Under the pieces are notes generated by a model. The model saw nothing but the letters and a program-made list of their open reading frames with translations. It had not been told where the DNA came from and searched no databases. From the IMG/VR virus record IMGVR_UViG_3300033072_000529: a DNA stretch of 64,000 bases, one strand, 5' to 3'. This DNA is from a virus. Lineage: Duplodnaviria; Caudoviricetes. Of this stretch, positions 1-64,000 are shown piece after piece (positions within the stretch are counted from its first letter, which is position 1; every line of letters begins with the position of its first letter). A program made the translations under genes and the position numbers.

Positions 1-54
1 AGAATTTTTCGATATAATTCATAGAATTTTTCGATATAATTCACAGAATTTTTC
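1..54. repeat. 22-bp tandem repeat AGAATTTTTCGATATAATTCA(T/C), about 2.5 copies, may continue off the left edge
   Basis: Copies start at 1, 23 and 45 (third partial); no spacers between copies. Confidence 0.85.
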
Positions 55-57
55 GGA

Positions 58-85
58 TTGACAAAGTGTATAAAGGAGGTAATAT
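58..85 (+). promoter_or_regulatory. sigma70-type early promoter
   Basis: TTGACA(58-63)-16 bp-TAATAT(80-85), 9 nt before ATG 95; same 16-bp spacing as the downstream promoter family. Confidence 0.5.
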
Positions 86-94
86 AAGGGTATC

Positions 95-283
95 ATGGAT
101 AAACTTGATACACTATTGGAGTCCTTGGAGACGTTGATTGCAGATCGCATTAAGAACGCCTATAATAGGGGTGTATGTCATGGGGATAGTGATAAGCTTC
201 TGGAATCAGAACTGGAGGCGGAGGATGCAATCCTTGCTACCAAACAAGAAGAATTGATGGATCAAATCTTTAATTGCGTATAA
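95..283 (+). CDS. small acidic hypothetical protein
   Basis: 62-aa ORF directly after promoter. Confidence 0.6.
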   Translation: MDKLDTLLESLETLIADRIKNAYNRGVCHGDSDKLLESELEAEDAILATKQEELMDQIFNCV

Positions 284-288
284 ATCAT

Positions 289-489
289 ATGGTAAACATT
301 CTAGACATACTAACGCCGGATGAATTGTTTTATAAACCATCCTTGGAAGAATGCTTGAAAAAGCAAAAGGTATGGACACGTTACATACGTCTATTGACAA
401 GGATGTATGATAAAGCCGTTCAAATGGATAATGAACTGGCTGTGCGATGTCATGGGATGAAAAACGGGAGGATGCTTCATACTTGTTAA
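289..489 (+). CDS. small hypothetical protein
   Basis: ORF track 274-489; ATG 289 follows the previous stop by 5 nt. Confidence 0.45.
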   Translation: MVNILDILTPDELFYKPSLEECLKKQKVWTRYIRLLTRMYDKAVQMDNELAVRCHGMKNGRMLHTC

Positions 490-573
490 ATGGTTTGAAG
501 TATCATACTGAATCAATGCGTTCTAACTGAATGATTCATAATGAGGGGGAATAAGAAAAGAATTAAAAATGAT

Positions 574-601
574 TTGATTGGTAGTCGATAAGGTTTATAC
601 T
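574..601 (+). promoter_or_regulatory. early promoter, repeat family copy 1
   Basis: TTGATT-16 bp-TATACT with GATAAGGTT before the -10; ATG 610 is 8 nt downstream. Confidence 0.7.
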
Positions 602-609
602 ACTGGAAG

Positions 610-750
610 ATGAAGACTAAACTGGAACTGGAACTGGAATACGTAGAAGCCAAAAAGCATTTCGAAGCTACTGGCGACTATGGCTGGATGGCCAGCGTAG
701 CCTATGCGTTGCATGCAAAGCACTACGCTGGAGAAAATGAATCAAAATAA
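610..750 (+). CDS. 46-aa hypothetical early protein (MKTKLELELEYVEAKKHF...), below the ORF-track cutoff
   Basis: Translated by hand; fills the space between two promoter copies, its stop lying in the UP element of the next. Confidence 0.7.
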   Translation: MKTKLELELEYVEAKKHFEATGDYGWMASVAYALHAKHYAGENESK

Positions 751-781
751 GATTTGATCCGCTCCAGATATCGTTTATAAT
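745..781 (+). promoter_or_regulatory. early promoter, copy 2
   Basis: AAATAAGAT-TTGATC-16 bp-TATAAT; 37-bp near-identical to 1052-1088. Confidence 0.8.
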
Positions 782-790
782 GTTTGCCTT

Positions 791-1057
791 ATGAGATCGA
801 AAAAATGGTTTATGAAAGAACTGGCAAACGTGACACGGTTGACACATTCCAATGAATGGTCTTTGTCTCAGTATGAGATGGAAAGACTACGGGCACGGGA
901 TGAAGCGGATGATGAAGAAGAATATGATCGCGAAAATCGCGAACTGGAATACTTCTATAAGGTGGGCAAACTACGACAACATAAACGGTCGTTAGAGAAA
1001 CGATATGCTCGCCTTGTCGCCTTGCTTGAAACCAATCTGCCAAAAAAACTGAAATAA
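791..1057 (+). CDS. charged, coiled-coil hypothetical early protein
   Basis: 88-aa ORF, ATG 9 nt after TATAAT. Confidence 0.7.
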   Translation: MRSKKWFMKELANVTRLTHSNEWSLSQYEMERLRARDEADDEEEYDRENRELEYFYKVGKLRQHKRSLEKRYARLVALLETNLPKKLK

Positions 1058-1088
1058 GATTTGATCCTCTCCAGATATCGTTTATAAT
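1052..1088 (+). promoter_or_regulatory. early promoter, copy 3
   Basis: AAATAAGAT-TTGATC-16 bp-TATAAT, one mismatch to copy 2. Confidence 0.8.
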
Positions 1089-1125
1089 CCCCCTGTCAGT
1101 AGAACATCACAAAAACAAATAGACT

Positions 1126-2148
1126 ATGGAAATCAATCCTTGCTTTGCACACATTGTCGGCCAAACGAACGCTAAACGCCAGTTGTCCCTTTCCATTGCA
1201 CAAGTATCCCATGGCGGGGATATGCTGTCCCCTTTCCTGAAAGGGGCACGTGGTACGGGCAAAACAGCGATTACGCAAGCCTATATCACAGGACTCAAAA
1301 AGGCATGGGAAGAACGTGGCGAACCTCTCCATGACTCCGCTGTGCTGTGGTTTGATTCGCCTAATGAATTTCGTCTGTCAGACTCTGCCCATTGGTCGGA
1401 TATCCGCCGTTGGTTCCTTATGGAAGGGCCGGGCATCCTGGTGATCGACGAATGTCACGAATGGAGCAACACGGTGCAACATGCCACTATTCAAAGCGCC
1501 ATTCGCAAGGCTCTTGATCGCCAGACTGGCGAGGGGCTGAAACCGTTCAAAGATGACGAATATCTGTACTTCACGCGTCGCGAAAAGTGCATTGTATTTC
1601 TCACGAACCACGACGACAAGGTAGATTCTGCCATTGCCTCGCGCTTTTCGTCCATCGACTTGGCCCGTTATTCCCTGCCCGAAATGCGGCAGATCATCGG
1701 AAACATATTCGTTAAAAACGAATATGAGGCTGAAAATGAAACCGTCATTGACCTGATTGCACGTGCTGCCCGTGGCGTAGTGCGGGGAGTAGTCGATAAC
1801 ATGATCCGCGATGGAATCAAGCCCCTACTGGCAACCAAGGGCACCAATGTTGTCACCTTTGAAACCGCTGTTAATGCCATGGTGATGAAATCTGTCTTCC
1901 CCCGTGGCTTGCACGTGTATGAAGTCGATTGTTTGCAGACCCTGGAGACAGGGACACGGGAAGGGAAGCCAGCCATGGACAAAAGCGAAATCCTGACGGC
2001 TGTTCCTGACATGGCCAATCACTGGCGCTCCTCCGCTGCTTTCCTCGCTTTTGACAAGCTGGCAGTCCCTACTGCCAAGGGATTGGCAATCACAGCTAAG
2101 GGTGTGCAATATCTCCGCATGATCCGTGATTATCAATTCATTGAATAG
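1126..2148 (+). CDS. ruvB: RuvB-like AAA+ ATPase (Holliday-junction branch-migration family)
   Basis: F..IVGQ..AK.QL N-terminus, Walker A GARGTGKT, Walker B LVIDECH, Arg finger ASRF, Y...E...I, ARG..R sensor 2, C-terminal T.KG..IT.KG..YL winged-helix end. Confidence 0.75.
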   Translation: MEINPCFAHIVGQTNAKRQLSLSIAQVSHGGDMLSPFLKGARGTGKTAITQAYITGLKKAWEERGEPLHDSAVLWFDSPNEFRLSDSAHWSDIRRWFLMEGPGILVIDECHEWSNTVQHATIQSAIRKALDRQTGEGLKPFKDDEYLYFTRREKCIVFLTNHDDKVDSAIASRFSSIDLARYSLPEMRQIIGNIFVKNEYEAENETVIDLIARAARGVVRGVVDNMIRDGIKPLLATKGTNVVTFETAVNAMVMKSVFPRGLHVYEVDCLQTLETGTREGKPAMDKSEILTAVPDMANHWRSSAAFLAFDKLAVPTAKGLAITAKGVQYLRMIRDYQFIE

Positions 2149-2162
2149 CGCAAAATAAACTC

Positions 2163-2190
2163 TTGCGCTTTCGGATAAATCGTTTATAAT
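2163..2190 (+). promoter_or_regulatory. early promoter, copy 4
   Basis: TTGCGC-16 bp-TATAAT with GATAAATCGTT before the -10 and AAAATAAA upstream. Confidence 0.7.
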
Positions 2191-2269
2191 CTCCAAGTAA
2201 GGTTCAATCCCTTTCATTCAGTAGCCAAACAAAATCGAAAATCAGTCAAACATACACCGCCAAAAACAT

Positions 2270-2788
2270 ATGCTTAACGTAACGCTCACTATCACACTTG
2301 CTCAGCTTCGCGATATGATTTCCCAGGTAGGGGAAGAACCGACGTTTGCCCTTATCGGCAGTTTCTACACTCGCTGCCGGGATGCTGGCATTCCCGTTGC
2401 CTCCACTCCCCCCGCACGTGTCCCCAACGTGTCCCCCTCGGCACCTGCTACCCCGCCCCCCGCCCCCGTTATCGGGCCGTTTGAATCCTGCTATCTGCGC
2501 CTTTCGGGCAATTCCCGTATGCGTCATTCCCGCACGGATATTTCCCGCGAAGCTTGTGCCTTGGCGTTCATTCGTGAGAAATATGCCTTTGCACTCACCC
2601 CTAGTGGCACAATCAAGCCAGAATTCGCTGGCACCGTGGCACCTGCTACTACGGCACCTGCAAGCGAGGGTGAAACGGTCTATGATTCTGCCCAGGAAAG
2701 CGAATCACTCCCCGCCCCTGAAACGGTGGACTTGGCAGCTGTATATGCTGCCCCCTATGATCCCGCCACCGTAGCGGCTGGCGAATAA
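2270..2788 (+). CDS. Pro/Ala-rich hypothetical early protein
   Basis: 172-aa ORF between promoter and terminator; acidic low-complexity tail. Confidence 0.7.
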   Translation: MLNVTLTITLAQLRDMISQVGEEPTFALIGSFYTRCRDAGIPVASTPPARVPNVSPSAPATPPPAPVIGPFESCYLRLSGNSRMRHSRTDISREACALAFIREKYAFALTPSGTIKPEFAGTVAPATTAPASEGETVYDSAQESESLPAPETVDLAAVYAAPYDPATVAAGE

Positions 2789-2804
2789 ACAACCAAGTCA
2801 AACG

Positions 2805-2840
2805 CCCCTAAGGATGAAATTTCATCCTTAGGGGTTTTTT
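2805..2840 (+). terminator. intrinsic terminator (perfect 30-bp palindrome + T6)
   Basis: CCCCTAAGGATGAAA/TTTCATCCTTAGGGG followed by TTTTTT. Confidence 0.85.
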
Positions 2841-2899
2841 CGTGGAAAATTGCGGGAGTACTAGGTCAGGCCCCTAAGCACCCAGCCCAGCAAATGCAA

Positions 2900-3110
2900 C
2901 ATATACATAAAGTCATACATCTTTATACAAGTCATACATCCTTCACATTTATATAAAAATATAAAATTACCTACCTTATTTTATATTTTTTTTTTACTAA
3001 AAATCGAAAATAAAATCTACCTCGAAAATAAAAAATTTTTTATAATATAAAAATAGTTTTTACCCATCGGAGACAGGCATCCTAAAGTTTATAAAGTTCG
3101 AGATTTATGA
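2900..3110. other. very AT-rich non-coding tract with short direct repeats
   Basis: AAGTCATACATC x2, TCGAAAATAAAA x2, poly-T run; no ORF. Confidence 0.5.
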
Positions 3111-3114
3111 TTTA

Positions 3115-3936
3115 TTAGTATTTAAGTTTTTTGCCACCTGGGAGGGTTAGTTTAGGATCAGGTATTTTATATATGTCGGAGTATTTTTTGGCTTTAGCTT
3201 TTGATCCAGGGGATATTGCATAGGCAAGGGGATCAGATATGACATAAGTCCCATCGGATCGTTTCATAATGTTTGCATCATGTAAATCAAGATCACCCAT
3301 AGTATTTCCTACAGTTTTGTATTCATCCATATGATTACGTAGGAAATCGATATCATTTAATAGTTGTAGGACATTAGGATTATTTGTGGGTAAGGTATTG
3401 TTGATTTTATGGTCCCTGATTGTCTCGTATTTGGCGATATCATTGTATATATATGATGCATCATTGCCTCCGTCGATATATCCTTTATATTCTGCAATGA
3501 TATCATTTAATTGTTCAATAGTATACTCGTATTTTATATTCAAGCATTGTTCAATTATATTGAACTGTTGTTTGGATAGGTGTACTAATTTTTCGATTTT
3601 GAGATAATATAGGGATTCCTCTACTAGGCTGCGCATGAACCGGGGATATATTTTACGGGGTTTGTCATAGAATTTAGGAAACGAAGGGCGGGGATTTTGT
3701 AGTACAAATCTAACGAAGCGTAGGTATGCGATATCTTGTTTAAATAGTTTCAGGACATAGTTCCAAGAGGGGTGATCTAATACCATGGCGAATGCTCCTT
3801 TGCCTGCTACCTTACCGCCGTGTTTTTTAAACCTTAATAGGATTTCATCTAGATATAAATCATCATTGGCAGGATTAAGTAATATATCCTGTATGGTCGT
3901 GGTTTCAGATATTAGGAAGAAGTCAAGGAAATTCAT
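3115..3936 (-). CDS. T7 gp0.7-like Ser/Thr protein kinase with internal-protein-type leader (paralog 1)
   Basis: GKGAF glycine loop, HP...VLK, catalytic DLHDANIM, VISDP; N-terminus MNFLDFFLISE. Confidence 0.8.
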   Translation of the reverse strand: MNFLDFFLISETTTIQDILLNPANDDLYLDEILLRFKKHGGKVAGKGAFAMVLDHPSWNYVLKLFKQDIAYLRFVRFVLQNPRPSFPKFYDKPRKIYPRFMRSLVEESLYYLKIEKLVHLSKQQFNIIEQCLNIKYEYTIEQLNDIIAEYKGYIDGGNDASYIYNDIAKYETIRDHKINNTLPTNNPNVLQLLNDIDFLRNHMDEYKTVGNTMGDLDLHDANIMKRSDGTYVISDPLAYAISPGSKAKAKKYSDIYKIPDPKLTLPGGKKLKY

Positions 3937-3944
3937 ATATATGA

Positions 3945-4766
3945 TTAGTATTTAAGTTTTTTGCCACCTGGGAGGTATGGTTTATATGAGGGGCTACTGT
4001 ATGCTGTCATCATTCTTTTTTGTTGGATATGTTCTCCTGAGTGATTAGCATGGGCAACAGGATCAGTTATTACATAAGACCCATTGGGGCGTACCATGAT
4101 ATTTTGGTTATGCATATCGAAATGTCCCATGGTGTTATCTGCAATCGGGTATTCTTCCACGGTCTGTTCCAAGAACTCCCAATCTTGTATCAATTGCTCT
4201 ATATGTTTGGATGCATTAGGTATAGTTCCATTTTCTAAATGCTGTTTGATTTCTTTATAATATTGTAAATCTTTTATTAGGGGACTGAATCCTTCAATAT
4301 GTTCCAGGTCTTGTTCCAATTTTCTTATTAGACGATTTATTTCTCGTAGATCGTATTCGTTTCTAATATCATATGCCATTCGGATATCGGTATATTCTTT
4401 ATGAGTTAGAGGTACTAGTTTTTCGATTTTGAGATAATATACTGCTTCATCTATTATAGGTCTACTATAACGAGGGTATATTTTACGGGGTTTATCATAG
4501 AATTTCGGAAAAGATGGTCGAGGATTTTGAAGTACAAATCTGACGAAGCGTAGATATGCAACATCATCAGTGAATATCTTCAAGACGTAATTCCAAGACG
4601 GATGATCTAATACGGTGGAGAAAGCACCAGTGTTATATACTTTACCGCCATGCTGTTTAAATACTCGTAGTATATCATCTAGTGCAATGTTATCATTGTC
4701 AGGATTCAACAGTATATCCTGTAAGGTAGTAGTCTCAGATAAAAGGAAGAAATCTAGGAAAGTCAT
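3945..4766 (-). CDS. T7 gp0.7-like Ser/Thr protein kinase with internal-protein-type leader (paralog 2)
   Basis: TGAFS, VLK, FDMHNQNIM...ITDPV (T7 gp0.7 recalled as FDMHSGNIM...ITDPV); N-terminus MTFLDFFLLSE. Confidence 0.8.
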   Translation of the reverse strand: MTFLDFFLLSETTTLQDILLNPDNDNIALDDILRVFKQHGGKVYNTGAFSTVLDHPSWNYVLKIFTDDVAYLRFVRFVLQNPRPSFPKFYDKPRKIYPRYSRPIIDEAVYYLKIEKLVPLTHKEYTDIRMAYDIRNEYDLREINRLIRKLEQDLEHIEGFSPLIKDLQYYKEIKQHLENGTIPNASKHIEQLIQDWEFLEQTVEEYPIADNTMGHFDMHNQNIMVRPNGSYVITDPVAHANHSGEHIQQKRMMTAYSSPSYKPYLPGGKKLKY

Positions 4767-4818
4767 ATACGATTAATGTATTTAATTACTTTTTAGAGAA
4801 GTATAAATATGATGATAT

Positions 4819-5769
4819 ATGATTAGCCCCAAAGAAAGTTTTCTGGATTTTTGGATCAATTACAACGTGATTCAAGAAAGAAAAGATGCTGAATATATTA
4901 CTAATGCTAAACAATGGGTAGATGAATGGGTGGATTGGGTGCATCATAAATTACCTAGAATAACACAATCAGTATATAATTATCGCAGCATAATACGTAA
5001 TAAAGAATATAGTGAGGATGATAAATCGTTTAGATATAATTCTCTAAAAAATACTATATATGATATGCGTCGATCTATATTTGGTATGGTTGACTTTCGG
5101 TATAATGCCGATTTAGCGGATGATCATATAGGGGGCGAGTATGATGCCGGTAAAGATCGAATTATAATGATTGATAATTTTGTGCACAATGCATTGCTTA
5201 GATTACAGAAATTAATGCTTGCATATATGCAACCCATACCTCGAACCGACGATAAACTATCAGCGGCTCAAATCAAAGAGGAACTTAGAACCTTAACAGA
5301 TAAAATCATTGCTCGAATATCTTCCAATCTATTCCGAAGTGTATTATTACATGAATATATTCATTCCATTCAAGATACTTTTTATAAGAAAGGTCACACG
5401 ACTATACAGGATAATGGTGATAATTGGACTGCCATAGAAGCCAAGAAAGCGGAGTTGTGGAAGAAGTGGAAGAGTAAAGTAGAAGCAGGAGAGTTAGAAT
5501 TAACTACAGCCATTCAGCTATATAATCAAGAATTACAGAAATGGGAACTGAGTAGATATTATAATGATCAACAAGAAGTTAATGCATATGTTCTACATAG
5601 TATATATGCTGTGGCAGATGGGGAGGATGTGTCTCAATTAAGTTTCCCTATTTTTAGGGCTAAGGTATTGGGTAAATTGGCCCGTACTCATAAAGAGGTA
5701 TTATCCAAGAAGAATAAAAAACGGATAGATAAACGTTTATATGATTATTGGTTGAAGACACAAGATTAG
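4819..5769 (+). CDS. putative zinc metallopeptidase (zincin) with leader
   Basis: G.Y motif, LLHEYIHSIQ, downstream YY...QEVNAY third ligand; ESFLDFW...IQE leader; TATAAATA upstream. Confidence 0.7.
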   Translation: MISPKESFLDFWINYNVIQERKDAEYITNAKQWVDEWVDWVHHKLPRITQSVYNYRSIIRNKEYSEDDKSFRYNSLKNTIYDMRRSIFGMVDFRYNADLADDHIGGEYDAGKDRIIMIDNFVHNALLRLQKLMLAYMQPIPRTDDKLSAAQIKEELRTLTDKIIARISSNLFRSVLLHEYIHSIQDTFYKKGHTTIQDNGDNWTAIEAKKAELWKKWKSKVEAGELELTTAIQLYNQELQKWELSRYYNDQQEVNAYVLHSIYAVADGEDVSQLSFPIFRAKVLGKLARTHKEVLSKKNKKRIDKRLYDYWLKTQD

Positions 5770-5788
5770 AATTACAGTAAATAATCAT

Positions 5789-7708
5789 ATGTCCTTTTTA
5801 GATTTCTATATGTCATATACGCCCTTATGGGAAAGCAGTATATATGATGATATAGGTGATGCTGCTAATAGTAGAGAATTATGGCAGATGGCTAAGGATA
5901 TGCGGGCGCATCCGTCTGACTATGCTGATAAATTCAATTTTGTGGATATGTTATGGGGTAATACTAACTCCTATACAGTATATCCATCCGATGATGGTAA
6001 ATCGGTGATTTATAAACAAATATATAAAGACTCTAAAACTTATATACCTTCATCATATGATCAACCGGATAAAAATATAGTAGCTAAACTTAGTAAGAAA
6101 AATATAGAAAAAGCGGTTCATGTTATTGTGGATTTATATAATGATCGACTTATGACCATATGGACTAAGCAGATTCAGATTGCTAAAAATAAAATCAAGC
6201 AACTTCGTAAAGATTGGGTAGATGATTTACCACAATTAAGAAAAGAAGCTACATCGGAAGAGGAATACTTGGCACAGAAAAAGGCACTACAGAAAATATA
6301 TAGAAAATCATACATCACACAAGAGAAAGCCTTAAACATCGCCACACAATTAAAAGATAAATGGACTAAAGATTATTATCCTAAACTTAAGAGTAATACG
6401 TTTGATGATATATGGGCACTATCATCTAAAGGTACTATACTTATGAATAATACTAATAAAATACCGGGTTATCCACAAGGGTTTAATAGTATATCAATGG
6501 ATATGAATAACATGTATGATGATTGGAATCGTATCATATTCCAGCCTGAACTTTTTTTCGATGATACTGATTATTCAAATACGGAATCATATGGAGACTT
6601 CGATGCTAGTAAAGGAGCATCCTATGAATTCACAAAATATTTGAAGGCTAATTTTCGAGATATAACAAAAACCCCTGCAATAAAATTACCATTACCCCGT
6701 GAGCCTTTAACAGATAAGGAATGGTATAAAATATTCAAAGAAAACAATATAACAACTTCATATATATATGAAATATTAATTCAAACAAAATATGATTCAC
6801 CAGTTCACCCTGAATTAATAGATAAACAATTGAAATTCTTACCGTATAATGTATTACAGAAAATATATATATCTGGTGAATCTCCTGTTAAATTAGCAAT
6901 ACAATCGTGTACTCATCGTAATAAAGGTTGGTTCAGTGAAGGTCCACATGGTGTTATTCATAGTGGTATACAAAACCCTGAATATGGTATACCATATCAA
7001 CCCACAAAAAAAGAAGCTTATAACTGGTTATTATATAACTCTAACAAAGGGAAACAATATGATAATTCGGATGCACGTAATAGTATGACATTATTGAATT
7101 GGCCTAGTTATATGATTAAACTGGCGTGTGAAAAAACCGGAGTGGATTACTTAGACTTAACTGATTCCCAACTATTGTCATTTGCCGATATGTTGGCTTT
7201 ACGATGGTTCTGTTTTAATATAAAAAGCACATTCTGGAATAAAGAAAGAACTGTTCATGGACCTGCTGGTGAATCTAGATTATTTAAACCGTTGGCACAT
7301 GTAGTACATATAACTGGCGCTGATTTACCTAATGGTTTAAAGACATCTCCTGAAAAAGCATTTGAACAATTGAATGAGCGCAAACGTAAAGAACAAGATG
7401 AAAAATATGCAAAAGATGAAGATATTAAATTTGATACGTATCCACAGTATCAGCCATTACCAGGGGTTCAGGTGATAACCAATCAGAAGCAATTGAAAAT
7501 CGAGGGAGAGCGAATGAATCACTGTGTTGGTGGTTACGGGAATTCATGTACCATGGGATCATCGTTAATATTAGCACTACCTAATTCAACGGCTGAACTC
7601 GACCCAAAAACACTTAGAGTATACCAACATTTTGGTATGACTAATTCTGACCCAGATGACTCTGATGTAGAATTACTAAAGCAATGGATCGCCTTGAATA
7701 AGAAATAG
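5789..7708 (+). CDS. putative internal virion protein with C-terminal PcfJ-like domain
   Basis: L..EGERMNHCVGGY...T.EL...Q..G..N; leader MSFLDFY...LWES. Confidence 0.65.
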   Translation: MSFLDFYMSYTPLWESSIYDDIGDAANSRELWQMAKDMRAHPSDYADKFNFVDMLWGNTNSYTVYPSDDGKSVIYKQIYKDSKTYIPSSYDQPDKNIVAKLSKKNIEKAVHVIVDLYNDRLMTIWTKQIQIAKNKIKQLRKDWVDDLPQLRKEATSEEEYLAQKKALQKIYRKSYITQEKALNIATQLKDKWTKDYYPKLKSNTFDDIWALSSKGTILMNNTNKIPGYPQGFNSISMDMNNMYDDWNRIIFQPELFFDDTDYSNTESYGDFDASKGASYEFTKYLKANFRDITKTPAIKLPLPREPLTDKEWYKIFKENNITTSYIYEILIQTKYDSPVHPELIDKQLKFLPYNVLQKIYISGESPVKLAIQSCTHRNKGWFSEGPHGVIHSGIQNPEYGIPYQPTKKEAYNWLLYNSNKGKQYDNSDARNSMTLLNWPSYMIKLACEKTGVDYLDLTDSQLLSFADMLALRWFCFNIKSTFWNKERTVHGPAGESRLFKPLAHVVHITGADLPNGLKTSPEKAFEQLNERKRKEQDEKYAKDEDIKFDTYPQYQPLPGVQVITNQKQLKIEGERMNHCVGGYGNSCTMGSSLILALPNSTAELDPKTLRVYQHFGMTNSDPDDSDVELLKQWIALNKK

Positions 7709-7709
7709 T

Positions 7710-8861
7710 TTATAATTGATCTTGTTGTGCCAATTCTTCTATTTTATGCATATCCCATTCCGGTGCATTTCGGTTGCCATATTGGATTGCATATCGTAGA
7801 TATTTTATGAGTTTTTCAACCTTAGTGTCGGCTTTTTTAATTCCTGCATCTTCGGGAGGAATCATAGCTATAGTTTGCGGGGTTATAGCTGTATAACCAT
7901 TCGTATAATATTGTTTACCTGATTTACCTACGATATGCATCATCAAATTATAGTCTTCCTCGGGATCAGATAATTCTGTGATGGACTTGACTTTACCTCT
8001 TAAAACTATGTTTACATTTAACAGAGTTGATTTGGTATCAGCGCGTATATATGCTTTTAAGTGATCAGCTAAACTGAATATGTATGGGAAATATTTCTCT
8101 TTAGGCTTAGTAACCGCAACACCTTGGGGTTCCGATAACTTATGTTGATTCGGAGAATAGGTTATTATGATATGTCCTTTATCATGCTTATCAAATAGTA
8201 CATACATAGTGCGGTCGGAATCAGTGCCCATCACACCCGTTGATCCGCAGTTTTTCATCAACCCTGCAACTAACTCGCATTTATCTCCTGCATCTATCCA
8301 TCTATACCCATCCGCAAAAGTCAATGCAGGTTCTTTATCTTGAAATATCTTCTTACGATTATATTTCTCAGTTGCATCCTTAAATGATAAATCTTTATAT
8401 TGATTTACATCCGTCACATGTCCTCTCAATATATCTCGAATAAGCGTGTTCTTAAAAAACACATTTTGCCATATCAATTCCTTTATTTCATATAGATATT
8501 GATATTTCTCCTCCGTCATATATTCATCCGTAACCTTATCTGGATCAATATCAATATCTAAATGATTTAATATTTTTATAAACTGCTCCTTATTTAGATT
8601 ATCACATGCCGTATAGGCTTTGACATACTCCGCAATATCGGGGTCTGATCTTCTGAACGAATGAGTTATATGATACCACCACTTGGGGTCTTTCGCAGCA
8701 GACTCTGTATATGTATGATATTCCTTGAACCATCGTGCTATAGTATATGACTTCTCGCCTAATTTGTCATAAAACAATTTAGCTATAATAGGTGGGAATC
8801 CTAAATTGATAACACTCTGTTTGGATTCTAATAAAGGTTGATAATAATCTATAAATCTCAT
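7710..8861 (-). CDS. putative internal virion protein with divergent PcfJ-like domain
   Basis: MKNCG...YVL.D....H......G....KPKEKY.PYI; leader MRFIDYYQPLLES. Confidence 0.55.
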   Translation of the reverse strand: MRFIDYYQPLLESKQSVINLGFPPIIAKLFYDKLGEKSYTIARWFKEYHTYTESAAKDPKWWYHITHSFRRSDPDIAEYVKAYTACDNLNKEQFIKILNHLDIDIDPDKVTDEYMTEEKYQYLYEIKELIWQNVFFKNTLIRDILRGHVTDVNQYKDLSFKDATEKYNRKKIFQDKEPALTFADGYRWIDAGDKCELVAGLMKNCGSTGVMGTDSDRTMYVLFDKHDKGHIIITYSPNQHKLSEPQGVAVTKPKEKYFPYIFSLADHLKAYIRADTKSTLLNVNIVLRGKVKSITELSDPEEDYNLMMHIVGKSGKQYYTNGYTAITPQTIAMIPPEDAGIKKADTKVEKLIKYLRYAIQYGNRNAPEWDMHKIEELAQQDQL

Positions 8862-8866
8862 ATATA

Positions 8867-11767
8867 TTACATTATAAAAATCTTATTAACATTCGCGCCT
8901 AATATATTATCAACTGTATAGGTTAGATCATTTTCTTTCACGGCAAGAATTTCATTTATGTCATCCTGTATGTTTGGTTGTAATCTTGGACCATTGGGTT
9001 TACCCCAAGCATTACTAGTTACCAACATAGGGGGTAAATCACGTTTGAATTTGACTTCTCCTTGTATAATATATTGTGCAAATATTTCCAATACAAATTC
9101 GGTTAAATTGTTGATATTTCTGTCTCTAGCGGATTTGAATGTACCTATGGCATAAGCCGTATTCATCAACACTTTATTATAATTAGGAGTTGGTCTAGGG
9201 GTTGCAATATTATAATGGTACTTTTCAAAATTCGGAGCAACACCATATGCAATTTGTGCAACTTCTGATAAACATGCATACACTTCTTTTACCAATAACC
9301 GCATATGCTTGGGTCTATTGTAGTAATCCCTATTACCTATCAATAATGCATGTCCTAATCTATGGGCCAGGGTCCATGCGGTGGTAGGAACTCTATTTGC
9401 TCCTATATTGTTAGTATATATGGCAGTGATATGATCCTTTTTAGGAGTGATGTTTATACCTAATGTATCATGTAATTGTTCAAGGGATACTTCGCCAGTT
9501 TCAAATGCTTTTTTACCTGGGGCAGACCGAACCATATATAGATCAAAATCATAAGAAGTTTTATCCCATAGTTTTCTGATTTTCTGTATACCTGCTTGAG
9601 ATGTTAATATACCCTGCGAAGGTTTGTCCCAACCATGTGCTTTTGCTTTAGGCGACCAATCCCCATGAAATTCTATATCTCCTATAGGTGCTTCTTGTAA
9701 CATGGTTTGATAGAAATCTGTGAATGACTCCCCTTGAGCATATCTAGCCTGTACACCCATTGCTGCTTTAGGTTTAACACCCATTGCTTTTAATGCTTGT
9801 GCTTTCTTAGCAGGATCAACATTATGTACTATCTGAGATACCTGTTCGATTTCTTCTGGTTCCGGCGCAGGCTTTGGTTTCTCTTTAGATTTAACCCCTG
9901 CTTTTTTTAATACCTGTTCCCATGATAGCTTATCCGATTGCATACCAAATTCAAATGTGCATTCCTCTAGATTTATATTATACGAATCCTGTAACAGAAA
10001 TTCTACCATATCTATATAGTTTTGATCTATACATGATGTTTGATTCCAAACAGAGAACACAGGATATCCTCCTAAATAACCGAATCTACCAATAGGATTA
10101 TTAGGAAAAGTGGATAAGAATGATCCCCTGCCTATAGTGGCATCATCGCCAGTTCTACTTAAGTATTGTATAAAATCTTCGGGCGGTTCCCCAACAGCAT
10201 ACACATTATCAAAATCTTCTATTTTTGCTTCTTCTAAATATACTTGTTGTAATATATCTAGTAAATCCCAATGAGTCATACTCTTATCATCGGACCACGC
10301 CATATAATCTTTCAACATGATAAAGACTATCATACCGCTTAGTTGTGTTTTATATATAGTATCAGGGTTTTCCAATAATACATCTGCTGATACTTGTGTA
10401 GATTCGCCTTGAGCATATCTAGCTTGCACGCCCATTGCAGCTTTAGGTTTAACACCCATTGCTTTTAATGCCTGGGCTTTCTTGGCAGGGTCTACATTGT
10501 GCACTATATGATCGGTAGATATATTCGTGGGTTTAGCCGCATCATGTTTATAATATAACTTACGGAATTGCGCAGCAGTTAATACTTTATCGTCTGCGGT
10601 GCCCGTATTAGTCGTTCCCGTGGTGAATTCATAAAACATTTTAGCTGGATCAATATTAAGCAATTTCAACATTTTAACAGTCTGTACAACCTGTTCGGGT
10701 TTAATATTAGGTGTACTCCAATATGATACAACTTTGCTAGATTCTGATACTCTACCTAATAAACAATCAGGATTATGTTGCACAAAACTATTTCTAAAAA
10801 ACCATGCCTCTTTTTTGTATCCAGTATTTATATTGGACAAAGACCCTTTAATCACAAGTTCAGCTATATCATAATCACATTTGGCATTACGTTTAATACA
10901 GTGAAGCATGACAAAAATATCGCCATGAGTATGGCCAGCATTAGTACTATATATAATGGCACTGGGTGTTAGTATAAAGGTGATGGCATCGCTATTATCA
11001 AACCATTCATCAGGATTTTCTTTTATAACCATCTTGTTAAAGGTATCTATAAAAGATTCTCCTTTAGCATATCTAGCTTGTACGCCCATTGCAGCCTTAG
11101 GTTTGATACCTTTATCTTTCATCATTGCTTTTCGTATGTTAGGATCAACCATGGTATGGGCTTGATCTTCAACATTAGACCAATCTACATCATCAACAGC
11201 ATTTGATGATCCATTATCTACTAACTCCCACAATTGTTCTATATTATATTGTTGGGGATGAACCATATTGGAATCTTTGTCCTTTGCGAATAGTTCGTAT
11301 TTGAAATTACTTGGGTCAATCTTTAGAGTATCATATATAAATGATTCCAATGCCCGAAGATTATCATGGGTTAAATCAGATATATTATTCCATAAGGATA
11401 ATTGATTGTTGCTTCTCCACACTCTACCTATCAATATTCCAAGGTTATATGCTCTGGAAAGTTCCAACAATTTAGATCGTTTGCCTGTGTTTTCTTGTAA
11501 GAATGATTTTATATCAGTAAAATCTCCTTGGAATCGATATGTGGACCACTCCTCTAATTGCTGGAAATGTAGATTATTATTCTGCTCTTTACTGAATTCC
11601 CGTAATGCTTTATACATATAAGCATGTTTTTCCGCCACGATTTTATTCACTGCCCACATAGTGAATTTAGGCGATATAGTGAAAGGTATAGCATTATTAG
11701 ATACCCATGATATACCATTCATGTTATCAGGACTTTCATTTACTATATAATGTTCGAAGAAATTCAT
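8867..11767 (-). CDS. four-module repeat protein / putative polyprotein (three paralogous domains plus a HRLGH zincin-like domain)
   Basis: Start reassigned from 11821 to ATG 11767 (MNFFEHYIVNES) with TAAATA 7 nt upstream; three KPKAAMGVQARYAxGES linkers. Confidence 0.75.
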   Translation of the reverse strand: MNFFEHYIVNESPDNMNGISWVSNNAIPFTISPKFTMWAVNKIVAEKHAYMYKALREFSKEQNNNLHFQQLEEWSTYRFQGDFTDIKSFLQENTGKRSKLLELSRAYNLGILIGRVWRSNNQLSLWNNISDLTHDNLRALESFIYDTLKIDPSNFKYELFAKDKDSNMVHPQQYNIEQLWELVDNGSSNAVDDVDWSNVEDQAHTMVDPNIRKAMMKDKGIKPKAAMGVQARYAKGESFIDTFNKMVIKENPDEWFDNSDAITFILTPSAIIYSTNAGHTHGDIFVMLHCIKRNAKCDYDIAELVIKGSLSNINTGYKKEAWFFRNSFVQHNPDCLLGRVSESSKVVSYWSTPNIKPEQVVQTVKMLKLLNIDPAKMFYEFTTGTTNTGTADDKVLTAAQFRKLYYKHDAAKPTNISTDHIVHNVDPAKKAQALKAMGVKPKAAMGVQARYAQGESTQVSADVLLENPDTIYKTQLSGMIVFIMLKDYMAWSDDKSMTHWDLLDILQQVYLEEAKIEDFDNVYAVGEPPEDFIQYLSRTGDDATIGRGSFLSTFPNNPIGRFGYLGGYPVFSVWNQTSCIDQNYIDMVEFLLQDSYNINLEECTFEFGMQSDKLSWEQVLKKAGVKSKEKPKPAPEPEEIEQVSQIVHNVDPAKKAQALKAMGVKPKAAMGVQARYAQGESFTDFYQTMLQEAPIGDIEFHGDWSPKAKAHGWDKPSQGILTSQAGIQKIRKLWDKTSYDFDLYMVRSAPGKKAFETGEVSLEQLHDTLGINITPKKDHITAIYTNNIGANRVPTTAWTLAHRLGHALLIGNRDYYNRPKHMRLLVKEVYACLSEVAQIAYGVAPNFEKYHYNIATPRPTPNYNKVLMNTAYAIGTFKSARDRNINNLTEFVLEIFAQYIIQGEVKFKRDLPPMLVTSNAWGKPNGPRLQPNIQDDINEILAVKENDLTYTVDNILGANVNKIFIM
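9725..11110 (-). repeat. three copies of the linker repeat (about 9725-9830, 10402-10508, 11057-11110)
   Basis: GCATATCTAGC.TG.AC.CCCATTGC.GC.TTAGGTTT recurs three times on the + strand, differing mainly at third codon positions. Confidence 0.9.
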
Positions 11768-11777
11768 ATAAGGATAT

Positions 11778-12341
11778 TTATTTTGTAATGAGGAATCTAT
11801 AGTCATAGCCGACTGTCTCACTTCCTCTTATACCCCAATAATTATGTAACTCCTCAGGATTATTCACATGTTTAATAACTTTATCATGCTGTGTTATATA
11901 TAAACTATATCCCGCATCTATGAACCGTTGGAAATTTCTTTTATAAAAGTTGAATCCTTTATCTGATAATCCTGAATCAGATTGCACTTTTTTAAATTTG
12001 GGTAATAAGAAATTTATATAGAAATGAAACATCAAGGAGTCTCCTTTCAATACAGGTTTAGCTTGAGTTGATTCAGTTGTTATACCATTCGCTCCTTTAG
12101 CAATACCGCTGTATTTTCCGACCATTTGTTCATTATTGATTATAACATATTGCTTATTGTTAGAATATTCTTGGTTACTATTTTCCATGACATCAAATGT
12201 CATATAATTAACACTGAACGTGGCAATAGTATGGAATGAACTGGTTTGCCATAAAGGTCGTTTATCCCAGGAACCAAAATCAACCTCTCCTAACCGAAGA
12301 GGCATCTCTAATAAAGGTTTATAGAATTCTAAAAATGTCAT
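11778..12341 (-). CDS. GNAT-fold-like protein with leader
   Basis: KG.SLM..FY...SD..LS.KG..FY.R pattern; leader MTFLEFYKPLLEM. Confidence 0.5.
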   Translation of the reverse strand: MTFLEFYKPLLEMPLRLGEVDFGSWDKRPLWQTSSFHTIATFSVNYMTFDVMENSNQEYSNNKQYVIINNEQMVGKYSGIAKGANGITTESTQAKPVLKGDSLMFHFYINFLLPKFKKVQSDSGLSDKGFNFYKRNFQRFIDAGYSLYITQHDKVIKHVNNPEELHNYWGIRGSETVGYDYRFLITK

Positions 12342-12345
12342 AGTA

Positions 12346-12876
12346 TTATTGTAATAATTTCTGCCAAAAGGCGGGCGTTCCCATTACATATTTGGTGAGT
12401 TTTCCAATGCCTGGAAAGTTTAGAATAATACCACCATCATCTGAATAATCTATAAATGTGGCATCTCCTAATATATTTAATTGCAATGCTGCATCCAGGG
12501 CATATTTATTTGGAGGCGGCATCATTCCTGCACCTGATAAAAAAGGTACTACATTAGCCGTACACACCCCATATAATGGTACATTTGTTTGAACTAATGC
12601 CCGAAGTGTTTTCGTTTTACGCATCATATTTCCCGCCATAGCTACCAATTTCATATAATCATTATTATTTTTTTTGGCAGCTATCCAACCAGTATCATTG
12701 CCGTAAAATGTCCAATGTTTCGCTTTAGATATGAATGTTTCTTTTGGCCAGGAATAGCCCGTGGATTTAATATATTCATTACGGAATACATCATAGGCTT
12801 TATCTAAATCCATGTTGGGAATAGGCGCAGATTCTACCATTAACGTATAATGGATATAAAACTCTAGAAATGTCAT
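12346..12876 (-). CDS. hypothetical putative internal protein
   Basis: Leader MTFLEFY...MVES; no confident catalytic motif. Confidence 0.6.
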   Translation of the reverse strand: MTFLEFYIHYTLMVESAPIPNMDLDKAYDVFRNEYIKSTGYSWPKETFISKAKHWTFYGNDTGWIAAKKNNNDYMKLVAMAGNMMRKTKTLRALVQTNVPLYGVCTANVVPFLSGAGMMPPPNKYALDAALQLNILGDATFIDYSDDGGIILNFPGIGKLTKYVMGTPAFWQKLLQ

Positions 12877-12892
12877 AACATCAATAGTATTC

Positions 12893-13315
12893 TTACACTC
12901 TAGCAGTTTGTATTAGTTGCTCTACTTCTTCTTGTGTTCCTGCACTGATCAACGATTTAAAAAAGGTTGCCAATTGTCCATCATCCATATGTTGTAGACC
13001 GGGTAAAGTTTTTGAAGGAACACGAAAAACATTAGCCAATAGGAATTTACCATACCGTATGATGTTCTTGTCAGAGGACGCTAGAATGGCTCTCTCGCCC
13101 TGTTCAAAGCGTCCACGCACATTGTGAATAGCATGTGCCACAGCAGTCACACCAGACGTTGCAATAGCCTTCAAATACTTCTCCTTAGTCTCAGGCAACA
13201 TCTGCCCTTGCTTAATATTCCAATTAGCAAATGCTCTACGAGCCGAAATATGTCGGGGTTTTTTAACTGGTTCAATGGATTCCACCAGAATAGAAAGTAG
13301 TTTATCGAATTTCAT
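12893..13315 (-). CDS. hypothetical putative internal protein
   Basis: Leader MKFDKLLSILVES; TAAATA 7 nt upstream. Confidence 0.65.
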   Translation of the reverse strand: MKFDKLLSILVESIEPVKKPRHISARRAFANWNIKQGQMLPETKEKYLKAIATSGVTAVAHAIHNVRGRFEQGERAILASSDKNIIRYGKFLLANVFRVPSKTLPGLQHMDDGQLATFFKSLISAGTQEEVEQLIQTARV

Positions 13316-13337
13316 ATAATAATATTTACCATTTCAC

Positions 13338-13366
13338 TTGCATATGCCAACTGCTCAATGTAAGCT
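13338..13366 (+). promoter_or_regulatory. sigma70-like promoter, second family
   Basis: TTGCAT-17 bp-TAAGCT; shares ACTTGCATATGC...GTAA(G/A)CTATC with 13719-13747. Confidence 0.65.
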
Positions 13367-13374
13367 ATCCGCCC

Positions 13375-13482
13375 ATGACGGATTTAACAGATTTATCGGA
13401 TGAATTCACTGAAAATGATATGCAATATATATCGATGATAGATGATAATTGGAATGAATGGAATAACAATGATTATGAGTGA
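13375..13482 (+). CDS. 35-aa highly acidic peptide, not in ORF track
   Basis: MTDLTDLSDEFTENDMQYISMIDDNWNEWNNNDYE; ATG 8 nt after the -10; stop overlaps next start (ATGAGTGA). Confidence 0.55.
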   Translation: MTDLTDLSDEFTENDMQYISMIDDNWNEWNNNDYE

Positions 13483-13711
13483 TAATATAATACATGTATT
13501 AAATGACAATCAATTTCCGCCTGTTCATCCTAGTCACAATATGACTGAATGGGAAACCATGGCTTTTCTTACGGCCCGACCTGTATATAAACGAGGGCGA
13601 TATTGTACAGGATGTAAATGCGGTCAAATGTATCATCTGACATATAATGACCCTCCAGTTAATAGCTGGGAATTATATAAGGCGTGTGATTCTATATGGG
13701 GATTGGAATAG
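13475..13711 (+). CDS. small Cys-containing hypothetical protein
   Basis: ORF track 13442-13711, start moved to the coupled ATG; CxxCxC. Confidence 0.5.
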   Translation: MSDNIIHVLNDNQFPPVHPSHNMTEWETMAFLTARPVYKRGRYCTGCKCGQMYHLTYNDPPVNSWELYKACDSIWGLE

Positions 13712-13718
13712 TATGTAC

Positions 13719-13747
13719 TTGCATATGCTCCAGTCATAGAGTAAACT
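13719..13747 (+). promoter_or_regulatory. sigma70-like promoter, second family
   Basis: TTGCAT-17 bp-TAAACT, 6 nt before ATG 13754. Confidence 0.65.
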
Positions 13748-13753
13748 ATCTAA

Positions 13754-13996
13754 ATGATGGATAATCCTAATACTGCAAAGGTTCAATTATATAATGAATC
13801 ATATATGCGCGCTGGTCTAGTCGCTAATATATTAAATAAAAAATTCGGGTTCGAACTTAGTATAGAAAACAGGTTTGAACGTTCTCGTCGTATTTTAACT
13901 TATGATCAAATTATAGATTTCTTTAAATCTATAGAAGATGCATTAACTTCATACGAAGAAGCAATGCGCTGGGAACCTAATATAAAAGGGGAATAA
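13754..13996 (+). CDS. hypothetical protein
   Basis: 80-aa ORF after promoter. Confidence 0.6.
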   Translation: MMDNPNTAKVQLYNESYMRAGLVANILNKKFGFELSIENRFERSRRILTYDQIIDFFKSIEDALTSYEEAMRWEPNIKGE

Positions 13997-13997
13997 T

Positions 13998-14048
13998 ATG
14001 AATAATACAAAACAAAAAACAGCATTAGTATTGGGAGCAGCTACTTGA
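13998..14048 (+). pseudogene. orphaned 5' end of the epimerase gene
   Basis: MNNTKQKTALVLGA(AT*) matches MIKNNKQLTALVLGAGG at 14856. Confidence 0.75.
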
Positions 14049-14059
14049 TAAGTAGTTAG

Positions 14060-14863
14060 ATGATTGATTATTATGTATATGTTTATCTTGATCCCAGAAA
14101 GATAGGAGATTTTTCGTATGGAGAAGAATTTAAATTTGAAAATGAACCTTTTTATATTGGCAAAGGGCGAAATGATAGAAAATATCACCATTTAAATATG
14201 GCGAAAGGTTCGAAAAAAGTAACATCAAATAAACATTTGATTTATAAGATTAAAAATATCTTACAAGAGGGATTGGTTCCTATCATCGTCGAATACAAAA
14301 ATTCAATGGATAACGATTCTGCATTGAAAATGGAAAATAAAATGGTTTTGTCTATCGGACGAAAAGATTTGAACTTAGGCCCTTTGACAAATTTATGCGA
14401 CGGGGGAGAAAGACAGAATTATAATTTATCACAAGAAACAAAGGATAAAATCTCTTCAACCCTAAAAGGTAAGGTTACTTGGAATATTGGCCGAAAACAT
14501 ACTAATGAAGCAAAACGTAATATGCACAAATTTCCCCAAAACCATATTCCGTGGAATAAAGGGAAAACCGGCGTATATAGTGGGCAGCATTTGGCTGCAA
14601 TGAAAAATCGTGTTGTTTCTACAGAAACCCGCGAGAAAATATCAAAAGCTAATAAAGGTAAAGTTAATCCGAATAAAGGTAGGAAATACGGGCATGTTGC
14701 ATGGAATAGAAAAATCTATAAATTTTTGTTAAACAATGAAATTGTAACGATTGAAAATATGTGCGAGTTCTGCAAAGAAAACAATCTTACACCGTCTATC
14801 ATGTATTCGATTATCAATGAAAAAAGAAAAACCTATAAAGGGTACAGTAAATATTATGATTAA
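14060..14863 (+). mobile_element. free-standing GIY-YIG homing endonuclease with NUMOD3-type repeats
   Basis: YYVYVY.DP...PFYIGKG...R, LTN..DGGE, ET+.KIS repeats, PWNKG repeats. Confidence 0.85.
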
Positions 14864-15884
14864 AAACAACAAACAACTCACGGCGCTGGTTTTAGGAGCA
14901 GGCGGATTCATCGGTAATCATTTGGTGAACCGATTGAAACGCGAAGGATATTGGGTTCGAGGCGTTGATTTGAAGTATCCTGAATTTCAGGAGAAGTCTC
15001 AGGCAGATGAATTCGTCATTCAAGACCTATCAAGGCAGTACAACGGTTCTCAAAAATACGTGTACAGTCAAGACATTTACTCCAAACATGTCTTTTTTGA
15101 TGAAGTTTATCAATTAGCGGCTGACATGGGAGGCGCAGGATATATCTTTTCAGGAGAAAATGATGCCAATGTTATGACCAATTCGGCATTGATTAATCTC
15201 AATGCTTGTAAGGAACTGGTTAATTCAAACTCAAAAATTTTCTACTCTTCCTCGGCCTGTATGTACCCAGCATATAACCAAGAAGACCCCAACAATCCAA
15301 ATTGTAAAGAATCTTCTGCATACCCTGCTGCGCCTGATTCTGAATATGGATGGGAGAAATTATTCAGTGAACGGTTATACATGGCATACGCTCGTAATCA
15401 CGGATTAGATGTACGTATTGCTAGATTCCATAATATATTCGGCCCGATGGGAACATGGAAGGGTGGAAAGGAAAAAGCACCGGCTGCGATATGTCGTAAG
15501 GTTTTAGAGGCAAAAGATGGTGGAGAAATTGAAATATGGGGAGACGGAGAACAAACAAGATCGTTCCTGTATATTGATGAATGTATTGAAGGTATTCGAC
15601 GTTTGATGGAATCCGATTTCACTGGTCCGGTTAATATAGGGTCAGATGAAATGGTGACTATCAATGAACTAGTCGATTTAGCTTGTGCCGTAGAAGGTAA
15701 GACTCTAATCAAAAAACATATACCTGGACCTCTAGGAGTACGCGGACGTAACTCTGACAACAATCTTATAAAAGAGAAACTAGGATGGGCTCCTAATTAT
15801 CCCTTATCAAAAGGAATAGAAAAGACATATGCCTGGATAAAATATCGCATGGCATTTGAATATTTGGCAAACCATAAACAATAA
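14856..15884 (+). CDS. NAD-dependent epimerase, GDP-mannose 3,5-epimerase-like
   Basis: GAGGFIG, LAADMGG.G, YSSSACMYP, PDSEYGWEK (YxxxK), RFHNIFGP, GGKEKAPAA, GVRGRNSDN; start reassigned to ATG 14856. Confidence 0.9.
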   Translation: MIKNNKQLTALVLGAGGFIGNHLVNRLKREGYWVRGVDLKYPEFQEKSQADEFVIQDLSRQYNGSQKYVYSQDIYSKHVFFDEVYQLAADMGGAGYIFSGENDANVMTNSALINLNACKELVNSNSKIFYSSSACMYPAYNQEDPNNPNCKESSAYPAAPDSEYGWEKLFSERLYMAYARNHGLDVRIARFHNIFGPMGTWKGGKEKAPAAICRKVLEAKDGGEIEIWGDGEQTRSFLYIDECIEGIRRLMESDFTGPVNIGSDEMVTINELVDLACAVEGKTLIKKHIPGPLGVRGRNSDNNLIKEKLGWAPNYPLSKGIEKTYAWIKYRMAFEYLANHKQ

Positions 15885-15885
15885 T

Positions 15886-16152
15886 ATGAATAATAAAAAA
15901 CGTAAAATAATTAACTTAACCGAAGATGAAAATTTCTTTCATATAGATGCAAGAGTTTCTATTCCTAAAAGTAATATAGCACAAGAGTTAATTGATGATC
16001 TACTCTCTTCCAAAGATCATATGATTAAAGGTCATACTCTTTTTCGAGAAGGAAAACCTTATGTGCAGGTGGAATATACCGTGGAATTCCATATAAATGA
16101 CGATGGAACGGATTCTATCCATATTCATAAAGATGCGAAAGAATTAGTATAA
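15886..16152 (+). CDS. hypothetical protein
   Basis: ORF coupled to the epimerase stop. Confidence 0.55.
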   Translation: MNNKKRKIINLTEDENFFHIDARVSIPKSNIAQELIDDLLSSKDHMIKGHTLFREGKPYVQVEYTVEFHINDDGTDSIHIHKDAKELV

Positions 16153-16238
16153 AGAATAATATTATGACAAAAGACATAACAACATAAGATGTTAATAAAG
16201 TGCTTTCACAGTTCAGTGAAAAATTCAGTGTTAGCTGA

Positions 16239-16490
16239 TTATAATAACGTTATAATTTCTTGACCATTGATTTCATAAATCAAAACATATCCGAGAGAAG
16301 AATGTCGCTTCTCTCGGATTTTTATTAATCCGGTATGATGCCGTCTGTGACAGTTAGCACATAATACAACACAATTTCCTTCGGAATACTCTTGCCCTTC
16401 CACAATACGGTGTACATCCAATAACTCATACCTATCTTGTTCGCAGATAGCACATTTCCGATACTTACGCTTAAAAGCTGGTTTGTTCAC
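16239..16490 (-). CDS. small HNH endonuclease
   Basis: CAIC...LDVHRI...Y...N..VLCANCHRRHH; GTG start after TAAGTA. Confidence 0.8.
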   Translation of the reverse strand: MNKPAFKRKYRKCAICEQDRYELLDVHRIVEGQEYSEGNCVVLCANCHRRHHTGLIKIREKRHSSLGYVLIYEINGQEIITLL

Positions 16491-16498
16491 ATTCCTAC

Positions 16499-18349
16499 TT
16501 ATTGACCAAAAATGTTCTTTGTCAGTATGTAATTGAATGTTTCTTCTAATACACCATTTCTTCCATAGAAATCATTTGAACTGGTTAGTAAGGGGCTTAG
16601 TAATGTATTGGGGTCTTTATAATTAACCATGCTTTCCACTGGATTATTTTGCGCGGTTTGATCCCATTTATAGAAGCAGAAATCTGTTACTGATTTAGTG
16701 GTGAACGGATATTTGGTTAAAGTGTTAATAACAGCATCATCCTCCACATAGAAGAATTCATATGTTTTACTACCATGTTCCCTTATGAGAATTATATCGC
16801 CTGCATATACCCTATCTGTTAAAGATAATTGAGTTCCAATGTTGGAACGTTTATCAAATTTACACACTCTGCATATATTAGCACCTGTGCAATTGCTACA
16901 ATCTTTGAAATTAGTATTACATACACATCGAGTGCCTATCAATTTTTGTAGAGGTATAGATAGTAAATCCATAGCACGTTGTAAAGTAGAAGGAAATTCA
17001 ACATCCCATGTGTCTACTGGATCATCTAGCTTTTTAGATATGTCAACAATAGAACGAATATTACAGGTATCAATATCTACATTATCAGCTACATAATTTT
17101 GCACCTGAGAATATAAAACACCTAATCCATCTGATCCAAACACCGCAGACATATAGGCATTCGCCAATGGCATCTCTTGCAGGTTGAAATGAGAATATCT
17201 ATCAATTAGATCGTATAATGATGTATCTTCGTGGTGAGTCTTAATATTGTGGAAATTTTCTAATTTATAGACATTGAAAGGGGTGCTTACACCTGATAGA
17301 TTATATACTATTCCACCGACGTTGAATATTCCAGATGCAGACAGTTGTATGTTCACTGGATTATTGCGTACATTATAGAATTCTGTTTCATATGGATTAG
17401 TACCACATGACACGGGTAAATCTTCTATAATGGTAGGTTGGAATGCGGATGATGGTACTGATAGATTTAATCGTATGTAACCCCCTGTAGGAAATCCATA
17501 TGCATCTTGTAATTTTATAGACGAAAGAACCTTGACGTATTCTGCTGGGCTTATGCCGTTACAGCCTTGATAAACGCCAATAGAAGTCATATAACCACTG
17601 GCAGAATGCATGAGTGTGCAATTCTCATTACCCACTGATATTATATATGGGATGTATTGATCTGCCCACTGTAGTTCATTAATAGGTTGTATACCATCTT
17701 GGGTGAAATGTATTCGATCTGGTACACCTGCTGATACGGTATGGGTAATAGCGGAATATATACGACTGTTATCTGGGCTTTTATCCATGGTCCACCATAA
17801 TATCGGTTGACCAGGAAATTCATCTTTATATAACACCGCAGCGGATGCGACGTATCCTAGTGTATAACCACCTGATAATACAGGCGCACCCGTCAAAGAT
17901 ATACTGGATACAATATTATCTGCATCATCCATGAAATACCATTGAGGATTTAGATGAGTCCAATATTTAACCTGTTTTATATATGGGATCGAGTTCGACC
18001 CACTAGCATACATATTGATAGTAGTATAAGGATTAGTGGATGATACGTTTATAGTATATAAGCCGGTGCCGCATTCTGTGCTAGAAGGTGCAGTATAATT
18101 AGTGGTTATGGCATCCTGGAAAAATGGACCATTATAAACAGATAATACAACAGTCGATAAGGTGGAACAAGTTCCAGCATAAATGTTATATGTACCTATG
18201 TTGGTGAATATATGGGAGGACGATGAACCCTGTACACGTGTATCTGAGTTCCATATGATATAATCACCTAATGCAGACGGATTTATAGATACTGTAAAAT
18301 CAGTAAGGTATTGGTATCCTGATAGGGTGGATATATTAAGCGTTGCCAT
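16499..18349 (-). CDS. virion structural protein, probably baseplate-associated
   Basis: Ser/Thr beta-rich N-terminus, Cys cluster; translationally coupled to gp25-like gene. Confidence 0.55.
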   Translation of the reverse strand: MATLNISTLSGYQYLTDFTVSINPSALGDYIIWNSDTRVQGSSSSHIFTNIGTYNIYAGTCSTLSTVVLSVYNGPFFQDAITTNYTAPSSTECGTGLYTINVSSTNPYTTINMYASGSNSIPYIKQVKYWTHLNPQWYFMDDADNIVSSISLTGAPVLSGGYTLGYVASAAVLYKDEFPGQPILWWTMDKSPDNSRIYSAITHTVSAGVPDRIHFTQDGIQPINELQWADQYIPYIISVGNENCTLMHSASGYMTSIGVYQGCNGISPAEYVKVLSSIKLQDAYGFPTGGYIRLNLSVPSSAFQPTIIEDLPVSCGTNPYETEFYNVRNNPVNIQLSASGIFNVGGIVYNLSGVSTPFNVYKLENFHNIKTHHEDTSLYDLIDRYSHFNLQEMPLANAYMSAVFGSDGLGVLYSQVQNYVADNVDIDTCNIRSIVDISKKLDDPVDTWDVEFPSTLQRAMDLLSIPLQKLIGTRCVCNTNFKDCSNCTGANICRVCKFDKRSNIGTQLSLTDRVYAGDIILIREHGSKTYEFFYVEDDAVINTLTKYPFTTKSVTDFCFYKWDQTAQNNPVESMVNYKDPNTLLSPLLTSSNDFYGRNGVLEETFNYILTKNIFGQ

Positions 18350-18822
18350 TAAGATTTATTTATGAGTGAAAAATTCCCATTGTTATCATATATGGCAGCT
18401 AGAGTTAAATCCTTTTGTTTGAAATTTAATAAGGTTAAACGTATTACGATATTATAGGTATTATGTACAGTGTCTGCACCTACTAGTATATTACGCACTT
18501 TAACTCTAGGTTCGTATAGATTGATCATTTTATCGACTTCTTCGTTTATACGGGATGCACCCATATCACTAACCGGTGTTCCTATATATTTGGAAAGGAA
18601 TGGAGTAAAGCCAGGAGTTAAGTATCTACGTTGTAGGAAAATATTTCTGATACTGTTATATATTGCTCCTTCGTCTGTATCGATTACAATATCATTACCC
18701 GCTGGATTATCATCTGTGCGCAGATTCCCAGTCTTTTGAGTGGTCTGTAAATCCATATGTAGATCAGCAAACACATATGGTCTATTGGTAGACTTATTGG
18801 AAAGATTTGATATTGTGATCAC
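18349..18822 (-). CDS. gp25: baseplate wedge subunit, gp25-like
   Basis: FADL..D, AI.NSIRNI, INLYEPRV.V..I. Confidence 0.85.
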   Translation of the reverse strand: MITISNLSNKSTNRPYVFADLHMDLQTTQKTGNLRTDDNPAGNDIVIDTDEGAIYNSIRNIFLQRRYLTPGFTPFLSKYIGTPVSDMGASRINEEVDKMINLYEPRVKVRNILVGADTVHNTYNIVIRLTLLNFKQKDLTLAAIYDNNGNFSLINKS

Positions 18823-18861
18823 ATCATTATTTATCTATGCTGATATGGGATAAATAAAAGT

Positions 18862-19356
18862 ATGAATATGGAATTTACCAAACTTTTACAATCATTAACT
18901 GAAGACTGCGACAGTGTAATCTTCACCGAAAATGCAGAAATAATAACGGCCCATGATAAAGTACTCATTGATCCGAAAGCACTAGGATCAAATGCCGAGG
19001 AATTGATTAAACGTAAGGGACAACCTTATTATAATCAGTTAAAGCTATTGGCAAATGAGAAACGCTTGCTAACCGTGACTGCTATCAAGAGAGTTAATCG
19101 CACATCTGCTAACTTCACCGATGGTGGATCATCCACATGGCAAGATGAAGTAGATGTGGTATCCCAATTTAATCCAGGGAATTTTCACTCTCCTATGAGT
19201 TTACCTATCAATATATTAGTGAAACATTCTGATTATAATGGTAGTTTTCAAACCCCACTAGATGATTCCACGGGGTATAAACCCAATACACAAGAAGATA
19301 CTATATCAGATTATAATGATGGTAAGCAACCTAAAGGCACCCGTCATCGTAAATAA
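18862..19356 (+). CDS. hypothetical virion protein with leader-like N-terminus
   Basis: MEFTKLLQSLTE; TAAATA upstream. Confidence 0.6.
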   Translation: MNMEFTKLLQSLTEDCDSVIFTENAEIITAHDKVLIDPKALGSNAEELIKRKGQPYYNQLKLLANEKRLLTVTAIKRVNRTSANFTDGGSSTWQDEVDVVSQFNPGNFHSPMSLPINILVKHSDYNGSFQTPLDDSTGYKPNTQEDTISDYNDGKQPKGTRHRK

Positions 19357-19360
19357 TTAA

Positions 19361-21118
19361 ATGACTGATTATCCGATACCTTCTAATGTCTATTTAAATT
19401 TTGACGGAAATTCTATCAAAGAATTGATCCGTACAAGATTAAATCAGACTGGTATATTCACTGATCAAAATTTCGAAGGATCAAACCTATCAGCCTTAAA
19501 CGATGTATTTGGGATGATTGGATCATTGTTCCTATACAACATCAGTAAATCAATCAGTGAAGGATCATTTGATGATAGCAAATTGTATGAAAATGTCAAC
19601 AAAACGGTGAAGCAGTTAGACTATAATCCGATTGGTCATCAAACTGCAACCATGGCGTTCTCATTATCTGCCACCACATTATCGGCAGGCAACTATGTTA
19701 TACCACGATACTCATATATAACCATAGGTGGTATTAGATATAGTCTATCGAAGGATTTCTCTTTCTTTAAAACTGCGGATATTGTATCGGAAACAATAGA
19801 TGTATCGGAAAAAGATAATATTCTATATCAAGGTATTTTTCATCCGTTTCCTATGTTGGATGCGGCAGGTAATGACTATGAATTGATATATCTAACTGTT
19901 GATGATAAAGAGATTGTTGATAATTTTAACATACATGTATATGTTAAGGATTCCACTGGTATATGGAAGCCCTGGACCAAAACTCATTCTTTGTACTTGA
20001 ATGGTGCAACTGATGAAGTATTTGAATTGAGATTCAATGCCAATAAACGATATGAATTAAAATTTGGAAATAACATCACAGGTAAAAAGTTATCCGCAGG
20101 TGATAAGGTTGCTATATTTTATTTGAAATCCGATGGAGTAAACGGTGAATTGGGGGCAAATGTATTAAACAGCCGAAAGATAGTAACCCTGGATTCTCCA
20201 ATACTGGCTGATATATTACAAGATGTTAGCACAGATGTATTCATGACGACAACCTCCATGGATTCTTTAACGTTAAACAATCCTAGTAAATCGTCATTCT
20301 ATTCTGAACCAGAAACCGTTCAACAGATCAAACAGAATGCCCCAGGTGCATTCCGAAGCCAGTATTCATTAGTCACTTCCAATAATTATGAAACCTTCAT
20401 ACGTTCTAATTTCGCAAATATTATACACGATGTTAAATGTGTATCTAATTCACAGTATTTGAACAGTTATCAAAAGTATTTTTATGATCTAGGATTAACT
20501 AATCCAGCAGCGGAATCCCGTGCATTATTCAATCAATTCAAGATGGCAGATGCTTGTAATTTTAATAATGTTTATCTATTCGTAGTACCAAAGACTATGA
20601 ATGATACTCTGTCATATATATCCCCTGCACAGAAATCCCTGATAGTTAATTCTATGACAGAGGAAAAAATACTAACGAGTGAAACCGTTCTGATGGACCC
20701 TGTATATATGGCACTCGATTTTATCGTTCCAAAATCCAATATATATGATGTCAATGATATAAACCAATCTGGGCTGGGAATAGTTAAACAATCCACCACT
20801 CGACGCAATGATTCCAGTATAATATCAGAAGTAGCAAACATCATCCAATCATTCTTTTCCAGAGTGAATAATACCCTAGGACAATTGATAAATCTTAATC
20901 AATTGATGAGTGATATTCTCGCCGTAGATGGTGTGAAACAAATATACACTATAAGATTGGATGGGACTACTACCGTAGAAGGAATACAATTAGCCATGTT
21001 TAATCCGATATACAACAAACACATAACTGTTATATCGGGTAATAGACAATTGGATGATTTTCAGTATCCATATTTGTATACCAGTGATATAATCAACAAG
21101 ATTAAAGTTATCAGATAA
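19361..21118 (+). CDS. gp6: baseplate wedge subunit, gp6-like
   Basis: F.D.NFEGSNLS, L.Y.P, YEL.FG..I.GK, YL.SDG..G, ET...IK.NAP..F.SQ..LVT..Y. Confidence 0.9.
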   Translation: MTDYPIPSNVYLNFDGNSIKELIRTRLNQTGIFTDQNFEGSNLSALNDVFGMIGSLFLYNISKSISEGSFDDSKLYENVNKTVKQLDYNPIGHQTATMAFSLSATTLSAGNYVIPRYSYITIGGIRYSLSKDFSFFKTADIVSETIDVSEKDNILYQGIFHPFPMLDAAGNDYELIYLTVDDKEIVDNFNIHVYVKDSTGIWKPWTKTHSLYLNGATDEVFELRFNANKRYELKFGNNITGKKLSAGDKVAIFYLKSDGVNGELGANVLNSRKIVTLDSPILADILQDVSTDVFMTTTSMDSLTLNNPSKSSFYSEPETVQQIKQNAPGAFRSQYSLVTSNNYETFIRSNFANIIHDVKCVSNSQYLNSYQKYFYDLGLTNPAAESRALFNQFKMADACNFNNVYLFVVPKTMNDTLSYISPAQKSLIVNSMTEEKILTSETVLMDPVYMALDFIVPKSNIYDVNDINQSGLGIVKQSTTRRNDSSIISEVANIIQSFFSRVNNTLGQLINLNQLMSDILAVDGVKQIYTIRLDGTTTVEGIQLAMFNPIYNKHITVISGNRQLDDFQYPYLYTSDIINKIKVIR

Positions 21119-21155
21119 TGGCACTATGTAACACAGGCATCATAAATAATTATTA

Positions 21156-24100
21156 ATGCCTTCTATAGTATTAACGCGTCATGCACAGCCATTGCCAGCC
21201 AATGAGCAGAATTATCTAGATACCAATAAACCATTGGATTATAGAGCATGGCTTAATTTCAACAAAGGTATAAATTCCAATGATGCAGAACAACAATATC
21301 AACAATACCTACTAAGATGGGCAAATAATAAATCACAAGTATCAACCGTTGCACTCAATACCATCAAAGCTGATTATATTGCACTGTTGAAGAAGTTACA
21401 AGTGCTGTTTCAGAATGATGAAGAGTTTACAAGAATAGCAGCTATTGACTTCGATGATCCATTACAGGTGCAACTATCCATTCCATTGTTTGCATCTAAA
21501 CTTAAAGATATTGCATTGTACTATGCTAGTAAACGGGAATATCTCAAAAAAGCTAAAATCCGTTATACGAATATTGGATCATTCACGGGTTTGGAAAGAG
21601 CATTATATAATACGATCTTGTCTGAATTTGCGGGATCAGATGCGACACCATACCCTTATAAATTCAGTTCTCCAACCACCTATATAACATTATCAGCCAT
21701 TTCTAATAATTTTCAAATAGAAGTACAAGAAATTGCGGACATGCATAATTATTATGCGGATACTACTCCTCAACCATTGGCATCCGATAATCCTTTAACC
21801 TTTGTTCTAGATGAGTATCTGTTGTCTTTATATGGCACAGCAGATACTGCCTCTATCCCCTTATCAGCTTTTTCTAACCCTATTGATATAGACATTGACA
21901 GTAGATTGAATGCTAATATAGCATCTAGATTAACCGAAAAGTATTTAGGAACCTCTGTATATTATATGACTGGAGGAATATACGAGTATCCTATTGTTCC
22001 GGTGGATATTGATTTATTACAAGGTAACACCTTTTTTTACTGGTTTTCAGGTAAGAATGTATCAGAGATACCAGAAGGTATATATAAAGATATTCCAATC
22101 AACGAATTAGATTGGACTTATGCAACTGGTGCATCTGCTCTGAACTTAGCAGATGTTATATTCACTACTGCGGGAAACGTGGAGACTAAAGGCGCATGGT
22201 TATCAGATACCTCATCTATATTAGTATCAGATACTATGTCTGCAACCATGAAGGATAATACGGAATTTATATTCGCATATCCAGGCAAGGGGTATATAGA
22301 TGATTCTAATCAATGGATTGGCCCATTCACATCAGATAAACCCACTGATGATCTATTTTCTAATGCGGGAGATAATAAACTCATAGCGATCAATTATTGG
22401 AATACTGTTCCTGATATATCATCTGTGCAACCTATTCTACTACAGAATACCTCCTTGATATCAGACGGTGCCCGAGTATCTAATCGATTCCAATATGCAG
22501 ATAAGTTGTATAAAAACAATGAAGAAGTATCCTGGGCATATAATTTTCCCCATACTCAACTACCCATCAAAACTGGGTCTTCCAATTTATATTATCCGCT
22601 AACAGCCTATAAAAACATTGATGATTTATTTTTCCGCTATGAATCTGGCGATACTATAAGTCTATCCAGTGTAAAAGTAGAACAATCATTTTCAGGTGCC
22701 ATCGCAGGATTAAATTTAGACACCGCTGACACTATTATAAAAGTAGATGGGGTATGCGGCAAAGAGTTAGAATTGGCATGGTTAAAAGGTGAATCATTAG
22801 CAGGTTTATATGATACTCCTATATGTAGTTGCGAGAATGCGAACCTAGTGAACTATAACACTGAATGGTTTATACTATCGGGTGTGTCTCAACCTGCTCT
22901 AACCTTACACGTAGAGCCAGGCGAATATGCAAGATTTATATGGACTGGTCCTAAGAGTAAACTAAATGATCTTCGCGCATTTAAAGGATTTGAACATGAT
23001 GCATCTTGTGAATATCTAAAACAGAAACATAAATCTCTTCTTTCTAATGATTTTCTCCAAAAAGATAATCAAACATGGAATACTTGTACCTGTAAATCGG
23101 TCAATCATTCCCCGTTAGGTCATGGTGGAGATTCCATAGATTCTTTAAATGTCTTACCGGATTTCATTTATCTAGACACTGTATTTCCAAATGATTTTAA
23201 CAAGCATACTTGGAAAGGATCAGATAATAGAGACTACAAATCATCATCTGATATAGCATGGTTTAAGACATCTAATCCTGATTTGAATTGGTATACAGGC
23301 ACATGGACTACCAAGGATAATAATGAATTTGTCTTGGAGACTGGAAAAACATATGTGTACTATAGATCAGATTTGGGAAGATGCACGGCATTACCGAACC
23401 TGATAATATCACAACCTTATACTAATCCGTCAACCTATTGGGCAAAAGCCACTAAAGATAATAACGGAAATTGGATTGAACAAACAATACCAACAGACAT
23501 GTTATTAGAAGCAGGTTCGTTTTTGAAATATAAGCATGGGGCATCATCTAATATTATTTTAAACAGACTGCAATATAATAATCAATATATAACTACATTA
23601 TCCGGTAGTTATGTTAGTTTATCTGCATATGATCCATTGATATCGTATGATAGTCAAACAATATCTACCCCTGCAATAAATTTCCTTATAAAAATACCAT
23701 TATCTAATAATGACGGATACTGGGCATCTGCTGACTTTTTTAAACAGAATGGTGGACAATTGGCAGGATCAGATAACATGCGAATAACGTATGATTATCT
23801 ACAAATAACTCAACCTCCCGCATCCCCGATGATATTGAATAATGCTGATATAATCAGATATAATAGACCTGATTGCGCAGATTGTTTTACATGGAAACAA
23901 CCATTAACATATGAGGTAGTTAATCCTATACGGGAGTGGAAGCAATTATTGATAGACAATTGTGTTGAGTCAGAAATCTTGAATTATCTACAAAGTCAGA
24001 CTGATATATCATGTGCCTCCCAAGTGACGAGTTGCTATTCAGTTTGCCCTATTGATAATATATGTGGGTGTGACAATCACTGTTATTCCACCAAGGTCGG

Positions 24101-25028
24101 CATAACTGCTACTGATATACCATCAGATATCATATTCAACACTGAACTGAGTGGTATACCTTTATATATCTCTTATAAAGCTCAAAAAGACTTTAGAGTG
24201 TCCTTGTCAGCTATAGATATAACAGAGGGTAAATTGTATATTCCCCCTGCTACTGGTGTATACATCACGGCTTCTGAACCATGGGGAAATCTATTCAACA
24301 CTAGTCAACCATATTATGCAGTATCAGCAGTCCACACTGACTTATACACTAGACCACAATTAGGTTTGATCAATGATACCAACATATCAAATGGTAAATT
24401 TGAATTACGCGATGGTGTATATGATATACAGGGGGTTAATAGTTCTTCCCAGGATATGACATTATATACAGATCACCTAGGCAAGGTGGTTAATAGTCGA
24501 GCCCAATGGATGAAAAAACCTGATGGAAATGTGGTGGTGAATGGAAGACAAACCTATTATCCATATACTTCCAATATCGATACTAATAGTAATATCAATT
24601 TAGGATTATGGGATATCCGACAAGATTTTACCCCTTGGTCAACATCATCTAAGTGGAAATACGATTCCACGTACATAGACAGTGCCACAGGTTTGCATCC
24701 TATAGACTATTGGTATACAGACCAATTACCACTATCAGGACATGTGAGAAACTGGGAAACCGATATATTCGGTAATCAATATTTCTTGATGTTTGCTGAT
24801 AATACACCCAAGATACAGAAGCCCACGGGATATGGAGAATTGTATATAAAAATCCCCAATGGAACAATATATAATTCTACATCATTATTGAGTGCATTTT
24901 ATAATAGGTTTTCTAATATTCGGTTAGGTACTTCCAGTGGTAGTTCCATAGATATCGTGGACGGATTGCAAACCGAAGAGGGCTATTATATAACCACGGA
25001 AGATGGCGTAATCATTAGCATAGGATAA
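21156..25028 (+). CDS. large Cys-containing baseplate/tail structural protein
   Basis: 1290 aa, follows gp6, late promoter, C-terminal L.TE.G repeats. Confidence 0.6.
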   Translation: MPSIVLTRHAQPLPANEQNYLDTNKPLDYRAWLNFNKGINSNDAEQQYQQYLLRWANNKSQVSTVALNTIKADYIALLKKLQVLFQNDEEFTRIAAIDFDDPLQVQLSIPLFASKLKDIALYYASKREYLKKAKIRYTNIGSFTGLERALYNTILSEFAGSDATPYPYKFSSPTTYITLSAISNNFQIEVQEIADMHNYYADTTPQPLASDNPLTFVLDEYLLSLYGTADTASIPLSAFSNPIDIDIDSRLNANIASRLTEKYLGTSVYYMTGGIYEYPIVPVDIDLLQGNTFFYWFSGKNVSEIPEGIYKDIPINELDWTYATGASALNLADVIFTTAGNVETKGAWLSDTSSILVSDTMSATMKDNTEFIFAYPGKGYIDDSNQWIGPFTSDKPTDDLFSNAGDNKLIAINYWNTVPDISSVQPILLQNTSLISDGARVSNRFQYADKLYKNNEEVSWAYNFPHTQLPIKTGSSNLYYPLTAYKNIDDLFFRYESGDTISLSSVKVEQSFSGAIAGLNLDTADTIIKVDGVCGKELELAWLKGESLAGLYDTPICSCENANLVNYNTEWFILSGVSQPALTLHVEPGEYARFIWTGPKSKLNDLRAFKGFEHDASCEYLKQKHKSLLSNDFLQKDNQTWNTCTCKSVNHSPLGHGGDSIDSLNVLPDFIYLDTVFPNDFNKHTWKGSDNRDYKSSSDIAWFKTSNPDLNWYTGTWTTKDNNEFVLETGKTYVYYRSDLGRCTALPNLIISQPYTNPSTYWAKATKDNNGNWIEQTIPTDMLLEAGSFLKYKHGASSNIILNRLQYNNQYITTLSGSYVSLSAYDPLISYDSQTISTPAINFLIKIPLSNNDGYWASADFFKQNGGQLAGSDNMRITYDYLQITQPPASPMILNNADIIRYNRPDCADCFTWKQPLTYEVVNPIREWKQLLIDNCVESEILNYLQSQTDISCASQVTSCYSVCPIDNICGCDNHCYSTKVGITATDIPSDIIFNTELSGIPLYISYKAQKDFRVSLSAIDITEGKLYIPPATGVYITASEPWGNLFNTSQPYYAVSAVHTDLYTRPQLGLINDTNISNGKFELRDGVYDIQGVNSSSQDMTLYTDHLGKVVNSRAQWMKKPDGNVVVNGRQTYYPYTSNIDTNSNINLGLWDIRQDFTPWSTSSKWKYDSTYIDSATGLHPIDYWYTDQLPLSGHVRNWETDIFGNQYFLMFADNTPKIQKPTGYGELYIKIPNGTIYNSTSLLSAFYNRFSNIRLGTSSGSSIDIVDGLQTEEGYYITTEDGVIISIG

Positions 25029-25040
25029 ATATCATTATAA

Positions 25041-25820
25041 ATGGCGACTTCTATCAAAACATCTGCATTATCTTCAGATTATATCTTAAACAAAGCCACG
25101 GATTATGTGATATTTCTAGATACTGGAGATTTATCCCAAGGACCGTCGGGATCAACTAAACGTTTTCCGGTTTCTGCCATGGATGTATCTGTGTGGGGCT
25201 TATCAGCAAATTATAACATTGATAAAATAGTACCAACATTTACTACTGTTAGGGATTCTAGTGCAAACTGGAACAGTGTATACACTAGTTATAATACTAA
25301 CAGTGCCAACTATACTAATACATTTAATGCCACTAAGTCATTCAGTGCGAACTGGAATAGTGTGTATACTACATACAATGCTAATAGTGCTACATCAGGA
25401 GGAGGAGTCGTGGGTGGAACTAAAAACCAAATATTAGTAAAAAACACTTCAACTGATTATGATTACACTTGGAAGAATAAGAGAGTATCCCACACCTTTC
25501 CGACTGTGCTATCCACTAGCAGTATATATGTAGATGCAACTGTGGCTGATAGATTTGTAGTTCCTTTGAGTAGTAATGGTACACCCTATAGTGCTATTTT
25601 CTTCCCGCCTACCAATGGATATGATGCACAAACCATACAATGGTCCATAAAGTATAGAACTAATGTGTCCACTGTTGCATTATCTACCGGATTTAGATTA
25701 CCATCAACAGTGTTAGGATGGAGCTTATCAGCCAATAAATTAGACATACTATCAGCACAATATGATGCAACAGACAATCAATGGGATGTTGTTGGCTTCT
25801 TACCAGGATATAATTTATAA
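25041..25820 (+). CDS. tail fibre/appendage protein with SANWNSVYT repeats
   Basis: Three 14-aa-period S-A-N-W/Y repeats, GGT..Q.L.K....DYD..W fibre linker. Confidence 0.65.
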   Translation: MATSIKTSALSSDYILNKATDYVIFLDTGDLSQGPSGSTKRFPVSAMDVSVWGLSANYNIDKIVPTFTTVRDSSANWNSVYTSYNTNSANYTNTFNATKSFSANWNSVYTTYNANSATSGGGVVGGTKNQILVKNTSTDYDYTWKNKRVSHTFPTVLSTSSIYVDATVADRFVVPLSSNGTPYSAIFFPPTNGYDAQTIQWSIKYRTNVSTVALSTGFRLPSTVLGWSLSANKLDILSAQYDATDNQWDVVGFLPGYNL

Positions 25821-25827
25821 TTAACAT

Positions 25828-27081
25828 ATGGCAAATCTTTACTTCAACGATACAGGCATAGGAGACGGTGACTGGACTAATACTGCCAATTGGTGGGATG
25901 GGTCAGGACAGACTGGCTCTAGCGGTTTAACACCCCCTACTGGCTCAGGGGACACTGCTACTATAGAGACTACTGTATCTCTTAATATACCAGAGACATG
26001 GGACTTTGCCGTGATAGTTAATGCGGGGGCAGTTGTTAATACCACCAATGTGGTATCCAATAGCACTGTCACAAATAATGGTACTATCACTACCAGCGGC
26101 GATTTCACATCTAATAACACTACTACCAACTATGATTCTATGACCATAGGAAATACCATGTATGCGTCCGGTAGTGTTATTATCGAAACAACCGGAACTA
26201 TTTTTGTAAACTCTTTGGCAGTTGGAGGAACATTTACCACAAAAGGAACAACCTATGTCACAGGGACATTGACTAATATAAGTTCAATTATGATTGAATC
26301 AGGATCAATGTATATGCAAGTTGCCAGTGTTGCGTCCAATTCTGGAACTATTACCATATCAGCAAATTTGGTGATACATGGTTCATTTACTAATAATTTA
26401 GGAGCTACCTTGGCATTGAATTCCGGTGACATAACAAGTGATGGAACATTCAATAATGACGGGATATGTACATTATCTGCTGGCACAATGACATTGAGTG
26501 GATCGTCCGCCACTAATACTGATACCATAAATATAGATTCCGGTCATATTCTAACGGTTGACACATCATTTGTAATAAACAGTGGCACAGTAACCAATAA
26601 TGGAACTATTGTCTGTACATCTTTTGGATATCTATATGTAGGATCAACCCTGATTGGCTCAGGGACTATAACCAATGCAGGATCATTTGAATCCGATGGG
26701 ATATTCACCTTTACTGGACCTTTTATAAACAACGGTACTATGTTAATAGGAAACACCTGTACATTATCAGGGGATATTACTAATAACAGCACTGTAACAG
26801 TAACGGGTGAAATGATTATATATAGCGGAACAAACAATGGGACTATAACGGTGTCATCTGCTGCTAATCTATCTATATTGGGGTCAGTGAGCAACCATAA
26901 TAAGATTACCATTACGGCCAATGGATTATTCACTATGACTCCTACCACGGAGTTGATTAATTCTTTGGGTGCTCAATTCATATTTGGGAATATTCCATCG
27001 TCTAATTATTCTGGTAGAGTGTATCCCCAAATACCAGCATCTAGAGCATTTGGGGGTGGTATCCTAGGCAATGCTTTTTAA
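25828..27081 (+). CDS. beta-helical adhesin-like (autotransporter passenger-type) fibre protein
   Basis: G.W....NW N-terminus and many N(N/S)GT(I/V)T repeats; Thr/Gly/Asn/Ser-rich. Confidence 0.6.
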   Translation: MANLYFNDTGIGDGDWTNTANWWDGSGQTGSSGLTPPTGSGDTATIETTVSLNIPETWDFAVIVNAGAVVNTTNVVSNSTVTNNGTITTSGDFTSNNTTTNYDSMTIGNTMYASGSVIIETTGTIFVNSLAVGGTFTTKGTTYVTGTLTNISSIMIESGSMYMQVASVASNSGTITISANLVIHGSFTNNLGATLALNSGDITSDGTFNNDGICTLSAGTMTLSGSSATNTDTINIDSGHILTVDTSFVINSGTVTNNGTIVCTSFGYLYVGSTLIGSGTITNAGSFESDGIFTFTGPFINNGTMLIGNTCTLSGDITNNSTVTVTGEMIIYSGTNNGTITVSSAANLSILGSVSNHNKITITANGLFTMTPTTELINSLGAQFIFGNIPSSNYSGRVYPQIPASRAFGGGILGNAF

Positions 27082-27092
27082 TAAATACTGAT

Positions 27093-27365
27093 ATGTCCGA
27101 AATTCTACTATCATCTACTATAAATACTGAACCATTCAATAAAGCATGGATTGATTCTATAGTGATATCGGGTCAACCCAATACTAAAACTAGAGCCCAT
27201 ATCACATTAAAACCGTATAATGGAACAAACACTCTGAACATTCCCAAGCATTTAGTTATAGATGATGTATTTGCATTGGCTGCATCGGACCCTCAATTCG
27301 GTGCAGTAGTACAAGCACTATTAGCTGAAATAGCACGGCAAGCCACATTAAATAATGTGATATAA
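27093..27365 (+). CDS. small hypothetical protein, possible fibre chaperone
   Basis: Position after fibre genes; TAAATA upstream. Confidence 0.55.
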   Translation: MSEILLSSTINTEPFNKAWIDSIVISGQPNTKTRAHITLKPYNGTNTLNIPKHLVIDDVFALAASDPQFGAVVQALLAEIARQATLNNVI

Positions 27366-28024
27366 TGTACACTGTATTATCACCAATATCTGGAACGAAC
27401 ATTCAATCAATAGAAGTATTTTACGATACCATATTGTTCAATGTCAAAAACTATGATGGGGACGATAGCCTATATTATAATGATATTGTGATATCCCAGT
27501 TTGATTTTGATTATAATACGGGTGTATTAGAATCCGTAGGAGCAGGACATATAACTAAATTCGGTAGTACTTCTCTATCTGCACCCATGAATCATAATGG
27601 AAGTTCATATCTAAAATCATTTATTTCTGATAAAACAAAACAATTATTGATATGTGGACTTTCTAGTACATGCCCATTGATATATAAGTACACCTTGAAT
27701 ACAGGCGATTTACACCGGATATATCCTAATCCCGATCAATATCTAGAATGGACTACTGCGGGTTTTGGATCATATAATACTGATAGTTCTGCACAGGTAA
27801 CTATAGACGGCATGGATGTGCAGTATGTTATACCAATGATAAAGGACACTGTTCCGTACTTACTGATGCCCACCATCGATACTAAAAGTACCCCATCAGT
27901 ATGTTCTAATATACAGGCATTATCAGGTATATCAACTCAGGATATGCCGTTGGCTATAATAAACACGGACGAGTCCATATTAGCATTGCAGCAAAATAAC
28001 AAAGTGAAACTATTTAAACTGTAA
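27365..28024 (+). CDS. hypothetical structural protein
   Basis: Coupled ORF in late cluster. Confidence 0.55.
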   Translation: MYTVLSPISGTNIQSIEVFYDTILFNVKNYDGDDSLYYNDIVISQFDFDYNTGVLESVGAGHITKFGSTSLSAPMNHNGSSYLKSFISDKTKQLLICGLSSTCPLIYKYTLNTGDLHRIYPNPDQYLEWTTAGFGSYNTDSSAQVTIDGMDVQYVIPMIKDTVPYLLMPTIDTKSTPSVCSNIQALSGISTQDMPLAIINTDESILALQQNNKVKLFKL

Positions 28025-28033
28025 ATAATTCAA

Positions 28034-30745
28034 ATGAGTTTACCAGTTTCAGCATATGATATCGTACCCCTATCTAGTGTCAGTCTAGAAGTTACTAGTC
28101 GATATATAAATACCGCCCGCGAATTTTCCAATGCTGGATTTGGATACGATGTTATTGACTATAATATATCACAGAACAGTTTTAACATGTTGATATCTGC
28201 TGTACCCCTACAGGTATTAGCCAACACGGTGAAAAATGTATCAGGTATAAATATAGGGCATACTGGTAATATAACGTTTAACACGTTGAAAACCGATGCA
28301 TCCTTAGCACCCCAATCATATATACCTTTATCATCTAATTATATTCTATCATTACCAGTTGGTAATATATCAGCATATAATATTATACCACTAAAAACTA
28401 CCATGGGTGTAACCGGTGAATATGATATTAAATCAGTGAATGATAGAGTGCCTGTCAGAGTTTACGATGGTATTTACATAGATGGTACAGGTACTATGTA
28501 CAGTCAGTTTATTAGTAATGTTACTCCCGTAATTTTTCCACCGGATTCATATACATCTGTACACATACCATACACTGTGGGAGTGCATTATATCAGTGCA
28601 CTAGGATTTCAAAACAATGGAGCTATATACGGCGATTCACCTATAAATTCTGATGTAATTCTACTAGATAAAACTGGTTATTCGTCATATACCGATTCTA
28701 GTAACAATACTCCTTTATACGGTGGACAACCTCTATGTATATGGTTGGATAGTACAGGATGGAAAACTAGATGGTGGGATAGTAATAATATATCTCAGGG
28801 GGCAGCATTATCCGCACCCCGAAATACCTCAGTATTTCAATCTTATATTGATATCCCATCAGATGATTATGTACAATCCCGAGATAAATTCACATATCTA
28901 TCATATGGTCCTGATAGAAACAGCACATATGTAAACAGTTTTTCTAGTAATTTGGTCTGTTTATTATCTACTTGGAATGCTACTATGCATGATGCAGTTA
29001 ATGCTATTCCGGCATTCATTCCACAGGGTGTATATGATGGCTCACCGGATGAACTACAATTAAATGGGGACACTATAGTACAAATTCCAGCCAATTCAAC
29101 TATGTTCGTTGAAGATAACTTATCAGTTAATTTAGATGTGAAATTAACTGATTGGAGCAAAGGAATAGCAACACAATTGTTTGGTGATTTTGATAATGAT
29201 GGCGGATATGGATTGTTCTATAACAACGGCAATGATTATGATATGATTAGTATACCTGCTAACAATGGTATACTATATGGATTGAATTATAGAGGATTCA
29301 AGGTGTTTGAGAAAAATATAGCCACTGCCATTGGGGCATCCGCCGTGAAATTGGATTATATATGTAATGATCTATATGGTGAAAAATGGCTATATGACTC
29401 CCTTAATTCTAAAGTACATCGATTAGATGGCGATAATCTAATCAAGTTTTCCATATCTATTCCTAGTACTGCTGTAATATCAAAAATGGCAGTTAATTCA
29501 CAATCCGAGTTGTTCATATTAGATACCTATAATAAACGCATTCGTCGATATGACGTGAACGGTAATATAGTATCATCGTCAGTTGCTACATACACCAATT
29601 TCGATATAACAAGGGCAGATGCATTGAAAACTGCCAATGCCGACTATATGACCGTTAATAACAACGGTGATATTATAAAGATATTGGGTATAAACTTATA
29701 TGAAAATACCACTGTCAAATATCATATAGGACAAAAGTGTAGTTCGTTGGCATTGGATATAGAAGGTAATATATGGATAACGTATTCTAATCGCCTGATC
29801 AAATTATCACCGGAATATAAAAAGGTATTTGATATTCCGATATATCTACCATTTACTGATACTTCTTCGGTAGCCACTACATTCGTCAAAGAATTACGGA
29901 ATAATATAGAATATAATTCATTTTGGATTATATACAATAACAATACGTATTTGATAAAAATCGATAAGGATGGTAATATTTTAAAACGTATAAATCTTCG
30001 AGATGTGATTAACTTGGCAGGTTGTTCTGCATTAGGATTATCTATAAAAGGGGACTTCACTGGATACGATATCAAGCGCAAATACAATGTGTTCTCCAAC
30101 GGGGCAGCCATATCTATATCGAACCCTGCTATAACATTGAAGCTGATTACTAGTTGTGCAGGCAGTAAAACTATTAGACAGCTACACACTCCTTGTAAGG
30201 ATTTCTATGGATGGAAAAATATAGGATTCACCTATAACACCACCAATGGTAGAACCACTATCGATCTATATATAGACGGGGCATCTAAGACATCCATGTC
30301 GCTGACTCGTCATTATAAAATAGATTACGGTGCAAAAACATCCCCGTTTATAATAGGGGGCGTATCCGGTAAATTAGAATCCAGAAACAGCGAATCATTA
30401 TATTTAAATGATGCATATATGGTAGGAACCGTGAATAATCTACGGGTATATTCCACGGCACTATCTCGTTTACAGCACCTAGCATTATACAAAGCAGGGT
30501 ATTATGATAACTGGATGGATATGATTTGGTATTGTCCAACTCCTCCCCGTACATATCTAGAAGAGATGAAATATTATCATGTTAATAGATATCATGGTCA
30601 TAAATCAAACCTCTTCAATATTATAATACGGGGATTAGGGGTGACATCTGATGCAGATAAAGATATTATTCGCAACCGTATATTACAGGATATTGATAAA
30701 CTCATCCCTGTTAATACCGAGGTTAATGAAATCATATTCGCATAA
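28034..30745 (+). CDS. LamG/concanavalin-like and beta-propeller structural protein
   Basis: W..I.FTY......LYIDG, IGG, G.V.NLRVY..ALS; NHL-like repeats (MAVNSQSELFILD, LALDIEGNIWI). Confidence 0.65.
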   Translation: MSLPVSAYDIVPLSSVSLEVTSRYINTAREFSNAGFGYDVIDYNISQNSFNMLISAVPLQVLANTVKNVSGINIGHTGNITFNTLKTDASLAPQSYIPLSSNYILSLPVGNISAYNIIPLKTTMGVTGEYDIKSVNDRVPVRVYDGIYIDGTGTMYSQFISNVTPVIFPPDSYTSVHIPYTVGVHYISALGFQNNGAIYGDSPINSDVILLDKTGYSSYTDSSNNTPLYGGQPLCIWLDSTGWKTRWWDSNNISQGAALSAPRNTSVFQSYIDIPSDDYVQSRDKFTYLSYGPDRNSTYVNSFSSNLVCLLSTWNATMHDAVNAIPAFIPQGVYDGSPDELQLNGDTIVQIPANSTMFVEDNLSVNLDVKLTDWSKGIATQLFGDFDNDGGYGLFYNNGNDYDMISIPANNGILYGLNYRGFKVFEKNIATAIGASAVKLDYICNDLYGEKWLYDSLNSKVHRLDGDNLIKFSISIPSTAVISKMAVNSQSELFILDTYNKRIRRYDVNGNIVSSSVATYTNFDITRADALKTANADYMTVNNNGDIIKILGINLYENTTVKYHIGQKCSSLALDIEGNIWITYSNRLIKLSPEYKKVFDIPIYLPFTDTSSVATTFVKELRNNIEYNSFWIIYNNNTYLIKIDKDGNILKRINLRDVINLAGCSALGLSIKGDFTGYDIKRKYNVFSNGAAISISNPAITLKLITSCAGSKTIRQLHTPCKDFYGWKNIGFTYNTTNGRTTIDLYIDGASKTSMSLTRHYKIDYGAKTSPFIIGGVSGKLESRNSESLYLNDAYMVGTVNNLRVYSTALSRLQHLALYKAGYYDNWMDMIWYCPTPPRTYLEEMKYYHVNRYHGHKSNLFNIIIRGLGVTSDADKDIIRNRILQDIDKLIPVNTEVNEIIFA

Positions 30746-30772
30746 TTCGCATAGCACCATATAAATACTTCT

Positions 30773-33214
30773 ATGAATAATCCGATAGATCGTACCTTAT
30801 CAAAATTGCCATATGTACGGGCAATGTTTGAAGATGAAGATATCAATAAATTGAATAAGAAGTTTGATATATTTTCCTCTGCATCTATTACCGAAGAAAA
30901 ACAAAAACAACGACTATCGATAGTCAATCAATATGATCATGAAATGGAGTTTGCAACCAACGGGGGTAAACATATACCATTATATTATCATCAATTGATG
31001 AACGGTGCTACCTCTAATGATAAAAAACGTAGAATAATCGAATATCGATCCATGGCATCTTATTCCATGGTAGCATCTGCTATTAGAGAAATATGTAATG
31101 AAATGTTCGTTAAAGACGAACATGGGCAAATAGTAAAGTGTAAGTTACGGGGAGATTATAACGATGAAGTTAAATCTATAATCGAAGACGAATTTCAGAG
31201 ATTTCTAAATGTGTTCAAAATTGATGAACGAGGATGGAGATATATATGGGATCACATCGTAGAGGGTGAATTGTTTTTTGAAAACATTGTATCCCTGCAA
31301 CACCCCGAACGAGGTATTCTAGGATTAACTCGTATCGCAGCAGAACGTATCGACCCACTATATTATGACTTAGATAACGAATTAATAGATTCCTTCATAT
31401 TAAGAGCAAAACAACAAGATCAATATCCATATCAATGGGGTAAATCGTCATTAGGTCAATATAATAGTGAGAATCAAACTCGTCTTATTTTCCTAAATGA
31501 TAAACAAGTCACCTATATAAGCAATACTGCATGGGAAGAAACTGCTAAGAAATATAAATTGCCGGTGTTGGCAGAAGCCCATAGAGCTTACCGACAATTA
31601 GCATTGATTGAAGATGCTACTATAATATACATGTTGATGCGTGCACCTCAACGATTGGTGTTTAATGTGGATGTGGGTCACTTACCTCCATCTAAACAAG
31701 AACAACATTTGCAACGTCTCATGGCTAAATTCTGGACTAAGAAATCCATGTCCAGCAACGGTCAAGTAGTGAATGAATATGATGCTATGGGAATGGCAGA
31801 AAACTATATATTCGCTAAACCAAGAGAAGGGGAAGGTACGACTGTTACTACTCTGGATGGTGGTAATGCAAGTCCTGACAACTTAGAAATATTGAATTTC
31901 TTCGTGAAGAAACTTTACGATGCTCTACACGTTCCTATATCCCGATTGAATTCGGATACCACTTTTGCGGATGGAGAAAATATTTCCCGAGAAGAATTGC
32001 GTTTCGCAAACTTCATTATGGATATACAAAAACAATGGGCATATGCTATAAAGTCCACGTTTATAACACATTTAAAACTACGGGGTAAAAAACTATCTCA
32101 ACTAGCTCGATCATTGAAAATGGGAGATGTGGAAATATCCATGAAAGGTGATACAAAAGAGAAAACCACCGTGGGCGCTGTATATTTAAAAGATTCCACC
32201 AACTGGGATAATACCTGCTGGGATAATATTCGCCAGTTAGACACAGCCATATTGACACATATTGATACACAATTATCGCAAGCTACAGAAGCATATAATA
32301 TGATATCAGCTTCAATACATGAGAGCTTGGATAAACGGGAGGCTTTGATAGAAAATATCAAGCAATTGGATTCACAAGCAGTGGATATAATTGATGAGAA
32401 TGTCGAGAATAATAAACTCATTCTAGACTTCTTAAATCGCAGCATATCAGATTTGATTGCCGAGCAGAATCAGCACGCAGAGCGGATAGATCAATTATCT
32501 GCTATGAAGAATGATAGTGAATCTTGGTGGGAGCAATATGATTTGAAGGAAGAAGATTTAGATGTGATGCTGAATCCTCCAACACAGTTCTACACTATTC
32601 GCCAACAACAACTACGTATTCAACAAACTGATAATTATAGTACTATGACTGCTAATGATTTAGTATCTAATACTTTGATGCAAAAAGAATGCCTAGGTTG
32701 GGATGATAAAAAGGTATTAGCAAATAGACGCTTCTTAATCAATGATGCCGCTTTACGTTGGATGCTGGCTAATGTGGAAGCTAATGGTCCTGATTTCCGT
32801 GAAAAAGCATTGAAAGAAATGCAAGGTGCTACCTCAGGGGAAGATGTAGACTTTGGTGGTATGGGTGGAGGCGGAGGTAGCTTACCATCCGGCGATACTA
32901 ATTTACCAGAATTTGGGGCACCCCCTGGAGGGGAAAATGCAGAAGGAGCAGCACCCGAAGGCGCGGCACCTCAAGCTGCCCCTGCGGATAATACCCAAGC
33001 TGCCCCGCCTAAAGCAGAATCAGTTATACATGTGAAAGGTATCCCTAATCCTTGGGGATTAACACCTGATAATATATACACTGTTGATATAAATCCTATG
33101 GTAGAGGGTCTGAATGCTGATATGCAACAATTATTAGAATCAACTGAGATAGATGATATCTATAAAAACAGCACCAACGCTCGATTCGTGCATCCCGTTT
33201 TAAGCCATAAATAA
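30773..33214 (+). CDS. gp20: portal protein, gp20-like, with large insertion
   Basis: YR.MA....V..AI.EI.NE, QL.LIEDA.IIY...RAP.RLVF.VDVG.LP, REGEGT.V.TL.GG, F.KKLY.AL.VP.SRL, I.R.EL.F..FI. Confidence 0.92.
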   Translation: MNNPIDRTLSKLPYVRAMFEDEDINKLNKKFDIFSSASITEEKQKQRLSIVNQYDHEMEFATNGGKHIPLYYHQLMNGATSNDKKRRIIEYRSMASYSMVASAIREICNEMFVKDEHGQIVKCKLRGDYNDEVKSIIEDEFQRFLNVFKIDERGWRYIWDHIVEGELFFENIVSLQHPERGILGLTRIAAERIDPLYYDLDNELIDSFILRAKQQDQYPYQWGKSSLGQYNSENQTRLIFLNDKQVTYISNTAWEETAKKYKLPVLAEAHRAYRQLALIEDATIIYMLMRAPQRLVFNVDVGHLPPSKQEQHLQRLMAKFWTKKSMSSNGQVVNEYDAMGMAENYIFAKPREGEGTTVTTLDGGNASPDNLEILNFFVKKLYDALHVPISRLNSDTTFADGENISREELRFANFIMDIQKQWAYAIKSTFITHLKLRGKKLSQLARSLKMGDVEISMKGDTKEKTTVGAVYLKDSTNWDNTCWDNIRQLDTAILTHIDTQLSQATEAYNMISASIHESLDKREALIENIKQLDSQAVDIIDENVENNKLILDFLNRSISDLIAEQNQHAERIDQLSAMKNDSESWWEQYDLKEEDLDVMLNPPTQFYTIRQQQLRIQQTDNYSTMTANDLVSNTLMQKECLGWDDKKVLANRRFLINDAALRWMLANVEANGPDFREKALKEMQGATSGEDVDFGGMGGGGGSLPSGDTNLPEFGAPPGGENAEGAAPEGAAPQAAPADNTQAAPPKAESVIHVKGIPNPWGLTPDNIYTVDINPMVEGLNADMQQLLESTEIDDIYKNSTNARFVHPVLSHK

Positions 33215-33221
33215 TATTCAG

Positions 33222-35330
33222 ATGGCAAATTCAAATCCAGTATTACCAGAAGGATGGGCCGGGTCAACTCATCTTGATCCGACTATCAGATCATATCGTG
33301 ATTTAGTATTACGATCCAAGTCTTTTCTAGGATATCCAGTACACGACGATGAATTACCTGCATCGACATGGGCAATGATCATCGATAATGCCTGTGAGAT
33401 ATATCAAGCCTGGGAAGGTTCTCGTAAAGAAGAATACCTAGTATTCTGCGCGGATTTGTATCAACCAGGATGCGGGGTTAAACTAGATGAACTTATCCAA
33501 GTAGGATGTAATAAAAATAGATGCGAACAAACCACAATAGTAGAGACAATAACATCATATCAAATAACATGTGATCCTATTGAAACTCGAACCGCATATT
33601 TATCCGTAACACCCTTTGTATATCCCTATGATGTTAAATATGCCACTCGTTTTGAAGATATTAAGCCTGAATTCACTGGCGTACAAGGGCAAAATATTCA
33701 TATATTCTTTGATCCGAAAAATCCTTGGAAAGCATCCAATGTATGTGCTGCTAACTGTGTGAATATTGCCCCTGTTAGTTCACAGTGGTATCAACTATCA
33801 GGTAATCATTGCTTATCTGCAACTGTTTTTGATTTCGTAAATGATTCGACTTTAACCAGTTATATATCAGCTATATCTAGCACCATAGTAGATTATCCGT
33901 TGTCTGCTGTCCCGTTGTCATCTATGGGTGTATCATTGACTGCTATTCCCATTACTCATTATCCTCTGGAGTGCTTCTATCCTGCTAATGAAAATATAGG
34001 CCCTCCACTACAAGCATGTATCAATATAGGGGGTGGATTAGGATATGTCACTCCTAGTTGTGGTCCGCTGAATTATTGCGAACCATTATCTGCACAGTTT
34101 AATATCTCCCCATCTTGGAACTATATCTTAACAGCAATCAATTTAACAAGTACTTGCGTAGCAACATCTTCCATACAAGTTCATAATGTTAGTAGTTATT
34201 TCCAACAATATTGCCAGTGCAATGGTATAACATTGGTATCATCTATAAACTACACGGCGTCTGCCTATTGCTATGATTTATATAAAGCTGTATTATCAGG
34301 TTCCGATGGTTTGATTGTTCCTGTATCGGCACTAGATATATCTAAAGCCTCCCATGTTAAATTATGGGATATTCCGTCATGCACTAATGATGGAAGTATA
34401 CCATTGGATTATAACGATGGTGTTAAGAGTACCTTCACTGTATGTAATTCCGCATTTTCTACCTCAGGACCGATGCTACTGGAACACGTACAATTCTTCA
34501 AAGATTATAAACCACCTCTGGAAGCATTAGATTGGTACTGCGGTATCAATAATAATGGATTCACTATGAGTTTCTATAATAGTGCATATGGTGAATGTAT
34601 AAGACATACCCCTGAAAAAGTTAAGGTAGATGTTACCTTTTGTAAACAACAAACTACCACACAAGTCGGGCAAGTTAGTACTGTTCATTATTCATCTTAT
34701 GATGAGGGATTGGGGCAAACTCGCAAGGTTCTTGGTGTATATAGTGTTGATCCCCCAAGTGGCGGATATTATGGAGGTTCCAGCGATCTTTTGTTTAACT
34801 TCGATTATGCTATTATGGCAGGAGCATTTGGCTATGATATATCATCAGGTACACGTAGTACCATGCTGAAACAATCGGGATATGATCTAGTCACATATCA
34901 TTTAGCTAAGTCTTTTGTGGAGCAAACTAGAAAGATGCTTAGATATACATCATATACATATGATCCGTATACTCAACGTCTAAAAATCATACCAGAACCC
35001 ACCGGTAGCTATAGGGGCGGGAGTGCTATAGGTGATGATTCATCTTGTTGCGCAGTTCGTTCCAATCAATGTTATATGGTGGGTGTATATCTATCTCCCA
35101 CAGTTGAAGAAATGTTGAGCACATATTGGGTGCAGGAATATGTTTTAGCTAAAGCTAAAACCATTATTGGTACTATGCGTTCCAAATATGGTAATAATCG
35201 TTTAGGCGATGGTACAACCATAGATGGTTCTGCTATGTTGGCAGAAGGAAATGAACGTATCAAAGAACTCATGAAAGAACTACGGGATGATCTATATTAT
35301 AACTCTGGCCCATTGTACTATATAGGGTAA
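33222..35330 (+). CDS. gp13: neck protein, gp13-like, with large Cys-rich insertion
   Basis: LG.PV...EL N-terminus; WV.EY.LA.AK..IG..RSKY....L..G.T.DG..M..E C-terminus. Confidence 0.8.
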   Translation: MANSNPVLPEGWAGSTHLDPTIRSYRDLVLRSKSFLGYPVHDDELPASTWAMIIDNACEIYQAWEGSRKEEYLVFCADLYQPGCGVKLDELIQVGCNKNRCEQTTIVETITSYQITCDPIETRTAYLSVTPFVYPYDVKYATRFEDIKPEFTGVQGQNIHIFFDPKNPWKASNVCAANCVNIAPVSSQWYQLSGNHCLSATVFDFVNDSTLTSYISAISSTIVDYPLSAVPLSSMGVSLTAIPITHYPLECFYPANENIGPPLQACINIGGGLGYVTPSCGPLNYCEPLSAQFNISPSWNYILTAINLTSTCVATSSIQVHNVSSYFQQYCQCNGITLVSSINYTASAYCYDLYKAVLSGSDGLIVPVSALDISKASHVKLWDIPSCTNDGSIPLDYNDGVKSTFTVCNSAFSTSGPMLLEHVQFFKDYKPPLEALDWYCGINNNGFTMSFYNSAYGECIRHTPEKVKVDVTFCKQQTTTQVGQVSTVHYSSYDEGLGQTRKVLGVYSVDPPSGGYYGGSSDLLFNFDYAIMAGAFGYDISSGTRSTMLKQSGYDLVTYHLAKSFVEQTRKMLRYTSYTYDPYTQRLKIIPEPTGSYRGGSAIGDDSSCCAVRSNQCYMVGVYLSPTVEEMLSTYWVQEYVLAKAKTIIGTMRSKYGNNRLGDGTTIDGSAMLAEGNERIKELMKELRDDLYYNSGPLYYIG

Positions 35331-35347
35331 TTCAATTAAATACATTT

Positions 35348-35659
35348 ATGGCAAGTCGGTTTAATACATACATAGAACAAGTTTACAGAATGATCGAAGA
35401 ATCCAAACGCCCTAAATGTACAGGGCCTGGTTTACCAGAACTATCATCTAAACGTGGTTATAAATTCTCTAGATGTGTAGAGAACCCATATTCTGATGGT
35501 TATAAAAGAATATTCTACGGTAAAGTAGGAAAAAAGACTAACATCGCTAAATGTCTAAAAAATATGCCTCAAGCAGGAACAGGCAAATATGAAGATTGTA
35601 AGCTGGCTATACGAGCATGGAAACGCCGATTGGCTCTTAAACGGGCGAAAAAGGCATAA
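35348..35659 (+). CDS. small basic Cys-containing protein with leader-like N-terminus
   Basis: MASRFNTYIE...MIEES; Lys/Arg-rich; TAAATA upstream. Confidence 0.6.
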   Translation: MASRFNTYIEQVYRMIEESKRPKCTGPGLPELSSKRGYKFSRCVENPYSDGYKRIFYGKVGKKTNIAKCLKNMPQAGTGKYEDCKLAIRAWKRRLALKRAKKA

Positions 35660-35689
35660 ATAATTGTTTAGTACTATAAGTAGTACCAT

Positions 35690-35884
35690 ATGCTAATCAC
35701 AGAACTAATGTTGTTGTCCAGTGATCTACTTCCTTGTAAATTAAAGGAAAAAAAGATGTTTAATAAACAGACTAGCTGCTATAATATAAAACAGAATTAT
35801 AGTAAAAAATCTGATCCTATCCGGTCTAATACGGTGGAGCGCGATCCTCCACCGGATCAATCTACTTTAACTACATCTCCATAA
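35690..35884 (+). CDS. possible small late protein
   Basis: TATAAGTA 7 nt before ATG, but 3' end overlaps the convergent gene. Confidence 0.3.
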   Translation: MLITELMLLSSDLLPCKLKEKKMFNKQTSCYNIKQNYSKKSDPIRSNTVERDPPPDQSTLTTSP

Positions 35885-36501
35885 TAACTAAGAATTTTTC
35901 CATCTATGGCAGTGAGCGCCATAGCAGAACTTCTAACCCTGATATATGATTTACCATCAGGTGATATTATATTAAATTCGTCTTCATAAGGTATACGGTG
36001 TTCTATATATCTTTTCCAATTTAACCAGACATCCATTCGCTCATCATCTTTAACAGCCGTCAGCCAACCATTATCTAACATAGCATCTTTGGATAATCCG
36101 AATATCTCGACCATGGTATTATTAACCCAGGTCCATTTTCCATTGGCATCACATTCATATTGTCCTATAGGTAGATATTTGTCCGCTATCATCTTAGAAC
36201 GCAATTCACTTAGACGAACAGCATTGTCTATACGAGTAATCTGATCCTTTATAGATTTACCCGAATTCTTAGAGAACTCATATTGAAATGATTCCATGAA
36301 CGGTAATACCCGGTTATTCAACAACTCTAAAGTAGCATCAAGTTTATTAGGCATCGCATCTGCTCTTTTATAGAAATTAACAACTTTTTCCCATATAGGC
36401 TTAAATACCCCTTTCACTATTATTATAATAGTTCCAATAATAGTTATGGCTGATACGATCAAGGTAAACCAATCGTTTAAATCATGCGGGAGTTCTAGCA
36501 T
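35857..36501 (-). CDS. single-TM protein with C-terminal PAS domain (holin/lysis-regulator candidate)
   Basis: TM FTLIVSAITIIGTIIIIV; PAS pattern D.NG...WVN.....FG......L..GW..AV..D+R..V...W......PY..E..I...DG....V. Confidence 0.75.
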   Translation of the reverse strand: MLELPHDLNDWFTLIVSAITIIGTIIIIVKGVFKPIWEKVVNFYKRADAMPNKLDATLELLNNRVLPFMESFQYEFSKNSGKSIKDQITRIDNAVRLSELRSKMIADKYLPIGQYECDANGKWTWVNNTMVEIFGLSKDAMLDNGWLTAVKDDERMDVWLNWKRYIEHRIPYEDEFNIISPDGKSYIRVRSSAMALTAIDGKILSYYGDVVKVD

Positions 36502-36523
36502 AATATTATTTATAAGTATTTAG

Positions 36524-36727
36524 ATGGATAAGATTTTTGCATTATTACAATACGTAACTAATATATGGGCGCAAATTTGCGGATTATATAACTTGTTTTT
36601 CCAGAAAAAACCTGATCCAAAAATCAGAGAGAATAAAATAAAGACGCAAGTTGAGGAAGAAAAAAAAGTCAGCAACTTAGTCAAAGATGCCCAAGTTGCT
36701 GACCTTAATAAAGAGCTAATGAATTAA
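36524..36727 (+). CDS. small membrane-anchored coiled-coil protein (i-spanin-like candidate)
   Basis: Weakly hydrophobic N-terminus then charged helix; TAAGTA upstream; divergent from TM-PAS gene. Confidence 0.4.
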   Translation: MDKIFALLQYVTNIWAQICGLYNLFFQKKPDPKIRENKIKTQVEEEKKVSNLVKDAQVADLNKELMN

Positions 36728-39700
36728 GCAGGTTCTATTATAAACCATGCCACATCACTAGCATCACTAGCATTGGTACTGGTGATAGCAAATGATGTAC
36801 CCGCAGTTCTAGCTGATATATATGGAGATCCAACATTTGTTAATGTTCCACCATTAACAGTTAAGAATATGCGACTATTAGCAGTCACTTTAGTGGTACT
36901 AACAGTTGCAGTTCCGCCTACCAAGGTCACTATACCAGATGTAGCATTTGATCCTTCTTTTATATAGAGTCCCTTACCAGCAGTTCCTATGTATAAATCA
37001 GTGGCTAATACCAATGGTCCAGTAGCAGATAATGTTGCTCTGGTGGTTCCATCAGTTTGCAGATTCATATCTCTAGCAGTTCCACCCCCTGACCCTTTTT
37101 CTGTACCAACATTCAGAGCATTGCCAGACCATTCCAGTTTACCCCGTTCATATTTGGTTGTTGATGTGTAGGTATTATATATACGGAAGATTTGAGCATT
37201 AGTACTATTACGTTGTGCCATGGCACCTATAGCATCACATGCTAATACAGTACCGAAGTTTCCGCCGTTCCCGACCGATCCATTGGCATTTCTCCAACAA
37301 AAACCTGCATCTAATCCTACCATTAGGTATGAATTACCACCGGGCAATCCGTTATCTGAAAGAACCATACGTTCCCCTGTATTAACAATGAACTGCATTA
37401 ATCCACCGTTGCCAGCACCAAAACCTACTGCACCCGATTGGGTGGCGATCCAAGGTTTGTTATAATCAACATCAGATCGTATTTGTATAACATTTGAGAA
37501 TGCTGAGTTATTCACAGATGAATCTATCATTAATTTACCAGTAGGAGCGGCTGCACCCTGTATCGGAAGATCATATATTCTCCAATCTACAGGCATGGAT
37601 GTTGCGGGTGCAGTTGATTTATATCCTTGTCCGCTAAAATGTAAGGCTGGAGATGTCTGTTGTGCCGCATTTCCTGCTGATATTGTATTGGTTAATAATA
37701 TACCATCTGCTGCACTGGTTCCCAGACGTAATCGGGTGACGCTGAGTGCGCCCATACCAGTCAAAGTACCAGAACTACTCAAACTCAATGCGGATAAGTT
37801 ATACACCCCTCCACCAGTTATATACGCACTATTGGCATTCTGTAAGGACATTGTACCCAGCATACTATTATCCCATGATGCCGAATTAGTTAGGACAGTA
37901 GTATATACCGATATATTGTTAGCTGATTGATTACCAAATACAGTGCTAACTTCATCCCATGCAGATGTTGTGGCATTATACCAGTATCCGCCTGAAAGAC
38001 TATTGTATCGAAGAATATTGGCATCTACAGGATTAGTTAATATTACATTGTGTAATTCGTTCAAGGTATCATGTTCATCTATATCAACGAACAAATCGAT
38101 TAAGTTGTTGGGGGATGAGCCTCCAGTAGCTACTACCATACCTACCCGTACTATGTGATTAGGTTTAGTAGGAGGTATATTGGTCAACATACCAGGAGTA
38201 GTGGATAGGTATAATACATCCCCTTCTATAAATTCAGACGTGCCTACGTTTATACTGTGCACAATACCCCGTTTAGTGACATATCCCACATCGGTTCCAT
38301 CACCCATTATACTACTGGTGGTCACACCAAATACAACACTGGCAGCACTAGCAGTATAGGATGCATCTGCTAATGCCACTGAGGGTAATGCAATACCGAA
38401 TCCGAATCCTTGTAAATATACCACTCGACCATTGGCTATCGTTGATCCCGTATTATTACACATGCGGGCAACTTCCTCTTGGCCTAAATTAATAGTCACT
38501 CCCGGTATCTCATTATAATATGATAATGTGTGCGATGAGTTATCATAGAACACTATTCCTTCTTTTCTTTCGGGAGCACCCCCATTAGCAAATTGAATAG
38601 CATTGAAATTCGCAGACAATGCGGATAATGTCGATAAGGTGGATAGCGGACCATATAATTGTCCTCCATTAACAGTGTAGAAATTTGCACTATTGGCTTG
38701 TGCCCAAGCAGTGAAAATTGGATCAGTTTCCGTACCACTTCCCGCCCAAGACGCAGAGTTGGATAACACGGTATTATATGAATTATTCCATTGAACAGAA
38801 TTACCGTTGGGCGCATATATAGGGCCAGTTACAATCACTGGACTATTAATTAAGGTATTTGCGGATACTCCTGGTGTTATAACCAAATCCTCATTTGGAG
38901 CTACACCATTAGCGGTAATAGACGGGCCATATGTACCATCACCTAATCGCATACCTAATTCGCCTAACAGTATTTGCTTCCAGCGTTTATCGTTTGGGCG
39001 ACCCAGGTAATATTGATTATCCTCTCCCCAAACACTGGATGCCAGCCCTAATTCTTTTTGCGCTCCATACCACACCCCAGTATGCCCATCGCCAGTAAAA
39101 TACATTCTATCACCGGAGAATCTAATATCCGACCGTTGGGACATGCCACCAAATCGGGCCATATCCTTTACCAATATCATACCATCCCCAGCGGGATTTA
39201 TGGTTATGTTATTATTACCATCCGATGTTGATATAGTTAATGGATTTCCTAATTCGGTGGTGATATTATTAGCCGTAATATTTGGAGAACTAGTGTATAA
39301 CCAAGACGCAGAGTTAGTATTGACAGTAGTATATGTATTATTCCACATAACAGTGGATAATGGCGGCACTTCTGACCAAGTTGCAGAATTATTAGTAACT
39401 GTATTAAATGTATTATTCCATTGTGTTGAATTACCTCCTGTAGCTACTATAGTACCATCTACATCCAATGCATGCGCAGGATCAGCTATACCTATACCTA
39501 CATTACCATCAGATGTAACTGTGAAACGATTAGCATACGTTGATCCGTTGAAATCACCAACTACGAATTTAGTAGGACCATTTGTAGAGTTTATTATAAA
39601 TTCTCCGCCTCCTGGTGGAGTGAAACCTGTACCTGGATGAGCTGTGCCGAATAATTGAAAATATGATCCTAATATATTAGTCCCATCAAAACCGCCATAT

Positions 39701-40413
39701 ACCCCTGCAACTACATTGGTAGTATATCCAACACATGCTAAACCAGATGAGCGAGTGCTTAATATATTTCCTAATACTTCTATATTATTAACTATTTCTA
39801 CAGTATCAAACACTGCTACATCAGGTGTATCAACCCCTATGGGACCAGGAGATGCAGGATCGAATGGAACTGCCGATAGTTGCCATATAGATGAATTAGC
39901 TAACACTGTAGTATATGTATCATTCCATATGGCCGATGCTGGATATATATCCGTGAAATTACTTCGGAATTTAGCAACATCCGCTGCATTTAGACGTTCC
40001 AATATATTTCCCACGTTATCGATGAAATATACAGTGCTGGCACCTACGTATAATGTACCGGTTGATATAGTCGGAACACTCAGATTACCAACCATTGTAT
40101 CACCCGATATATTAACATATCGAGCATCAGCAGTTGCATTAGTTAGATATGACGATGAATTGGTATTGAATGATGTATATACATCTTGCCAATTACTAGA
40201 TGCAGAATAAACTGTATTGGTGGTGTTGCACGCAGATAACCAGCATGCACTATTAGTTCTGACGGTATTATTAACTAGTTCGTCATCGGAACCAGAGTAG
40301 TCTTCTAATGTCTGTAATATCAATGATGATACAGACGGCACAAATTCGATTATCTGTGACGTTAATACAGGTCTGCTCAGGGTGGTTACTTTTAATGTTG
40401 GAGGACAAGACAC
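36724..40413 (-). CDS. long tail fibre protein
   Basis: Repeated W.NTY.TV..NSASW blocks, YVNISGDTM.G.L, GNVGIG...P...LDV.G motifs. Confidence 0.8.
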   Translation of the reverse strand: MSCPPTLKVTTLSRPVLTSQIIEFVPSVSSLILQTLEDYSGSDDELVNNTVRTNSACWLSACNTTNTVYSASSNWQDVYTSFNTNSSSYLTNATADARYVNISGDTMVGNLSVPTISTGTLYVGASTVYFIDNVGNILERLNAADVAKFRSNFTDIYPASAIWNDTYTTVLANSSIWQLSAVPFDPASPGPIGVDTPDVAVFDTVEIVNNIEVLGNILSTRSSGLACVGYTTNVVAGVYGGFDGTNILGSYFQLFGTAHPGTGFTPPGGGEFIINSTNGPTKFVVGDFNGSTYANRFTVTSDGNVGIGIADPAHALDVDGTIVATGGNSTQWNNTFNTVTNNSATWSEVPPLSTVMWNNTYTTVNTNSASWLYTSSPNITANNITTELGNPLTISTSDGNNNITINPAGDGMILVKDMARFGGMSQRSDIRFSGDRMYFTGDGHTGVWYGAQKELGLASSVWGEDNQYYLGRPNDKRWKQILLGELGMRLGDGTYGPSITANGVAPNEDLVITPGVSANTLINSPVIVTGPIYAPNGNSVQWNNSYNTVLSNSASWAGSGTETDPIFTAWAQANSANFYTVNGGQLYGPLSTLSTLSALSANFNAIQFANGGAPERKEGIVFYDNSSHTLSYYNEIPGVTINLGQEEVARMCNNTGSTIANGRVVYLQGFGFGIALPSVALADASYTASAASVVFGVTTSSIMGDGTDVGYVTKRGIVHSINVGTSEFIEGDVLYLSTTPGMLTNIPPTKPNHIVRVGMVVATGGSSPNNLIDLFVDIDEHDTLNELHNVILTNPVDANILRYNSLSGGYWYNATTSAWDEVSTVFGNQSANNISVYTTVLTNSASWDNSMLGTMSLQNANSAYITGGGVYNLSALSLSSSGTLTGMGALSVTRLRLGTSAADGILLTNTISAGNAAQQTSPALHFSGQGYKSTAPATSMPVDWRIYDLPIQGAAAPTGKLMIDSSVNNSAFSNVIQIRSDVDYNKPWIATQSGAVGFGAGNGGLMQFIVNTGERMVLSDNGLPGGNSYLMVGLDAGFCWRNANGSVGNGGNFGTVLACDAIGAMAQRNSTNAQIFRIYNTYTSTTKYERGKLEWSGNALNVGTEKGSGGGTARDMNLQTDGTTRATLSATGPLVLATDLYIGTAGKGLYIKEGSNATSGIVTLVGGTATVSTTKVTANSRIFLTVNGGTLTNVGSPYISARTAGTSFAITSTNASDASDVAWFIIEPA

Positions 40414-40442
40414 ATTAGTATTTAACTATTAATGCCTTTATA

Positions 40443-40802
40443 TTACGTACAATCAATTGATAGTTTTTGATATTCGTATGCTATACCCTTACCTGCACTT
40501 AGAGTGATGCTAGTCAACGGTGCATACCATGTATATCCAGCAGGGAAAGAGAATCCGTTATAAGTTGATGGATTAACCGCATATATACTGTTACCACAAT
40601 AATCAACTGTACGAAATGCTGCACTTGTTATTGTAGTAGCTTGGGTGAAATCTATTTGATAAAACACGTATGCGGAATTAGTCGGCGTGAATGTACCTAC
40701 GCCTGATAATGCAACTTGTCCGTGCCCACCGTATTGCAACTCTTGTGCGAATAGCATACGACGTTCTGGTGCAGTTAAATGAATACTTGGTTGTAAATAC
40801 AT
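40443..40802 (-). CDS. small virion protein
   Basis: TATAAATA upstream; beta-rich, ...TSITLSAG..IAY end. Confidence 0.55.
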   Translation of the reverse strand: MYLQPSIHLTAPERRMLFAQELQYGGHGQVALSGVGTFTPTNSAYVFYQIDFTQATTITSAAFRTVDYCGNSIYAVNPSTYNGFSFPAGYTWYAPLTSITLSAGKGIAYEYQKLSIDCT

Positions 40803-40816
40803 ATAATTATTTATAG

Positions 40817-42094
40817 TTATAAGTCGTCAACTGTGATATTGGCCAGAGTCATCAAATCTCGTATCTTCTGCAACACTGCATCACGATCCACAGAATAATC
40901 CACGGATATAGAGGGTTTGTCGTAATCAATAACGTTATTTATATTATAATTACTAGATACTATCAATCCGTTCAAATAAGGGTATTGGTCAACCACCCAA
41001 GAATAATATTCCGGTAAATCTGTTGTATAGGGGTTTCGGGCTCTAGCACATCTGTTAGAATCAACCGTTAATTGGCCATAACCACACGAATTCACAGCTA
41101 TGATATCAACAAATCCATATGCGGATGGCGGAGGTAGGGTGAACGTTATTTCAGTAGGAGACACAATATTATAATCTCGCACAACTTTACCAGTCATTAC
41201 CCGCATGTCGCCTTGAGCAGACCCCGGTATAAAACTAACTGTATCCCTATACATTTCAGGATTGCTACCACTAACAAACATTGCAAAGGTATTATTAAAT
41301 CCTTCCCCATTCAGTTTAATAGTTGGGGTATCGCCTTCTTTGAAGTAATAATGATCCACGAATCTTATAACAGGTGCACCAGGAATTTCATATGACAATC
41401 TTGCAGAACTTAGAGTATTAGCTGATAATGATGCATATTTACAGTACATCTTATCTGTAAAGATTATATCATCATATATATAGCATATAGGTTTATCTTG
41501 GGGTACTTTGGTTTTGAATAGCCAAGTTTTTATAGTGAATCCCGTTTTCGCCACTATAATGATATTATCCTTTGGAGTGCTTTGGGGATACCCTGGATAC
41601 TCCATGTTGACTTGTCCGTCCCAAACCACCTGTACAGTTAATTTGTTTTTAGTAACTGGTTCCTGTATATCATATGCTATATACGGATCAGATTGAACTG
41701 CGAAATTTTGGATAATCTGTTCTATATCAAATCTATACTTGGATACTATTTGCACTTCTACATCAATATTCCAAGGAATAGCCTTGATATTAACCATTTT
41801 CCCCCCTTGTTCAGGAAATCTATAGTTCATAGTATCCGCTTTGTTTAACACGCGATCATTATCCCGGTTCATACCTTTGGTAATGACTGCCATTGCAGGG
41901 TATTTTATGGTATCCGTTTGGCCCTTCAAATCAAATAAGGTGCGAGATTTAGGCCCAGTCAATACATTCACTAATATCTGATCAGTTATACGTCCCGTTT
42001 CAAAATCAATTCTATTGATTTTTATATCATCCAATGCGGATTCAAAAATCAATATATTCTTGAGTATTTCTAAGTTGAAGTTGTAATCCTGCAT
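40817..42094 (-). CDS. gp15: tail terminator gp15-like with C-terminal IPT/TIG-type Ig extension
   Basis: F...DDI.I.R, GPK, P.M, D..R, P.NI..E..I.......QII.N, F.IK.WLF; then P.I...G...I...G.GF. Confidence 0.7.
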   Translation of the reverse strand: MQDYNFNLEILKNILIFESALDDIKINRIDFETGRITDQILVNVLTGPKSRTLFDLKGQTDTIKYPAMAVITKGMNRDNDRVLNKADTMNYRFPEQGGKMVNIKAIPWNIDVEVQIVSKYRFDIEQIIQNFAVQSDPYIAYDIQEPVTKNKLTVQVVWDGQVNMEYPGYPQSTPKDNIIIVAKTGFTIKTWLFKTKVPQDKPICYIYDDIIFTDKMYCKYASLSANTLSSARLSYEIPGAPVIRFVDHYYFKEGDTPTIKLNGEGFNNTFAMFVSGSNPEMYRDTVSFIPGSAQGDMRVMTGKVVRDYNIVSPTEITFTLPPPSAYGFVDIIAVNSCGYGQLTVDSNRCARARNPYTTDLPEYYSWVVDQYPYLNGLIVSSNYNINNVIDYDKPSISVDYSVDRDAVLQKIRDLMTLANITVDDL

Positions 42095-42120
42095 GTATGA
42101 TGTTATTTATAAATATAGAT

Positions 42121-42876
42121 GTGTCCTATACCGGAATAGATTTCTCGTTTTCTCCTAATAATAGCTTTACATTTGACCCTACGGGCAAGTATACAGCACG
42201 GGGAAACAATCCATATATTCCTAATTGCGATTCATCCAAGGCTTTAAAAGAAATTCAACACAAGCGTACAGCGGAAGTTATCAACATGACTGGCATGGAT
42301 ATAACATATCTACCAGTTAAATATAACACCAAGAAAGCAGTACCTGGATATGGAGAGGATGCAATATCAGGTTTCCATCATGGTCGTAAAATGAAAGCTA
42401 GTATAAATCTAGCATCTTATACCGTGTTTATGACACCCTTTGGTAATATGTCCGATTCTGATATAGTCATATATATAGCTATCAAAGAATTCGAAAAAGT
42501 GTGGGGTCCAGCATCGTCAGGTATATATCCCTTGGCAGGCGATCTGTTCTATATAAATGATTCCGCATGTGATAGACCTCTACAACAATCCCCCATGGTG
42601 TATGAGATATCCGAAAAAGATGACAAGGCAAATCCTGTAGATTTCTTATTTGGACACTATGTCTATAAATTGGACGCTAAACGCTTTGCTTATAGCTATC
42701 AACCTAATAGTCCAGAAGAAAGATTTTCAGATGATAATCCATCAGATACTAAACAATACGGTAGATTACCCGATGGAGATAATCCACCTGATCTATCCAA
42801 TACGGACTATGACGTAGATGTGGAAGTATCTAAAGAGTTTGTCCAGAAGAAATCCATAACCTATGGTGGATACTAA
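42121..42876 (+). CDS. gp14: neck/head-closure protein, gp14-like
   Basis: E.I...G.D..YLP, YGED, FG....D, P..GDL.Y, YKL....F.YS; GTG start after TATAAATA. Confidence 0.8.
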   Translation: MSYTGIDFSFSPNNSFTFDPTGKYTARGNNPYIPNCDSSKALKEIQHKRTAEVINMTGMDITYLPVKYNTKKAVPGYGEDAISGFHHGRKMKASINLASYTVFMTPFGNMSDSDIVIYIAIKEFEKVWGPASSGIYPLAGDLFYINDSACDRPLQQSPMVYEISEKDDKANPVDFLFGHYVYKLDAKRFAYSYQPNSPEERFSDDNPSDTKQYGRLPDGDNPPDLSNTDYDVDVEVSKEFVQKKSITYGGY

Positions 42877-42887
42877 TAAATAAAGAT

Positions 42888-43577
42888 ATGCAACAATATA
42901 ATGTAGTCCGAAAACTTATAGTAGAATCACCTATGTATGATTTGAAATATGAAACTATACAGGAAAATAGATCAGAGGAAAGAAAACTCATGATAAATGG
43001 ACGGTATTTGATGCTTAATAGAATCAATAAAAATCGTCGTATATATGAATCTTCTGAGATGATCCCAGCTATAGAAGCATTCCATAAAGATTTCATAATG
43101 GATAATCGAGGTGGGGGTGAATGTAACCATAGCCCTGATCCAGAAGTAAAGTTGGACAGATTGGCCCATAAAATAGTATCGCTAACTCGCGATCCTCAAG
43201 ACGAGGATTTTTATATAGGTCGTTCAGAAATTATCACCGCGAATCCCCCAGGTCGCATATTAGAAGGTCTTATCAAGCATAATATGAAATTCGGGTTGAG
43301 CAGTAAAGCCTTGGGTATAATCGAGGAAGGCAGTGATGGTAATAAAGTCAAGAAACCGATTCTGTTATCAGTGGATGCGGTGTATGATCCATCTGCAAGT
43401 CCATGTTTCATTAATGGTATCTATGAAAATAGGGAATATATCATAGGCAATGACGGCAAGGCACATGAGGCATTCACTCAATTGACTAAAGATTTATCTA
43501 AATATCCCTCAAGACATTCTGATGCAATCAAAGCCCATATCGTGGAATCTTTCAAGAAGATGTTAGCAAATATATAA
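42888..43577 (+). CDS. gp21: prohead protease, gp21-like
   Basis: N.NRRIY, GECNH, H.I..L, P.G.IL..L, FGLSSKALG, D.V.DPSA. Confidence 0.92.
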   Translation: MQQYNVVRKLIVESPMYDLKYETIQENRSEERKLMINGRYLMLNRINKNRRIYESSEMIPAIEAFHKDFIMDNRGGGECNHSPDPEVKLDRLAHKIVSLTRDPQDEDFYIGRSEIITANPPGRILEGLIKHNMKFGLSSKALGIIEEGSDGNKVKKPILLSVDAVYDPSASPCFINGIYENREYIIGNDGKAHEAFTQLTKDLSKYPSRHSDAIKAHIVESFKKMLANI

Positions 43578-43578
43578 T

Positions 43579-44031
43579 ATGAATCGTTTTAATACCTTTG
43601 TTAAATTGGCACTAGAGAATGATGTTGAATCATTACCTATAATTACCCCTGTTACTGATGTTGAGATCATAACTGATCAACCAGTAGGATGCACTATAGA
43701 GGATATACAGCATTATCTATCAGTTGTATCAGATATGGAACAACGTTTAGATGATGATCTATTCAAGGGTCATAAAACATCTTTAGAATATGCCTTGGGC
43801 AAGGTACGCCGAGCATTGCATAGAGTATTGCGCGATAATCCAGCATGCCATGAAATGGATTGCAACTCCGAATCTACTGATAATGCTGAATTAGAAATGG
43901 GTATAGATGATGAAGCAGAAGAGCATGAAGATGTAACCCATGGTGATAAAGACGTGGCAGAAAAAATCGCTAAAGGACATCTAAAACAAAATCCCAAGTA
44001 TTATACTAAATTGAAAAAATGCGGGTTATAA
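43579..44031 (+). CDS. DUF5661-like protein with leader-like N-terminus
   Basis: EL.MG...E.EH......A.KIA..HL...P.YY.KL; MNRFNTFVKLALE. Confidence 0.65.
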   Translation: MNRFNTFVKLALENDVESLPIITPVTDVEIITDQPVGCTIEDIQHYLSVVSDMEQRLDDDLFKGHKTSLEYALGKVRRALHRVLRDNPACHEMDCNSESTDNAELEMGIDDEAEEHEDVTHGDKDVAEKIAKGHLKQNPKYYTKLKKCGL

Positions 44032-44050
44032 ATTAACCCGCCATATAAAC

Positions 44051-44090
44051 AAAAACCCGAACATAGTGATATATGTTCGGGTTTTATTTT
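44051..44090 (+). terminator. intrinsic terminator
   Basis: AAAACCCGAACATA...TATGTTCGGGTTTT. Confidence 0.75.
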
Positions 44091-44125
44091 TGTTACTATG
44101 TAGTATAAAAGATAAATATTTCATT

Positions 44126-44290
44126 ATGACTGGCGAAGTACAACAACAAATCAATAAATTCCTGTTTCATTTATCCCAACAAGATTATGCACAAGCGCAT
44201 GCTGCATTGGAAAAAACGCAACAGATAAAGATAGATAAGATATACGAAGAAGAATATGCCAAAGCAGAGGCAGCTCTCAAAACTAAATAA
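44126..44290 (+). CDS. small prohead core protein (gp67-like position)
   Basis: Start reassigned to ATG 44126 after TAAATA; helical, immediately before scaffold. Confidence 0.55.
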   Translation: MTGEVQQQINKFLFHLSQQDYAQAHAALEKTQQIKIDKIYEEEYAKAEAALKTK

Positions 44291-44315
44291 TATCTATTTG
44301 TATAAATAAACTTAT

Positions 44316-45209
44316 ATGGAAAACGAATTGTCCTCAATTTTAGAATCAATTGATAAAGAAATCTTTACAGAAGATGTGAAGAAACAATTGAGTGCCTATG
44401 TAGAATCTCTTACTGAGAAAAAAGCTGAAAAGCTGGTGTCTGAACGGACACATTTAGCAGTAGAAGCCGCATTGAAAACTCAAGATGAAGATTATGCTAG
44501 AAAATTAGCACAATATGCAGAAGCAGTCGATATAGATCGAACCAATAAAACTAAACTTATTGTTAAGCATCTAAATGAAGACTTCAAGGCCAAAATGAAA
44601 CAACTATCTGAGGCATACGAAAGTATATTGAAGAAGAAAGCAGTGGACACCCAAATGCACATAGTGCGTTCTGTTGATGCCTTCTTGGATCAATATATTG
44701 AACAAACCTGTCCAGTTGGTATGATCGCAGAGGCTGCAAAGAATAATATTGCTGCTAAGACTCTGGATAGCATTCGCAATGCCGTTGGTATTGATGCTAA
44801 ACTAGTGAGCGAAAATGTTAAGACTGCCGTAAAAGATGGTAAAGCCAAGATAGATGCATTAGCTAAGGAAAAGCAACGCTTAGCTAGAGAAAATGCAAAT
44901 ATCAAAAAGGCTGCACTATTAGCAGAAGCAACTATCAATCTTCCTAAAGCGAAAGCTAAATTTATAGTGGAACAGCTTAAAGACAAGCCTTTGGACTTTG
45001 TAAAAGCTAATATCAAGTTTGTATCAGAAATGTTTGATCGTCCGATTAATCGTAGACAATCAGCATTCGATGCTACACCTGTTAATAACGTGGATCGGCA
45101 AAAGGTAGCTGATGAGTTAATTAGAGAAAACGCTGAGAATCAGCCAACTTATTTAGGTAGCACTGACGCTATCTCAATGTACATGGAAGGCTTGAAACAC
45201 AGACGCTAA
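44316..45209 (+). CDS. gp22: prohead scaffold, gp22-like
   Basis: Coiled-coil, VDAFLD..I, MYM..L end; between protease and major capsid gene. Confidence 0.8.
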   Translation: MENELSSILESIDKEIFTEDVKKQLSAYVESLTEKKAEKLVSERTHLAVEAALKTQDEDYARKLAQYAEAVDIDRTNKTKLIVKHLNEDFKAKMKQLSEAYESILKKKAVDTQMHIVRSVDAFLDQYIEQTCPVGMIAEAAKNNIAAKTLDSIRNAVGIDAKLVSENVKTAVKDGKAKIDALAKEKQRLARENANIKKAALLAEATINLPKAKAKFIVEQLKDKPLDFVKANIKFVSEMFDRPINRRQSAFDATPVNNVDRQKVADELIRENAENQPTYLGSTDAISMYMEGLKHRR

Positions 45210-45254
45210 TATAAGTCAATCGAAAATTGACTAAAATTCAGTAAATATAAACAT

Positions 45255-46847
45255 ATGCTAAACCTAGCCTCAAACTACGTAGATTCTGCCCCTTCCTTGA
45301 TCAACAAGGAACGAGGTCGCCAATTAATCGCTAAGTGGAAACCAGTATTGGAACACTCAGACAGTCAAACCAAACCTATTATAGGTGCACACAAGCAACT
45401 TACAACCGCTATCGTCTTGGAAAGCCAAGAAAGATGGTTGGCTGAAAACGGACACATGTCCCGTCGTCTAATGCAAGAAGCCCTTCCTACCGGAAGTGGT
45501 GCAGGTGGTCCTCCACTTGTATCAGGTGGAACAAATACTGCATTCGGCTCCGTTAATAACGGTCAATACGGTGGTATTGGTCAAGCTACCAATGGTGCTG
45601 GTATTAATACCAACTCCGACTGGTATGCACCAGGAGACGCCCGTCTTCCTAAGACCGTTATTCCGATGATCCGTCGTACCTTCCCTGAATTGATCACCCA
45701 CGAAATCGTTGGTGTTCAACCAATGGCAGGTCCAGTCGGTCTTGCGTTCGCTCTTCGTTATTTCTATGATGAAGACCCTCTTGCATGTTCACCTTATAAT
45801 GATCGCGGCTGTTCAGGTTCCAAAACCTATCCAACTGGTCACTTAGGCACTTCAAATAACGAAGTTGGTTATAACCAACTATTCACCGGTCACACTGGTA
45901 TTACTGCTGCTGGCTTGTCTGGTCTAGGTCTAACAACCTCCACCACTGGTTCTGCTACTGCATTCCCATTCGTTCCTGGCCAAGATACTGGTGTTGCTCA
46001 ATTGCTATCACATTTTGAAGCATCTTCCAATATCCCAACTATGTCACTTAAGATTGACAAGCAAGCTGTTGAAGCTGGTACTCGTCGTCTTGCTACTAGC
46101 TGGTCTATCGAACTTGAACAAGATATCATGAACATGAACGGAATCGACATCGATTCCGAAATGACAAATGCTATGTCTTATGAAATTCAAGCAGAAATCG
46201 ACCGTGAAATGGTTGTTCGCATGATTCAAGCTGCTCTAAATGCTGGTAATGGTACAGGTTATTCAATCTGGAAGCCAGGTCTTGCAGATGGTCGTTGGCT
46301 CGCTGAACGTGGTGTAGATTTCTACTCCAAGATCATCATCGAAGCTAACCGTATCGCTATCCGTAACCGTCGTGGTCCTGCTAACTTCATCATCGCTACT
46401 CCTAAGGTTTGTACTATCCTACAACTCCTAAAAGAGTTCGCTCCGTTCAATATCAACTCTGCTGTGCAAACTCACCCTAATGGTGTTGCTCGCGTAGGTA
46501 CTCTTGCTGGTCAGTTCACCCTGTATCGCGATACCCGTACCGAAGCACAATACCTATCAGGTGTTCGTGCTGAGCCAGTAGAATATGCTCTATTGGGTTA
46601 TAAAGGTGCTGAATTCTGGGATACCGGTTTGATCTACTGCCCATATATTCCAGTGCTTGTACAACGTACAATCGCTCCTCATACCTTCACCCCAATCGTG
46701 GGTATGATGACCCGTTATGGTGTGGTTGACCACATGTTTGGTATAGAAAACTTCTACCACATCATTATCGCTAAAGATTTGAATAGAACAGTGACATGGG
46801 ATGGATGCGCAGCATCTGCCTGCTCACCAGTCTATTTGGGTCAATAA
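45255..46847 (+). CDS. gp23: major capsid protein, gp23-like
   Basis: KW.PVL, IRR.FP.LI..EIVGVQPM.GPVGL.FALR, EIQAEIDRE, RRG..NF, GYKG...D.G..YCPYIP, F.P..G..TRYG. Confidence 0.97.
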   Translation: MLNLASNYVDSAPSLINKERGRQLIAKWKPVLEHSDSQTKPIIGAHKQLTTAIVLESQERWLAENGHMSRRLMQEALPTGSGAGGPPLVSGGTNTAFGSVNNGQYGGIGQATNGAGINTNSDWYAPGDARLPKTVIPMIRRTFPELITHEIVGVQPMAGPVGLAFALRYFYDEDPLACSPYNDRGCSGSKTYPTGHLGTSNNEVGYNQLFTGHTGITAAGLSGLGLTTSTTGSATAFPFVPGQDTGVAQLLSHFEASSNIPTMSLKIDKQAVEAGTRRLATSWSIELEQDIMNMNGIDIDSEMTNAMSYEIQAEIDREMVVRMIQAALNAGNGTGYSIWKPGLADGRWLAERGVDFYSKIIIEANRIAIRNRRGPANFIIATPKVCTILQLLKEFAPFNINSAVQTHPNGVARVGTLAGQFTLYRDTRTEAQYLSGVRAEPVEYALLGYKGAEFWDTGLIYCPYIPVLVQRTIAPHTFTPIVGMMTRYGVVDHMFGIENFYHIIIAKDLNRTVTWDGCAASACSPVYLGQ

Positions 46848-46867
46848 TAGATAACAATTAAAACTTC

Positions 46868-46900
46868 AAACCCGCAAGGCTAACCCCTTGCGGGTTTTTT
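46868..46900. terminator. intrinsic terminator between convergent genes
   Basis: AAACCCGCAAGG...CCTTGCGGGTTTTTT. Confidence 0.85.
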
Positions 46901-46901
46901 A

Positions 46902-48398
46902 TTATCTATACCAAGTATACACTAATTGCCCGCAATCCCATATCCTATCATAACCTTTTTCTTGCATAATATCCCATTCAGTTCTAGACATATCTACCTC
47001 TGGATATTTTATATGTATACGAGCTTTGGTATAATTGGACCTATGATATAGGTGTAAATAGTCGGTCTTGGCCATATACCAGTATCTAGGTTTAGATATC
47101 CCTGTTAATACCATTCCTAATTGAGAATATAAATTGCCATTACTCCAGCGTCTATCTGCATATGATATAATAGATGATGGATTATATTCATTTTGAAATG
47201 CTTTTAATAGTTTGCCCGCTGCTCCTACTACTGTAGTATTCAGCTTATTGCAATATCGAACAATCTCCCATTCATATTTTTTAGAGTACCGAGGCTTACC
47301 AAAAGTCATCAATGCAACTAGTTCTTCATCCATATATAGCCCTAATTTTACAGTTGAATTACAATCACCTTGTATGTGGGAATTATCAAGGAAGCTTCTA
47401 CTGTCTGATATAGATACATGTCTAACGTCACACTTTCTGGCATATAATTTGTTAGTGCATCTACCGAGTTTACTACGTAACATAGATTTACATATATCTT
47501 TCTTATTAAGCCATTCATTTTCAAATATATGAATCAATTGTATACCTTTGGCTTCGCATCTATCGGTTTTATCTAAGTGATAATTTATGGATTTTCCTCC
47601 CGATAACTCGGAATGCCTATATGTACCATCGTGTTCTATAGCTTTTTTTAGAGATGGGATGTATATATCTAATTCTTTTCCATCTCCTAATATATGTCTA
47701 TTATTTCTAATAGTAGATAAACCACAATCTATTTCGATGAAAGTGTTAATCTCATTCTCTGCTTTTGAGACGGCACAGTAGGGGCAACCATTGCCTATGT
47801 TGACATGTGAATATGCCAACTGTTGGAATTCTTTCCCACACACATTGTGTCGTATAGTTACTCTATCATGTGAATGGTTGATAGTAGTATCAGTATAGTC
47901 ATATTCATTCGCTGCATGATGCATATGCGCCAATTTTACAAATTTATCATAACAGTTGGATTTGTTAATGCGTTGGGATTCCCGCGCACAAGATGGACAT
48001 CGATGACCTTTTTTTATATTAGCAGGTAATATATTAAAGTCTATATTATGGGTAGTGCACCGCATAACGACTTTCGTTTTATTGTTTATATACGGACCAA
48101 TTCTGATATATTGGGTTTCACCGTGTACTGATTTGACTTTATTATCAAATTCTTCTGGAGAATCGCGAATAGTATTTCCCGTATTCTTCACTCTACAGTT
48201 GAAGCACCCTCTACCTTGTAAATGCCGCGATGCCACCTGTTGAAAAGTGGTATTACATCTCAAACATAATATATCTATTCGGTCACTCATCTTGTGGAGT
48301 GACACATTATCATAGTTATACCAACCTGTAGGATGTTTTAGGTTGGCTTTCTTTTTAAATACTTCGAGTATATTCATTGTGATTGGCTCAACTTTCAA
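46902..48398 (-). mobile_element. Hef-like homing endonuclease with N-terminal zinc-ribbon repeats
   Basis: Three HL.G.GC..C-type repeats, ELDIYIP...AIE.DG.Y.HS, IFE.EW, YARKC, SYADRRWS.G, RIWDCG. Confidence 0.8.
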
Positions 48399-48732
48399 AG
48401 ATAAAAGTCAACCAAGAAGGATTTCTTTTGGACGTATTATCATATAAAGCTTTGTCACTCGTTATGGTAATCCACTCTTGGTTATCGCCCCAATGAATAG
48501 TTTTATCTGAAATCAGTTCTATATTAAATGGGAATTTTAGAGTGCTATTATAGATTGTCGCTAGAGCATATACTGCCTCTATAGGATGATTAGTGCAATA
48601 CCATAATACATCGCCATCCCCTCCCTCTGATATACAAGCATGGTATAGGGTATCTAAGTTTTTTAATATACATTCTGTGTCCATAGTAACAATATTATCG
48701 CTTGAAGCAATTCCTACAGTCGATTCTGGCAA
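48388..48732 (-). CDS. hypothetical protein (start uncertain)
   Basis: ORF between ligase and endonuclease. Confidence 0.5.
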   Translation of the reverse strand: MPESTVGIASSDNIVTMDTECILKNLDTLYHACISEGGDGDVLWYCTNHPIEAVYALATIYNSTLKFPFNIELISDKTIHWGDNQEWITITSDKALYDNTSKRNPSWLTFIFES

Positions 48733-49834
48733 AATTGGGAACGCCTAACCCTGTCAATCCGTTATATAAGAAGGTCACATTTTCTTTACCCACCCAATCT
48801 GCTTGATTATTCCATATCTCTATAGCATCATCCTTGCCACCTTTGAGGGACGCATCAAACACTTTACCATTCCATTCAATGGTAAAGGTCTTACATTTAT
48901 TGGCCCAATTGCCATCCCCATCATTTATTTTAAGGATTTTACATTCACTGGAATCTTCGGCTTTGATCTTTAGTAGATTTTTACTGCGTTTATGCTCATA
49001 TGGAGCATGTTTAAGTCGGCCCATTAAACCTTCTTGTCCGTCGTTCACAACGGAATTGAATAAGCTGCTCAATTCGACTTCACTACCTATTTCATAATCC
49101 GGCACGGCTCTATACATTTTAGTATACTTTGGAAGTGTCTCATCTATCCAGGCTTTTCTGATGATATACGGAGTGACTTTATCCGCTTCATTTCGATATC
49201 CATCATATACATAGTATCTAACCTTTTCTGCACTAGCATAATAGTCATCTACTGTGATATGCACCTTCTTGTTGATCAACTTCATCAACTCGTTCAATGA
49301 TTGCCGAAGATCATAATTATATAATTCTCCATCTAATACAGCTTCTGGATAATCTTGGAAGAAGGCTTGTAAATCGATCCAAATATGGGGGACGCTCTGA
49401 TATTCTTCCCCAGTTCTAGTATACAGTCCTTTTTGAGACGCCACACATCGAGCACCATTATACTTTATCTGGTAAATCCATTCACCATTGAAGAAGTCGA
49501 TCTTATCTTTATAATCCTTATACTTCTTAGCGGTCATAGGTTCGATGAACTGTTTATCATCAATATCATCTATGGAATCCTTATACTGCTCCTTGCGTTT
49601 CTTTTTATATTTTGATAATACTTCGGCGGTTGCTTGTTCTTCGCCTGTGGTCGCATTAGCTTTACCAGTATTTTTAGGTTTAGCCACTGTCCAATCCGAT
49701 GTCACAATTTGGCCATCTTTAATACCAGAATTGGTTCTATATTTATTTCCCTCTTGTTCCATCCACCACACCAAAGTGGCTCCAGTGGATGATCGCCCAT
49801 ATAAAGTAGAATAGGTAGTCAGTGTATCAGTCAT
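48695..49834 (-). CDS. lig: ATP-dependent DNA ligase
   Basis: PM.A, Q.KYNG.RC (motif I), LDGELY, Y.YD, EG.M.R, Y..KRS.NLLK.K; start moved to ATG 49834 after TTGACT-16 bp-TATTAT. Confidence 0.9.
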   Translation of the reverse strand: MTDTLTTYSTLYGRSSTGATLVWWMEQEGNKYRTNSGIKDGQIVTSDWTVAKPKNTGKANATTGEEQATAEVLSKYKKKRKEQYKDSIDDIDDKQFIEPMTAKKYKDYKDKIDFFNGEWIYQIKYNGARCVASQKGLYTRTGEEYQSVPHIWIDLQAFFQDYPEAVLDGELYNYDLRQSLNELMKLINKKVHITVDDYYASAEKVRYYVYDGYRNEADKVTPYIIRKAWIDETLPKYTKMYRAVPDYEIGSEVELSSLFNSVVNDGQEGLMGRLKHAPYEHKRSKNLLKIKAEDSSECKILKINDGDGNWANKCKTFTIEWNGKVFDASLKGGKDDAIEIWNNQADWVGKENVTFLYNGLTGLGVPNFARIDCRNCFKR

Positions 49835-49867
49835 ATACCATAATACACTATAAACGTCCGTAGTCAA

Positions 49868-50668
49868 CTATTTTTGGGTGTTCACTATAGTTTTAATTTC
49901 TTCCGATTTAACACGCTGATTATATTCATGTTTTTTAGACCAATCGTAGTATTTATCCCATAATATAGATAATACAGTATATAACGATTTTAGAAACCGC
50001 TTCTTAATATTGGGTGGCATATCTCTATAATCATCATAATTGTTTATAATAGATCGAATATGTCTATTAATACTATGTTTATCAGCATACATGTTTAACC
50101 ATTTACCTTTTTGTAGCAATCTAATCCATTGATCATTTATGATTGCAGCTTGTTCTATAACTCTGGCATTGGTTTCTTTTCCTTGTGAAATATGCGGTTT
50201 ATCATCGTCCTGCCACATACTTTTTATTTTATTATCAACTTCCCAGGCATGTTGCAATTCGTGAGATATAGTGGATATTATATTAGTAGTGGAACCCATT
50301 TTCAATGTATTGATCAATGCTCTTTGTAGAGATGCAGTATTCAATCCGCGATATCGCGCACCTGTTCCAAGTATAGCAAAAATATAAAGTATTATGAGAT
50401 TGGTCGAAGGATGCGGGGAATATTCATCCCGTGCAGGAAGCCATATTGCGCGTGCATCTGACATTTCTGGATTTTTATAATTATTGAATGCCTTTAACAT
50501 AATTGTTAGAGGTTTTTTAAATCCTGGCACGCTGATAGTATTACTGCCGGACTGTAATGTTAATTTACCGTCTAAGATAGCATCTATTATAAATTGTGCA
50601 ATAATTCTAAAATTTATCACATTGGTCGCCCAATTTTTCTTTTCTAGGAAATATTTTAGAAATCGCAT
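49868..50668 (-). CDS. putative zincin metallopeptidase with leader
   Basis: ISHELQHAW, downstream E..A; MRFLKYFLE; TAAATA upstream. Confidence 0.6.
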   Translation of the reverse strand: MRFLKYFLEKKNWATNVINFRIIAQFIIDAILDGKLTLQSGSNTISVPGFKKPLTIMLKAFNNYKNPEMSDARAIWLPARDEYSPHPSTNLIILYIFAILGTGARYRGLNTASLQRALINTLKMGSTTNIISTISHELQHAWEVDNKIKSMWQDDDKPHISQGKETNARVIEQAAIINDQWIRLLQKGKWLNMYADKHSINRHIRSIINNYDDYRDMPPNIKKRFLKSLYTVLSILWDKYYDWSKKHEYNQRVKSEEIKTIVNTQK

Positions 50669-50679
50669 ATATGATATAT

Positions 50680-51264
50680 TTATACTACTTCCGCATCCAT
50701 CAACGTTTGTAGTTGGGCAGCTTGTTCTGCTGCTGGAGCATTTAATAATTTCAATACCTCAGTTGGATCAGCACGGAATATAAAGTTATTGGTCTGTTGT
50801 AGATTGGGTTTACCATCTCCGATAACTTTTGGATTATTACGTATCTTCATATCTGCGATCTTCTCTTTACTTTTAATTTGCATTTCCGTTATCTTCATTT
50901 TTTGATCTAGTTGTTTTTTACTATGCATGATTGATGTCATAGCTTTGATCAATTCTACATTGGATTTAGTTACACTGGCATATGATTCAATATGATCTGC
51001 ATCCCCTGAACTAGTGGCTGTATTTGCAGCAGACTCCAGTAATTCTCTATTCAAGTCCAGATTGTGTTTAATAGCCTTGAGTGCTTCATCCAACATTTTT
51101 TCTTCGTCTTTCAATACCGACATAACAGTGGGAGTTTCCCAATCATCTGGTGGACCATCTGAGTCAGGTACTATCTCTCCTTTATATAGATTAGGATCGG
51201 ATAGCGATCTGATCACATTATCGAAGTCGCTATCCTCTTCAGAGGATATTATGGTTTTTGACAT
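50680..51264 (-). CDS. gp16: terminase small subunit, gp16-like
   Basis: Two-helix core (L...A......E..A...K) and TNN.IF....E..KLL tail. Confidence 0.65.
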   Translation of the reverse strand: MSKTIISSEEDSDFDNVIRSLSDPNLYKGEIVPDSDGPPDDWETPTVMSVLKDEEKMLDEALKAIKHNLDLNRELLESAANTATSSGDADHIESYASVTKSNVELIKAMTSIMHSKKQLDQKMKITEMQIKSKEKIADMKIRNNPKVIGDGKPNLQQTNNFIFRADPTEVLKLLNAPAAEQAAQLQTLMDAEVV

Positions 51265-51294
51265 ATATTCATATTTATGGATAAATAGTGTATT

Positions 51295-51591
51295 ATGACC
51301 AAATTTATTATTGTTTCATTGGTTTTGAGTATGATGACTAGTTGTGTGTCATATACCCCCTCGGTGCCTGCTGCTCCCTCTCCTGCACCCATAGTTTCCA
51401 CTCAACCCGCAGTTATAAATGATTTTCCAATATACCCCAATCTTATAAAATATTCAGAAACACGTCCCCCTATAGTAGGTAAAATCGATAATGATTATCG
51501 AGTAACTGACGAATTTGTAAATAACTCAGTGCTACTCAAAAAGTATGCTGATCGCATAAATGCATGGAAGACTGAGCATAAAATTAAATAA
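51295..51591 (+). CDS. lipoprotein, o-spanin candidate
   Basis: Signal peptide with lipobox-like MTSC followed by a Pro-rich segment. Confidence 0.55.
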   Translation: MTKFIIVSLVLSMMTSCVSYTPSVPAAPSPAPIVSTQPAVINDFPIYPNLIKYSETRPPIVGKIDNDYRVTDEFVNNSVLLKKYADRINAWKTEHKIK

Positions 51592-51592
51592 T

Positions 51593-51838
51593 ATGGAACT
51601 AGAAGACAAATACCAATTTATATTGGAAAACCGAAACAAAACCCCCGAGCAAATTGAGTTAGCACAAAGACTCGCCAAAACTCAAGGATATCTACGAGGG
51701 ACATACTTACAAGTATATGCATTAGCGGGATATCTACAACAACAGAATAATCCGTTAGCTGAGAAATGTGAAGAATGGTCCCAACAACTAAGGGATATAT
51801 CTGACGCATTCGATAGTCATACGCAATACTTCAAGTAA
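51593..51838 (+). CDS. small helical protein with leader-like N-terminus
   Basis: MELEDKYQFILE; start reassigned to ATG 51593. Confidence 0.55.
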   Translation: MELEDKYQFILENRNKTPEQIELAQRLAKTQGYLRGTYLQVYALAGYLQQQNNPLAEKCEEWSQQLRDISDAFDSHTQYFK

Positions 51839-51850
51839 TAATTATAAAAG

Positions 51851-51886
51851 AAAAACCCCGACTGATTTTTCAGTCGGGGTTTTTTT
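51851..51886. terminator. bidirectional intrinsic terminator
   Basis: AAAAACCCCGACTGA...TCAGTCGGGGTTTTTTT between convergent genes. Confidence 0.85.
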
Positions 51887-51898
51887 ATTGGTTTGATA

Positions 51899-54800
51899 TT
51901 AGAAGGAGGTCTTGATACCCACTTGTTCTCTATCAACGATGATATCTACGTTTATGAACTTGGTAGTACGGGTGAAGCGAACAACCACGGCACAATTAAG
52001 AACACCTTGAGCAATGCTTTCCGCAGAGTTATTGTTCTCGTTACAGATGATGTCGTAACTTTCTAAGCCGCCATTATCTTGCATATACTTCGCCAACACA
52101 CGCAAATCACTGGTCACACGGGTACGAGTAACAATGTTGTTAGGTTGTCCAATGTATGATCTTAGTGTAGCCTGGATTGACTTAGCCAACCATATTGCAC
52201 CACGTACAATATAATCTTCTTTCAATGCAGATTCCTCACGTTGAAGTGTTAAAGTGTTCCAACGTGCATAACCACCTAGATCAGTCTTGATAACTGGGTT
52301 TATATTGATACGAGATAGTAAGTCACGTTCGCGTTGGTTTGGATTGATAGCGATATCTATAACATTGTTATAGGCACCATTTTCATAACCTAATGCCGCA
52401 GTCCACGGATATTTCTTGAAATCATTACGAGCATATAATGCTGCCAAGTGAGCAGATGGGCCAACCCATAGGAATTGGTCAGAATCAGAATCATATACTT
52501 TCACCCATAGACCATCAGTAACAGTGAACGGAGATGCCGCACCGCTAAAGTTGTTCTTCAAGTATGCCCATATATTTCTGCTAAAGGTCGAATACTTATC
52601 AGTAGGTTGTCCAGTAGCAGGATCAAGAGTCAATTTCTTCTGACGGTTGACTACTTTATAATCTTTACCGTTCACGAATATTTGACGAATTGGGTCTTGT
52701 ATATGGAAGTGTTCTGTTCCCCCTGCATCCTTGCGAGTATAGCGACCGAAGTTGCTGAATATATTATAGATTGTTTGCCAACCGTTTAATATATTGCTTG
52801 TCATGGTAGTACCATCGAAAGGACTCAAGGAAGAGGTATCCACATAATATGAATCATCGTAGTTATAGCAGACAGATGGATCAGTGATACAGTGGTCAGC
52901 TTGTACAGCATAACGGGTAGCCCATATAGTTGATAGACCTGCGTCGATTGTTATATCGATAGGGAAATCGGATGGGTTTTCCATCAGCATAAGCGCACGT
53001 TCCAATTTAGCAGGAAGATTACCTATATCTTTCTTCTGACATAGTTCGTATACTGCATCACGGCAGAAACCACTGTAGGAACCTAGACCATATAGTTTAT
53101 CACCATAGGCCGCCAGAGCTTTTTCTGCTTGGAAATTACCAAACACTTCCGCAGTTTTTTCGCGATACATACGAACCGTTTTTTGTGGCAAACCAGATGC
53201 ATCATTCCAGCAGTTATTAGTTGCTAGGTATGGGTTGACTTTCACCTTCAAGAAATTAGAACCGTTATTAACAGTTGGCTCCAAGAAGAATGATCGGTCA
53301 GGACCACCATATTGGTCATGCACTTTACGATTAGCATTCAATGAACCTACGAATGTTTCCACTCTGCGAGACTCTAATTTATTAATCGTGTCAGTTAATT
53401 GTGTAGGACGTAGACGGAATAGGTTTACAACCAAGGAATCTTTATATTTTGCTTCACCGAAATCGGTTCCAGCAGAATCTTCGATTATTTGGGAGATTGA
53501 TCCGCCATTGGTCGCACTGAAAGTAGAAGATATATCAAAGTTCCAACGGTCAGCAGGAACATCGATCCAGTTACCCGATACACCAGGGCATACTTCTTGA
53601 TAATAACCAGCAACACCAGTCAATGCATCAAAATCAGTAGCAGGGTTCACGTTAAGGTTATCATTTACGGCTAGGTAATAACCGCTGAAATCTTCTAACT
53701 GAGCTGATTTTGCTTCATTTATAACTATGATACCTGCGCGAACATCATTACCTACCACATCCAATGCAGGCTCCACGTTTTCAAATGTACCACACTTCCA
53801 GGTAAATTGATCATTCAAGAATAGGTCATATTCGCTGGCATTCAATTGCTTGGATATTGGTTGACCCAATACATAGAAGTTAGCATCATTTAAGGTAGCA
53901 TCACCCGTTAATGGATAGAAATTATATTTGTCTTTCTCTGGAACTTGAAGACCTAATGATGTAATAGTTTGGCAAGATAGACCTGCTTCTACTGGAACAG
54001 TGCAGAATTGTATTAACAAATCTTGCGTGCTGGCATCAATTGCCGAATTCACCACGGAGAATGTACGACCGGCTGATAGTTGTGACAGAGTAGTTAGATC
54101 AGTTTTATATGAATTTGCTACACCTGGATTGGCGTTGAAATACTTCAACACTGGTCCTCCTGCTAAGGAATATGTACCAAATATATCGCCTGCTGATAAT
54201 TGTATACCACTGATGGTTTGCCCTGATAGCAAACCTGCTGTCACGGTATATGGTCGAGCATATACGGTGTTAGTTAGGTCCACGATCAAACGCTTAGCAT
54301 CATTCGATAGATTTGCGGCATTTTCATCTTTCGTCACAAAGATAGATGATAGATTTATAGATGTTACGATTGAATATGATGTGCTATATGTTGATGATGT
54401 TGGGCGAAGTTGAAAAATTCTCAAATCTTCTGCATCCGCATCTGCATCCACAACAAACTTAAATCCAGTCAAGATGGAATCATATTGAGTAGGAGTATCA
54501 TGTAGGTATAGATAACCTGGGTCTTCATCTAAAGATGCTAGAGGGCAATTTAGGTTAGCTGAACCTAAACATATGGATGAATTGACGAAGTGGGCAGTGT
54601 ACAACCACGGGAAATTAACACGGCAATTCGCTTCATCCACATTGCGATAATAATCGCACGGATTGATTTCCACGGCACTAACACCTATAACTGGAAACAC
54701 TAGGGCATTGACATGATCAGAATAACCTAATCCTAATCCGCTACCAGGAGCAAGGCGAGTGAATACTACATTGGCAGGGGAATCCTCTGTCAATTCTTTT

Positions 54801-55024
54801 ACAGCTTGTGCTGCATATCGTTCTGCTGCGGTTTCTGGTATACCAAATATTTCACGCCATTCGGCATATGAACTGACACTGGTTGGTTCCTCAACTGGTC
54901 CTTGGGGTGCATAACCAAATACTGGAATGCTAGTGCCAGTATTAGTTGTAACGCCTCTAGAGCGGTCTTGAATATCCACGTTCACATATGGTGATTCTCT
55001 TTTTCTAAAATTTTGTGTGGGCAT
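51899..55024 (-). CDS. gp18: tail sheath protein, gp18-like, enlarged
   Basis: SP.V.V...D.S, G.A..GP..EP, W.A..G...G, NP....RD.L....INP, IG.PN...TR, IC.E.NN....I. Confidence 0.92.
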   Translation of the reverse strand: MPTQNFRKRESPYVNVDIQDRSRGVTTNTGTSIPVFGYAPQGPVEEPTSVSSYAEWREIFGIPETAAERYAAQAVKELTEDSPANVVFTRLAPGSGLGLGYSDHVNALVFPVIGVSAVEINPCDYYRNVDEANCRVNFPWLYTAHFVNSSICLGSANLNCPLASLDEDPGYLYLHDTPTQYDSILTGFKFVVDADADAEDLRIFQLRPTSSTYSTSYSIVTSINLSSIFVTKDENAANLSNDAKRLIVDLTNTVYARPYTVTAGLLSGQTISGIQLSAGDIFGTYSLAGGPVLKYFNANPGVANSYKTDLTTLSQLSAGRTFSVVNSAIDASTQDLLIQFCTVPVEAGLSCQTITSLGLQVPEKDKYNFYPLTGDATLNDANFYVLGQPISKQLNASEYDLFLNDQFTWKCGTFENVEPALDVVGNDVRAGIIVINEAKSAQLEDFSGYYLAVNDNLNVNPATDFDALTGVAGYYQEVCPGVSGNWIDVPADRWNFDISSTFSATNGGSISQIIEDSAGTDFGEAKYKDSLVVNLFRLRPTQLTDTINKLESRRVETFVGSLNANRKVHDQYGGPDRSFFLEPTVNNGSNFLKVKVNPYLATNNCWNDASGLPQKTVRMYREKTAEVFGNFQAEKALAAYGDKLYGLGSYSGFCRDAVYELCQKKDIGNLPAKLERALMLMENPSDFPIDITIDAGLSTIWATRYAVQADHCITDPSVCYNYDDSYYVDTSSLSPFDGTTMTSNILNGWQTIYNIFSNFGRYTRKDAGGTEHFHIQDPIRQIFVNGKDYKVVNRQKKLTLDPATGQPTDKYSTFSRNIWAYLKNNFSGAASPFTVTDGLWVKVYDSDSDQFLWVGPSAHLAALYARNDFKKYPWTAALGYENGAYNNVIDIAINPNQRERDLLSRININPVIKTDLGGYARWNTLTLQREESALKEDYIVRGAIWLAKSIQATLRSYIGQPNNIVTRTRVTSDLRVLAKYMQDNGGLESYDIICNENNNSAESIAQGVLNCAVVVRFTRTTKFINVDIIVDREQVGIKTSF

Positions 55025-55090
55025 ATAGATTATATTTATCTAAATACCGGAAATATCACTTATGGGGTAAATACAAGGCGGGAGTCTGAT

Positions 55091-55729
55091 CTAACGTATA
55101 CGTTTCATCAATAATTTAGAAAACGCAAATGTGAAAGTCGAATGCAACTCATCAATTTCTTTGTAATTAAAATTGACTGCCCCTAAATTAGTGGGATATG
55201 CGTTCGTATATATAAACTCTGTAACAGCAGTATCGTACTCATCTAGAACTTGCAGGGTGAAATCCACCGAGTACTCTTCTAATCGGCCAATATTATTACC
55301 CGATTTACTAGAATCATATATAGATGTAGCTGGATCGTTCAACAATGCCAACCATTGCCAAATAACATAATAGTTTGAGAAATTATTATCTATAGTGAAA
55401 TTAACTTGTATTGGTGGATATGCAGGGCGAGTATATGATGTGAATTTCATAGTTTGTCCTGCTCTAGTTATATCAATAGCAGGTACAGATATTTCCGGCA
55501 ACACGTTACCCCATATTCTATATTGCAATCTATCCATATTACCCCCAAAACACTCTACATCCTCTTGTATATAATATTTGCGGAGTGTTTTAGGTATAGA
55601 TATAATCAAACGGAATTTATCTTTCCTAGCAGCATTTAAATTCGATTGTCTGTCAGTGTAATAGCCATTGACTATATCCTTGACATTTGTATCGCATACA
55701 ATCTGCGGTTCCGGTGGACGTTGACTCAT
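55091..55729 (-). CDS. tail completion protein gp3-like (tail-tube fold family)
   Basis: LP.IS, F.ID....NY..I..W, D.TL.VL, F....P..LG...F. Confidence 0.7.
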   Translation of the reverse strand: MSQRPPEPQIVCDTNVKDIVNGYYTDRQSNLNAARKDKFRLIISIPKTLRKYYIQEDVECFGGNMDRLQYRIWGNVLPEISVPAIDITRAGQTMKFTSYTRPAYPPIQVNFTIDNNFSNYYVIWQWLALLNDPATSIYDSSKSGNNIGRLEEYSVDFTLQVLDEYDTAVTEFIYTNAYPTNLGAVNFNYKEIDELHSTFTFAFSKLLMKRIR

Positions 55730-55741
55730 ATAAACTACTTA

Positions 55742-58480
55742 TTATACCAGTCTCCATCCATTAGCGAGCATAATGCTTGTATCATCCGCAGGAGTATTAT
55801 ATAGCCCATATTTTGATTCAAGTCGATCCACATACATAGGTAAAGGGTCCACATATCTATTACCATTATTGGCTACTTTCGGGTTTCCTTCTCGAAATGA
55901 TTGTATTGCTAAATCATAGTTAGGATCACGGATTCTCGCAGGATTTCCTGCATCATCATATTCAATAACATCTAGATATTTCTCTGCTAGACGTTTATCC
56001 AACAGTATCAATGCCCATAATAATGCCATATAATGGTCATCAGTGTGTCCTTCCATAGCACCCCATTTTCTAGTATTTCCATCTTTGCGAACAAACGTTT
56101 CAAATTCTCGCACCGTTTTGATATCATATACCGTTAATGCCTCTAGATTCTCCACCCAATAACGCAAATTGGTGATACCCATAGTTTTAGAATTAGTGTG
56201 ACAGAATATACCTGGTTTTTGATAATATCCGCGTTTATCATTGTCCATATTATAGGTGACGATATTGTCGATACCGTGTACGTTCATCAGATTGTCCAGT
56301 ACGATACCACCTTCTTTATTTGACTCCACACATATATAAGGGCGTCCCCATGCAGGAACAATGTTGGCGATTCGTTCTGCAAATATATTAGGTAATATGG
56401 TATTAGTGTAATATTTGGCCACCTGTCTAATATCAGCCAAATCCGTAATATCTAATATTTGACAAACAGAATAATCCTTCCCTACCCCTTCTGCTGTGTC
56501 AATGCCAAACACATATATATGTCCTTCTTCCGGCATTTCCCATATTTCATATTCTCCATCGTTAAACACGTATTTCGGCGGTATACACTGCTGTTTCATA
56601 CGTTCGATCAATCCTGCATTTATGGACCCTGATCCAGATTCTAAGAATTGTAGCTCGAATTCTTGATTCCACATGTTCATATCATAATTGATAGTGCGCA
56701 ACTGTTCCAATTTCCAATTATCATCTCTACCTGGAATTTGTGACCAATGGATTTTACAACTAACCCATCCATCTGTATCTTTTCCGCTTTCAGCTTGAGA
56801 ATATATTTCGTAAAATTTATTTCCTCTACCGTTAGGTGTCTGGTGTCCAACAACACCATTATATATCACTGAATGGCTCCAATCCCATGGATCAGGTTCA
56901 GACGTATTGTTCAGTGATACATCATATACCGGTAAGTCGCCTAACGCAATTTTATGTGTTATGGTATCCCATTTTATATTATCTTCTCCTACATCCACCG
57001 CACGATCAATATCATATCTATGAGAGAATATAGTAGTGTAAAGATTTTCCGACTGTAGTGTGTAAATGGTATCATTTAAGGTAAAATCCTTCGTTAAGGT
57101 GGTTAGCACACCAAAATTCAATAGAAGTAGCCGTACCTGTTCAATCAATTTATATGATGCGGTGCGTAGCTGTATACTATCATTTGTATCTAAGGGTATA
57201 TATCCCGAAATAGCATATATACCTTTCAACATTGCTAATATATTAGGTTTGCTCATGGATAGCAATCTAGTCGGTATACTGTATGTCAGGGTTCGGGATA
57301 GTCTTCCATTGTCTACGGTTATTTCCGATGGGTCAAATCCAATATATCTAAGGAAATTTAATGTATTTTCGGAGGATGAGTGTTCCGGGTTTACGGTATA
57401 CCATCTAGCTCTAGCTATATATAACCCCAGGATATAACATATACTAGGTGTTAAGGTAGAGGTTTTGAATGTATCATTTGGATCGACATCTAATGGTATG
57501 AAATCGGATACATCATCGTTAGAACCCCATTGATTCATTCCATATCGAATAGCTATTCTGTCCCCCACCTCTAATTGTCCGCTTTCCCACCAATCATATT
57601 TCCCGTTTTTATATGCGAATAACTTATGATTCGTGGAACATTTAAGTATACTGTTGCTAGTGACAAATTCATTTACTGGAGCTAGACCGTTATTAACTAC
57701 TATAGTGCCCTTATTTAATGTGTTTTTACCCTGTACAACGTATTCTGGTACTTCATATGCTCCTGTATTATTCTGATCAGGTATAAGATCGATTATTTGT
57801 TTTGGACCTTGATCTGTAAACAGCATTGTATCCCCTGTGACACAACTGACTAATATCAATTTAGATTTCTTCGATGAACTCAATGTAGGAATGATTGATT
57901 TAAAAAATGGATCAGCCACTTCTTTTCTGACGTGGGCGAACTCGTCAATGAACAACATGTTAATAGACTTACCACGAATAGCATCTGCGGATGTAGTGGA
58001 TACCAATATTCTAGACCCATTGGTTAATTTGACTTGCTCTTTTGTGAAATCCCATACACCGGATTTCAACCAATTAGGGATTTCCTCATATGCTAATTTT
58101 ATTCTCTCTAGGATTTCCTTGGCTTGATCTTCTTTGTTTGCAAGAATAGCAATAGTATAATCCGTTTTAAATAAAGCATACCATAGACATATAACCGTCA
58201 ACAGCGTAGTTTTGCCGACCTGCCGACTAGCGCATACTACTGTTCTTCGATTGTTTACAATTTTTAATATTGCTTCTTTTTGTGGGTCATATAATTGAAT
58301 ACGGTGTCTTGGTGGTTCCGCATCCATTTCAATAATAAAGAAATAGTTTTCTGCGAAATACAATACATCATTTTTACATTTTTTATATTCTTCTAATAAT
58401 GCAGGTGTCCATTCTACATCGACTTTGATAGGTAGATTTTCATTATTGTTAAGATATTTGTCACTTTTCCTCTTAGCCAT
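55742..58480 (-). CDS. gp17: terminase large subunit gp17-like, intein-containing
   Basis: RQVGKT Walker A, AIRGKS...LFIDEFAH, S/TPNG, QEF, GID.AEG.G.DYS, ESN, DD..MAL; start reassigned to ATG 58480. Confidence 0.95.
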   Translation of the reverse strand: MAKRKSDKYLNNNENLPIKVDVEWTPALLEEYKKCKNDVLYFAENYFFIIEMDAEPPRHRIQLYDPQKEAILKIVNNRRTVVCASRQVGKTTLLTVICLWYALFKTDYTIAILANKEDQAKEILERIKLAYEEIPNWLKSGVWDFTKEQVKLTNGSRILVSTTSADAIRGKSINMLFIDEFAHVRKEVADPFFKSIIPTLSSSKKSKLILVSCVTGDTMLFTDQGPKQIIDLIPDQNNTGAYEVPEYVVQGKNTLNKGTIVVNNGLAPVNEFVTSNSILKCSTNHKLFAYKNGKYDWWESGQLEVGDRIAIRYGMNQWGSNDDVSDFIPLDVDPNDTFKTSTLTPSICYILGLYIARARWYTVNPEHSSSENTLNFLRYIGFDPSEITVDNGRLSRTLTYSIPTRLLSMSKPNILAMLKGIYAISGYIPLDTNDSIQLRTASYKLIEQVRLLLLNFGVLTTLTKDFTLNDTIYTLQSENLYTTIFSHRYDIDRAVDVGEDNIKWDTITHKIALGDLPVYDVSLNNTSEPDPWDWSHSVIYNGVVGHQTPNGRGNKFYEIYSQAESGKDTDGWVSCKIHWSQIPGRDDNWKLEQLRTINYDMNMWNQEFELQFLESGSGSINAGLIERMKQQCIPPKYVFNDGEYEIWEMPEEGHIYVFGIDTAEGVGKDYSVCQILDITDLADIRQVAKYYTNTILPNIFAERIANIVPAWGRPYICVESNKEGGIVLDNLMNVHGIDNIVTYNMDNDKRGYYQKPGIFCHTNSKTMGITNLRYWVENLEALTVYDIKTVREFETFVRKDGNTRKWGAMEGHTDDHYMALLWALILLDKRLAEKYLDVIEYDDAGNPARIRDPNYDLAIQSFREGNPKVANNGNRYVDPLPMYVDRLESKYGLYNTPADDTSIMLANGWRLV
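56840..57844 (-). mobile_element. intein (335 aa) in TerL, C-terminal Gln, degenerate LAGLIDADG domain
   Basis: ILVS|CVTGDT...C.TNH...VYD.....H...NG...HQ|TPNG; removal restores STPNG. Confidence 0.9.
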
Positions 58481-58525
58481 ATGCATTACTTAACAAAATA
58501 AATCAGAATTGTATAAATAAAGTAT

Positions 58526-59329
58526 ATGTTAAACATCGATAATCAACCGAATTTAGTTAGTGCATACGAATCAATCTACAATCAACAAGTCCCTGTATTA
58601 GAAAGTACAGACACTGATACCGATGATACCGATGCAAAAGTGCCAGCCTCTAAAAAGAAAGTAGCTGGCAAAGGTAAAAAGAGTGCTGCTGCTACCAATT
58701 ATGGTGCAGAATCCGTGGATTATGGTTCATATATGTCTACTCTTCTTAAGCAAATAGGTGTTCACGAAGAATTTGATCTGGATGGTTCTGGTGATACTGG
58801 GGAAACTTTTGACTTTGAAGGTGGTGAAGAAGGCGAAGAAGATGAAGGTGAAGAAGATGAGCAAATTTCAGTATCAAAATCTCAGTTACAAGAAATCATC
58901 GACCTTCTACAAGGTTTGATTGGTGGAATGGATGATGGTTTGGTTGCTACCGCAGGTTCTGATAATGTGTTTGACGACGGTGCAGGGTTAGACGATGACG
59001 ATTCTATCCCATCTGAAGGTTACGCATTCAGTGGTGGTGGTAGCGAACATGGCGACCAAGGTACTTATGACGGCAAGGCTAAAACCCAATCCGCAAGCAC
59101 TCACGTTAAATCTAACGGGGATGCAAAAGTAGGCCAAACCCAAAAGACTGGTTATAAACCAGGTCAGAATGGTGCGGGCGCTGCAAAAGAACATGGTGCA
59201 AAGGGTGATTATTCCGGCAAGGCTAAAACCCAATCCGCAAGCACTCACGTCAAACCTAATGGTGATGCAAAAGTAGGCCAAACCCAAACAACTGGTTATG
59301 GTAAAAAAATCAAAGAAGATTTACTATAA
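58526..59329 (+). CDS. acidic/Gly-rich low-complexity late protein, probable prohead core component
   Basis: TATAAATA upstream, own terminator, acidic tract, 48-aa-period duplication. Confidence 0.6.
   Translation: MLNIDNQPNLVSAYESIYNQQVPVLESTDTDTDDTDAKVPASKKKVAGKGKKSAAATNYGAESVDYGSYMSTLLKQIGVHEEFDLDGSGDTGETFDFEGGEEGEEDEGEEDEQISVSKSQLQEIIDLLQGLIGGMDDGLVATAGSDNVFDDGAGLDDDDSIPSEGYAFSGGGSEHGDQGTYDGKAKTQSASTHVKSNGDAKVGQTQKTGYKPGQNGAGAAKEHGAKGDYSGKAKTQSASTHVKPNGDAKVGQTQTTGYGKKIKEDLL
59071..59299 (+). repeat. direct repeat, period 144 nt (GKAKTQSASTHVKxNGDAKVGQTQxTGY x2)
   Basis: Copies start at 59071 and 59215. Confidence 0.9.
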
Positions 59330-59348
59330 TAACACGATAACATAATTT

Positions 59349-59380
59349 AAAGGCGATAGGTTTAAACCTATCGCCTTTTT
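59349..59380 (+). terminator. intrinsic terminator (perfect 30-bp palindrome)
   Basis: AAAGGCGATAGGTTT/AAACCTATCGCCTTT then TT. Confidence 0.8.
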
Positions 59381-59403
59381 GTTTTATAGTTATAAATATT
59401 GAT

Positions 59404-60357
59404 ATGCCAGGACCGTATTACATTAGCGATTTGATTCCCTCCACGGAGTGCGTAGGAAACTCATTAACCGCAATAAATATCAGCTTATCATCTCTAGATG
59501 TAAATTTGCAACAGTTATCAGCATATTCAGCACAATTGATAGCAGACACTCCAGTAGTCAATGTACTACGTTCCGCACCCAATGTATGTTTCACTAAAGT
59601 TGGAAAGCCTACCACATATGACACCCACTTGTTTGGTGGTATAGGACCAGGACAGTACGATAATATAACAACAATAAACAGCACCTTATCCACCTGGAGT
59701 TCTTGTTTACAGAAACTACCATATATAACAACTGCTCTTAGTGGTTCTCATATACGATTTCCTGCTTTATCATCATCCACCGATTATGACGATCAATTAA
59801 AACTAGCCGTATTCGATAGTTATAATACACTTCATATGAGTTCTGCCGTCAACTTGTTCAAAAATAAGTTGACCATCAAAGATATAACTGGTAGTACCAT
59901 CGTGGCAGGTGCCAGTGCCTTAAAGTTTACTTCGACTGTAACATCCGATGGCCAAGAGGCTATCATAGGTTCTAGCAATCTGACCCTGGAATCATCTCTT
60001 ATATCTTTATATAACTCATCTACTAACACTAGTGATAGCACCAGTATTGATCTAACCTTAGTATCCGGCTACAATGATGCGTATACAATGGTATATCTAT
60101 ATTATGATACGTCTTTATCGTCATCTGATACTGGGATGTCCGGTATATTGAACATGACCGTTAATGGATTCCCCACAGGATCAGTTGCTACACAAGCAGG
60201 TAATAAAGATCGAGACACTGGCTATGTGTTCATAAAGATTCCAATATCTAAGCAATTAGCAGTGGTTAAATCTGCCAGTTATTCATCTACAAGCAGATTC
60301 ACTATAACACCCCCTACTTTCAGTGCTAGGCTTTACCTATATGGTTGGTCAACTTAA
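59404..60357 (+). CDS. Ser/Thr-rich virion appendage protein
   Basis: TATAAATA upstream; I...EC.G.SL..IN....L N-terminal fibre-anchor-like motif. Confidence 0.55.
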   Translation: MPGPYYISDLIPSTECVGNSLTAINISLSSLDVNLQQLSAYSAQLIADTPVVNVLRSAPNVCFTKVGKPTTYDTHLFGGIGPGQYDNITTINSTLSTWSSCLQKLPYITTALSGSHIRFPALSSSTDYDDQLKLAVFDSYNTLHMSSAVNLFKNKLTIKDITGSTIVAGASALKFTSTVTSDGQEAIIGSSNLTLESSLISLYNSSTNTSDSTSIDLTLVSGYNDAYTMVYLYYDTSLSSSDTGMSGILNMTVNGFPTGSVATQAGNKDRDTGYVFIKIPISKQLAVVKSASYSSTSRFTITPPTFSARLYLYGWST

Positions 60358-60571
60358 CCTCTGGTAATACCGCTAATTTTCTAGCACATCTTTTACAGAA
60401 ATTCCAACGTTTTTCTGTTATATAAAAAGTTGTTCGGAATTTACCTCGGCAGGAAGAGCAGGATTCCTTTGGTTTATCTTTTAAAACCAATTGGAAAGCA
60501 TCCAACTGTGCAACTTCTGCATCTGACACTTCATATAATTCTCCTGAGAAAAGTGAAAAAACCCATTTCAT
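60326..60571 (-). CDS. small zinc-binding protein
   Basis: CxxC...CxxC. Confidence 0.55.
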   Translation of the reverse strand: MKWVFSLFSGELYEVSDAEVAQLDAFQLVLKDKPKESCSSCRGKFRTTFYITEKRWNFCKRCARKLAVLPEVKLTNHIGKA

Positions 60572-60572
60572 A

Positions 60573-60938
60573 TTAATTAAATTGTATTTCTAATATCTTA
60601 TTATAGAATTTATTATTATCTATATTATCTTGTTGCTGTGCGAATTGTTCCATACCAGATGTTATGGACTGTTTTTTAGTCAAGGCTTTTAATCTATAAT
60701 CAAAATATATCAGTCCTTCATCGGGATAACTCTCATAGTTGAACGGGTATGGTATTTTCACCGATTCCAATCGTTTTTCTGTTTGAATCTGAAATTCAAT
60801 ATAGAAATTATTAGATAGTACAGATGATTGAAATAGAACGAATTTACCTGATTTATACTCTTCATCTCCGATTGTTAATACTATCTGTTTTTGAAAATGA
60901 GGACGCAGTAGATTTTCTACTATAGTTGATGCAGTCAT
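60573..60938 (-). CDS. hypothetical protein
   Basis: TAAGTA upstream. Confidence 0.6.
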   Translation of the reverse strand: MTASTIVENLLRPHFQKQIVLTIGDEEYKSGKFVLFQSSVLSNNFYIEFQIQTEKRLESVKIPYPFNYESYPDEGLIYFDYRLKALTKKQSITSGMEQFAQQQDNIDNNKFYNKILEIQFN

Positions 60939-60970
60939 ATAGAATACTTATGATTAATCCGACGCAGCGA

Positions 60971-61504
60971 CTACTTTTTTCTATCAAACCAGCTTCTTAC
61001 TCGCTTAAAAAAGCCATCAAATTTATCCTTTATCTTGGCACCTATAGTGGGTTGTGCAGGAGTGTGGGGTGAAACTGTTTTAGGCTTGTTAGGAATAATC
61101 GCTGCGGGCATTCCCACATATCCCATAAAATCTATTTTAGCTTGATTTGACATGTGAATGATATTATCATAAAAATATTGCTTGAATATCTCTTGATCTT
61201 CTTCTGTATCCAAATCCCACTGCTGTTTTATAACAACCTGTTCAGACCCAAATACTCTATAATCTTGTCGTAGTATATCCCATACTACACATAAACCTTT
61301 AGCTTTATAGTTATATCCCATACCCACACCTATAGGTGGTTGAAATAGTAACACTTGACTACCAAAGTCGCCGTTTAATAACTCGTAATTCGTAGTACCC
61401 AACAGACTACGAATGTTAGACCACCCTAACTTAGGGTGGCGTCTAACAAACGATAATTCCACTACTTTGGAACCTAAAATAGCCTGTAGTGCTGCATTGT
61501 TCAC
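60971..61504 (-). CDS. hypothetical protein, possibly Sm/SH3-like (WYL_2-type) fold
   Basis: VVE..F.+R....R...GT.N...V.WD....R.F pattern. Confidence 0.45.
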   Translation of the reverse strand: MNNAALQAILGSKVVELSFVRRHPKLGWSNIRSLLGTTNYELLNGDFGSQVLLFQPPIGVGMGYNYKAKGLCVVWDILRQDYRVFGSEQVVIKQQWDLDTEEDQEIFKQYFYDNIIHMSNQAKIDFMGYVGMPAAIIPNKPKTVSPHTPAQPTIGAKIKDKFDGFFKRVRSWFDRKK

Positions 61505-61515
61505 CTATATATTTA

Positions 61516-61956
61516 TTAGAATATATGAGTGATTTTGTCGGAGATATCTGCCTTGGCTTCTTCTTCGGTGCCTTTATGTTGTATTACAGCCATGACATAA
61601 CTCTCGGCAGTGAAATAGGTTTTATACCCGCCTACCACTTTCATTGCATCATTAGCTAATGCCTGTTGGTGAATCAACACCGTTGTTCCAACTTGGGCAA
61701 ATTTAGTATCCGGTCCAGCCATCAATATTTTACACGGAGAAAATAATCCTCGTATACGGGTAGGATTCACAATAATACTACCCATCATAACTTCATATGC
61801 ATCCGGTTCATCTAACCGTTGAACCCATAAGGCATCTTTATAAAGGGCAGCTATATCCCAATTATTTAAATCTATATCATAGTTGACTATTTTATCTACT
61901 GCGGGGCGTGCATCTAAAAGGGCTTGAACTTGGCGTTGTTGTACTTCATTATCCAT
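61516..61956 (-). CDS. GroES-like co-chaperonin
   Basis: D.L.V, G.I.V, IL.AGP......VG..V, E..V.AV. Confidence 0.6.
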   Translation of the reverse strand: MDNEVQQRQVQALLDARPAVDKIVNYDIDLNNWDIAALYKDALWVQRLDEPDAYEVMMGSIIVNPTRIRGLFSPCKILMAGPDTKFAQVGTTVLIHQQALANDAMKVVGGYKTYFTAESYVMAVIQHKGTEEEAKADISDKITHIF

Positions 61957-61970
61957 GGACGTTATTTACG

Positions 61971-62387
61971 TCATCTTTTAGATTTATACAATACCAAATC
62001 ATCGACTTCCCAATCTTTTATTGCCTCTGGATAGAATTGTAGTATGTTTTTAACCTCATCCGTAGTCCGTTGCCACATAGTTGCAATGTGCTTAATGATC
62101 GCATCATCTGTCTTTTTACTCGTAACAGGTTTAGAACGTTTGATATACTTTGTACCATATATTTTTCTCTTTGGCAATACTAATTTCAAATAATCAAATA
62201 TCATTTGATCATCCATGAATGCATCCCATTTTTTATTGTATATCTCATTGATCACAACGCAATATTCTGGTGATACCATTGATATCCACCGGCATATCAT
62301 ATATGCAGAAAATTGGTCAGATTTACTGAGGGCATAATCAGGTTTATTATAGTGTATATCAGTTAATAGCTCGAAGACTGTTTTCAT
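61971..62387 (-). CDS. gp62: clamp-loader small subunit, gp62-like
   Basis: F..L..I...K, ..YM..RW.SM, N, .DY....LPK.K...YIK; start reassigned to ATG overlapping upstream stop. Confidence 0.65.
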   Translation of the reverse strand: MKTVFELLTDIHYNKPDYALSKSDQFSAYMICRWISMVSPEYCVVINEIYNKKWDAFMDDQMIFDYLKLVLPKRKIYGTKYIKRSKPVTSKKTDDAIIKHIATMWQRTTDEVKNILQFYPEAIKDWEVDDLVLYKSKR

Positions 62388-63106
62388 AGGATATGTCGAA
62401 TCGTTCCGTAGTTTTTTCTGAAAATTTGTGCAGTAGCATGCCATTCGGGATCATTATTGAATTGGCCTAATCCATGATGAATTACAAATATGGGCCATAC
62501 TCCTATTGTGAGATTAGCCTGGATAGCTCTGGCACACATTGCCATATCATAGTGGTGCCATTTCATATCATTGTCAAATAGATTGGGATGTTGTTTCAAC
62601 ACTCCACATTTAAACGACATCAATAATCCATCTATTACCACTACGGGATGAGGCGTTGGTCCGAAGTCCACACTATTAACATATGGTTTATCTGCTGGTA
62701 TGGCATGGGATACGATTCCGTGTAATGCATTAGATACAGGTATAGATAAATGCCATACCGTTGGCTTCGACGTATTTGAATAATCCTGGGCACTAGCACC
62801 TGCAAGTCCAATTATATCATATTGTTTATGGGCGGTTATAAGTTTCTCCACGAACCATAGATCGTGAATCTCTACATCATCATGTATACATACTATAATA
62901 TCATCGTCATTGTAGTTATACATAGTTATCAACTCTGTGGACTTATTATTATAAAGTTCTGATAACCCAGTGGTATTGTCGGGTACTATAGTCCATCTAA
63001 TATTTTTATTAGAGGTGGTCAACTTTTCTAAACATCTATAGGCATTAGTTTCGCTGTAGTCCTCTACAGACATTTTGGTCGGTATTATAAGGTGAATTTG
63101 AGCCAT
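62384..63106 (-). CDS. GT-A family 2-like glycosyltransferase
   Basis: GLS..YN, CIHDDV, IGLAG, V.VIDGL, FD....HHYD...C, H.GLG. Confidence 0.75.
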   Translation of the reverse strand: MAQIHLIIPTKMSVEDYSETNAYRCLEKLTTSNKNIRWTIVPDNTTGLSELYNNKSTELITMYNYNDDDIIVCIHDDVEIHDLWFVEKLITAHKQYDIIGLAGASAQDYSNTSKPTVWHLSIPVSNALHGIVSHAIPADKPYVNSVDFGPTPHPVVVIDGLLMSFKCGVLKQHPNLFDNDMKWHHYDMAMCARAIQANLTIGVWPIFVIHHGLGQFNNDPEWHATAQIFRKNYGTIRHIL

Positions 63107-63114
63107 ATGATAGT

Positions 63115-63143
63115 ATCATACGATAGTTTTGATACACTGTCAA
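63115..63143 (-). promoter_or_regulatory. sigma70-type promoter, leaderless spacing
   Basis: On minus strand TTGACA-17 bp-TATGAT, 8 nt before ATG 63106. Confidence 0.75.
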
Positions 63144-63174
63144 CGGTTATCTATAAATAGATAAATATAACGAT

Positions 63175-63765
63175 ATGACTATACCAAATAAATTTGATAC
63201 TTATCTATTTAAGCTGTTCCAAGAAGCAGGTGCTCCCCTACCACCAAAACCATCAACACCTATTGGAGGTCAGACAGTAGATGAACCCACATCATTAGGC
63301 GATACAGGTGCAGAAGATAACGCAATGAGCGAGTTTCTAGACCCTGATACGAATGCAGATGAGTTCGATGTCAAAGACGGTCTAGGACAAGCTGTAGACC
63401 GTGTAATACAAGATTTCCACACTCGCATGAGTCAATTCGCAAGTGTTGTGGCTCCAGAAAATCTTTCCGGTCTATCATTACCAGATTTAAAAGACCATGT
63501 ATTGGAGATTAAGAAATTTGTGGATAATATCCAAAATAATACCAAACAACAAGCAGGTGAAAAAGCACTGCGTGATCCTGCTGTCGTGGTAGCCCAATAT
63601 ATATCAGAATATGCTGCAAAAACGGCGGCATTTAATGAATTACATTCCAACCTGGAAGAATTCGTAAGTTCTGTGGAAGAAACTGAGCGTCAAATTGCTA
63701 CATTGGCCAGCAAAATTGATGCCTTTATAACTGATGTGGGCGAGGATGATAACGGTGGTCTATAA
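63175..63765 (+). CDS. acidic helical late protein with leader-like N-terminus
   Basis: KFDTYLFKLFQEA; two TAAATA boxes upstream. Confidence 0.65.
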   Translation: MTIPNKFDTYLFKLFQEAGAPLPPKPSTPIGGQTVDEPTSLGDTGAEDNAMSEFLDPDTNADEFDVKDGLGQAVDRVIQDFHTRMSQFASVVAPENLSGLSLPDLKDHVLEIKKFVDNIQNNTKQQAGEKALRDPAVVVAQYISEYAAKTAAFNELHSNLEEFVSSVEETERQIATLASKIDAFITDVGEDDNGGL

Positions 63766-63999
63766 TCTAATCAGACCTCTATTACCTACATAACTATGTT
63801 CTACCAGAAAATCGGGATCGAATTGATCCCGATTTTTTTGTACACAGAACTCGTTTATATCTTTAAATGATTCCACATCTTTCTCATATATAAAAACTCT
63901 CTCTTGATTTAGTAATTTATCCTTTATCTTCTTTCTAACCTGTTCTGATTCCAGTTTATAATTATCCAGTACCCATATCCATGTATGAAATGGATATAA
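63760..63999 (-). CDS. gp61: DNA primase gp61-like, C-terminal fragment (runs off the window)
   Basis: Hand translation ...IWVLDN...ERVFIY...KDINE...SYVG.RGLIRL*, matching the T4-type TOPRIM end. Confidence 0.7.
   Translation of the reverse strand, partial: LYPFHTWIWVLDNYKLESEQVRKKIKDKLLNQERVFIYEKDVESFKDINEFCVQKNRDQFDPDFLVEHSYVGNRGLIRL
63808..63839 (+). terminator. intrinsic terminator for 63175-63765, lying inside the primase CDS
   Basis: AAAATCGGGATC-GAATT-GATCCCGATTTTTTT. Confidence 0.6.
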
Positions 64000-64000
64000 T

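Follow-up and report, generated by a model that had tools for sequence, protein, structure and literature searches.

A block of mostly unrelated genes sharing a probable T4-type capsid-targeting leader in an uncultured jumbo phage

Introduction

Phage T4 packages internal proteins, restriction inhibitors of 8-20 kDa encoded by three genes in two loci, although ipI-III are expressed early. Their short N-terminal leader, the capsid-targeting sequence (CTS), has aromatic residues near positions 3-7 and a hydrophobic-x-Glu end, and precedes unrelated mature parts. T4 Alt (682 aa), an ADP-ribosyltransferase, is a large, late-made, gp21-processed protein-modifying enzyme that is packaged in the head and injected with the DNA. 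Cleavage by the prohead protease gp21 follows the rule L/I-x-E (PMC9026906). Polyvalent proteins of phages and conjugative elements are chains of disparate domains that are also predicted to be injected (PMC5512222); the kinase, GNAT, ART, and zincin classes are shared between them and the system described here. The early-expressed kinase T7K sets a precedent for broad anti-defence phosphorylation (PMC13645617, PMC12345140). Its homologues in jumbo phages are described as having lost the DNA-binding domain and as uncharacterised, in a paper where we found no passage on packaging (PMC13645617). A literature search, with subscription papers mostly outside its reach, turned up no paper that describes clusters of CTS-tagged enzymes in jumbo phages or such a system outside the T-even group.

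We analyzed a 64,000-nt stretch (the window) of a 272-kb uncultured T4-like jumbo phage, in which nine consecutive ORFs at positions 3115-13315 have similar N-termini. The locus shares with T4 the form of the leader, the unrelated mature parts, and a gp21/gp22/gp23-type head module. It differs from the T4 internal proteins in having nine or more genes within a single block, cargo of 128-624 aa consisting of predicted enzymes, late-type boxes, and leaders repeated inside polyproteins. The predicted cargo resembles Alt in kind, and relatives of the phage carry leader-tagged ART-PolyVal genes; an Alt homologue is absent from the cluster, and the 7-residue propeptide of Alt falls outside our leader profile. 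Unlike polyvalent proteins, the cluster consists mostly of single-domain genes joined by the leader, with predicted processing by the prohead protease rather than an MPTase and with kinases of the T7K rather than the Kinase-PolyVal type. Neither MuF nor ArdC anchors were detected.

Results

Nine consecutive ORFs carry a common leader

The initial annotation had described nine neighboring genes that begin alike, and all nine ORFs and their N-termini were recovered (Table 1). The common pattern is M-x-F-x-x-(F/Y/L)...hydrophobic-x-E; six leaders end in L/I-x-E and three in V/M-x-E or F-L-E-type variants. The genes are otherwise mostly non-homologous, as had been claimed, except that the two kinases are paralogues with 53% identity. 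Weaker leader-like starts occur beyond the cluster, at 18862, 49868, 63175, 43579, and 35348. Contigs from two public sequencing runs cover most of the 3115-13315 region with no listed differences, and one run spans it end to end through overlapping pieces that break at repeats; the 966-aa polyprotein is therefore not an assembly artefact.

Table 1. Positions of the cluster genes, internal leaders, late-type boxes, and head genes in the window
Feature	Position	Strand	Details
Kinase 1, T7 gp0.7 (T7K)-family Ser/Thr kinase, 273 aa	3115..3936	-	phrog_15752 E=1.4e-7; 11-aa leader ending L-I-S-E, score 14.9
Kinase 2, T7K-family, 273 aa	3945..4766	-	phrog_15752 E=2.6e-11; phrog_2828 E=3.6e-5; PF27024 (Phage_T7_kinase); leader score 15.9
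Divergent late-type box pair	4779-4784; 4802-4809	-; +	TAAATA (-); TATAAATA (+)
HExxH zincin-like protein, 316 aa	4819..5769	+	HEYIH motif; 20-aa leader, score 11.6
PcfJ protein, 639 aa	5789..7708	+	PF14284 at residues 514-625, C-terminal; 15-aa leader; TAAATA at 5778
383-aa protein, unnamed family	7710..8861	-	Invariant M-x-N-C-G-S motif
966-aa polyprotein	8867..11767	-	Three paralogous ~220-aa modules, followed by an H-R-x-G-H module of ~275 aa
Internal leader 1, residues 236-250	11018..11062	-	G-E-S-F ... V-I-K-E, then N-P-D
Internal leader 2, residues 454-466, degenerate	10370..10408	-	G-E-S ... L-L-E, then N-P-D
Internal leader 3, residues 679-692	9692..9733	-	G-E-S-F ... M-L-Q-E, then A-P
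Predicted GNAT-fold protein, 187 aa	11778..12341	-	12-aa leader, score 13.8
176-aa protein	12346..12876	-	15-aa leader, score 10.1
140-aa protein	12893..13315	-	12-aa leader; first gene of minus-strand unit; TAAATA 13323-13328
Prohead protease gp21 (Peptidase_S77)	42888..43577	+	PF03420 E=6.8e-13; phrog_207 E=7.9e-37
Putative scaffold and major capsid protein	44316..46847	+	phrog_138 E=1e-79
Outlying HExxH (HELQH) protein	49868..50668	-	Leader score 7.1, p=0.014; TATAAATA box

An externally trained profile recognizes the leader

A hand-made regular expression matched 9/9 cluster genes; because it is circular, we used instead a two-anchor profile trained on standalone homologues of polyprotein module 4 from other phages, none of them from the window (105 sequences for the Glu anchor and 67 for the Phe anchor). 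Eight of the nine cluster ORFs reached or exceeded the 99th percentile of the internal background, and the ninth had p=0.023, whereas only one of the 48 other window ORFs (ORF 18862) passed the same cut (Fisher p=5e-8). When the 157 genes of T4 were ranked by the profile, ipI came first and ipII/III 8th-9th. The profile is imperfect, since Alt (rank 79), gp67, and gp68 scored poorly and 57B scored high.

Across 119 external homologues, P3 was hydrophobic in all (L/I in 100) and P2 was variable, which fits the gp21 rule. Three unrelated families kept the leader Glu in 45/46, 25/25, and 10/12 of their sequences; in each family a gapped leader of variable length precedes the Glu and the conserved domain follows it immediately. 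L/I-x-E is also present within mature domains, so cleavage specificity must derive from context.

The data say more about where the leader would be cut than about where the protein goes, and the leader could in principle be an inhibitory or timing propeptide, or an outer-virion docking tag, that gp21 removes or uses with no targeting into the head; late-made toxic enzymes would gain from such an off switch. We consider this improbable. One short aromatic pattern stands in front of dozens of unrelated folds (71 families), as would suit a single common receptor. The leader also cross-matches T4 leaders with a proven targeting role, and it appears as a low-confidence separate helix in both structural models.

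Late-type boxes precede the transcription units

TAAATA lies 4-14 nt upstream of the ATG in six of the nine cluster genes (starts at 3936, 4766, 4819, 5789, 11767, and 13315), and each of the remaining three follows a boxed gene on its own strand. Two boxes, at 11780 and 3954, reach back into the preceding gene, where they overlap its stop codon or final codons; the second of them (3949-3954) is the kinase 1 box, which lies within the last codons of kinase 2. The earlier statement that the transcription units start with TAAATA agrees with these positions. Its support comes from position: of 35 distinct boxes in the genome, about 32 sit at gene starts, and the raw count of TAAATA followed by ATG was no higher than in shuffled sequence (36 vs 35 +/- 6). 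The sigma-70 promoter count likewise equaled that of shuffles. In ~80 other viral loci, TAAATA was found on 51/119 leader genes vs 228/1541 other genes (p=2e-12). In T4, the 40 nt upstream of ipI-III contain no TATAAATA, and these genes are expressed early although their products are packaged, so early rather than late transcription would be a weak argument against packaging.

Unrelated genes have leaders that are 83-87% alike in DNA (repeats D7 and D15), and the late messages look almost leaderless. Both observations, the first of which also counts for our main reading, would suit an origin of the likeness as a by-product of copied AT-rich promoter/start cassettes, or of translation-start bias, with no function at the protein level. 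Other late genes with the same box do not have the motif, however, synonymous codons vary, and the motif persists both in families whose members are 27-44% identical and at internal joints far from start codons. We therefore give this explanation very little weight and regard it as already largely refuted.

Predicted cargo of the single-domain genes

The two kinases proposed earlier were substantiated by T7K-family profile matches and by an alignment in which the catalytic K, D-x-H-x-x-N, and D are invariant or retained. Kinase 2 has the DPV motif that is a T7K feature (PMC13645617), and kinase 1 has DPL at the DFG position. They resemble T7 gp0.7 and JSS1_004 in family profile and DPV-type motif (PMC13645617, PMC12345140); the kinase profile had no PDB sequence match. 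Whereas T7K is early-expressed and has a C-terminal DNA-binding domain, the cluster kinases have a leader, a late box, and a short basic tail. Both end ~35 residues past the kinase core, phrog_2828 covers the core only, and the C-terminal DNA-binding (shut-off) domain of T7K proper is absent from both. A packaged promiscuous kinase would have to stay inactive during late synthesis, which counts against reading these proteins as packaged cargo. So does size, the predicted mature chains of 262-624 aa being larger than the T4 internal proteins, although Alt is larger still.

Of the zincins suggested by the initial annotation, the 4819-5769 product remains a candidate HExxH zincin by motif only (its SprT-like match, E=0.015, is below the cut-off), and the call for polyprotein module 4 was not supported. 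The leader of the 4819-5769 product has an E-S-F start resembling the internal joints of the polyprotein. The outlying HExxH protein at 49868-50668 is probably a tenth cargo gene; BLAST detected no similarity between the two.

Two PcfJ-like proteins had been proposed, and only the 639-aa protein retained the assignment (PF14284, E=1.6e-10, 41.4 bits vs a cut-off of 25); leader-bearing homologues share 33-34% identity with it. For the 383-aa protein, 12 homologues had no Pfam match to PcfJ, and hhalign on shallow profiles gave a probability below 1%. Its conserved domain starts directly after the leader Glu. The GNAT-like assignment of the 187-aa protein was upheld by fold comparison, with ESM Atlas TM scores of 0.61-0.67 to viral Acetyltransf_1 clusters, predicted models standing on both sides; it had no Pfam match. 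Profile search placed the 176-aa protein in no family, and the metagenome contigs held no relatives of it.

The leader is repeated within a polyprotein

The polyprotein starts at ATG 11767, in agreement with an independent JGI gene call. Each of its four modules is preceded by a leader, the tag being repeated at the three joints. Internal leader 3 is the best internal profile match (13.0), and standalone homologues begin there; module 4 is a standalone tagged gene in many phages, and the H-R-x-G-H module has 222 confirmed matches in IMG/VR. Internal leaders also occur at module joints in eight other polyproteins and in one fusion of the 383-aa family. Upstream E-S was present at 6/16 distinct joints (background 6%), chiefly in the closer clade, so double cleavage at joints is a lead only.

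The chain is modular, and profile searches place neither module type in a known family. Models of the two types reached pLDDT 82 and 91, and fold searches with both gave no significant match, nor did an Atlas search with module 2. For module 4, the best Foldseek hit had E=0.11, and the best VIA match (Z 5.2, rmsd 3.0, 78 aligned) was to unrelated helical proteins. Weak PD-(D/E)XK, metallo-beta-lactamase, and anthrax-LF rows for the modules were not accepted, none being significant. The zincin motif is absent from module 4: H-R-x-x-H is invariant in 46 homologues, with Arg at the position of the zincin catalytic Glu.

The window encodes the prohead protease

The gp21 gene already noted in the window was confirmed, with its His, Ser, and Asp motifs present in an alignment to T4 gp21 (5jbl); its own N-terminus ends L-I-V-E. 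The putative scaffold, named by position and not by profile, has 2.7 L/I-x-E sites per 100 aa, and the major capsid protein has Glu sites at residues 57-75 and is only ~31% identical to that of the nearest cultured phages.

Leader-like starts among the head-core genes (35348, 43579, 63175, and gp21) raise the possibility that the targeted, cleaved proteins serve head assembly, as core, scaffold helpers, or maturation enzymes, and are degraded or retained rather than delivered. T4 IPIII takes part in head morphogenesis (PMC9026906), and the very wide spread of the H-R-x-G-H module is not typical of an anti-defence gene, which would change fast. We judge this unlikely, given that kinases, GNAT, ART-PolyVal, and PcfJ proteins have no known role in head assembly, that cargo varies widely between related phages, and that the cluster lies ~30 kb from the head genes.

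Leader genes cluster in other phages

The ~80 other viral loci held 71 tagged families, most of them unannotated, and leader genes were clustered there (adjacent pairs 22/74 vs 53/1133, p=4e-11). Named domains included ART-PolyVal (three), GNAT (two), PcfJ, and T7K, enzyme classes for which Iyer et al. predict injection (PMC5512222). Housekeeping families (RNR, PolB, dCMP deaminase, and AAA) made up ~4/71, in line with the 1% false-positive rate, though above zero. The cultured T4-like Rhizobium phage RHph_I1_18 has leader-bearing genes of the kinase cluster (EVB91_001-003); no cultured phage had the module-4, 383-aa, or GNAT genes. For the YerA41 "structural protein" label, no matching entry was found in the proteomics supplement.

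Discussion

The motif and its conservation, its position at the domain boundary, the late-type boxes, and the protease gene with its catalytic motifs are established features of this locus. The last three, together with cross-recognition of the T4 ip genes, the P3/P2 pattern, and the internal copies, support capsid targeting and gp21 cleavage. The original proposal of a capsid-targeted kit thus gained independent sequence support for its leader and gp21 site, and its cargo list was trimmed by the 383-aa PcfJ and the module-4 zincin. By sequence and by analogy with T4, we think it likely that the leaders are T4-type capsid-targeting propeptides cut by gp21 and placed on shuffled enzyme cargo that is probably injected. 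Taken part by part, a cleaved prohead propeptide is very likely, injection of the cargo is probable, and a role in anti-defence or takeover is slightly favored.

By analogy with T4, late-made proteins would bind the prohead core through the leader aromatics, and as the head matures the phage's own gp21 would cleave after hydrophobic-x-Glu, leaving the released mature proteins in the head. The 966-aa protein may be packaged as a single chain, from which cuts at the joints would then release four modules. Delivered into the host together with the DNA, the mature proteins would act ahead of phage transcription, by T7K-type phosphorylation, acetylation, proteolysis, and other activities, most likely to counter host defence or to take over the host. 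New cargo could be gained by copying the short leader before or between new domains.

More tentatively, one CTS-type address may package dozens of enzyme families across a large group of uncultured T4-like jumbo phages, with T7K-type kinases delivered ready-made alongside the DNA, and with polyproteins from which gp21, by cutting on both sides of an excisable internal leader at each joint, releases domains of undescribed fold; the tag would then predict the injected proteome from sequence alone. The principle is already established in T4, which limits the surprise. If the reading is true, a T7K-type kinase would be delivered by the virion, and a DNA phage would have polyproteins that are cut by a viral protease. 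Four proven type IV restriction inhibitors have come to light through the T4 CTS; should the address work in these jumbo phages as well, proteins acting in the first seconds of infection could be picked out by sequence.

Leader sequences on the cluster genes

The window derives from a T4-like jumbo phage (272-kb contig) whose nearest cultured relatives by major capsid protein are cyanomyoviruses (~31% identity). The cluster region is covered by contigs from two public runs, with breaks mainly at its repeats, and an independent JGI contig carries the same 966-aa protein. A T4-type, gp21-family prohead protease was confirmed in the window by profile matches and by alignment of its His, Ser, and Asp motifs with those of T4 gp21. 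At the beginning of the window, a segment of higher GC content (44% over 1-2000, ~35% in the cluster) contains an AAA+ gene and is closed by a strong terminator hairpin. An N6-methyltransferase gene adjoins an IS1595 transposase ~7 kb past the window end.

The initial annotation of nine ORFs with alike N-termini held, including positions and starts. Because a circular test was to be avoided, a two-anchor leader profile was trained only on leaders of standalone homologs from other phages. Eight of the nine genes exceeded the 99th percentile of the internal background, and the ninth gave p=0.023; one of 48 other window ORFs passed (cluster versus rest, p=5e-8). Among 157 T4 genes (NC_000866), the profile put ipI in first place and 57B in second, with ipII and ipIII at ranks 8 and 9, and missed Alt. 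Gene 57B, which adjoins ipI and scores as high, could be a false hit. Late genes amid head and baseplate genes carry leaders of another subtype, [RK]-F-[NDT]...L/I-x-E; the 35348 product has a basic C-terminal tail resembling T4 gp68 by eye, without profile support.

T4 gp21 cleaves after L/I-x-E, and CTS residues 4 and 7 serve targeting and residues 8 and 10 processing (PMC9026906). The residue two before the leader Glu was hydrophobic in 119 of 119 external homologs (L or I in 100), with the intervening residue free. In three unrelated families this Glu was kept in 45/46, 25/25, and 10/12 sequences; leader length varies upstream of it, and the conserved domain begins immediately downstream. 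Kinase homologs at 28-39% identity retain the leader, with a looser boundary.

Proposed cargo and polyprotein

Most of the proposed cargo stood, namely two kinases, one HExxH protein, one PcfJ protein, and one GNAT fold; the second PcfJ-like assignment, the 383-aa protein, found no support from Pfam or profile comparison.

Features of the window and related loci
Feature	Location	Strand	Details
T7K-family kinases (two)	3115-3936, 3945-4766	-	profile matches, DPV-type motif
Kinase 3' ends	3115-3154, 3945-3984		41 nt, 93% identical, TAAATA inside
HExxH protein	4819-5769	+	motif only
PcfJ protein	5789-7708	+	domain match
Polyprotein	8867-11767	-	966 aa
GNAT-fold protein	11778-12341	-	fold match
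Unassigned proteins (three)			383, 176, 140 aa
gp21	42888-43577	+
Second leader subtype	18862-19356, 35348-35659, 43579-44031, 63175-63765; locus L006 5595-6077
Higher-GC segment	1-2840
AAA+ gene	1126-2148		weak clamp-loader profile matches
Terminator hairpin	2800-2839
N6-methyltransferase/IS1595	locus L006 11604-14545
T4 gene 57B	locus L092 33952-34410
RHph_I1_18 kinase unit	locus L090 41-2567
YerA41_160 protein	locus L089 6540-8459		639 aa

Of the polyprotein's four modules, the first three are paralogs (23-34% identical) and the last is unrelated to them; every joint reads G-E-S-(F)...hydrophobic-x-E. Searching 1.84 billion representatives turned up 827 matches; the best 150 were mostly standalone proteins of 260-300 aa that align to module 4 from the internal leader on and start with a leader of their own. 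Eight other polyproteins have the same joints. Their terminal module copies end in G-D-stop (polyproteins P0024, P0026, P0077, and P0108), and internal copies have G-E-S at that place; in T4, Asp at the cleavage position blocks processing. A fusion of once-separate tagged genes is the simplest reading of these sequences, and the product would be packaged as a single chain and then split by gp21. Both module types were modeled well (pLDDT 91 and 82), and structure searches with the models gave no significant match to any known fold. Module 4 did not prove to be an ordinary zincin protease, having an invariant H-R-x-x-H; together with two conserved Glu further downstream, this may form a metal site.

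Late-type boxes

TAAATA lies directly upstream of six of the nine cluster genes, and each of the remaining three comes after a boxed gene in the same orientation. Support for the proposed late-type boxes comes from position: the genome-wide box count shows no excess, but ~32 of 35 distinct copies are at gene starts. At ~32 late gene starts in the window, only 4-14 nt separate TAAATA from the start codon and no Shine-Dalgarno is evident, which suggests nearly leaderless late messages. Since the near-identical kinase 3' ends contain TAAATA, the tail of the kinase 2 gene also serves as the putative kinase 1 promoter; no ORF lies downstream of the copy that follows kinase 1.

Tagged genes in other phages

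Contigs with kinase homologs have their own tagged-gene blocks of differing content (ART-PolyVal, further kinases, PcfJ). Across ~80 viral loci, TAAATA was found on 43% of tagged versus 15% of untagged genes, tagged genes adjoined one another more often (30% versus 5%), and they sorted into 71 families, the named ones including ART-PolyVal, GNAT, PcfJ, T7K, and lysozyme. Equal frequency of the motif on replication and metabolic genes had been named beforehand as counting against the proposal. Tagged families included ~4 housekeeping genes, matching the expected false-positive rate, and named matches of untagged controls were mainly metabolic and auxiliary enzymes; the motif is therefore not equally common on such genes.

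The cultured T4-like Rhizobium phage RHph_I1_18 carries a small tagged kinase cluster and offers a practical test system. Of the three genes in its unit behind ATAAATA, one has a kinase domain joined to a preceding internal stretch that resembles a leader; the other two are both tagged, one a kinase and one an unknown gene. A Yersinia phage YerA41_160 protein matching the PcfJ region (leader score 8.9) is annotated "structural protein."

Proposed delivery route

The leader motif, its domain-boundary position, internal copies, late-type boxes, and the protease gene are all present in this phage. T4 internal proteins associate with the core via the CTS, are cleaved, retained, and injected (PMC5694885, PMC12373910). 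The same route, with cleavage by gp21, would apply to the tagged enzymes, and by analogy with T4 it probably holds here; the main rival is that the tagged proteins act in assembly only. The working principle would be that of the T4 internal-protein system, whose sequence-level hallmarks are found here; the present phage is set apart by a larger scale, predicted cargo made up of enzymes, late boxes, and polyproteins with leaders inside them. Our literature search found no publication describing such CTS-tagged enzyme clusters in jumbo phages. We regard the cluster as a genuine feature and a variant on the T4 internal-protein theme. Judging from T7K, Alt, and polyvalent proteins, the enzymes, if injected, would disarm defenses or redirect the host.

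Follow-up and report, generated by a model that had tools for sequence, protein, structure and literature searches.

Two open reading frames of 273 aa each lie in tandem on the minus strand of the window (the whole 64,000-nt stretch of viral DNA analysed here), and are called kinA and kinB. Both open with M-x-F-L-D-F-F-L-x-S-E, a leader resembling a capsid-targeting sequence (CTS). The features of the pair are as follows.

3945-4766, minus strand: kinB, upstream paralogue, assigned to the T7K family (ORF; PHROG 15752, PHROG 2828, Pfam PF27024)
3115-3936, minus strand: kinA, downstream paralogue and faster-evolving copy (ORF; PHROG 15752)
4734-4766, minus strand: kinB leader MTFLDFFLLSE, CTS-like putative propeptide ending in an L-x-E site
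3904-3936, minus strand: kinA leader MNFLDFFLISE, CTS-like putative propeptide ending in an I-x-E site
4152-4406, minus strand: kinB variable four-helix region, residues 121-205 (24% identity to kinA; helices with pLDDT about 90)
3322-3576, minus strand: kinA variable four-helix region, residues 121-205 (24% identity to kinB; AF2 model)
4101-4118, minus strand: kinB catalytic loop D-M-H-N-Q-N (D217, N222)
3271-3288, minus strand: kinA catalytic loop D-L-H-D-A-N
4056-4064, minus strand: kinB DPV motif
3226-3234, minus strand: kinA DPL, a variant of DPV
3944-3975, minus strand: 32-nt run identical to 3114-3145; kinB 3' end (LPGGKKLKY, stop and one base)
3114-3145, minus strand: 32-nt run identical to 3944-3975; kinA 3' end, with no gene after it

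BLASTP aligns the two proteins without gaps at 144/273 identical residues (53%; E 1e-105), as suits the paralogues that the initial annotation took them for. They are sisters in the tree (SH-aLRT 99), with a branch of 0.55 for kinA and 0.27 for kinB. From the sequences we infer a lineage-specific tandem duplication, with an 830-bp period, of a stripped-down T7K-type kinase.

Identity is unevenly distributed along the pair: 82% in the leader (residues 1-11), 75% in the N-lobe (12-120), 24% in the helical region (121-205), 54% in the catalytic core (206-240), 21% in the tail (241-264) and 100% in the final nine residues, LPGGKKLKY. This agrees with the earlier description of similar N-lobes and a strongly diverged helical region, and the strings then quoted, LDHPSWNYVLK and AYLRFVRFVLQNPRPSFPKFYDKPRKIYPR, are present in both kinases. 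The C-terminal match, also pointed out before, extends to the DNA: all 9/9 codons of LPGGKKLKY are identical within the 32-nt runs, while over the whole gene 87/144 codons are identical at identical residues. Regional dN/dS is unusable for this pair, its synonymous sites having reached saturation (dS about 1.1-1.4, and undefined in the helical region).

Kinase family and fold

Profile searches matched both proteins to PHROG 15752 (kinA, E 1.4e-7; kinB, E 2.6e-11) and kinB also to PHROG 2828 (E 3.6e-5), and Pfam PF27024 is annotated on kinB in precomputed data. Alignment by hhalign to residues 49-220 of T7 gp0.7 (T7K) gave a probability of 96.6% (E 5.7e-10, 161 columns), placing G47 against T7K G76, FDMHxxNIM against T7 FDMHSGNIM, and ITDPV against the T7 ITDPV. 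The T7K G76F mutant is catalytically dead, and the DPV motif of T7K is the equivalent of DFG (PMC13645617). The G-loop, Lys, D-x4-N and DPV/DPL motifs are present in both kinases; G47, K63, D217, N222 and D235, invariant in alignments of the kinase family, are kept in both copies, so that the catalytic motifs are intact, as had been claimed. In the PDB, a sequence-profile search found nothing significant (top match E 0.21, unrelated), and in a Pfam-A search neither kinase matched any family, APH included.

Structure searches used AF2 models (kinB, pLDDT 82 and pTM 0.76; kinA, pLDDT 87 and pTM 0.82). The best viral fold matches, by Foldseek against BFVD, are protein kinases of T7-like phages (Autographiviridae; E 1e-9 to 1e-7), and the jumbophage RaK2 protein H6X4G3 is matched at E 1e-6. 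Taken together, the sequence and model comparisons support placing kinA and kinB in the T7 gp0.7 family, the assignment made by the initial annotation.

That annotation had also named small-molecule kinases, of the aminoglycoside or choline type, as the class whose matches would count against protein kinases. Searches of solved structures gave a divided answer. Foldseek on the PDB found a kinase fold and put the aminoglycoside kinases APH(9) and APH(2'') at the head of its list (E 4e-5 to 4e-4). These matches are weak (TM about 0.29, rmsd 14-20 A), and TM scores so low cannot tell a protein kinase from a small-molecule kinase. VIA-align put protein kinases on top (PKR, IRE1 and CDK6; Z 8.7-8.2) and APH at Z 6.7. 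The D-x-H-x-x-N loop is typical of the aminoglycoside/choline kinase group too, which adds something to the small-molecule reading. We nevertheless regard that reading as very improbable, since the sequence and viral fold matches both lead to T7K, whose protein kinase activity is proven (PMC13645617).

The pair shares with T7K a homologous kinase domain with its G-loop, VxK lysine, FDMHxxNIM loop and ITDPV metal-binding motif, a domain type almost confined to phages (PMC13645617). Unlike T7K, kinA and kinB lack the C-terminal shut-off/DNA-binding domain: they end 36 residues past DPV/DPL, and their alignment to T7K reaches no further than its residue 220 of 359. They also carry Ala in place of the autoinhibitory autophosphorylation site Ser216 (DPV-A-H in kinB, DPL-A-Y in kinA). 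Since that site and the DNA-binding domain are both absent, T7K-like promiscuity cannot be assumed for kinA and kinB. Further differences are a putative late-type box where T7K has an early promoter, the CTS-like leader, the two tandem copies, and a T4-type myovirus genome rather than one of the Autographiviridae.

Similar in layout are the jumbophage homologues of T7K, such as those in Munch (a Salmonella phage) and G17 (an Escherichia phage), which consist of the kinase domain alone, have lost the shut-off domain, and conserve the DPV valine less well (PMC13645617). Our pair likewise has the kinase domain only, without the shut-off domain, and the DPL of kinA fits the weaker valine conservation. 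A leader or packaging of these homologues is not mentioned in PMC13645617. A point of difference from the homologues in Munch, G17 and RaK2 is that tblastn detects nothing similar in isolated phages: kinB and two diverse family members found no match among 50,697 phage records.

The four-helix region precedes the catalytic loop and forms most of a very small C-lobe in the models. Its helices are modelled confidently at about 122-137, 140-156, 161-179 and 187-206, in the same pattern in both paralogues despite their 24% identity, and its length varies across the kinase family alignment. The initial annotation had seen here a diverged helical insert between the lobes; the divergence stands, but the four helices are part of the C-lobe and not an insertion. 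The diverged region may plausibly set substrate range, as the initial annotation proposed. With a conserved ATP-binding lobe joined to diverged helices, one may speculate that the copies have split or widened their substrate preference.

The basic C-terminal tail had been proposed as a DNA tether or ejection tag. This idea is not supported. Family members share the (L/I)(P/K)GGK motif, with G267 and G268 invariant. In the models the motif has raised confidence and forms a beta-bridge, which gives it the look of a segment docked on the domain, and in most relatives it only begins a longer linker, which kinA and kinB do not have.

Leader, late-type boxes and head genes

The leader recurs around the kinases and the window encodes head proteins; the relevant features are these.

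3115-13315, both strands: leader-sharing cluster of 8-10 genes (motif scan of N-termini), consisting of the two kinases, an HExxH protein (4819), a PcfJ-like protein (5789), and genes 7710, 8867-11770, 11778, 12346 and possibly 12893
4779-4785, minus strand: TTAAATA late-type box, 12 nt 5' of the kinB ATG
3949-3955, minus strand: TTAAATA late-type box, 12 nt 5' of the kinA ATG, within the last codons of kinB (K-L-K-Y-stop)
2804-2835, no strand assigned: strong hairpin terminator separating kinA from the convergent, GC-richer genes on its left
42888-43577, plus strand: T4 gp21-type prohead protease (Peptidase_S77, 49 bits where the cut-off is 27; PHROG 207, E 8e-37)
45255-46847, plus strand: Gp23-type major capsid protein (Pfam Gp23, 297 bits), with L-A-E at residues 62-64

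In the motif scan M-x-F-[LIF]-[DE]-[FYH]-[FYW]...(L/I/V)-x-E starts the adjacent genes of the cluster and one gene at 49868. No similarity beyond the leader was found among the tagged cluster genes, and their leader codons differ, so conservation is at the level of peptide rather than DNA. Residues 1-11 of kinB have pLDDT <50 in the AF2 model. T4 IPI, IPII, IPIII and Alt carry a comparable short N-terminal tag of the form aromatic - x - acidic - aromatic ... (L/I)-x-E; ipII and ipIII start with MKTYQEFIAE in the T4 record, a verified CTS. The first 10 residues of the T4 CTS suffice for head loading, and gp21 cuts after the Glu (PMC9026906). As in T4, the putative tag is common to payloads that are otherwise unrelated, and the phage encodes a gp21-type protease. 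The differences from the T4 internal proteins are the tag itself (MxFLDFF..SE as against MKTYQEFIAE) and the payload, a protein kinase here, while the known enzymatic cargo of T4 is an ADP-ribosyltransferase.

By analogy with T4, the gp21-type protease is the enzyme expected to remove the leaders. Sites of the (L/I)-x-E type occur at T4-like positions in capsid residue 64, protease residue 13 and residue 10 of the gene in the scaffold position (44316-45209). The capsid protein is about 31% identical to cyanomyovirus gp23, and a portal gene is present in the window. Judged by these genes, the source phage is a distant, uncultured T4-type jumbo myovirus; megablast of 3000-12000 against the 50,697 phage records gave no match.

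Related loci bear on the tag in both directions. At one, in a related uncultured phage (L002), the kinase leader MKYKDFY is found on six genes, and the contig has a Peptidase_S77 match of 105 bits. At another such locus (L003) the kinase leader MIQLS.YAKLL is that of two neighbours, while a close relative in L001 has MQYSDFY; this swap shows that the leader is a separable module. Of the related loci with flanks, however, 14/20 have no neighbouring gene within 8 kb that carries the leader of the kinase, and a leader-like start, M-x-F-K-x-F/Y, is common within the kinase family itself, so that some of what looks like a tag may instead be an N-terminal helix of the family.

These last observations favour a simpler account, in which the kinases are ordinary cytoplasmic enzymes, never packaged, that act on host or phage proteins in the producing cell, and what the N-termini have in common is the family helix, or else a cassette for translation start or recombination. 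T7K itself acts in the cytoplasm, and packaging is not mentioned in PMC13645617. Against it stand the presence of one leader, conserved as peptide, on at least eight otherwise dissimilar proteins, the ending of that leader in the type of site cut by a protease which the same phage encodes, and the L001/L003 swap. We consider the cytoplasmic account unlikely, though it deserves real weight.

A TAAATA box lies just upstream of 34/53 genes in the window, structural ones included; it is missing at the ligase and homing endonuclease genes and in the GC-richer island. TAAATA sites fall 2-15 nt before a same-strand start in 36/87 cases, against 0.5 expected. The kinase boxes depart from the common form, a point against late transcription: they are TTAAATA at 12 nt, and those of most genes are ATAAATA at 4-9 nt. 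In raw count the exact T4 octamer TATAAATA shows no excess (16 found, 17 expected); the signal of the box is its position before start codons. A sigma-70 promoter scan gave chance-level counts and no candidate in the 52-nt region upstream of kinB. Rfam applied to 2400-5200 matched the terminator hairpin alone, at chance level.

Probable packaging and delivery

From the shared leader, the protease and the TAAATA boxes we infer, on good grounds, late expression, head loading and injection. The initial annotation had likewise called the kinases late-expressed and virion-packaged, which is reasonable given the box, the CTS-like leader and the gp21-type protease, and by T4 analogy they are probably delivered ready-made with the phage DNA. 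We lean, by a modest measure, towards a full sequence of events in which duplicated T7K-type kinases are transcribed late, loaded into heads, trimmed and injected. First, kinA and kinB would be active protein kinases of the T7K family, as homology and intact motifs suggest. Second, they would be transcribed with the structural genes from the TAAATA-type late boxes, to judge by motif position. Third, the first 11 residues would act as a T4-style CTS that directs the proteins into the prohead core, and the gp21-type protease would cut after ..(I/L)-S-E; this step is modelled on T4 and draws on the tag of the unrelated neighbours and the presence of the protease. Fourth, the mature kinases, of about 30-31 kDa, would stay in the head, enter the cell with the DNA, and phosphorylate host proteins ahead of all phage gene expression; by analogy with T7K, takeover targets in the host and defence proteins may be attacked broadly.

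The same tag and protease evidence would serve equally for kinases that are packaged but work in the head or during assembly, phosphorylating core, scaffold or packaged proteins, and the sequence says nothing on ejection. The supply of ATP in a sealed head is doubtful, however, and the tagged neighbours resemble effector enzymes (the HExxH protein and the PcfJ-like domain). T4 ejects Alt and the IPs, which are the precedents here, into its host (PMC9026906). We rate this in-head role as a minor possibility, less probable than the cytoplasmic one.

If injection of the kinases is correct, it has consequences for the family. T7K was recently shown to be hyper-promiscuous and to disarm many bacterial defence systems, while what the homologues in jumbophages do 'remains to be elucidated' (PMC13645617). 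More tentatively, and at somewhat less than an even chance in our estimate, a large and almost wholly uncultured T7K-type family may serve T4-type and jumbo phages as pre-made cargo, CTS-tagged, trimmed by the protease and injected, and phosphorylating host and defence proteins ahead of phage expression. Duplication and the fast-diverging helical surface would diversify the targets, and a copy of the bacterial SSB tip (..DDDIPF) at the C-terminus of many relatives would steer them to host SSB partners such as exonuclease I, RecQ or PriA. A limited literature search turned up neither a phage protein kinase reported as packaged in virions nor an SSB tip described on a phage kinase. Head-loaded, injected kinases would be a general anti-defence weapon usable at time zero, before transcription, when the single incoming genome is most exposed, and a protein kinase would join the short list of enzymes known to be carried in tailed-phage heads. 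The arrangement of tag and payload lends itself to direct tests, and would be of use in engineering phages that deliver proteins.

Two tandem kinases of the T7 gp0.7 family

The two kinase ORFs lie head to tail with 8 nt between them, and the duplication has a period of 830 bp.

3945-4766 (-), upstream ORF, 273 aa (kinB)
3115-3936 (-), downstream ORF, 273 aa (kinA)

Neither protein matched Pfam-A. PHROG 15752, annotated as a gp0.7-type kinase, matched both (kinA, E 1.4e-7; kinB, E 2.6e-11), and PHROG 2828, the family of the phage T7 gp0.7 kinase itself, matched kinB (E 3.6e-5). An 11-homologue profile aligned by hhalign with T7 gp0.7 residues 49-220 (probability 96.6%, E 5.7e-10), placing G-x-G-x-F on T7 GNGHF, V-L-K on V-I-K, FDMHNQNIM on FDMHSGNIM and ITDPV on ITDPV. 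The catalytic motifs are intact, as first described: G47, K63, D217, N222 and D235 are invariant in alignments of 11 and 28 family members, and G47 is the equivalent of T7 kinase G76, where the substitution G76F abolishes catalysis.

AlphaFold models were confident (kinB pLDDT 82, pTM 0.76; kinA pLDDT 87, pTM 0.82). Among predicted viral structures the best matches were T7-like phage protein kinases (E 1e-9 to 1e-7), including those of Pantoea SK1, Pectobacterium Q19 and Yersinia fPS-53; the viral matches also take in a RaK2 protein and A0A7L7SMK1, a homologue treated in the T7 kinase paper (PMC13645617). Among solved structures VIA-align placed PKR, IRE1, CDK6 and Aurora A first (Z 8.7-8.2), with APH(2'') at Z 6.7. 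The gp0.7 likeness proposed in the initial annotation is therefore borne out by the PHROG, hhalign and viral fold matches, although Foldseek against solved structures put aminoglycoside kinases first, weakly (E 4e-5, TM 0.29). The fold is the generic protein-kinase-like one; the specific relationship of these predicted kinases is to the T7 kinase, and that family assignment is sound.

kinB ends 36 residues past DPV and kinA 36 past DPL, so both lack the C-terminal shut-off/DNA-binding domain of the T7 kinase, and Ala directly follows DPV/DPL where the T7 enzyme has the autoinhibitory Ser216. Jumbophage homologues, with function unassigned, are reported to have lost this domain as well and to conserve the valine less strictly (PMC13645617).

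Identity between kinA and kinB by region
Leader, residues 1-11: 82%
N-terminal helices and N-lobe, residues 12-120: 75%
Helical region, residues 121-205: 24%
Catalytic core, residues 206-240: 54%
Residues 241-264: 21%
LPGGKKLKY, last nine residues: identical, same codon at 9/9

Pairwise alignment gave 53% identity with no gaps (E 1e-105), and a fast IQ-TREE run on 50 members of the family made the two sisters (SH-aLRT 99), kinA having the longer branch (0.55 vs 0.27 for kinB). ORFs, paralogy, motifs and uneven divergence at 3115-4766 are thus confirmed, identity along the paralogues being 75% in the N-lobe vs 24% in the helical region. The latter had been called an insert; strongly diverged it is, but its four confidently modelled helices, laid out identically in both models, precede the catalytic loop and make up most of the C-lobe, since almost nothing comes after the DPV motif. 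It is also the most length-variable part in the family alignment, and it may plausibly help to select substrates.

The family as a whole keeps the C-terminal motif (L/I)(P/K)GGK, with G267 and G268 invariant. In both models the last block regains confidence (79-86 vs ~50 just before) and forms a beta-bridge, which suggests that the motif docks on the kinase domain and is not a free basic tail; the proposal that the basic tail serves as DNA tether or ejection tag is not supported. A Lys/Pro-rich linker and then ..D-D-(D/E)-(I/V)-P-F come after the motif in 72 of the 155 best representatives of the family. These endings copy DDDIPF, the C-terminal docking tip of bacterial SSB (PMC5872125), which suggests that many T7-type kinases may be steered to SSB-partner proteins; our limited literature search found no paper on such a tip on these kinases. 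The endings occur among members P0005-P0155, outside the window, and are absent from the clade that kinA and kinB form with P0003 and P0004, the relatives nearest to them.

Repeated ends of the kinase units

The identity of LPGGKKLKY extends to the DNA, as originally noted, in a 32-nt run (3114-3145 = 3944-3975). Since codon use differs elsewhere (same codon at 87 of 144 identical residues) and dS is ~1.1-1.4, this identity points to a DNA-level event or constraint beyond protein conservation. Constraint on the kinB 3' end is expected because the putative late box of kinA, a TAAATA-type motif, sits within the last codons of kinB (K-L-K-Y-stop); no coding sequence lies downstream of the kinA copy. 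Both kinases are preceded by TTAAATAC, then TAATC(A/G)TAT, then ATG, so the same box stands at the start and end of each unit. With units flanked in this way, unequal crossing-over would be made easier, as would gene conversion at a later stage.

At 4819-4840 (+), the leader of the neighbouring HExxH protein is offset by six residues (MISPKESFLDFW..). The start region of that protein repeats, on the opposite strand, the 12-mer CTAATCATATAT found before the ATG of kinA, which could be either a leftover of the duplication junction or a chance match.

Multi-kinase arrangements are a habit of the family, some single proteins (e.g. P0021, P0045 and P0117) holding four to six kinase units. P0123 is another such metagenomic protein, and every unit in these four opens with (L/I)-x-E-L-x-G-(Y/V)-K or L-x-E-(L/M)-(T/I)-T-L-N-K, as do many single-domain members. 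Multi-unit kinases could be polyproteins cut at L-x-E.

Putative late box and leader in a T4-type setting

The window is part of a 272-kb contig of a distant T4-type myovirus. Gp23 capsid protein (Pfam, 297 bits; ~31% identity to cyanomyovirus gp23), portal, baseplate wedge, sheath, tube and large terminase are recognisable, together with:

42888-43577, Peptidase_S77 (gp21-type) prohead protease, 49 bits (cut-off 27)
2804-2835, strong hairpin, boundary between a GC-richer block and the kinase side

T4 gp23 loses 65 residues (PMC9026906). Here (L/I)-x-E sites fall at T4-like positions: L-A-E at capsid residues 62-64, I-V-E at protease residue 13 and I-L-E at residue 10 of the scaffold-position gene (44316-45209). 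The block left of the kinases (~1-3000; 44% GC vs 35%) has convergent genes. The border between the 35% GC late region and the 44% GC block (1-2800) is marked by a very AT-rich spacer of ~275 nt (2836-3114), without an ORF, between kinA and the terminator hairpin, with a short direct repeat of AAGTCATACATC at 2910-2924 and 2929-2943.

The window has 87 TAAATA sites over both strands, mostly in the form (T/C/G)ATAAATA, and 36 of them lie 2-15 nt before a same-strand start codon (0.5 expected), covering 34 of 53 genes. Portal, capsid, sheath, baseplate and scaffold-position genes have the box; ligase, homing endonucleases and the GC-richer block of the window do not. It resembles the T4 late promoter TATAAATA, an octamer which in its exact form occurs in the window about as often as chance would predict. 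Both kinases carry a TTAAATA variant, seen at three other genes too, 12 nt before the ATG, a spacing atypical for this phage, and a promoter scan found no sigma-70-like site upstream of kinB. From these box positions and the lack of such a site we infer late expression of the kinases. The box usually ends 4-9 nt before the start codon (e.g. 30760-30772, 44301-44315, 58512-58525), and no Shine-Dalgarno sequence is visible; should the box act as a T4-like late promoter, most late mRNAs would have little or no 5' leader.

Both kinases start M-(N/T)-F-L-D-F-F-L-(I/L)-S-E. A six-frame motif scan of the window found this leader type on seven further ORFs (4819-12876), with looser versions at 12893 and 49868; the set includes:

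4819, HExxH protein
5789, protein with a C-terminal PcfJ-like domain
7710, from the motif scan
8867-11770, from the motif scan
11778, from the motif scan
12346, from the motif scan

All-against-all BLASTP found no similarity among these proteins outside the leader, and different genes spell it with different codons, so that selection acts on the peptide. Every tag in the set terminates in (L/I/V)-x-E, and residues 1-11 are the least confident part of the kinB model. The capsid-targeting sequence of T4 is MKTYQEFIAE on both IPII and IPIII (T4 record). This ten-residue tag is enough to bring foreign proteins into the head, with residues 4 and 7 mattering for targeting and 8 and 10 for gp21 cutting, and T4 relatives carry varied cargo behind similar tags (PMC9026906). 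The leader fits its pattern of aromatic, x, acidic, aromatic, then (L/I)-x-E; it has the sequence-level features of this group, and the T4 system is its closest known mechanism.

The ORF at 8867-11770 (-) encodes ~967 aa, its true start probably being the ATG at 11770. It has three ~30-aa repeats ending ..KAAMGVQARYA(Q/K)GES, and behind each comes a stretch that resembles the leader and closes with (L/I)-x-E (FIDTFNKMVIKE, VSADVLLE, FTDFYQTMLQE). The protein looks like several tagged modules fused as one polyprotein.

Leaders among related kinases

A profile search of 1.84 billion representatives found 3199 family members at E <=1e-3 and 159 at <=1e-30; tblastn with kinB and two diverse members found none in 50,697 records of isolated phages. 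In one locus from an uncultured phage (L002), on a contig with Peptidase_S77 (105 bits), the kinase and five unrelated neighbouring genes start MKYKDFY. Two others hold closely related kinases of 477 and 486 aa (L001:10001-11434 and L003:9926-11386), whose ~210-aa C-terminal extensions have no Pfam match. The L001 kinase starts MQYSDFY, as other L001 genes do, and that of L003 starts MIQLSDYAKLL, as do two downstream genes (MQYSDFYNYLINE vs MIQLSDYAKLLNK..QE). The leader thus follows the phage, not the kinase, and the pair is a natural leader swap. A start of M-x-F-K-x-F/Y is common in the family (44/155 members by a loose rule), so part of the leader signal could instead be a family feature, and a neighbour shares at least 5 of 10 leader residues in only 6 of 20 loci with flanks; the remaining loci could have their other cargo genes elsewhere, as in T4.

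By sequence and by analogy with T4, the kinA/kinB locus would combine a T7-type kinase with T4-style capsid targeting. A limited literature search turned up no account of a phage protein kinase packaged in the head. The locus is one more instance of a recurrent pattern, distinguished by its tandem pair, in which the helical surface has diverged, and by a late-type box that recurs at the 3' ends.

On an activated-sludge contig (L041:6471-13093), four proteins (219-323 aa) that neighbour a kinase with the start MKLQLILEQLYGVKKY begin MKL(Q/V/S)(x)ILE(x)L; this may be a further group with a common leader, or a battery of kinases.
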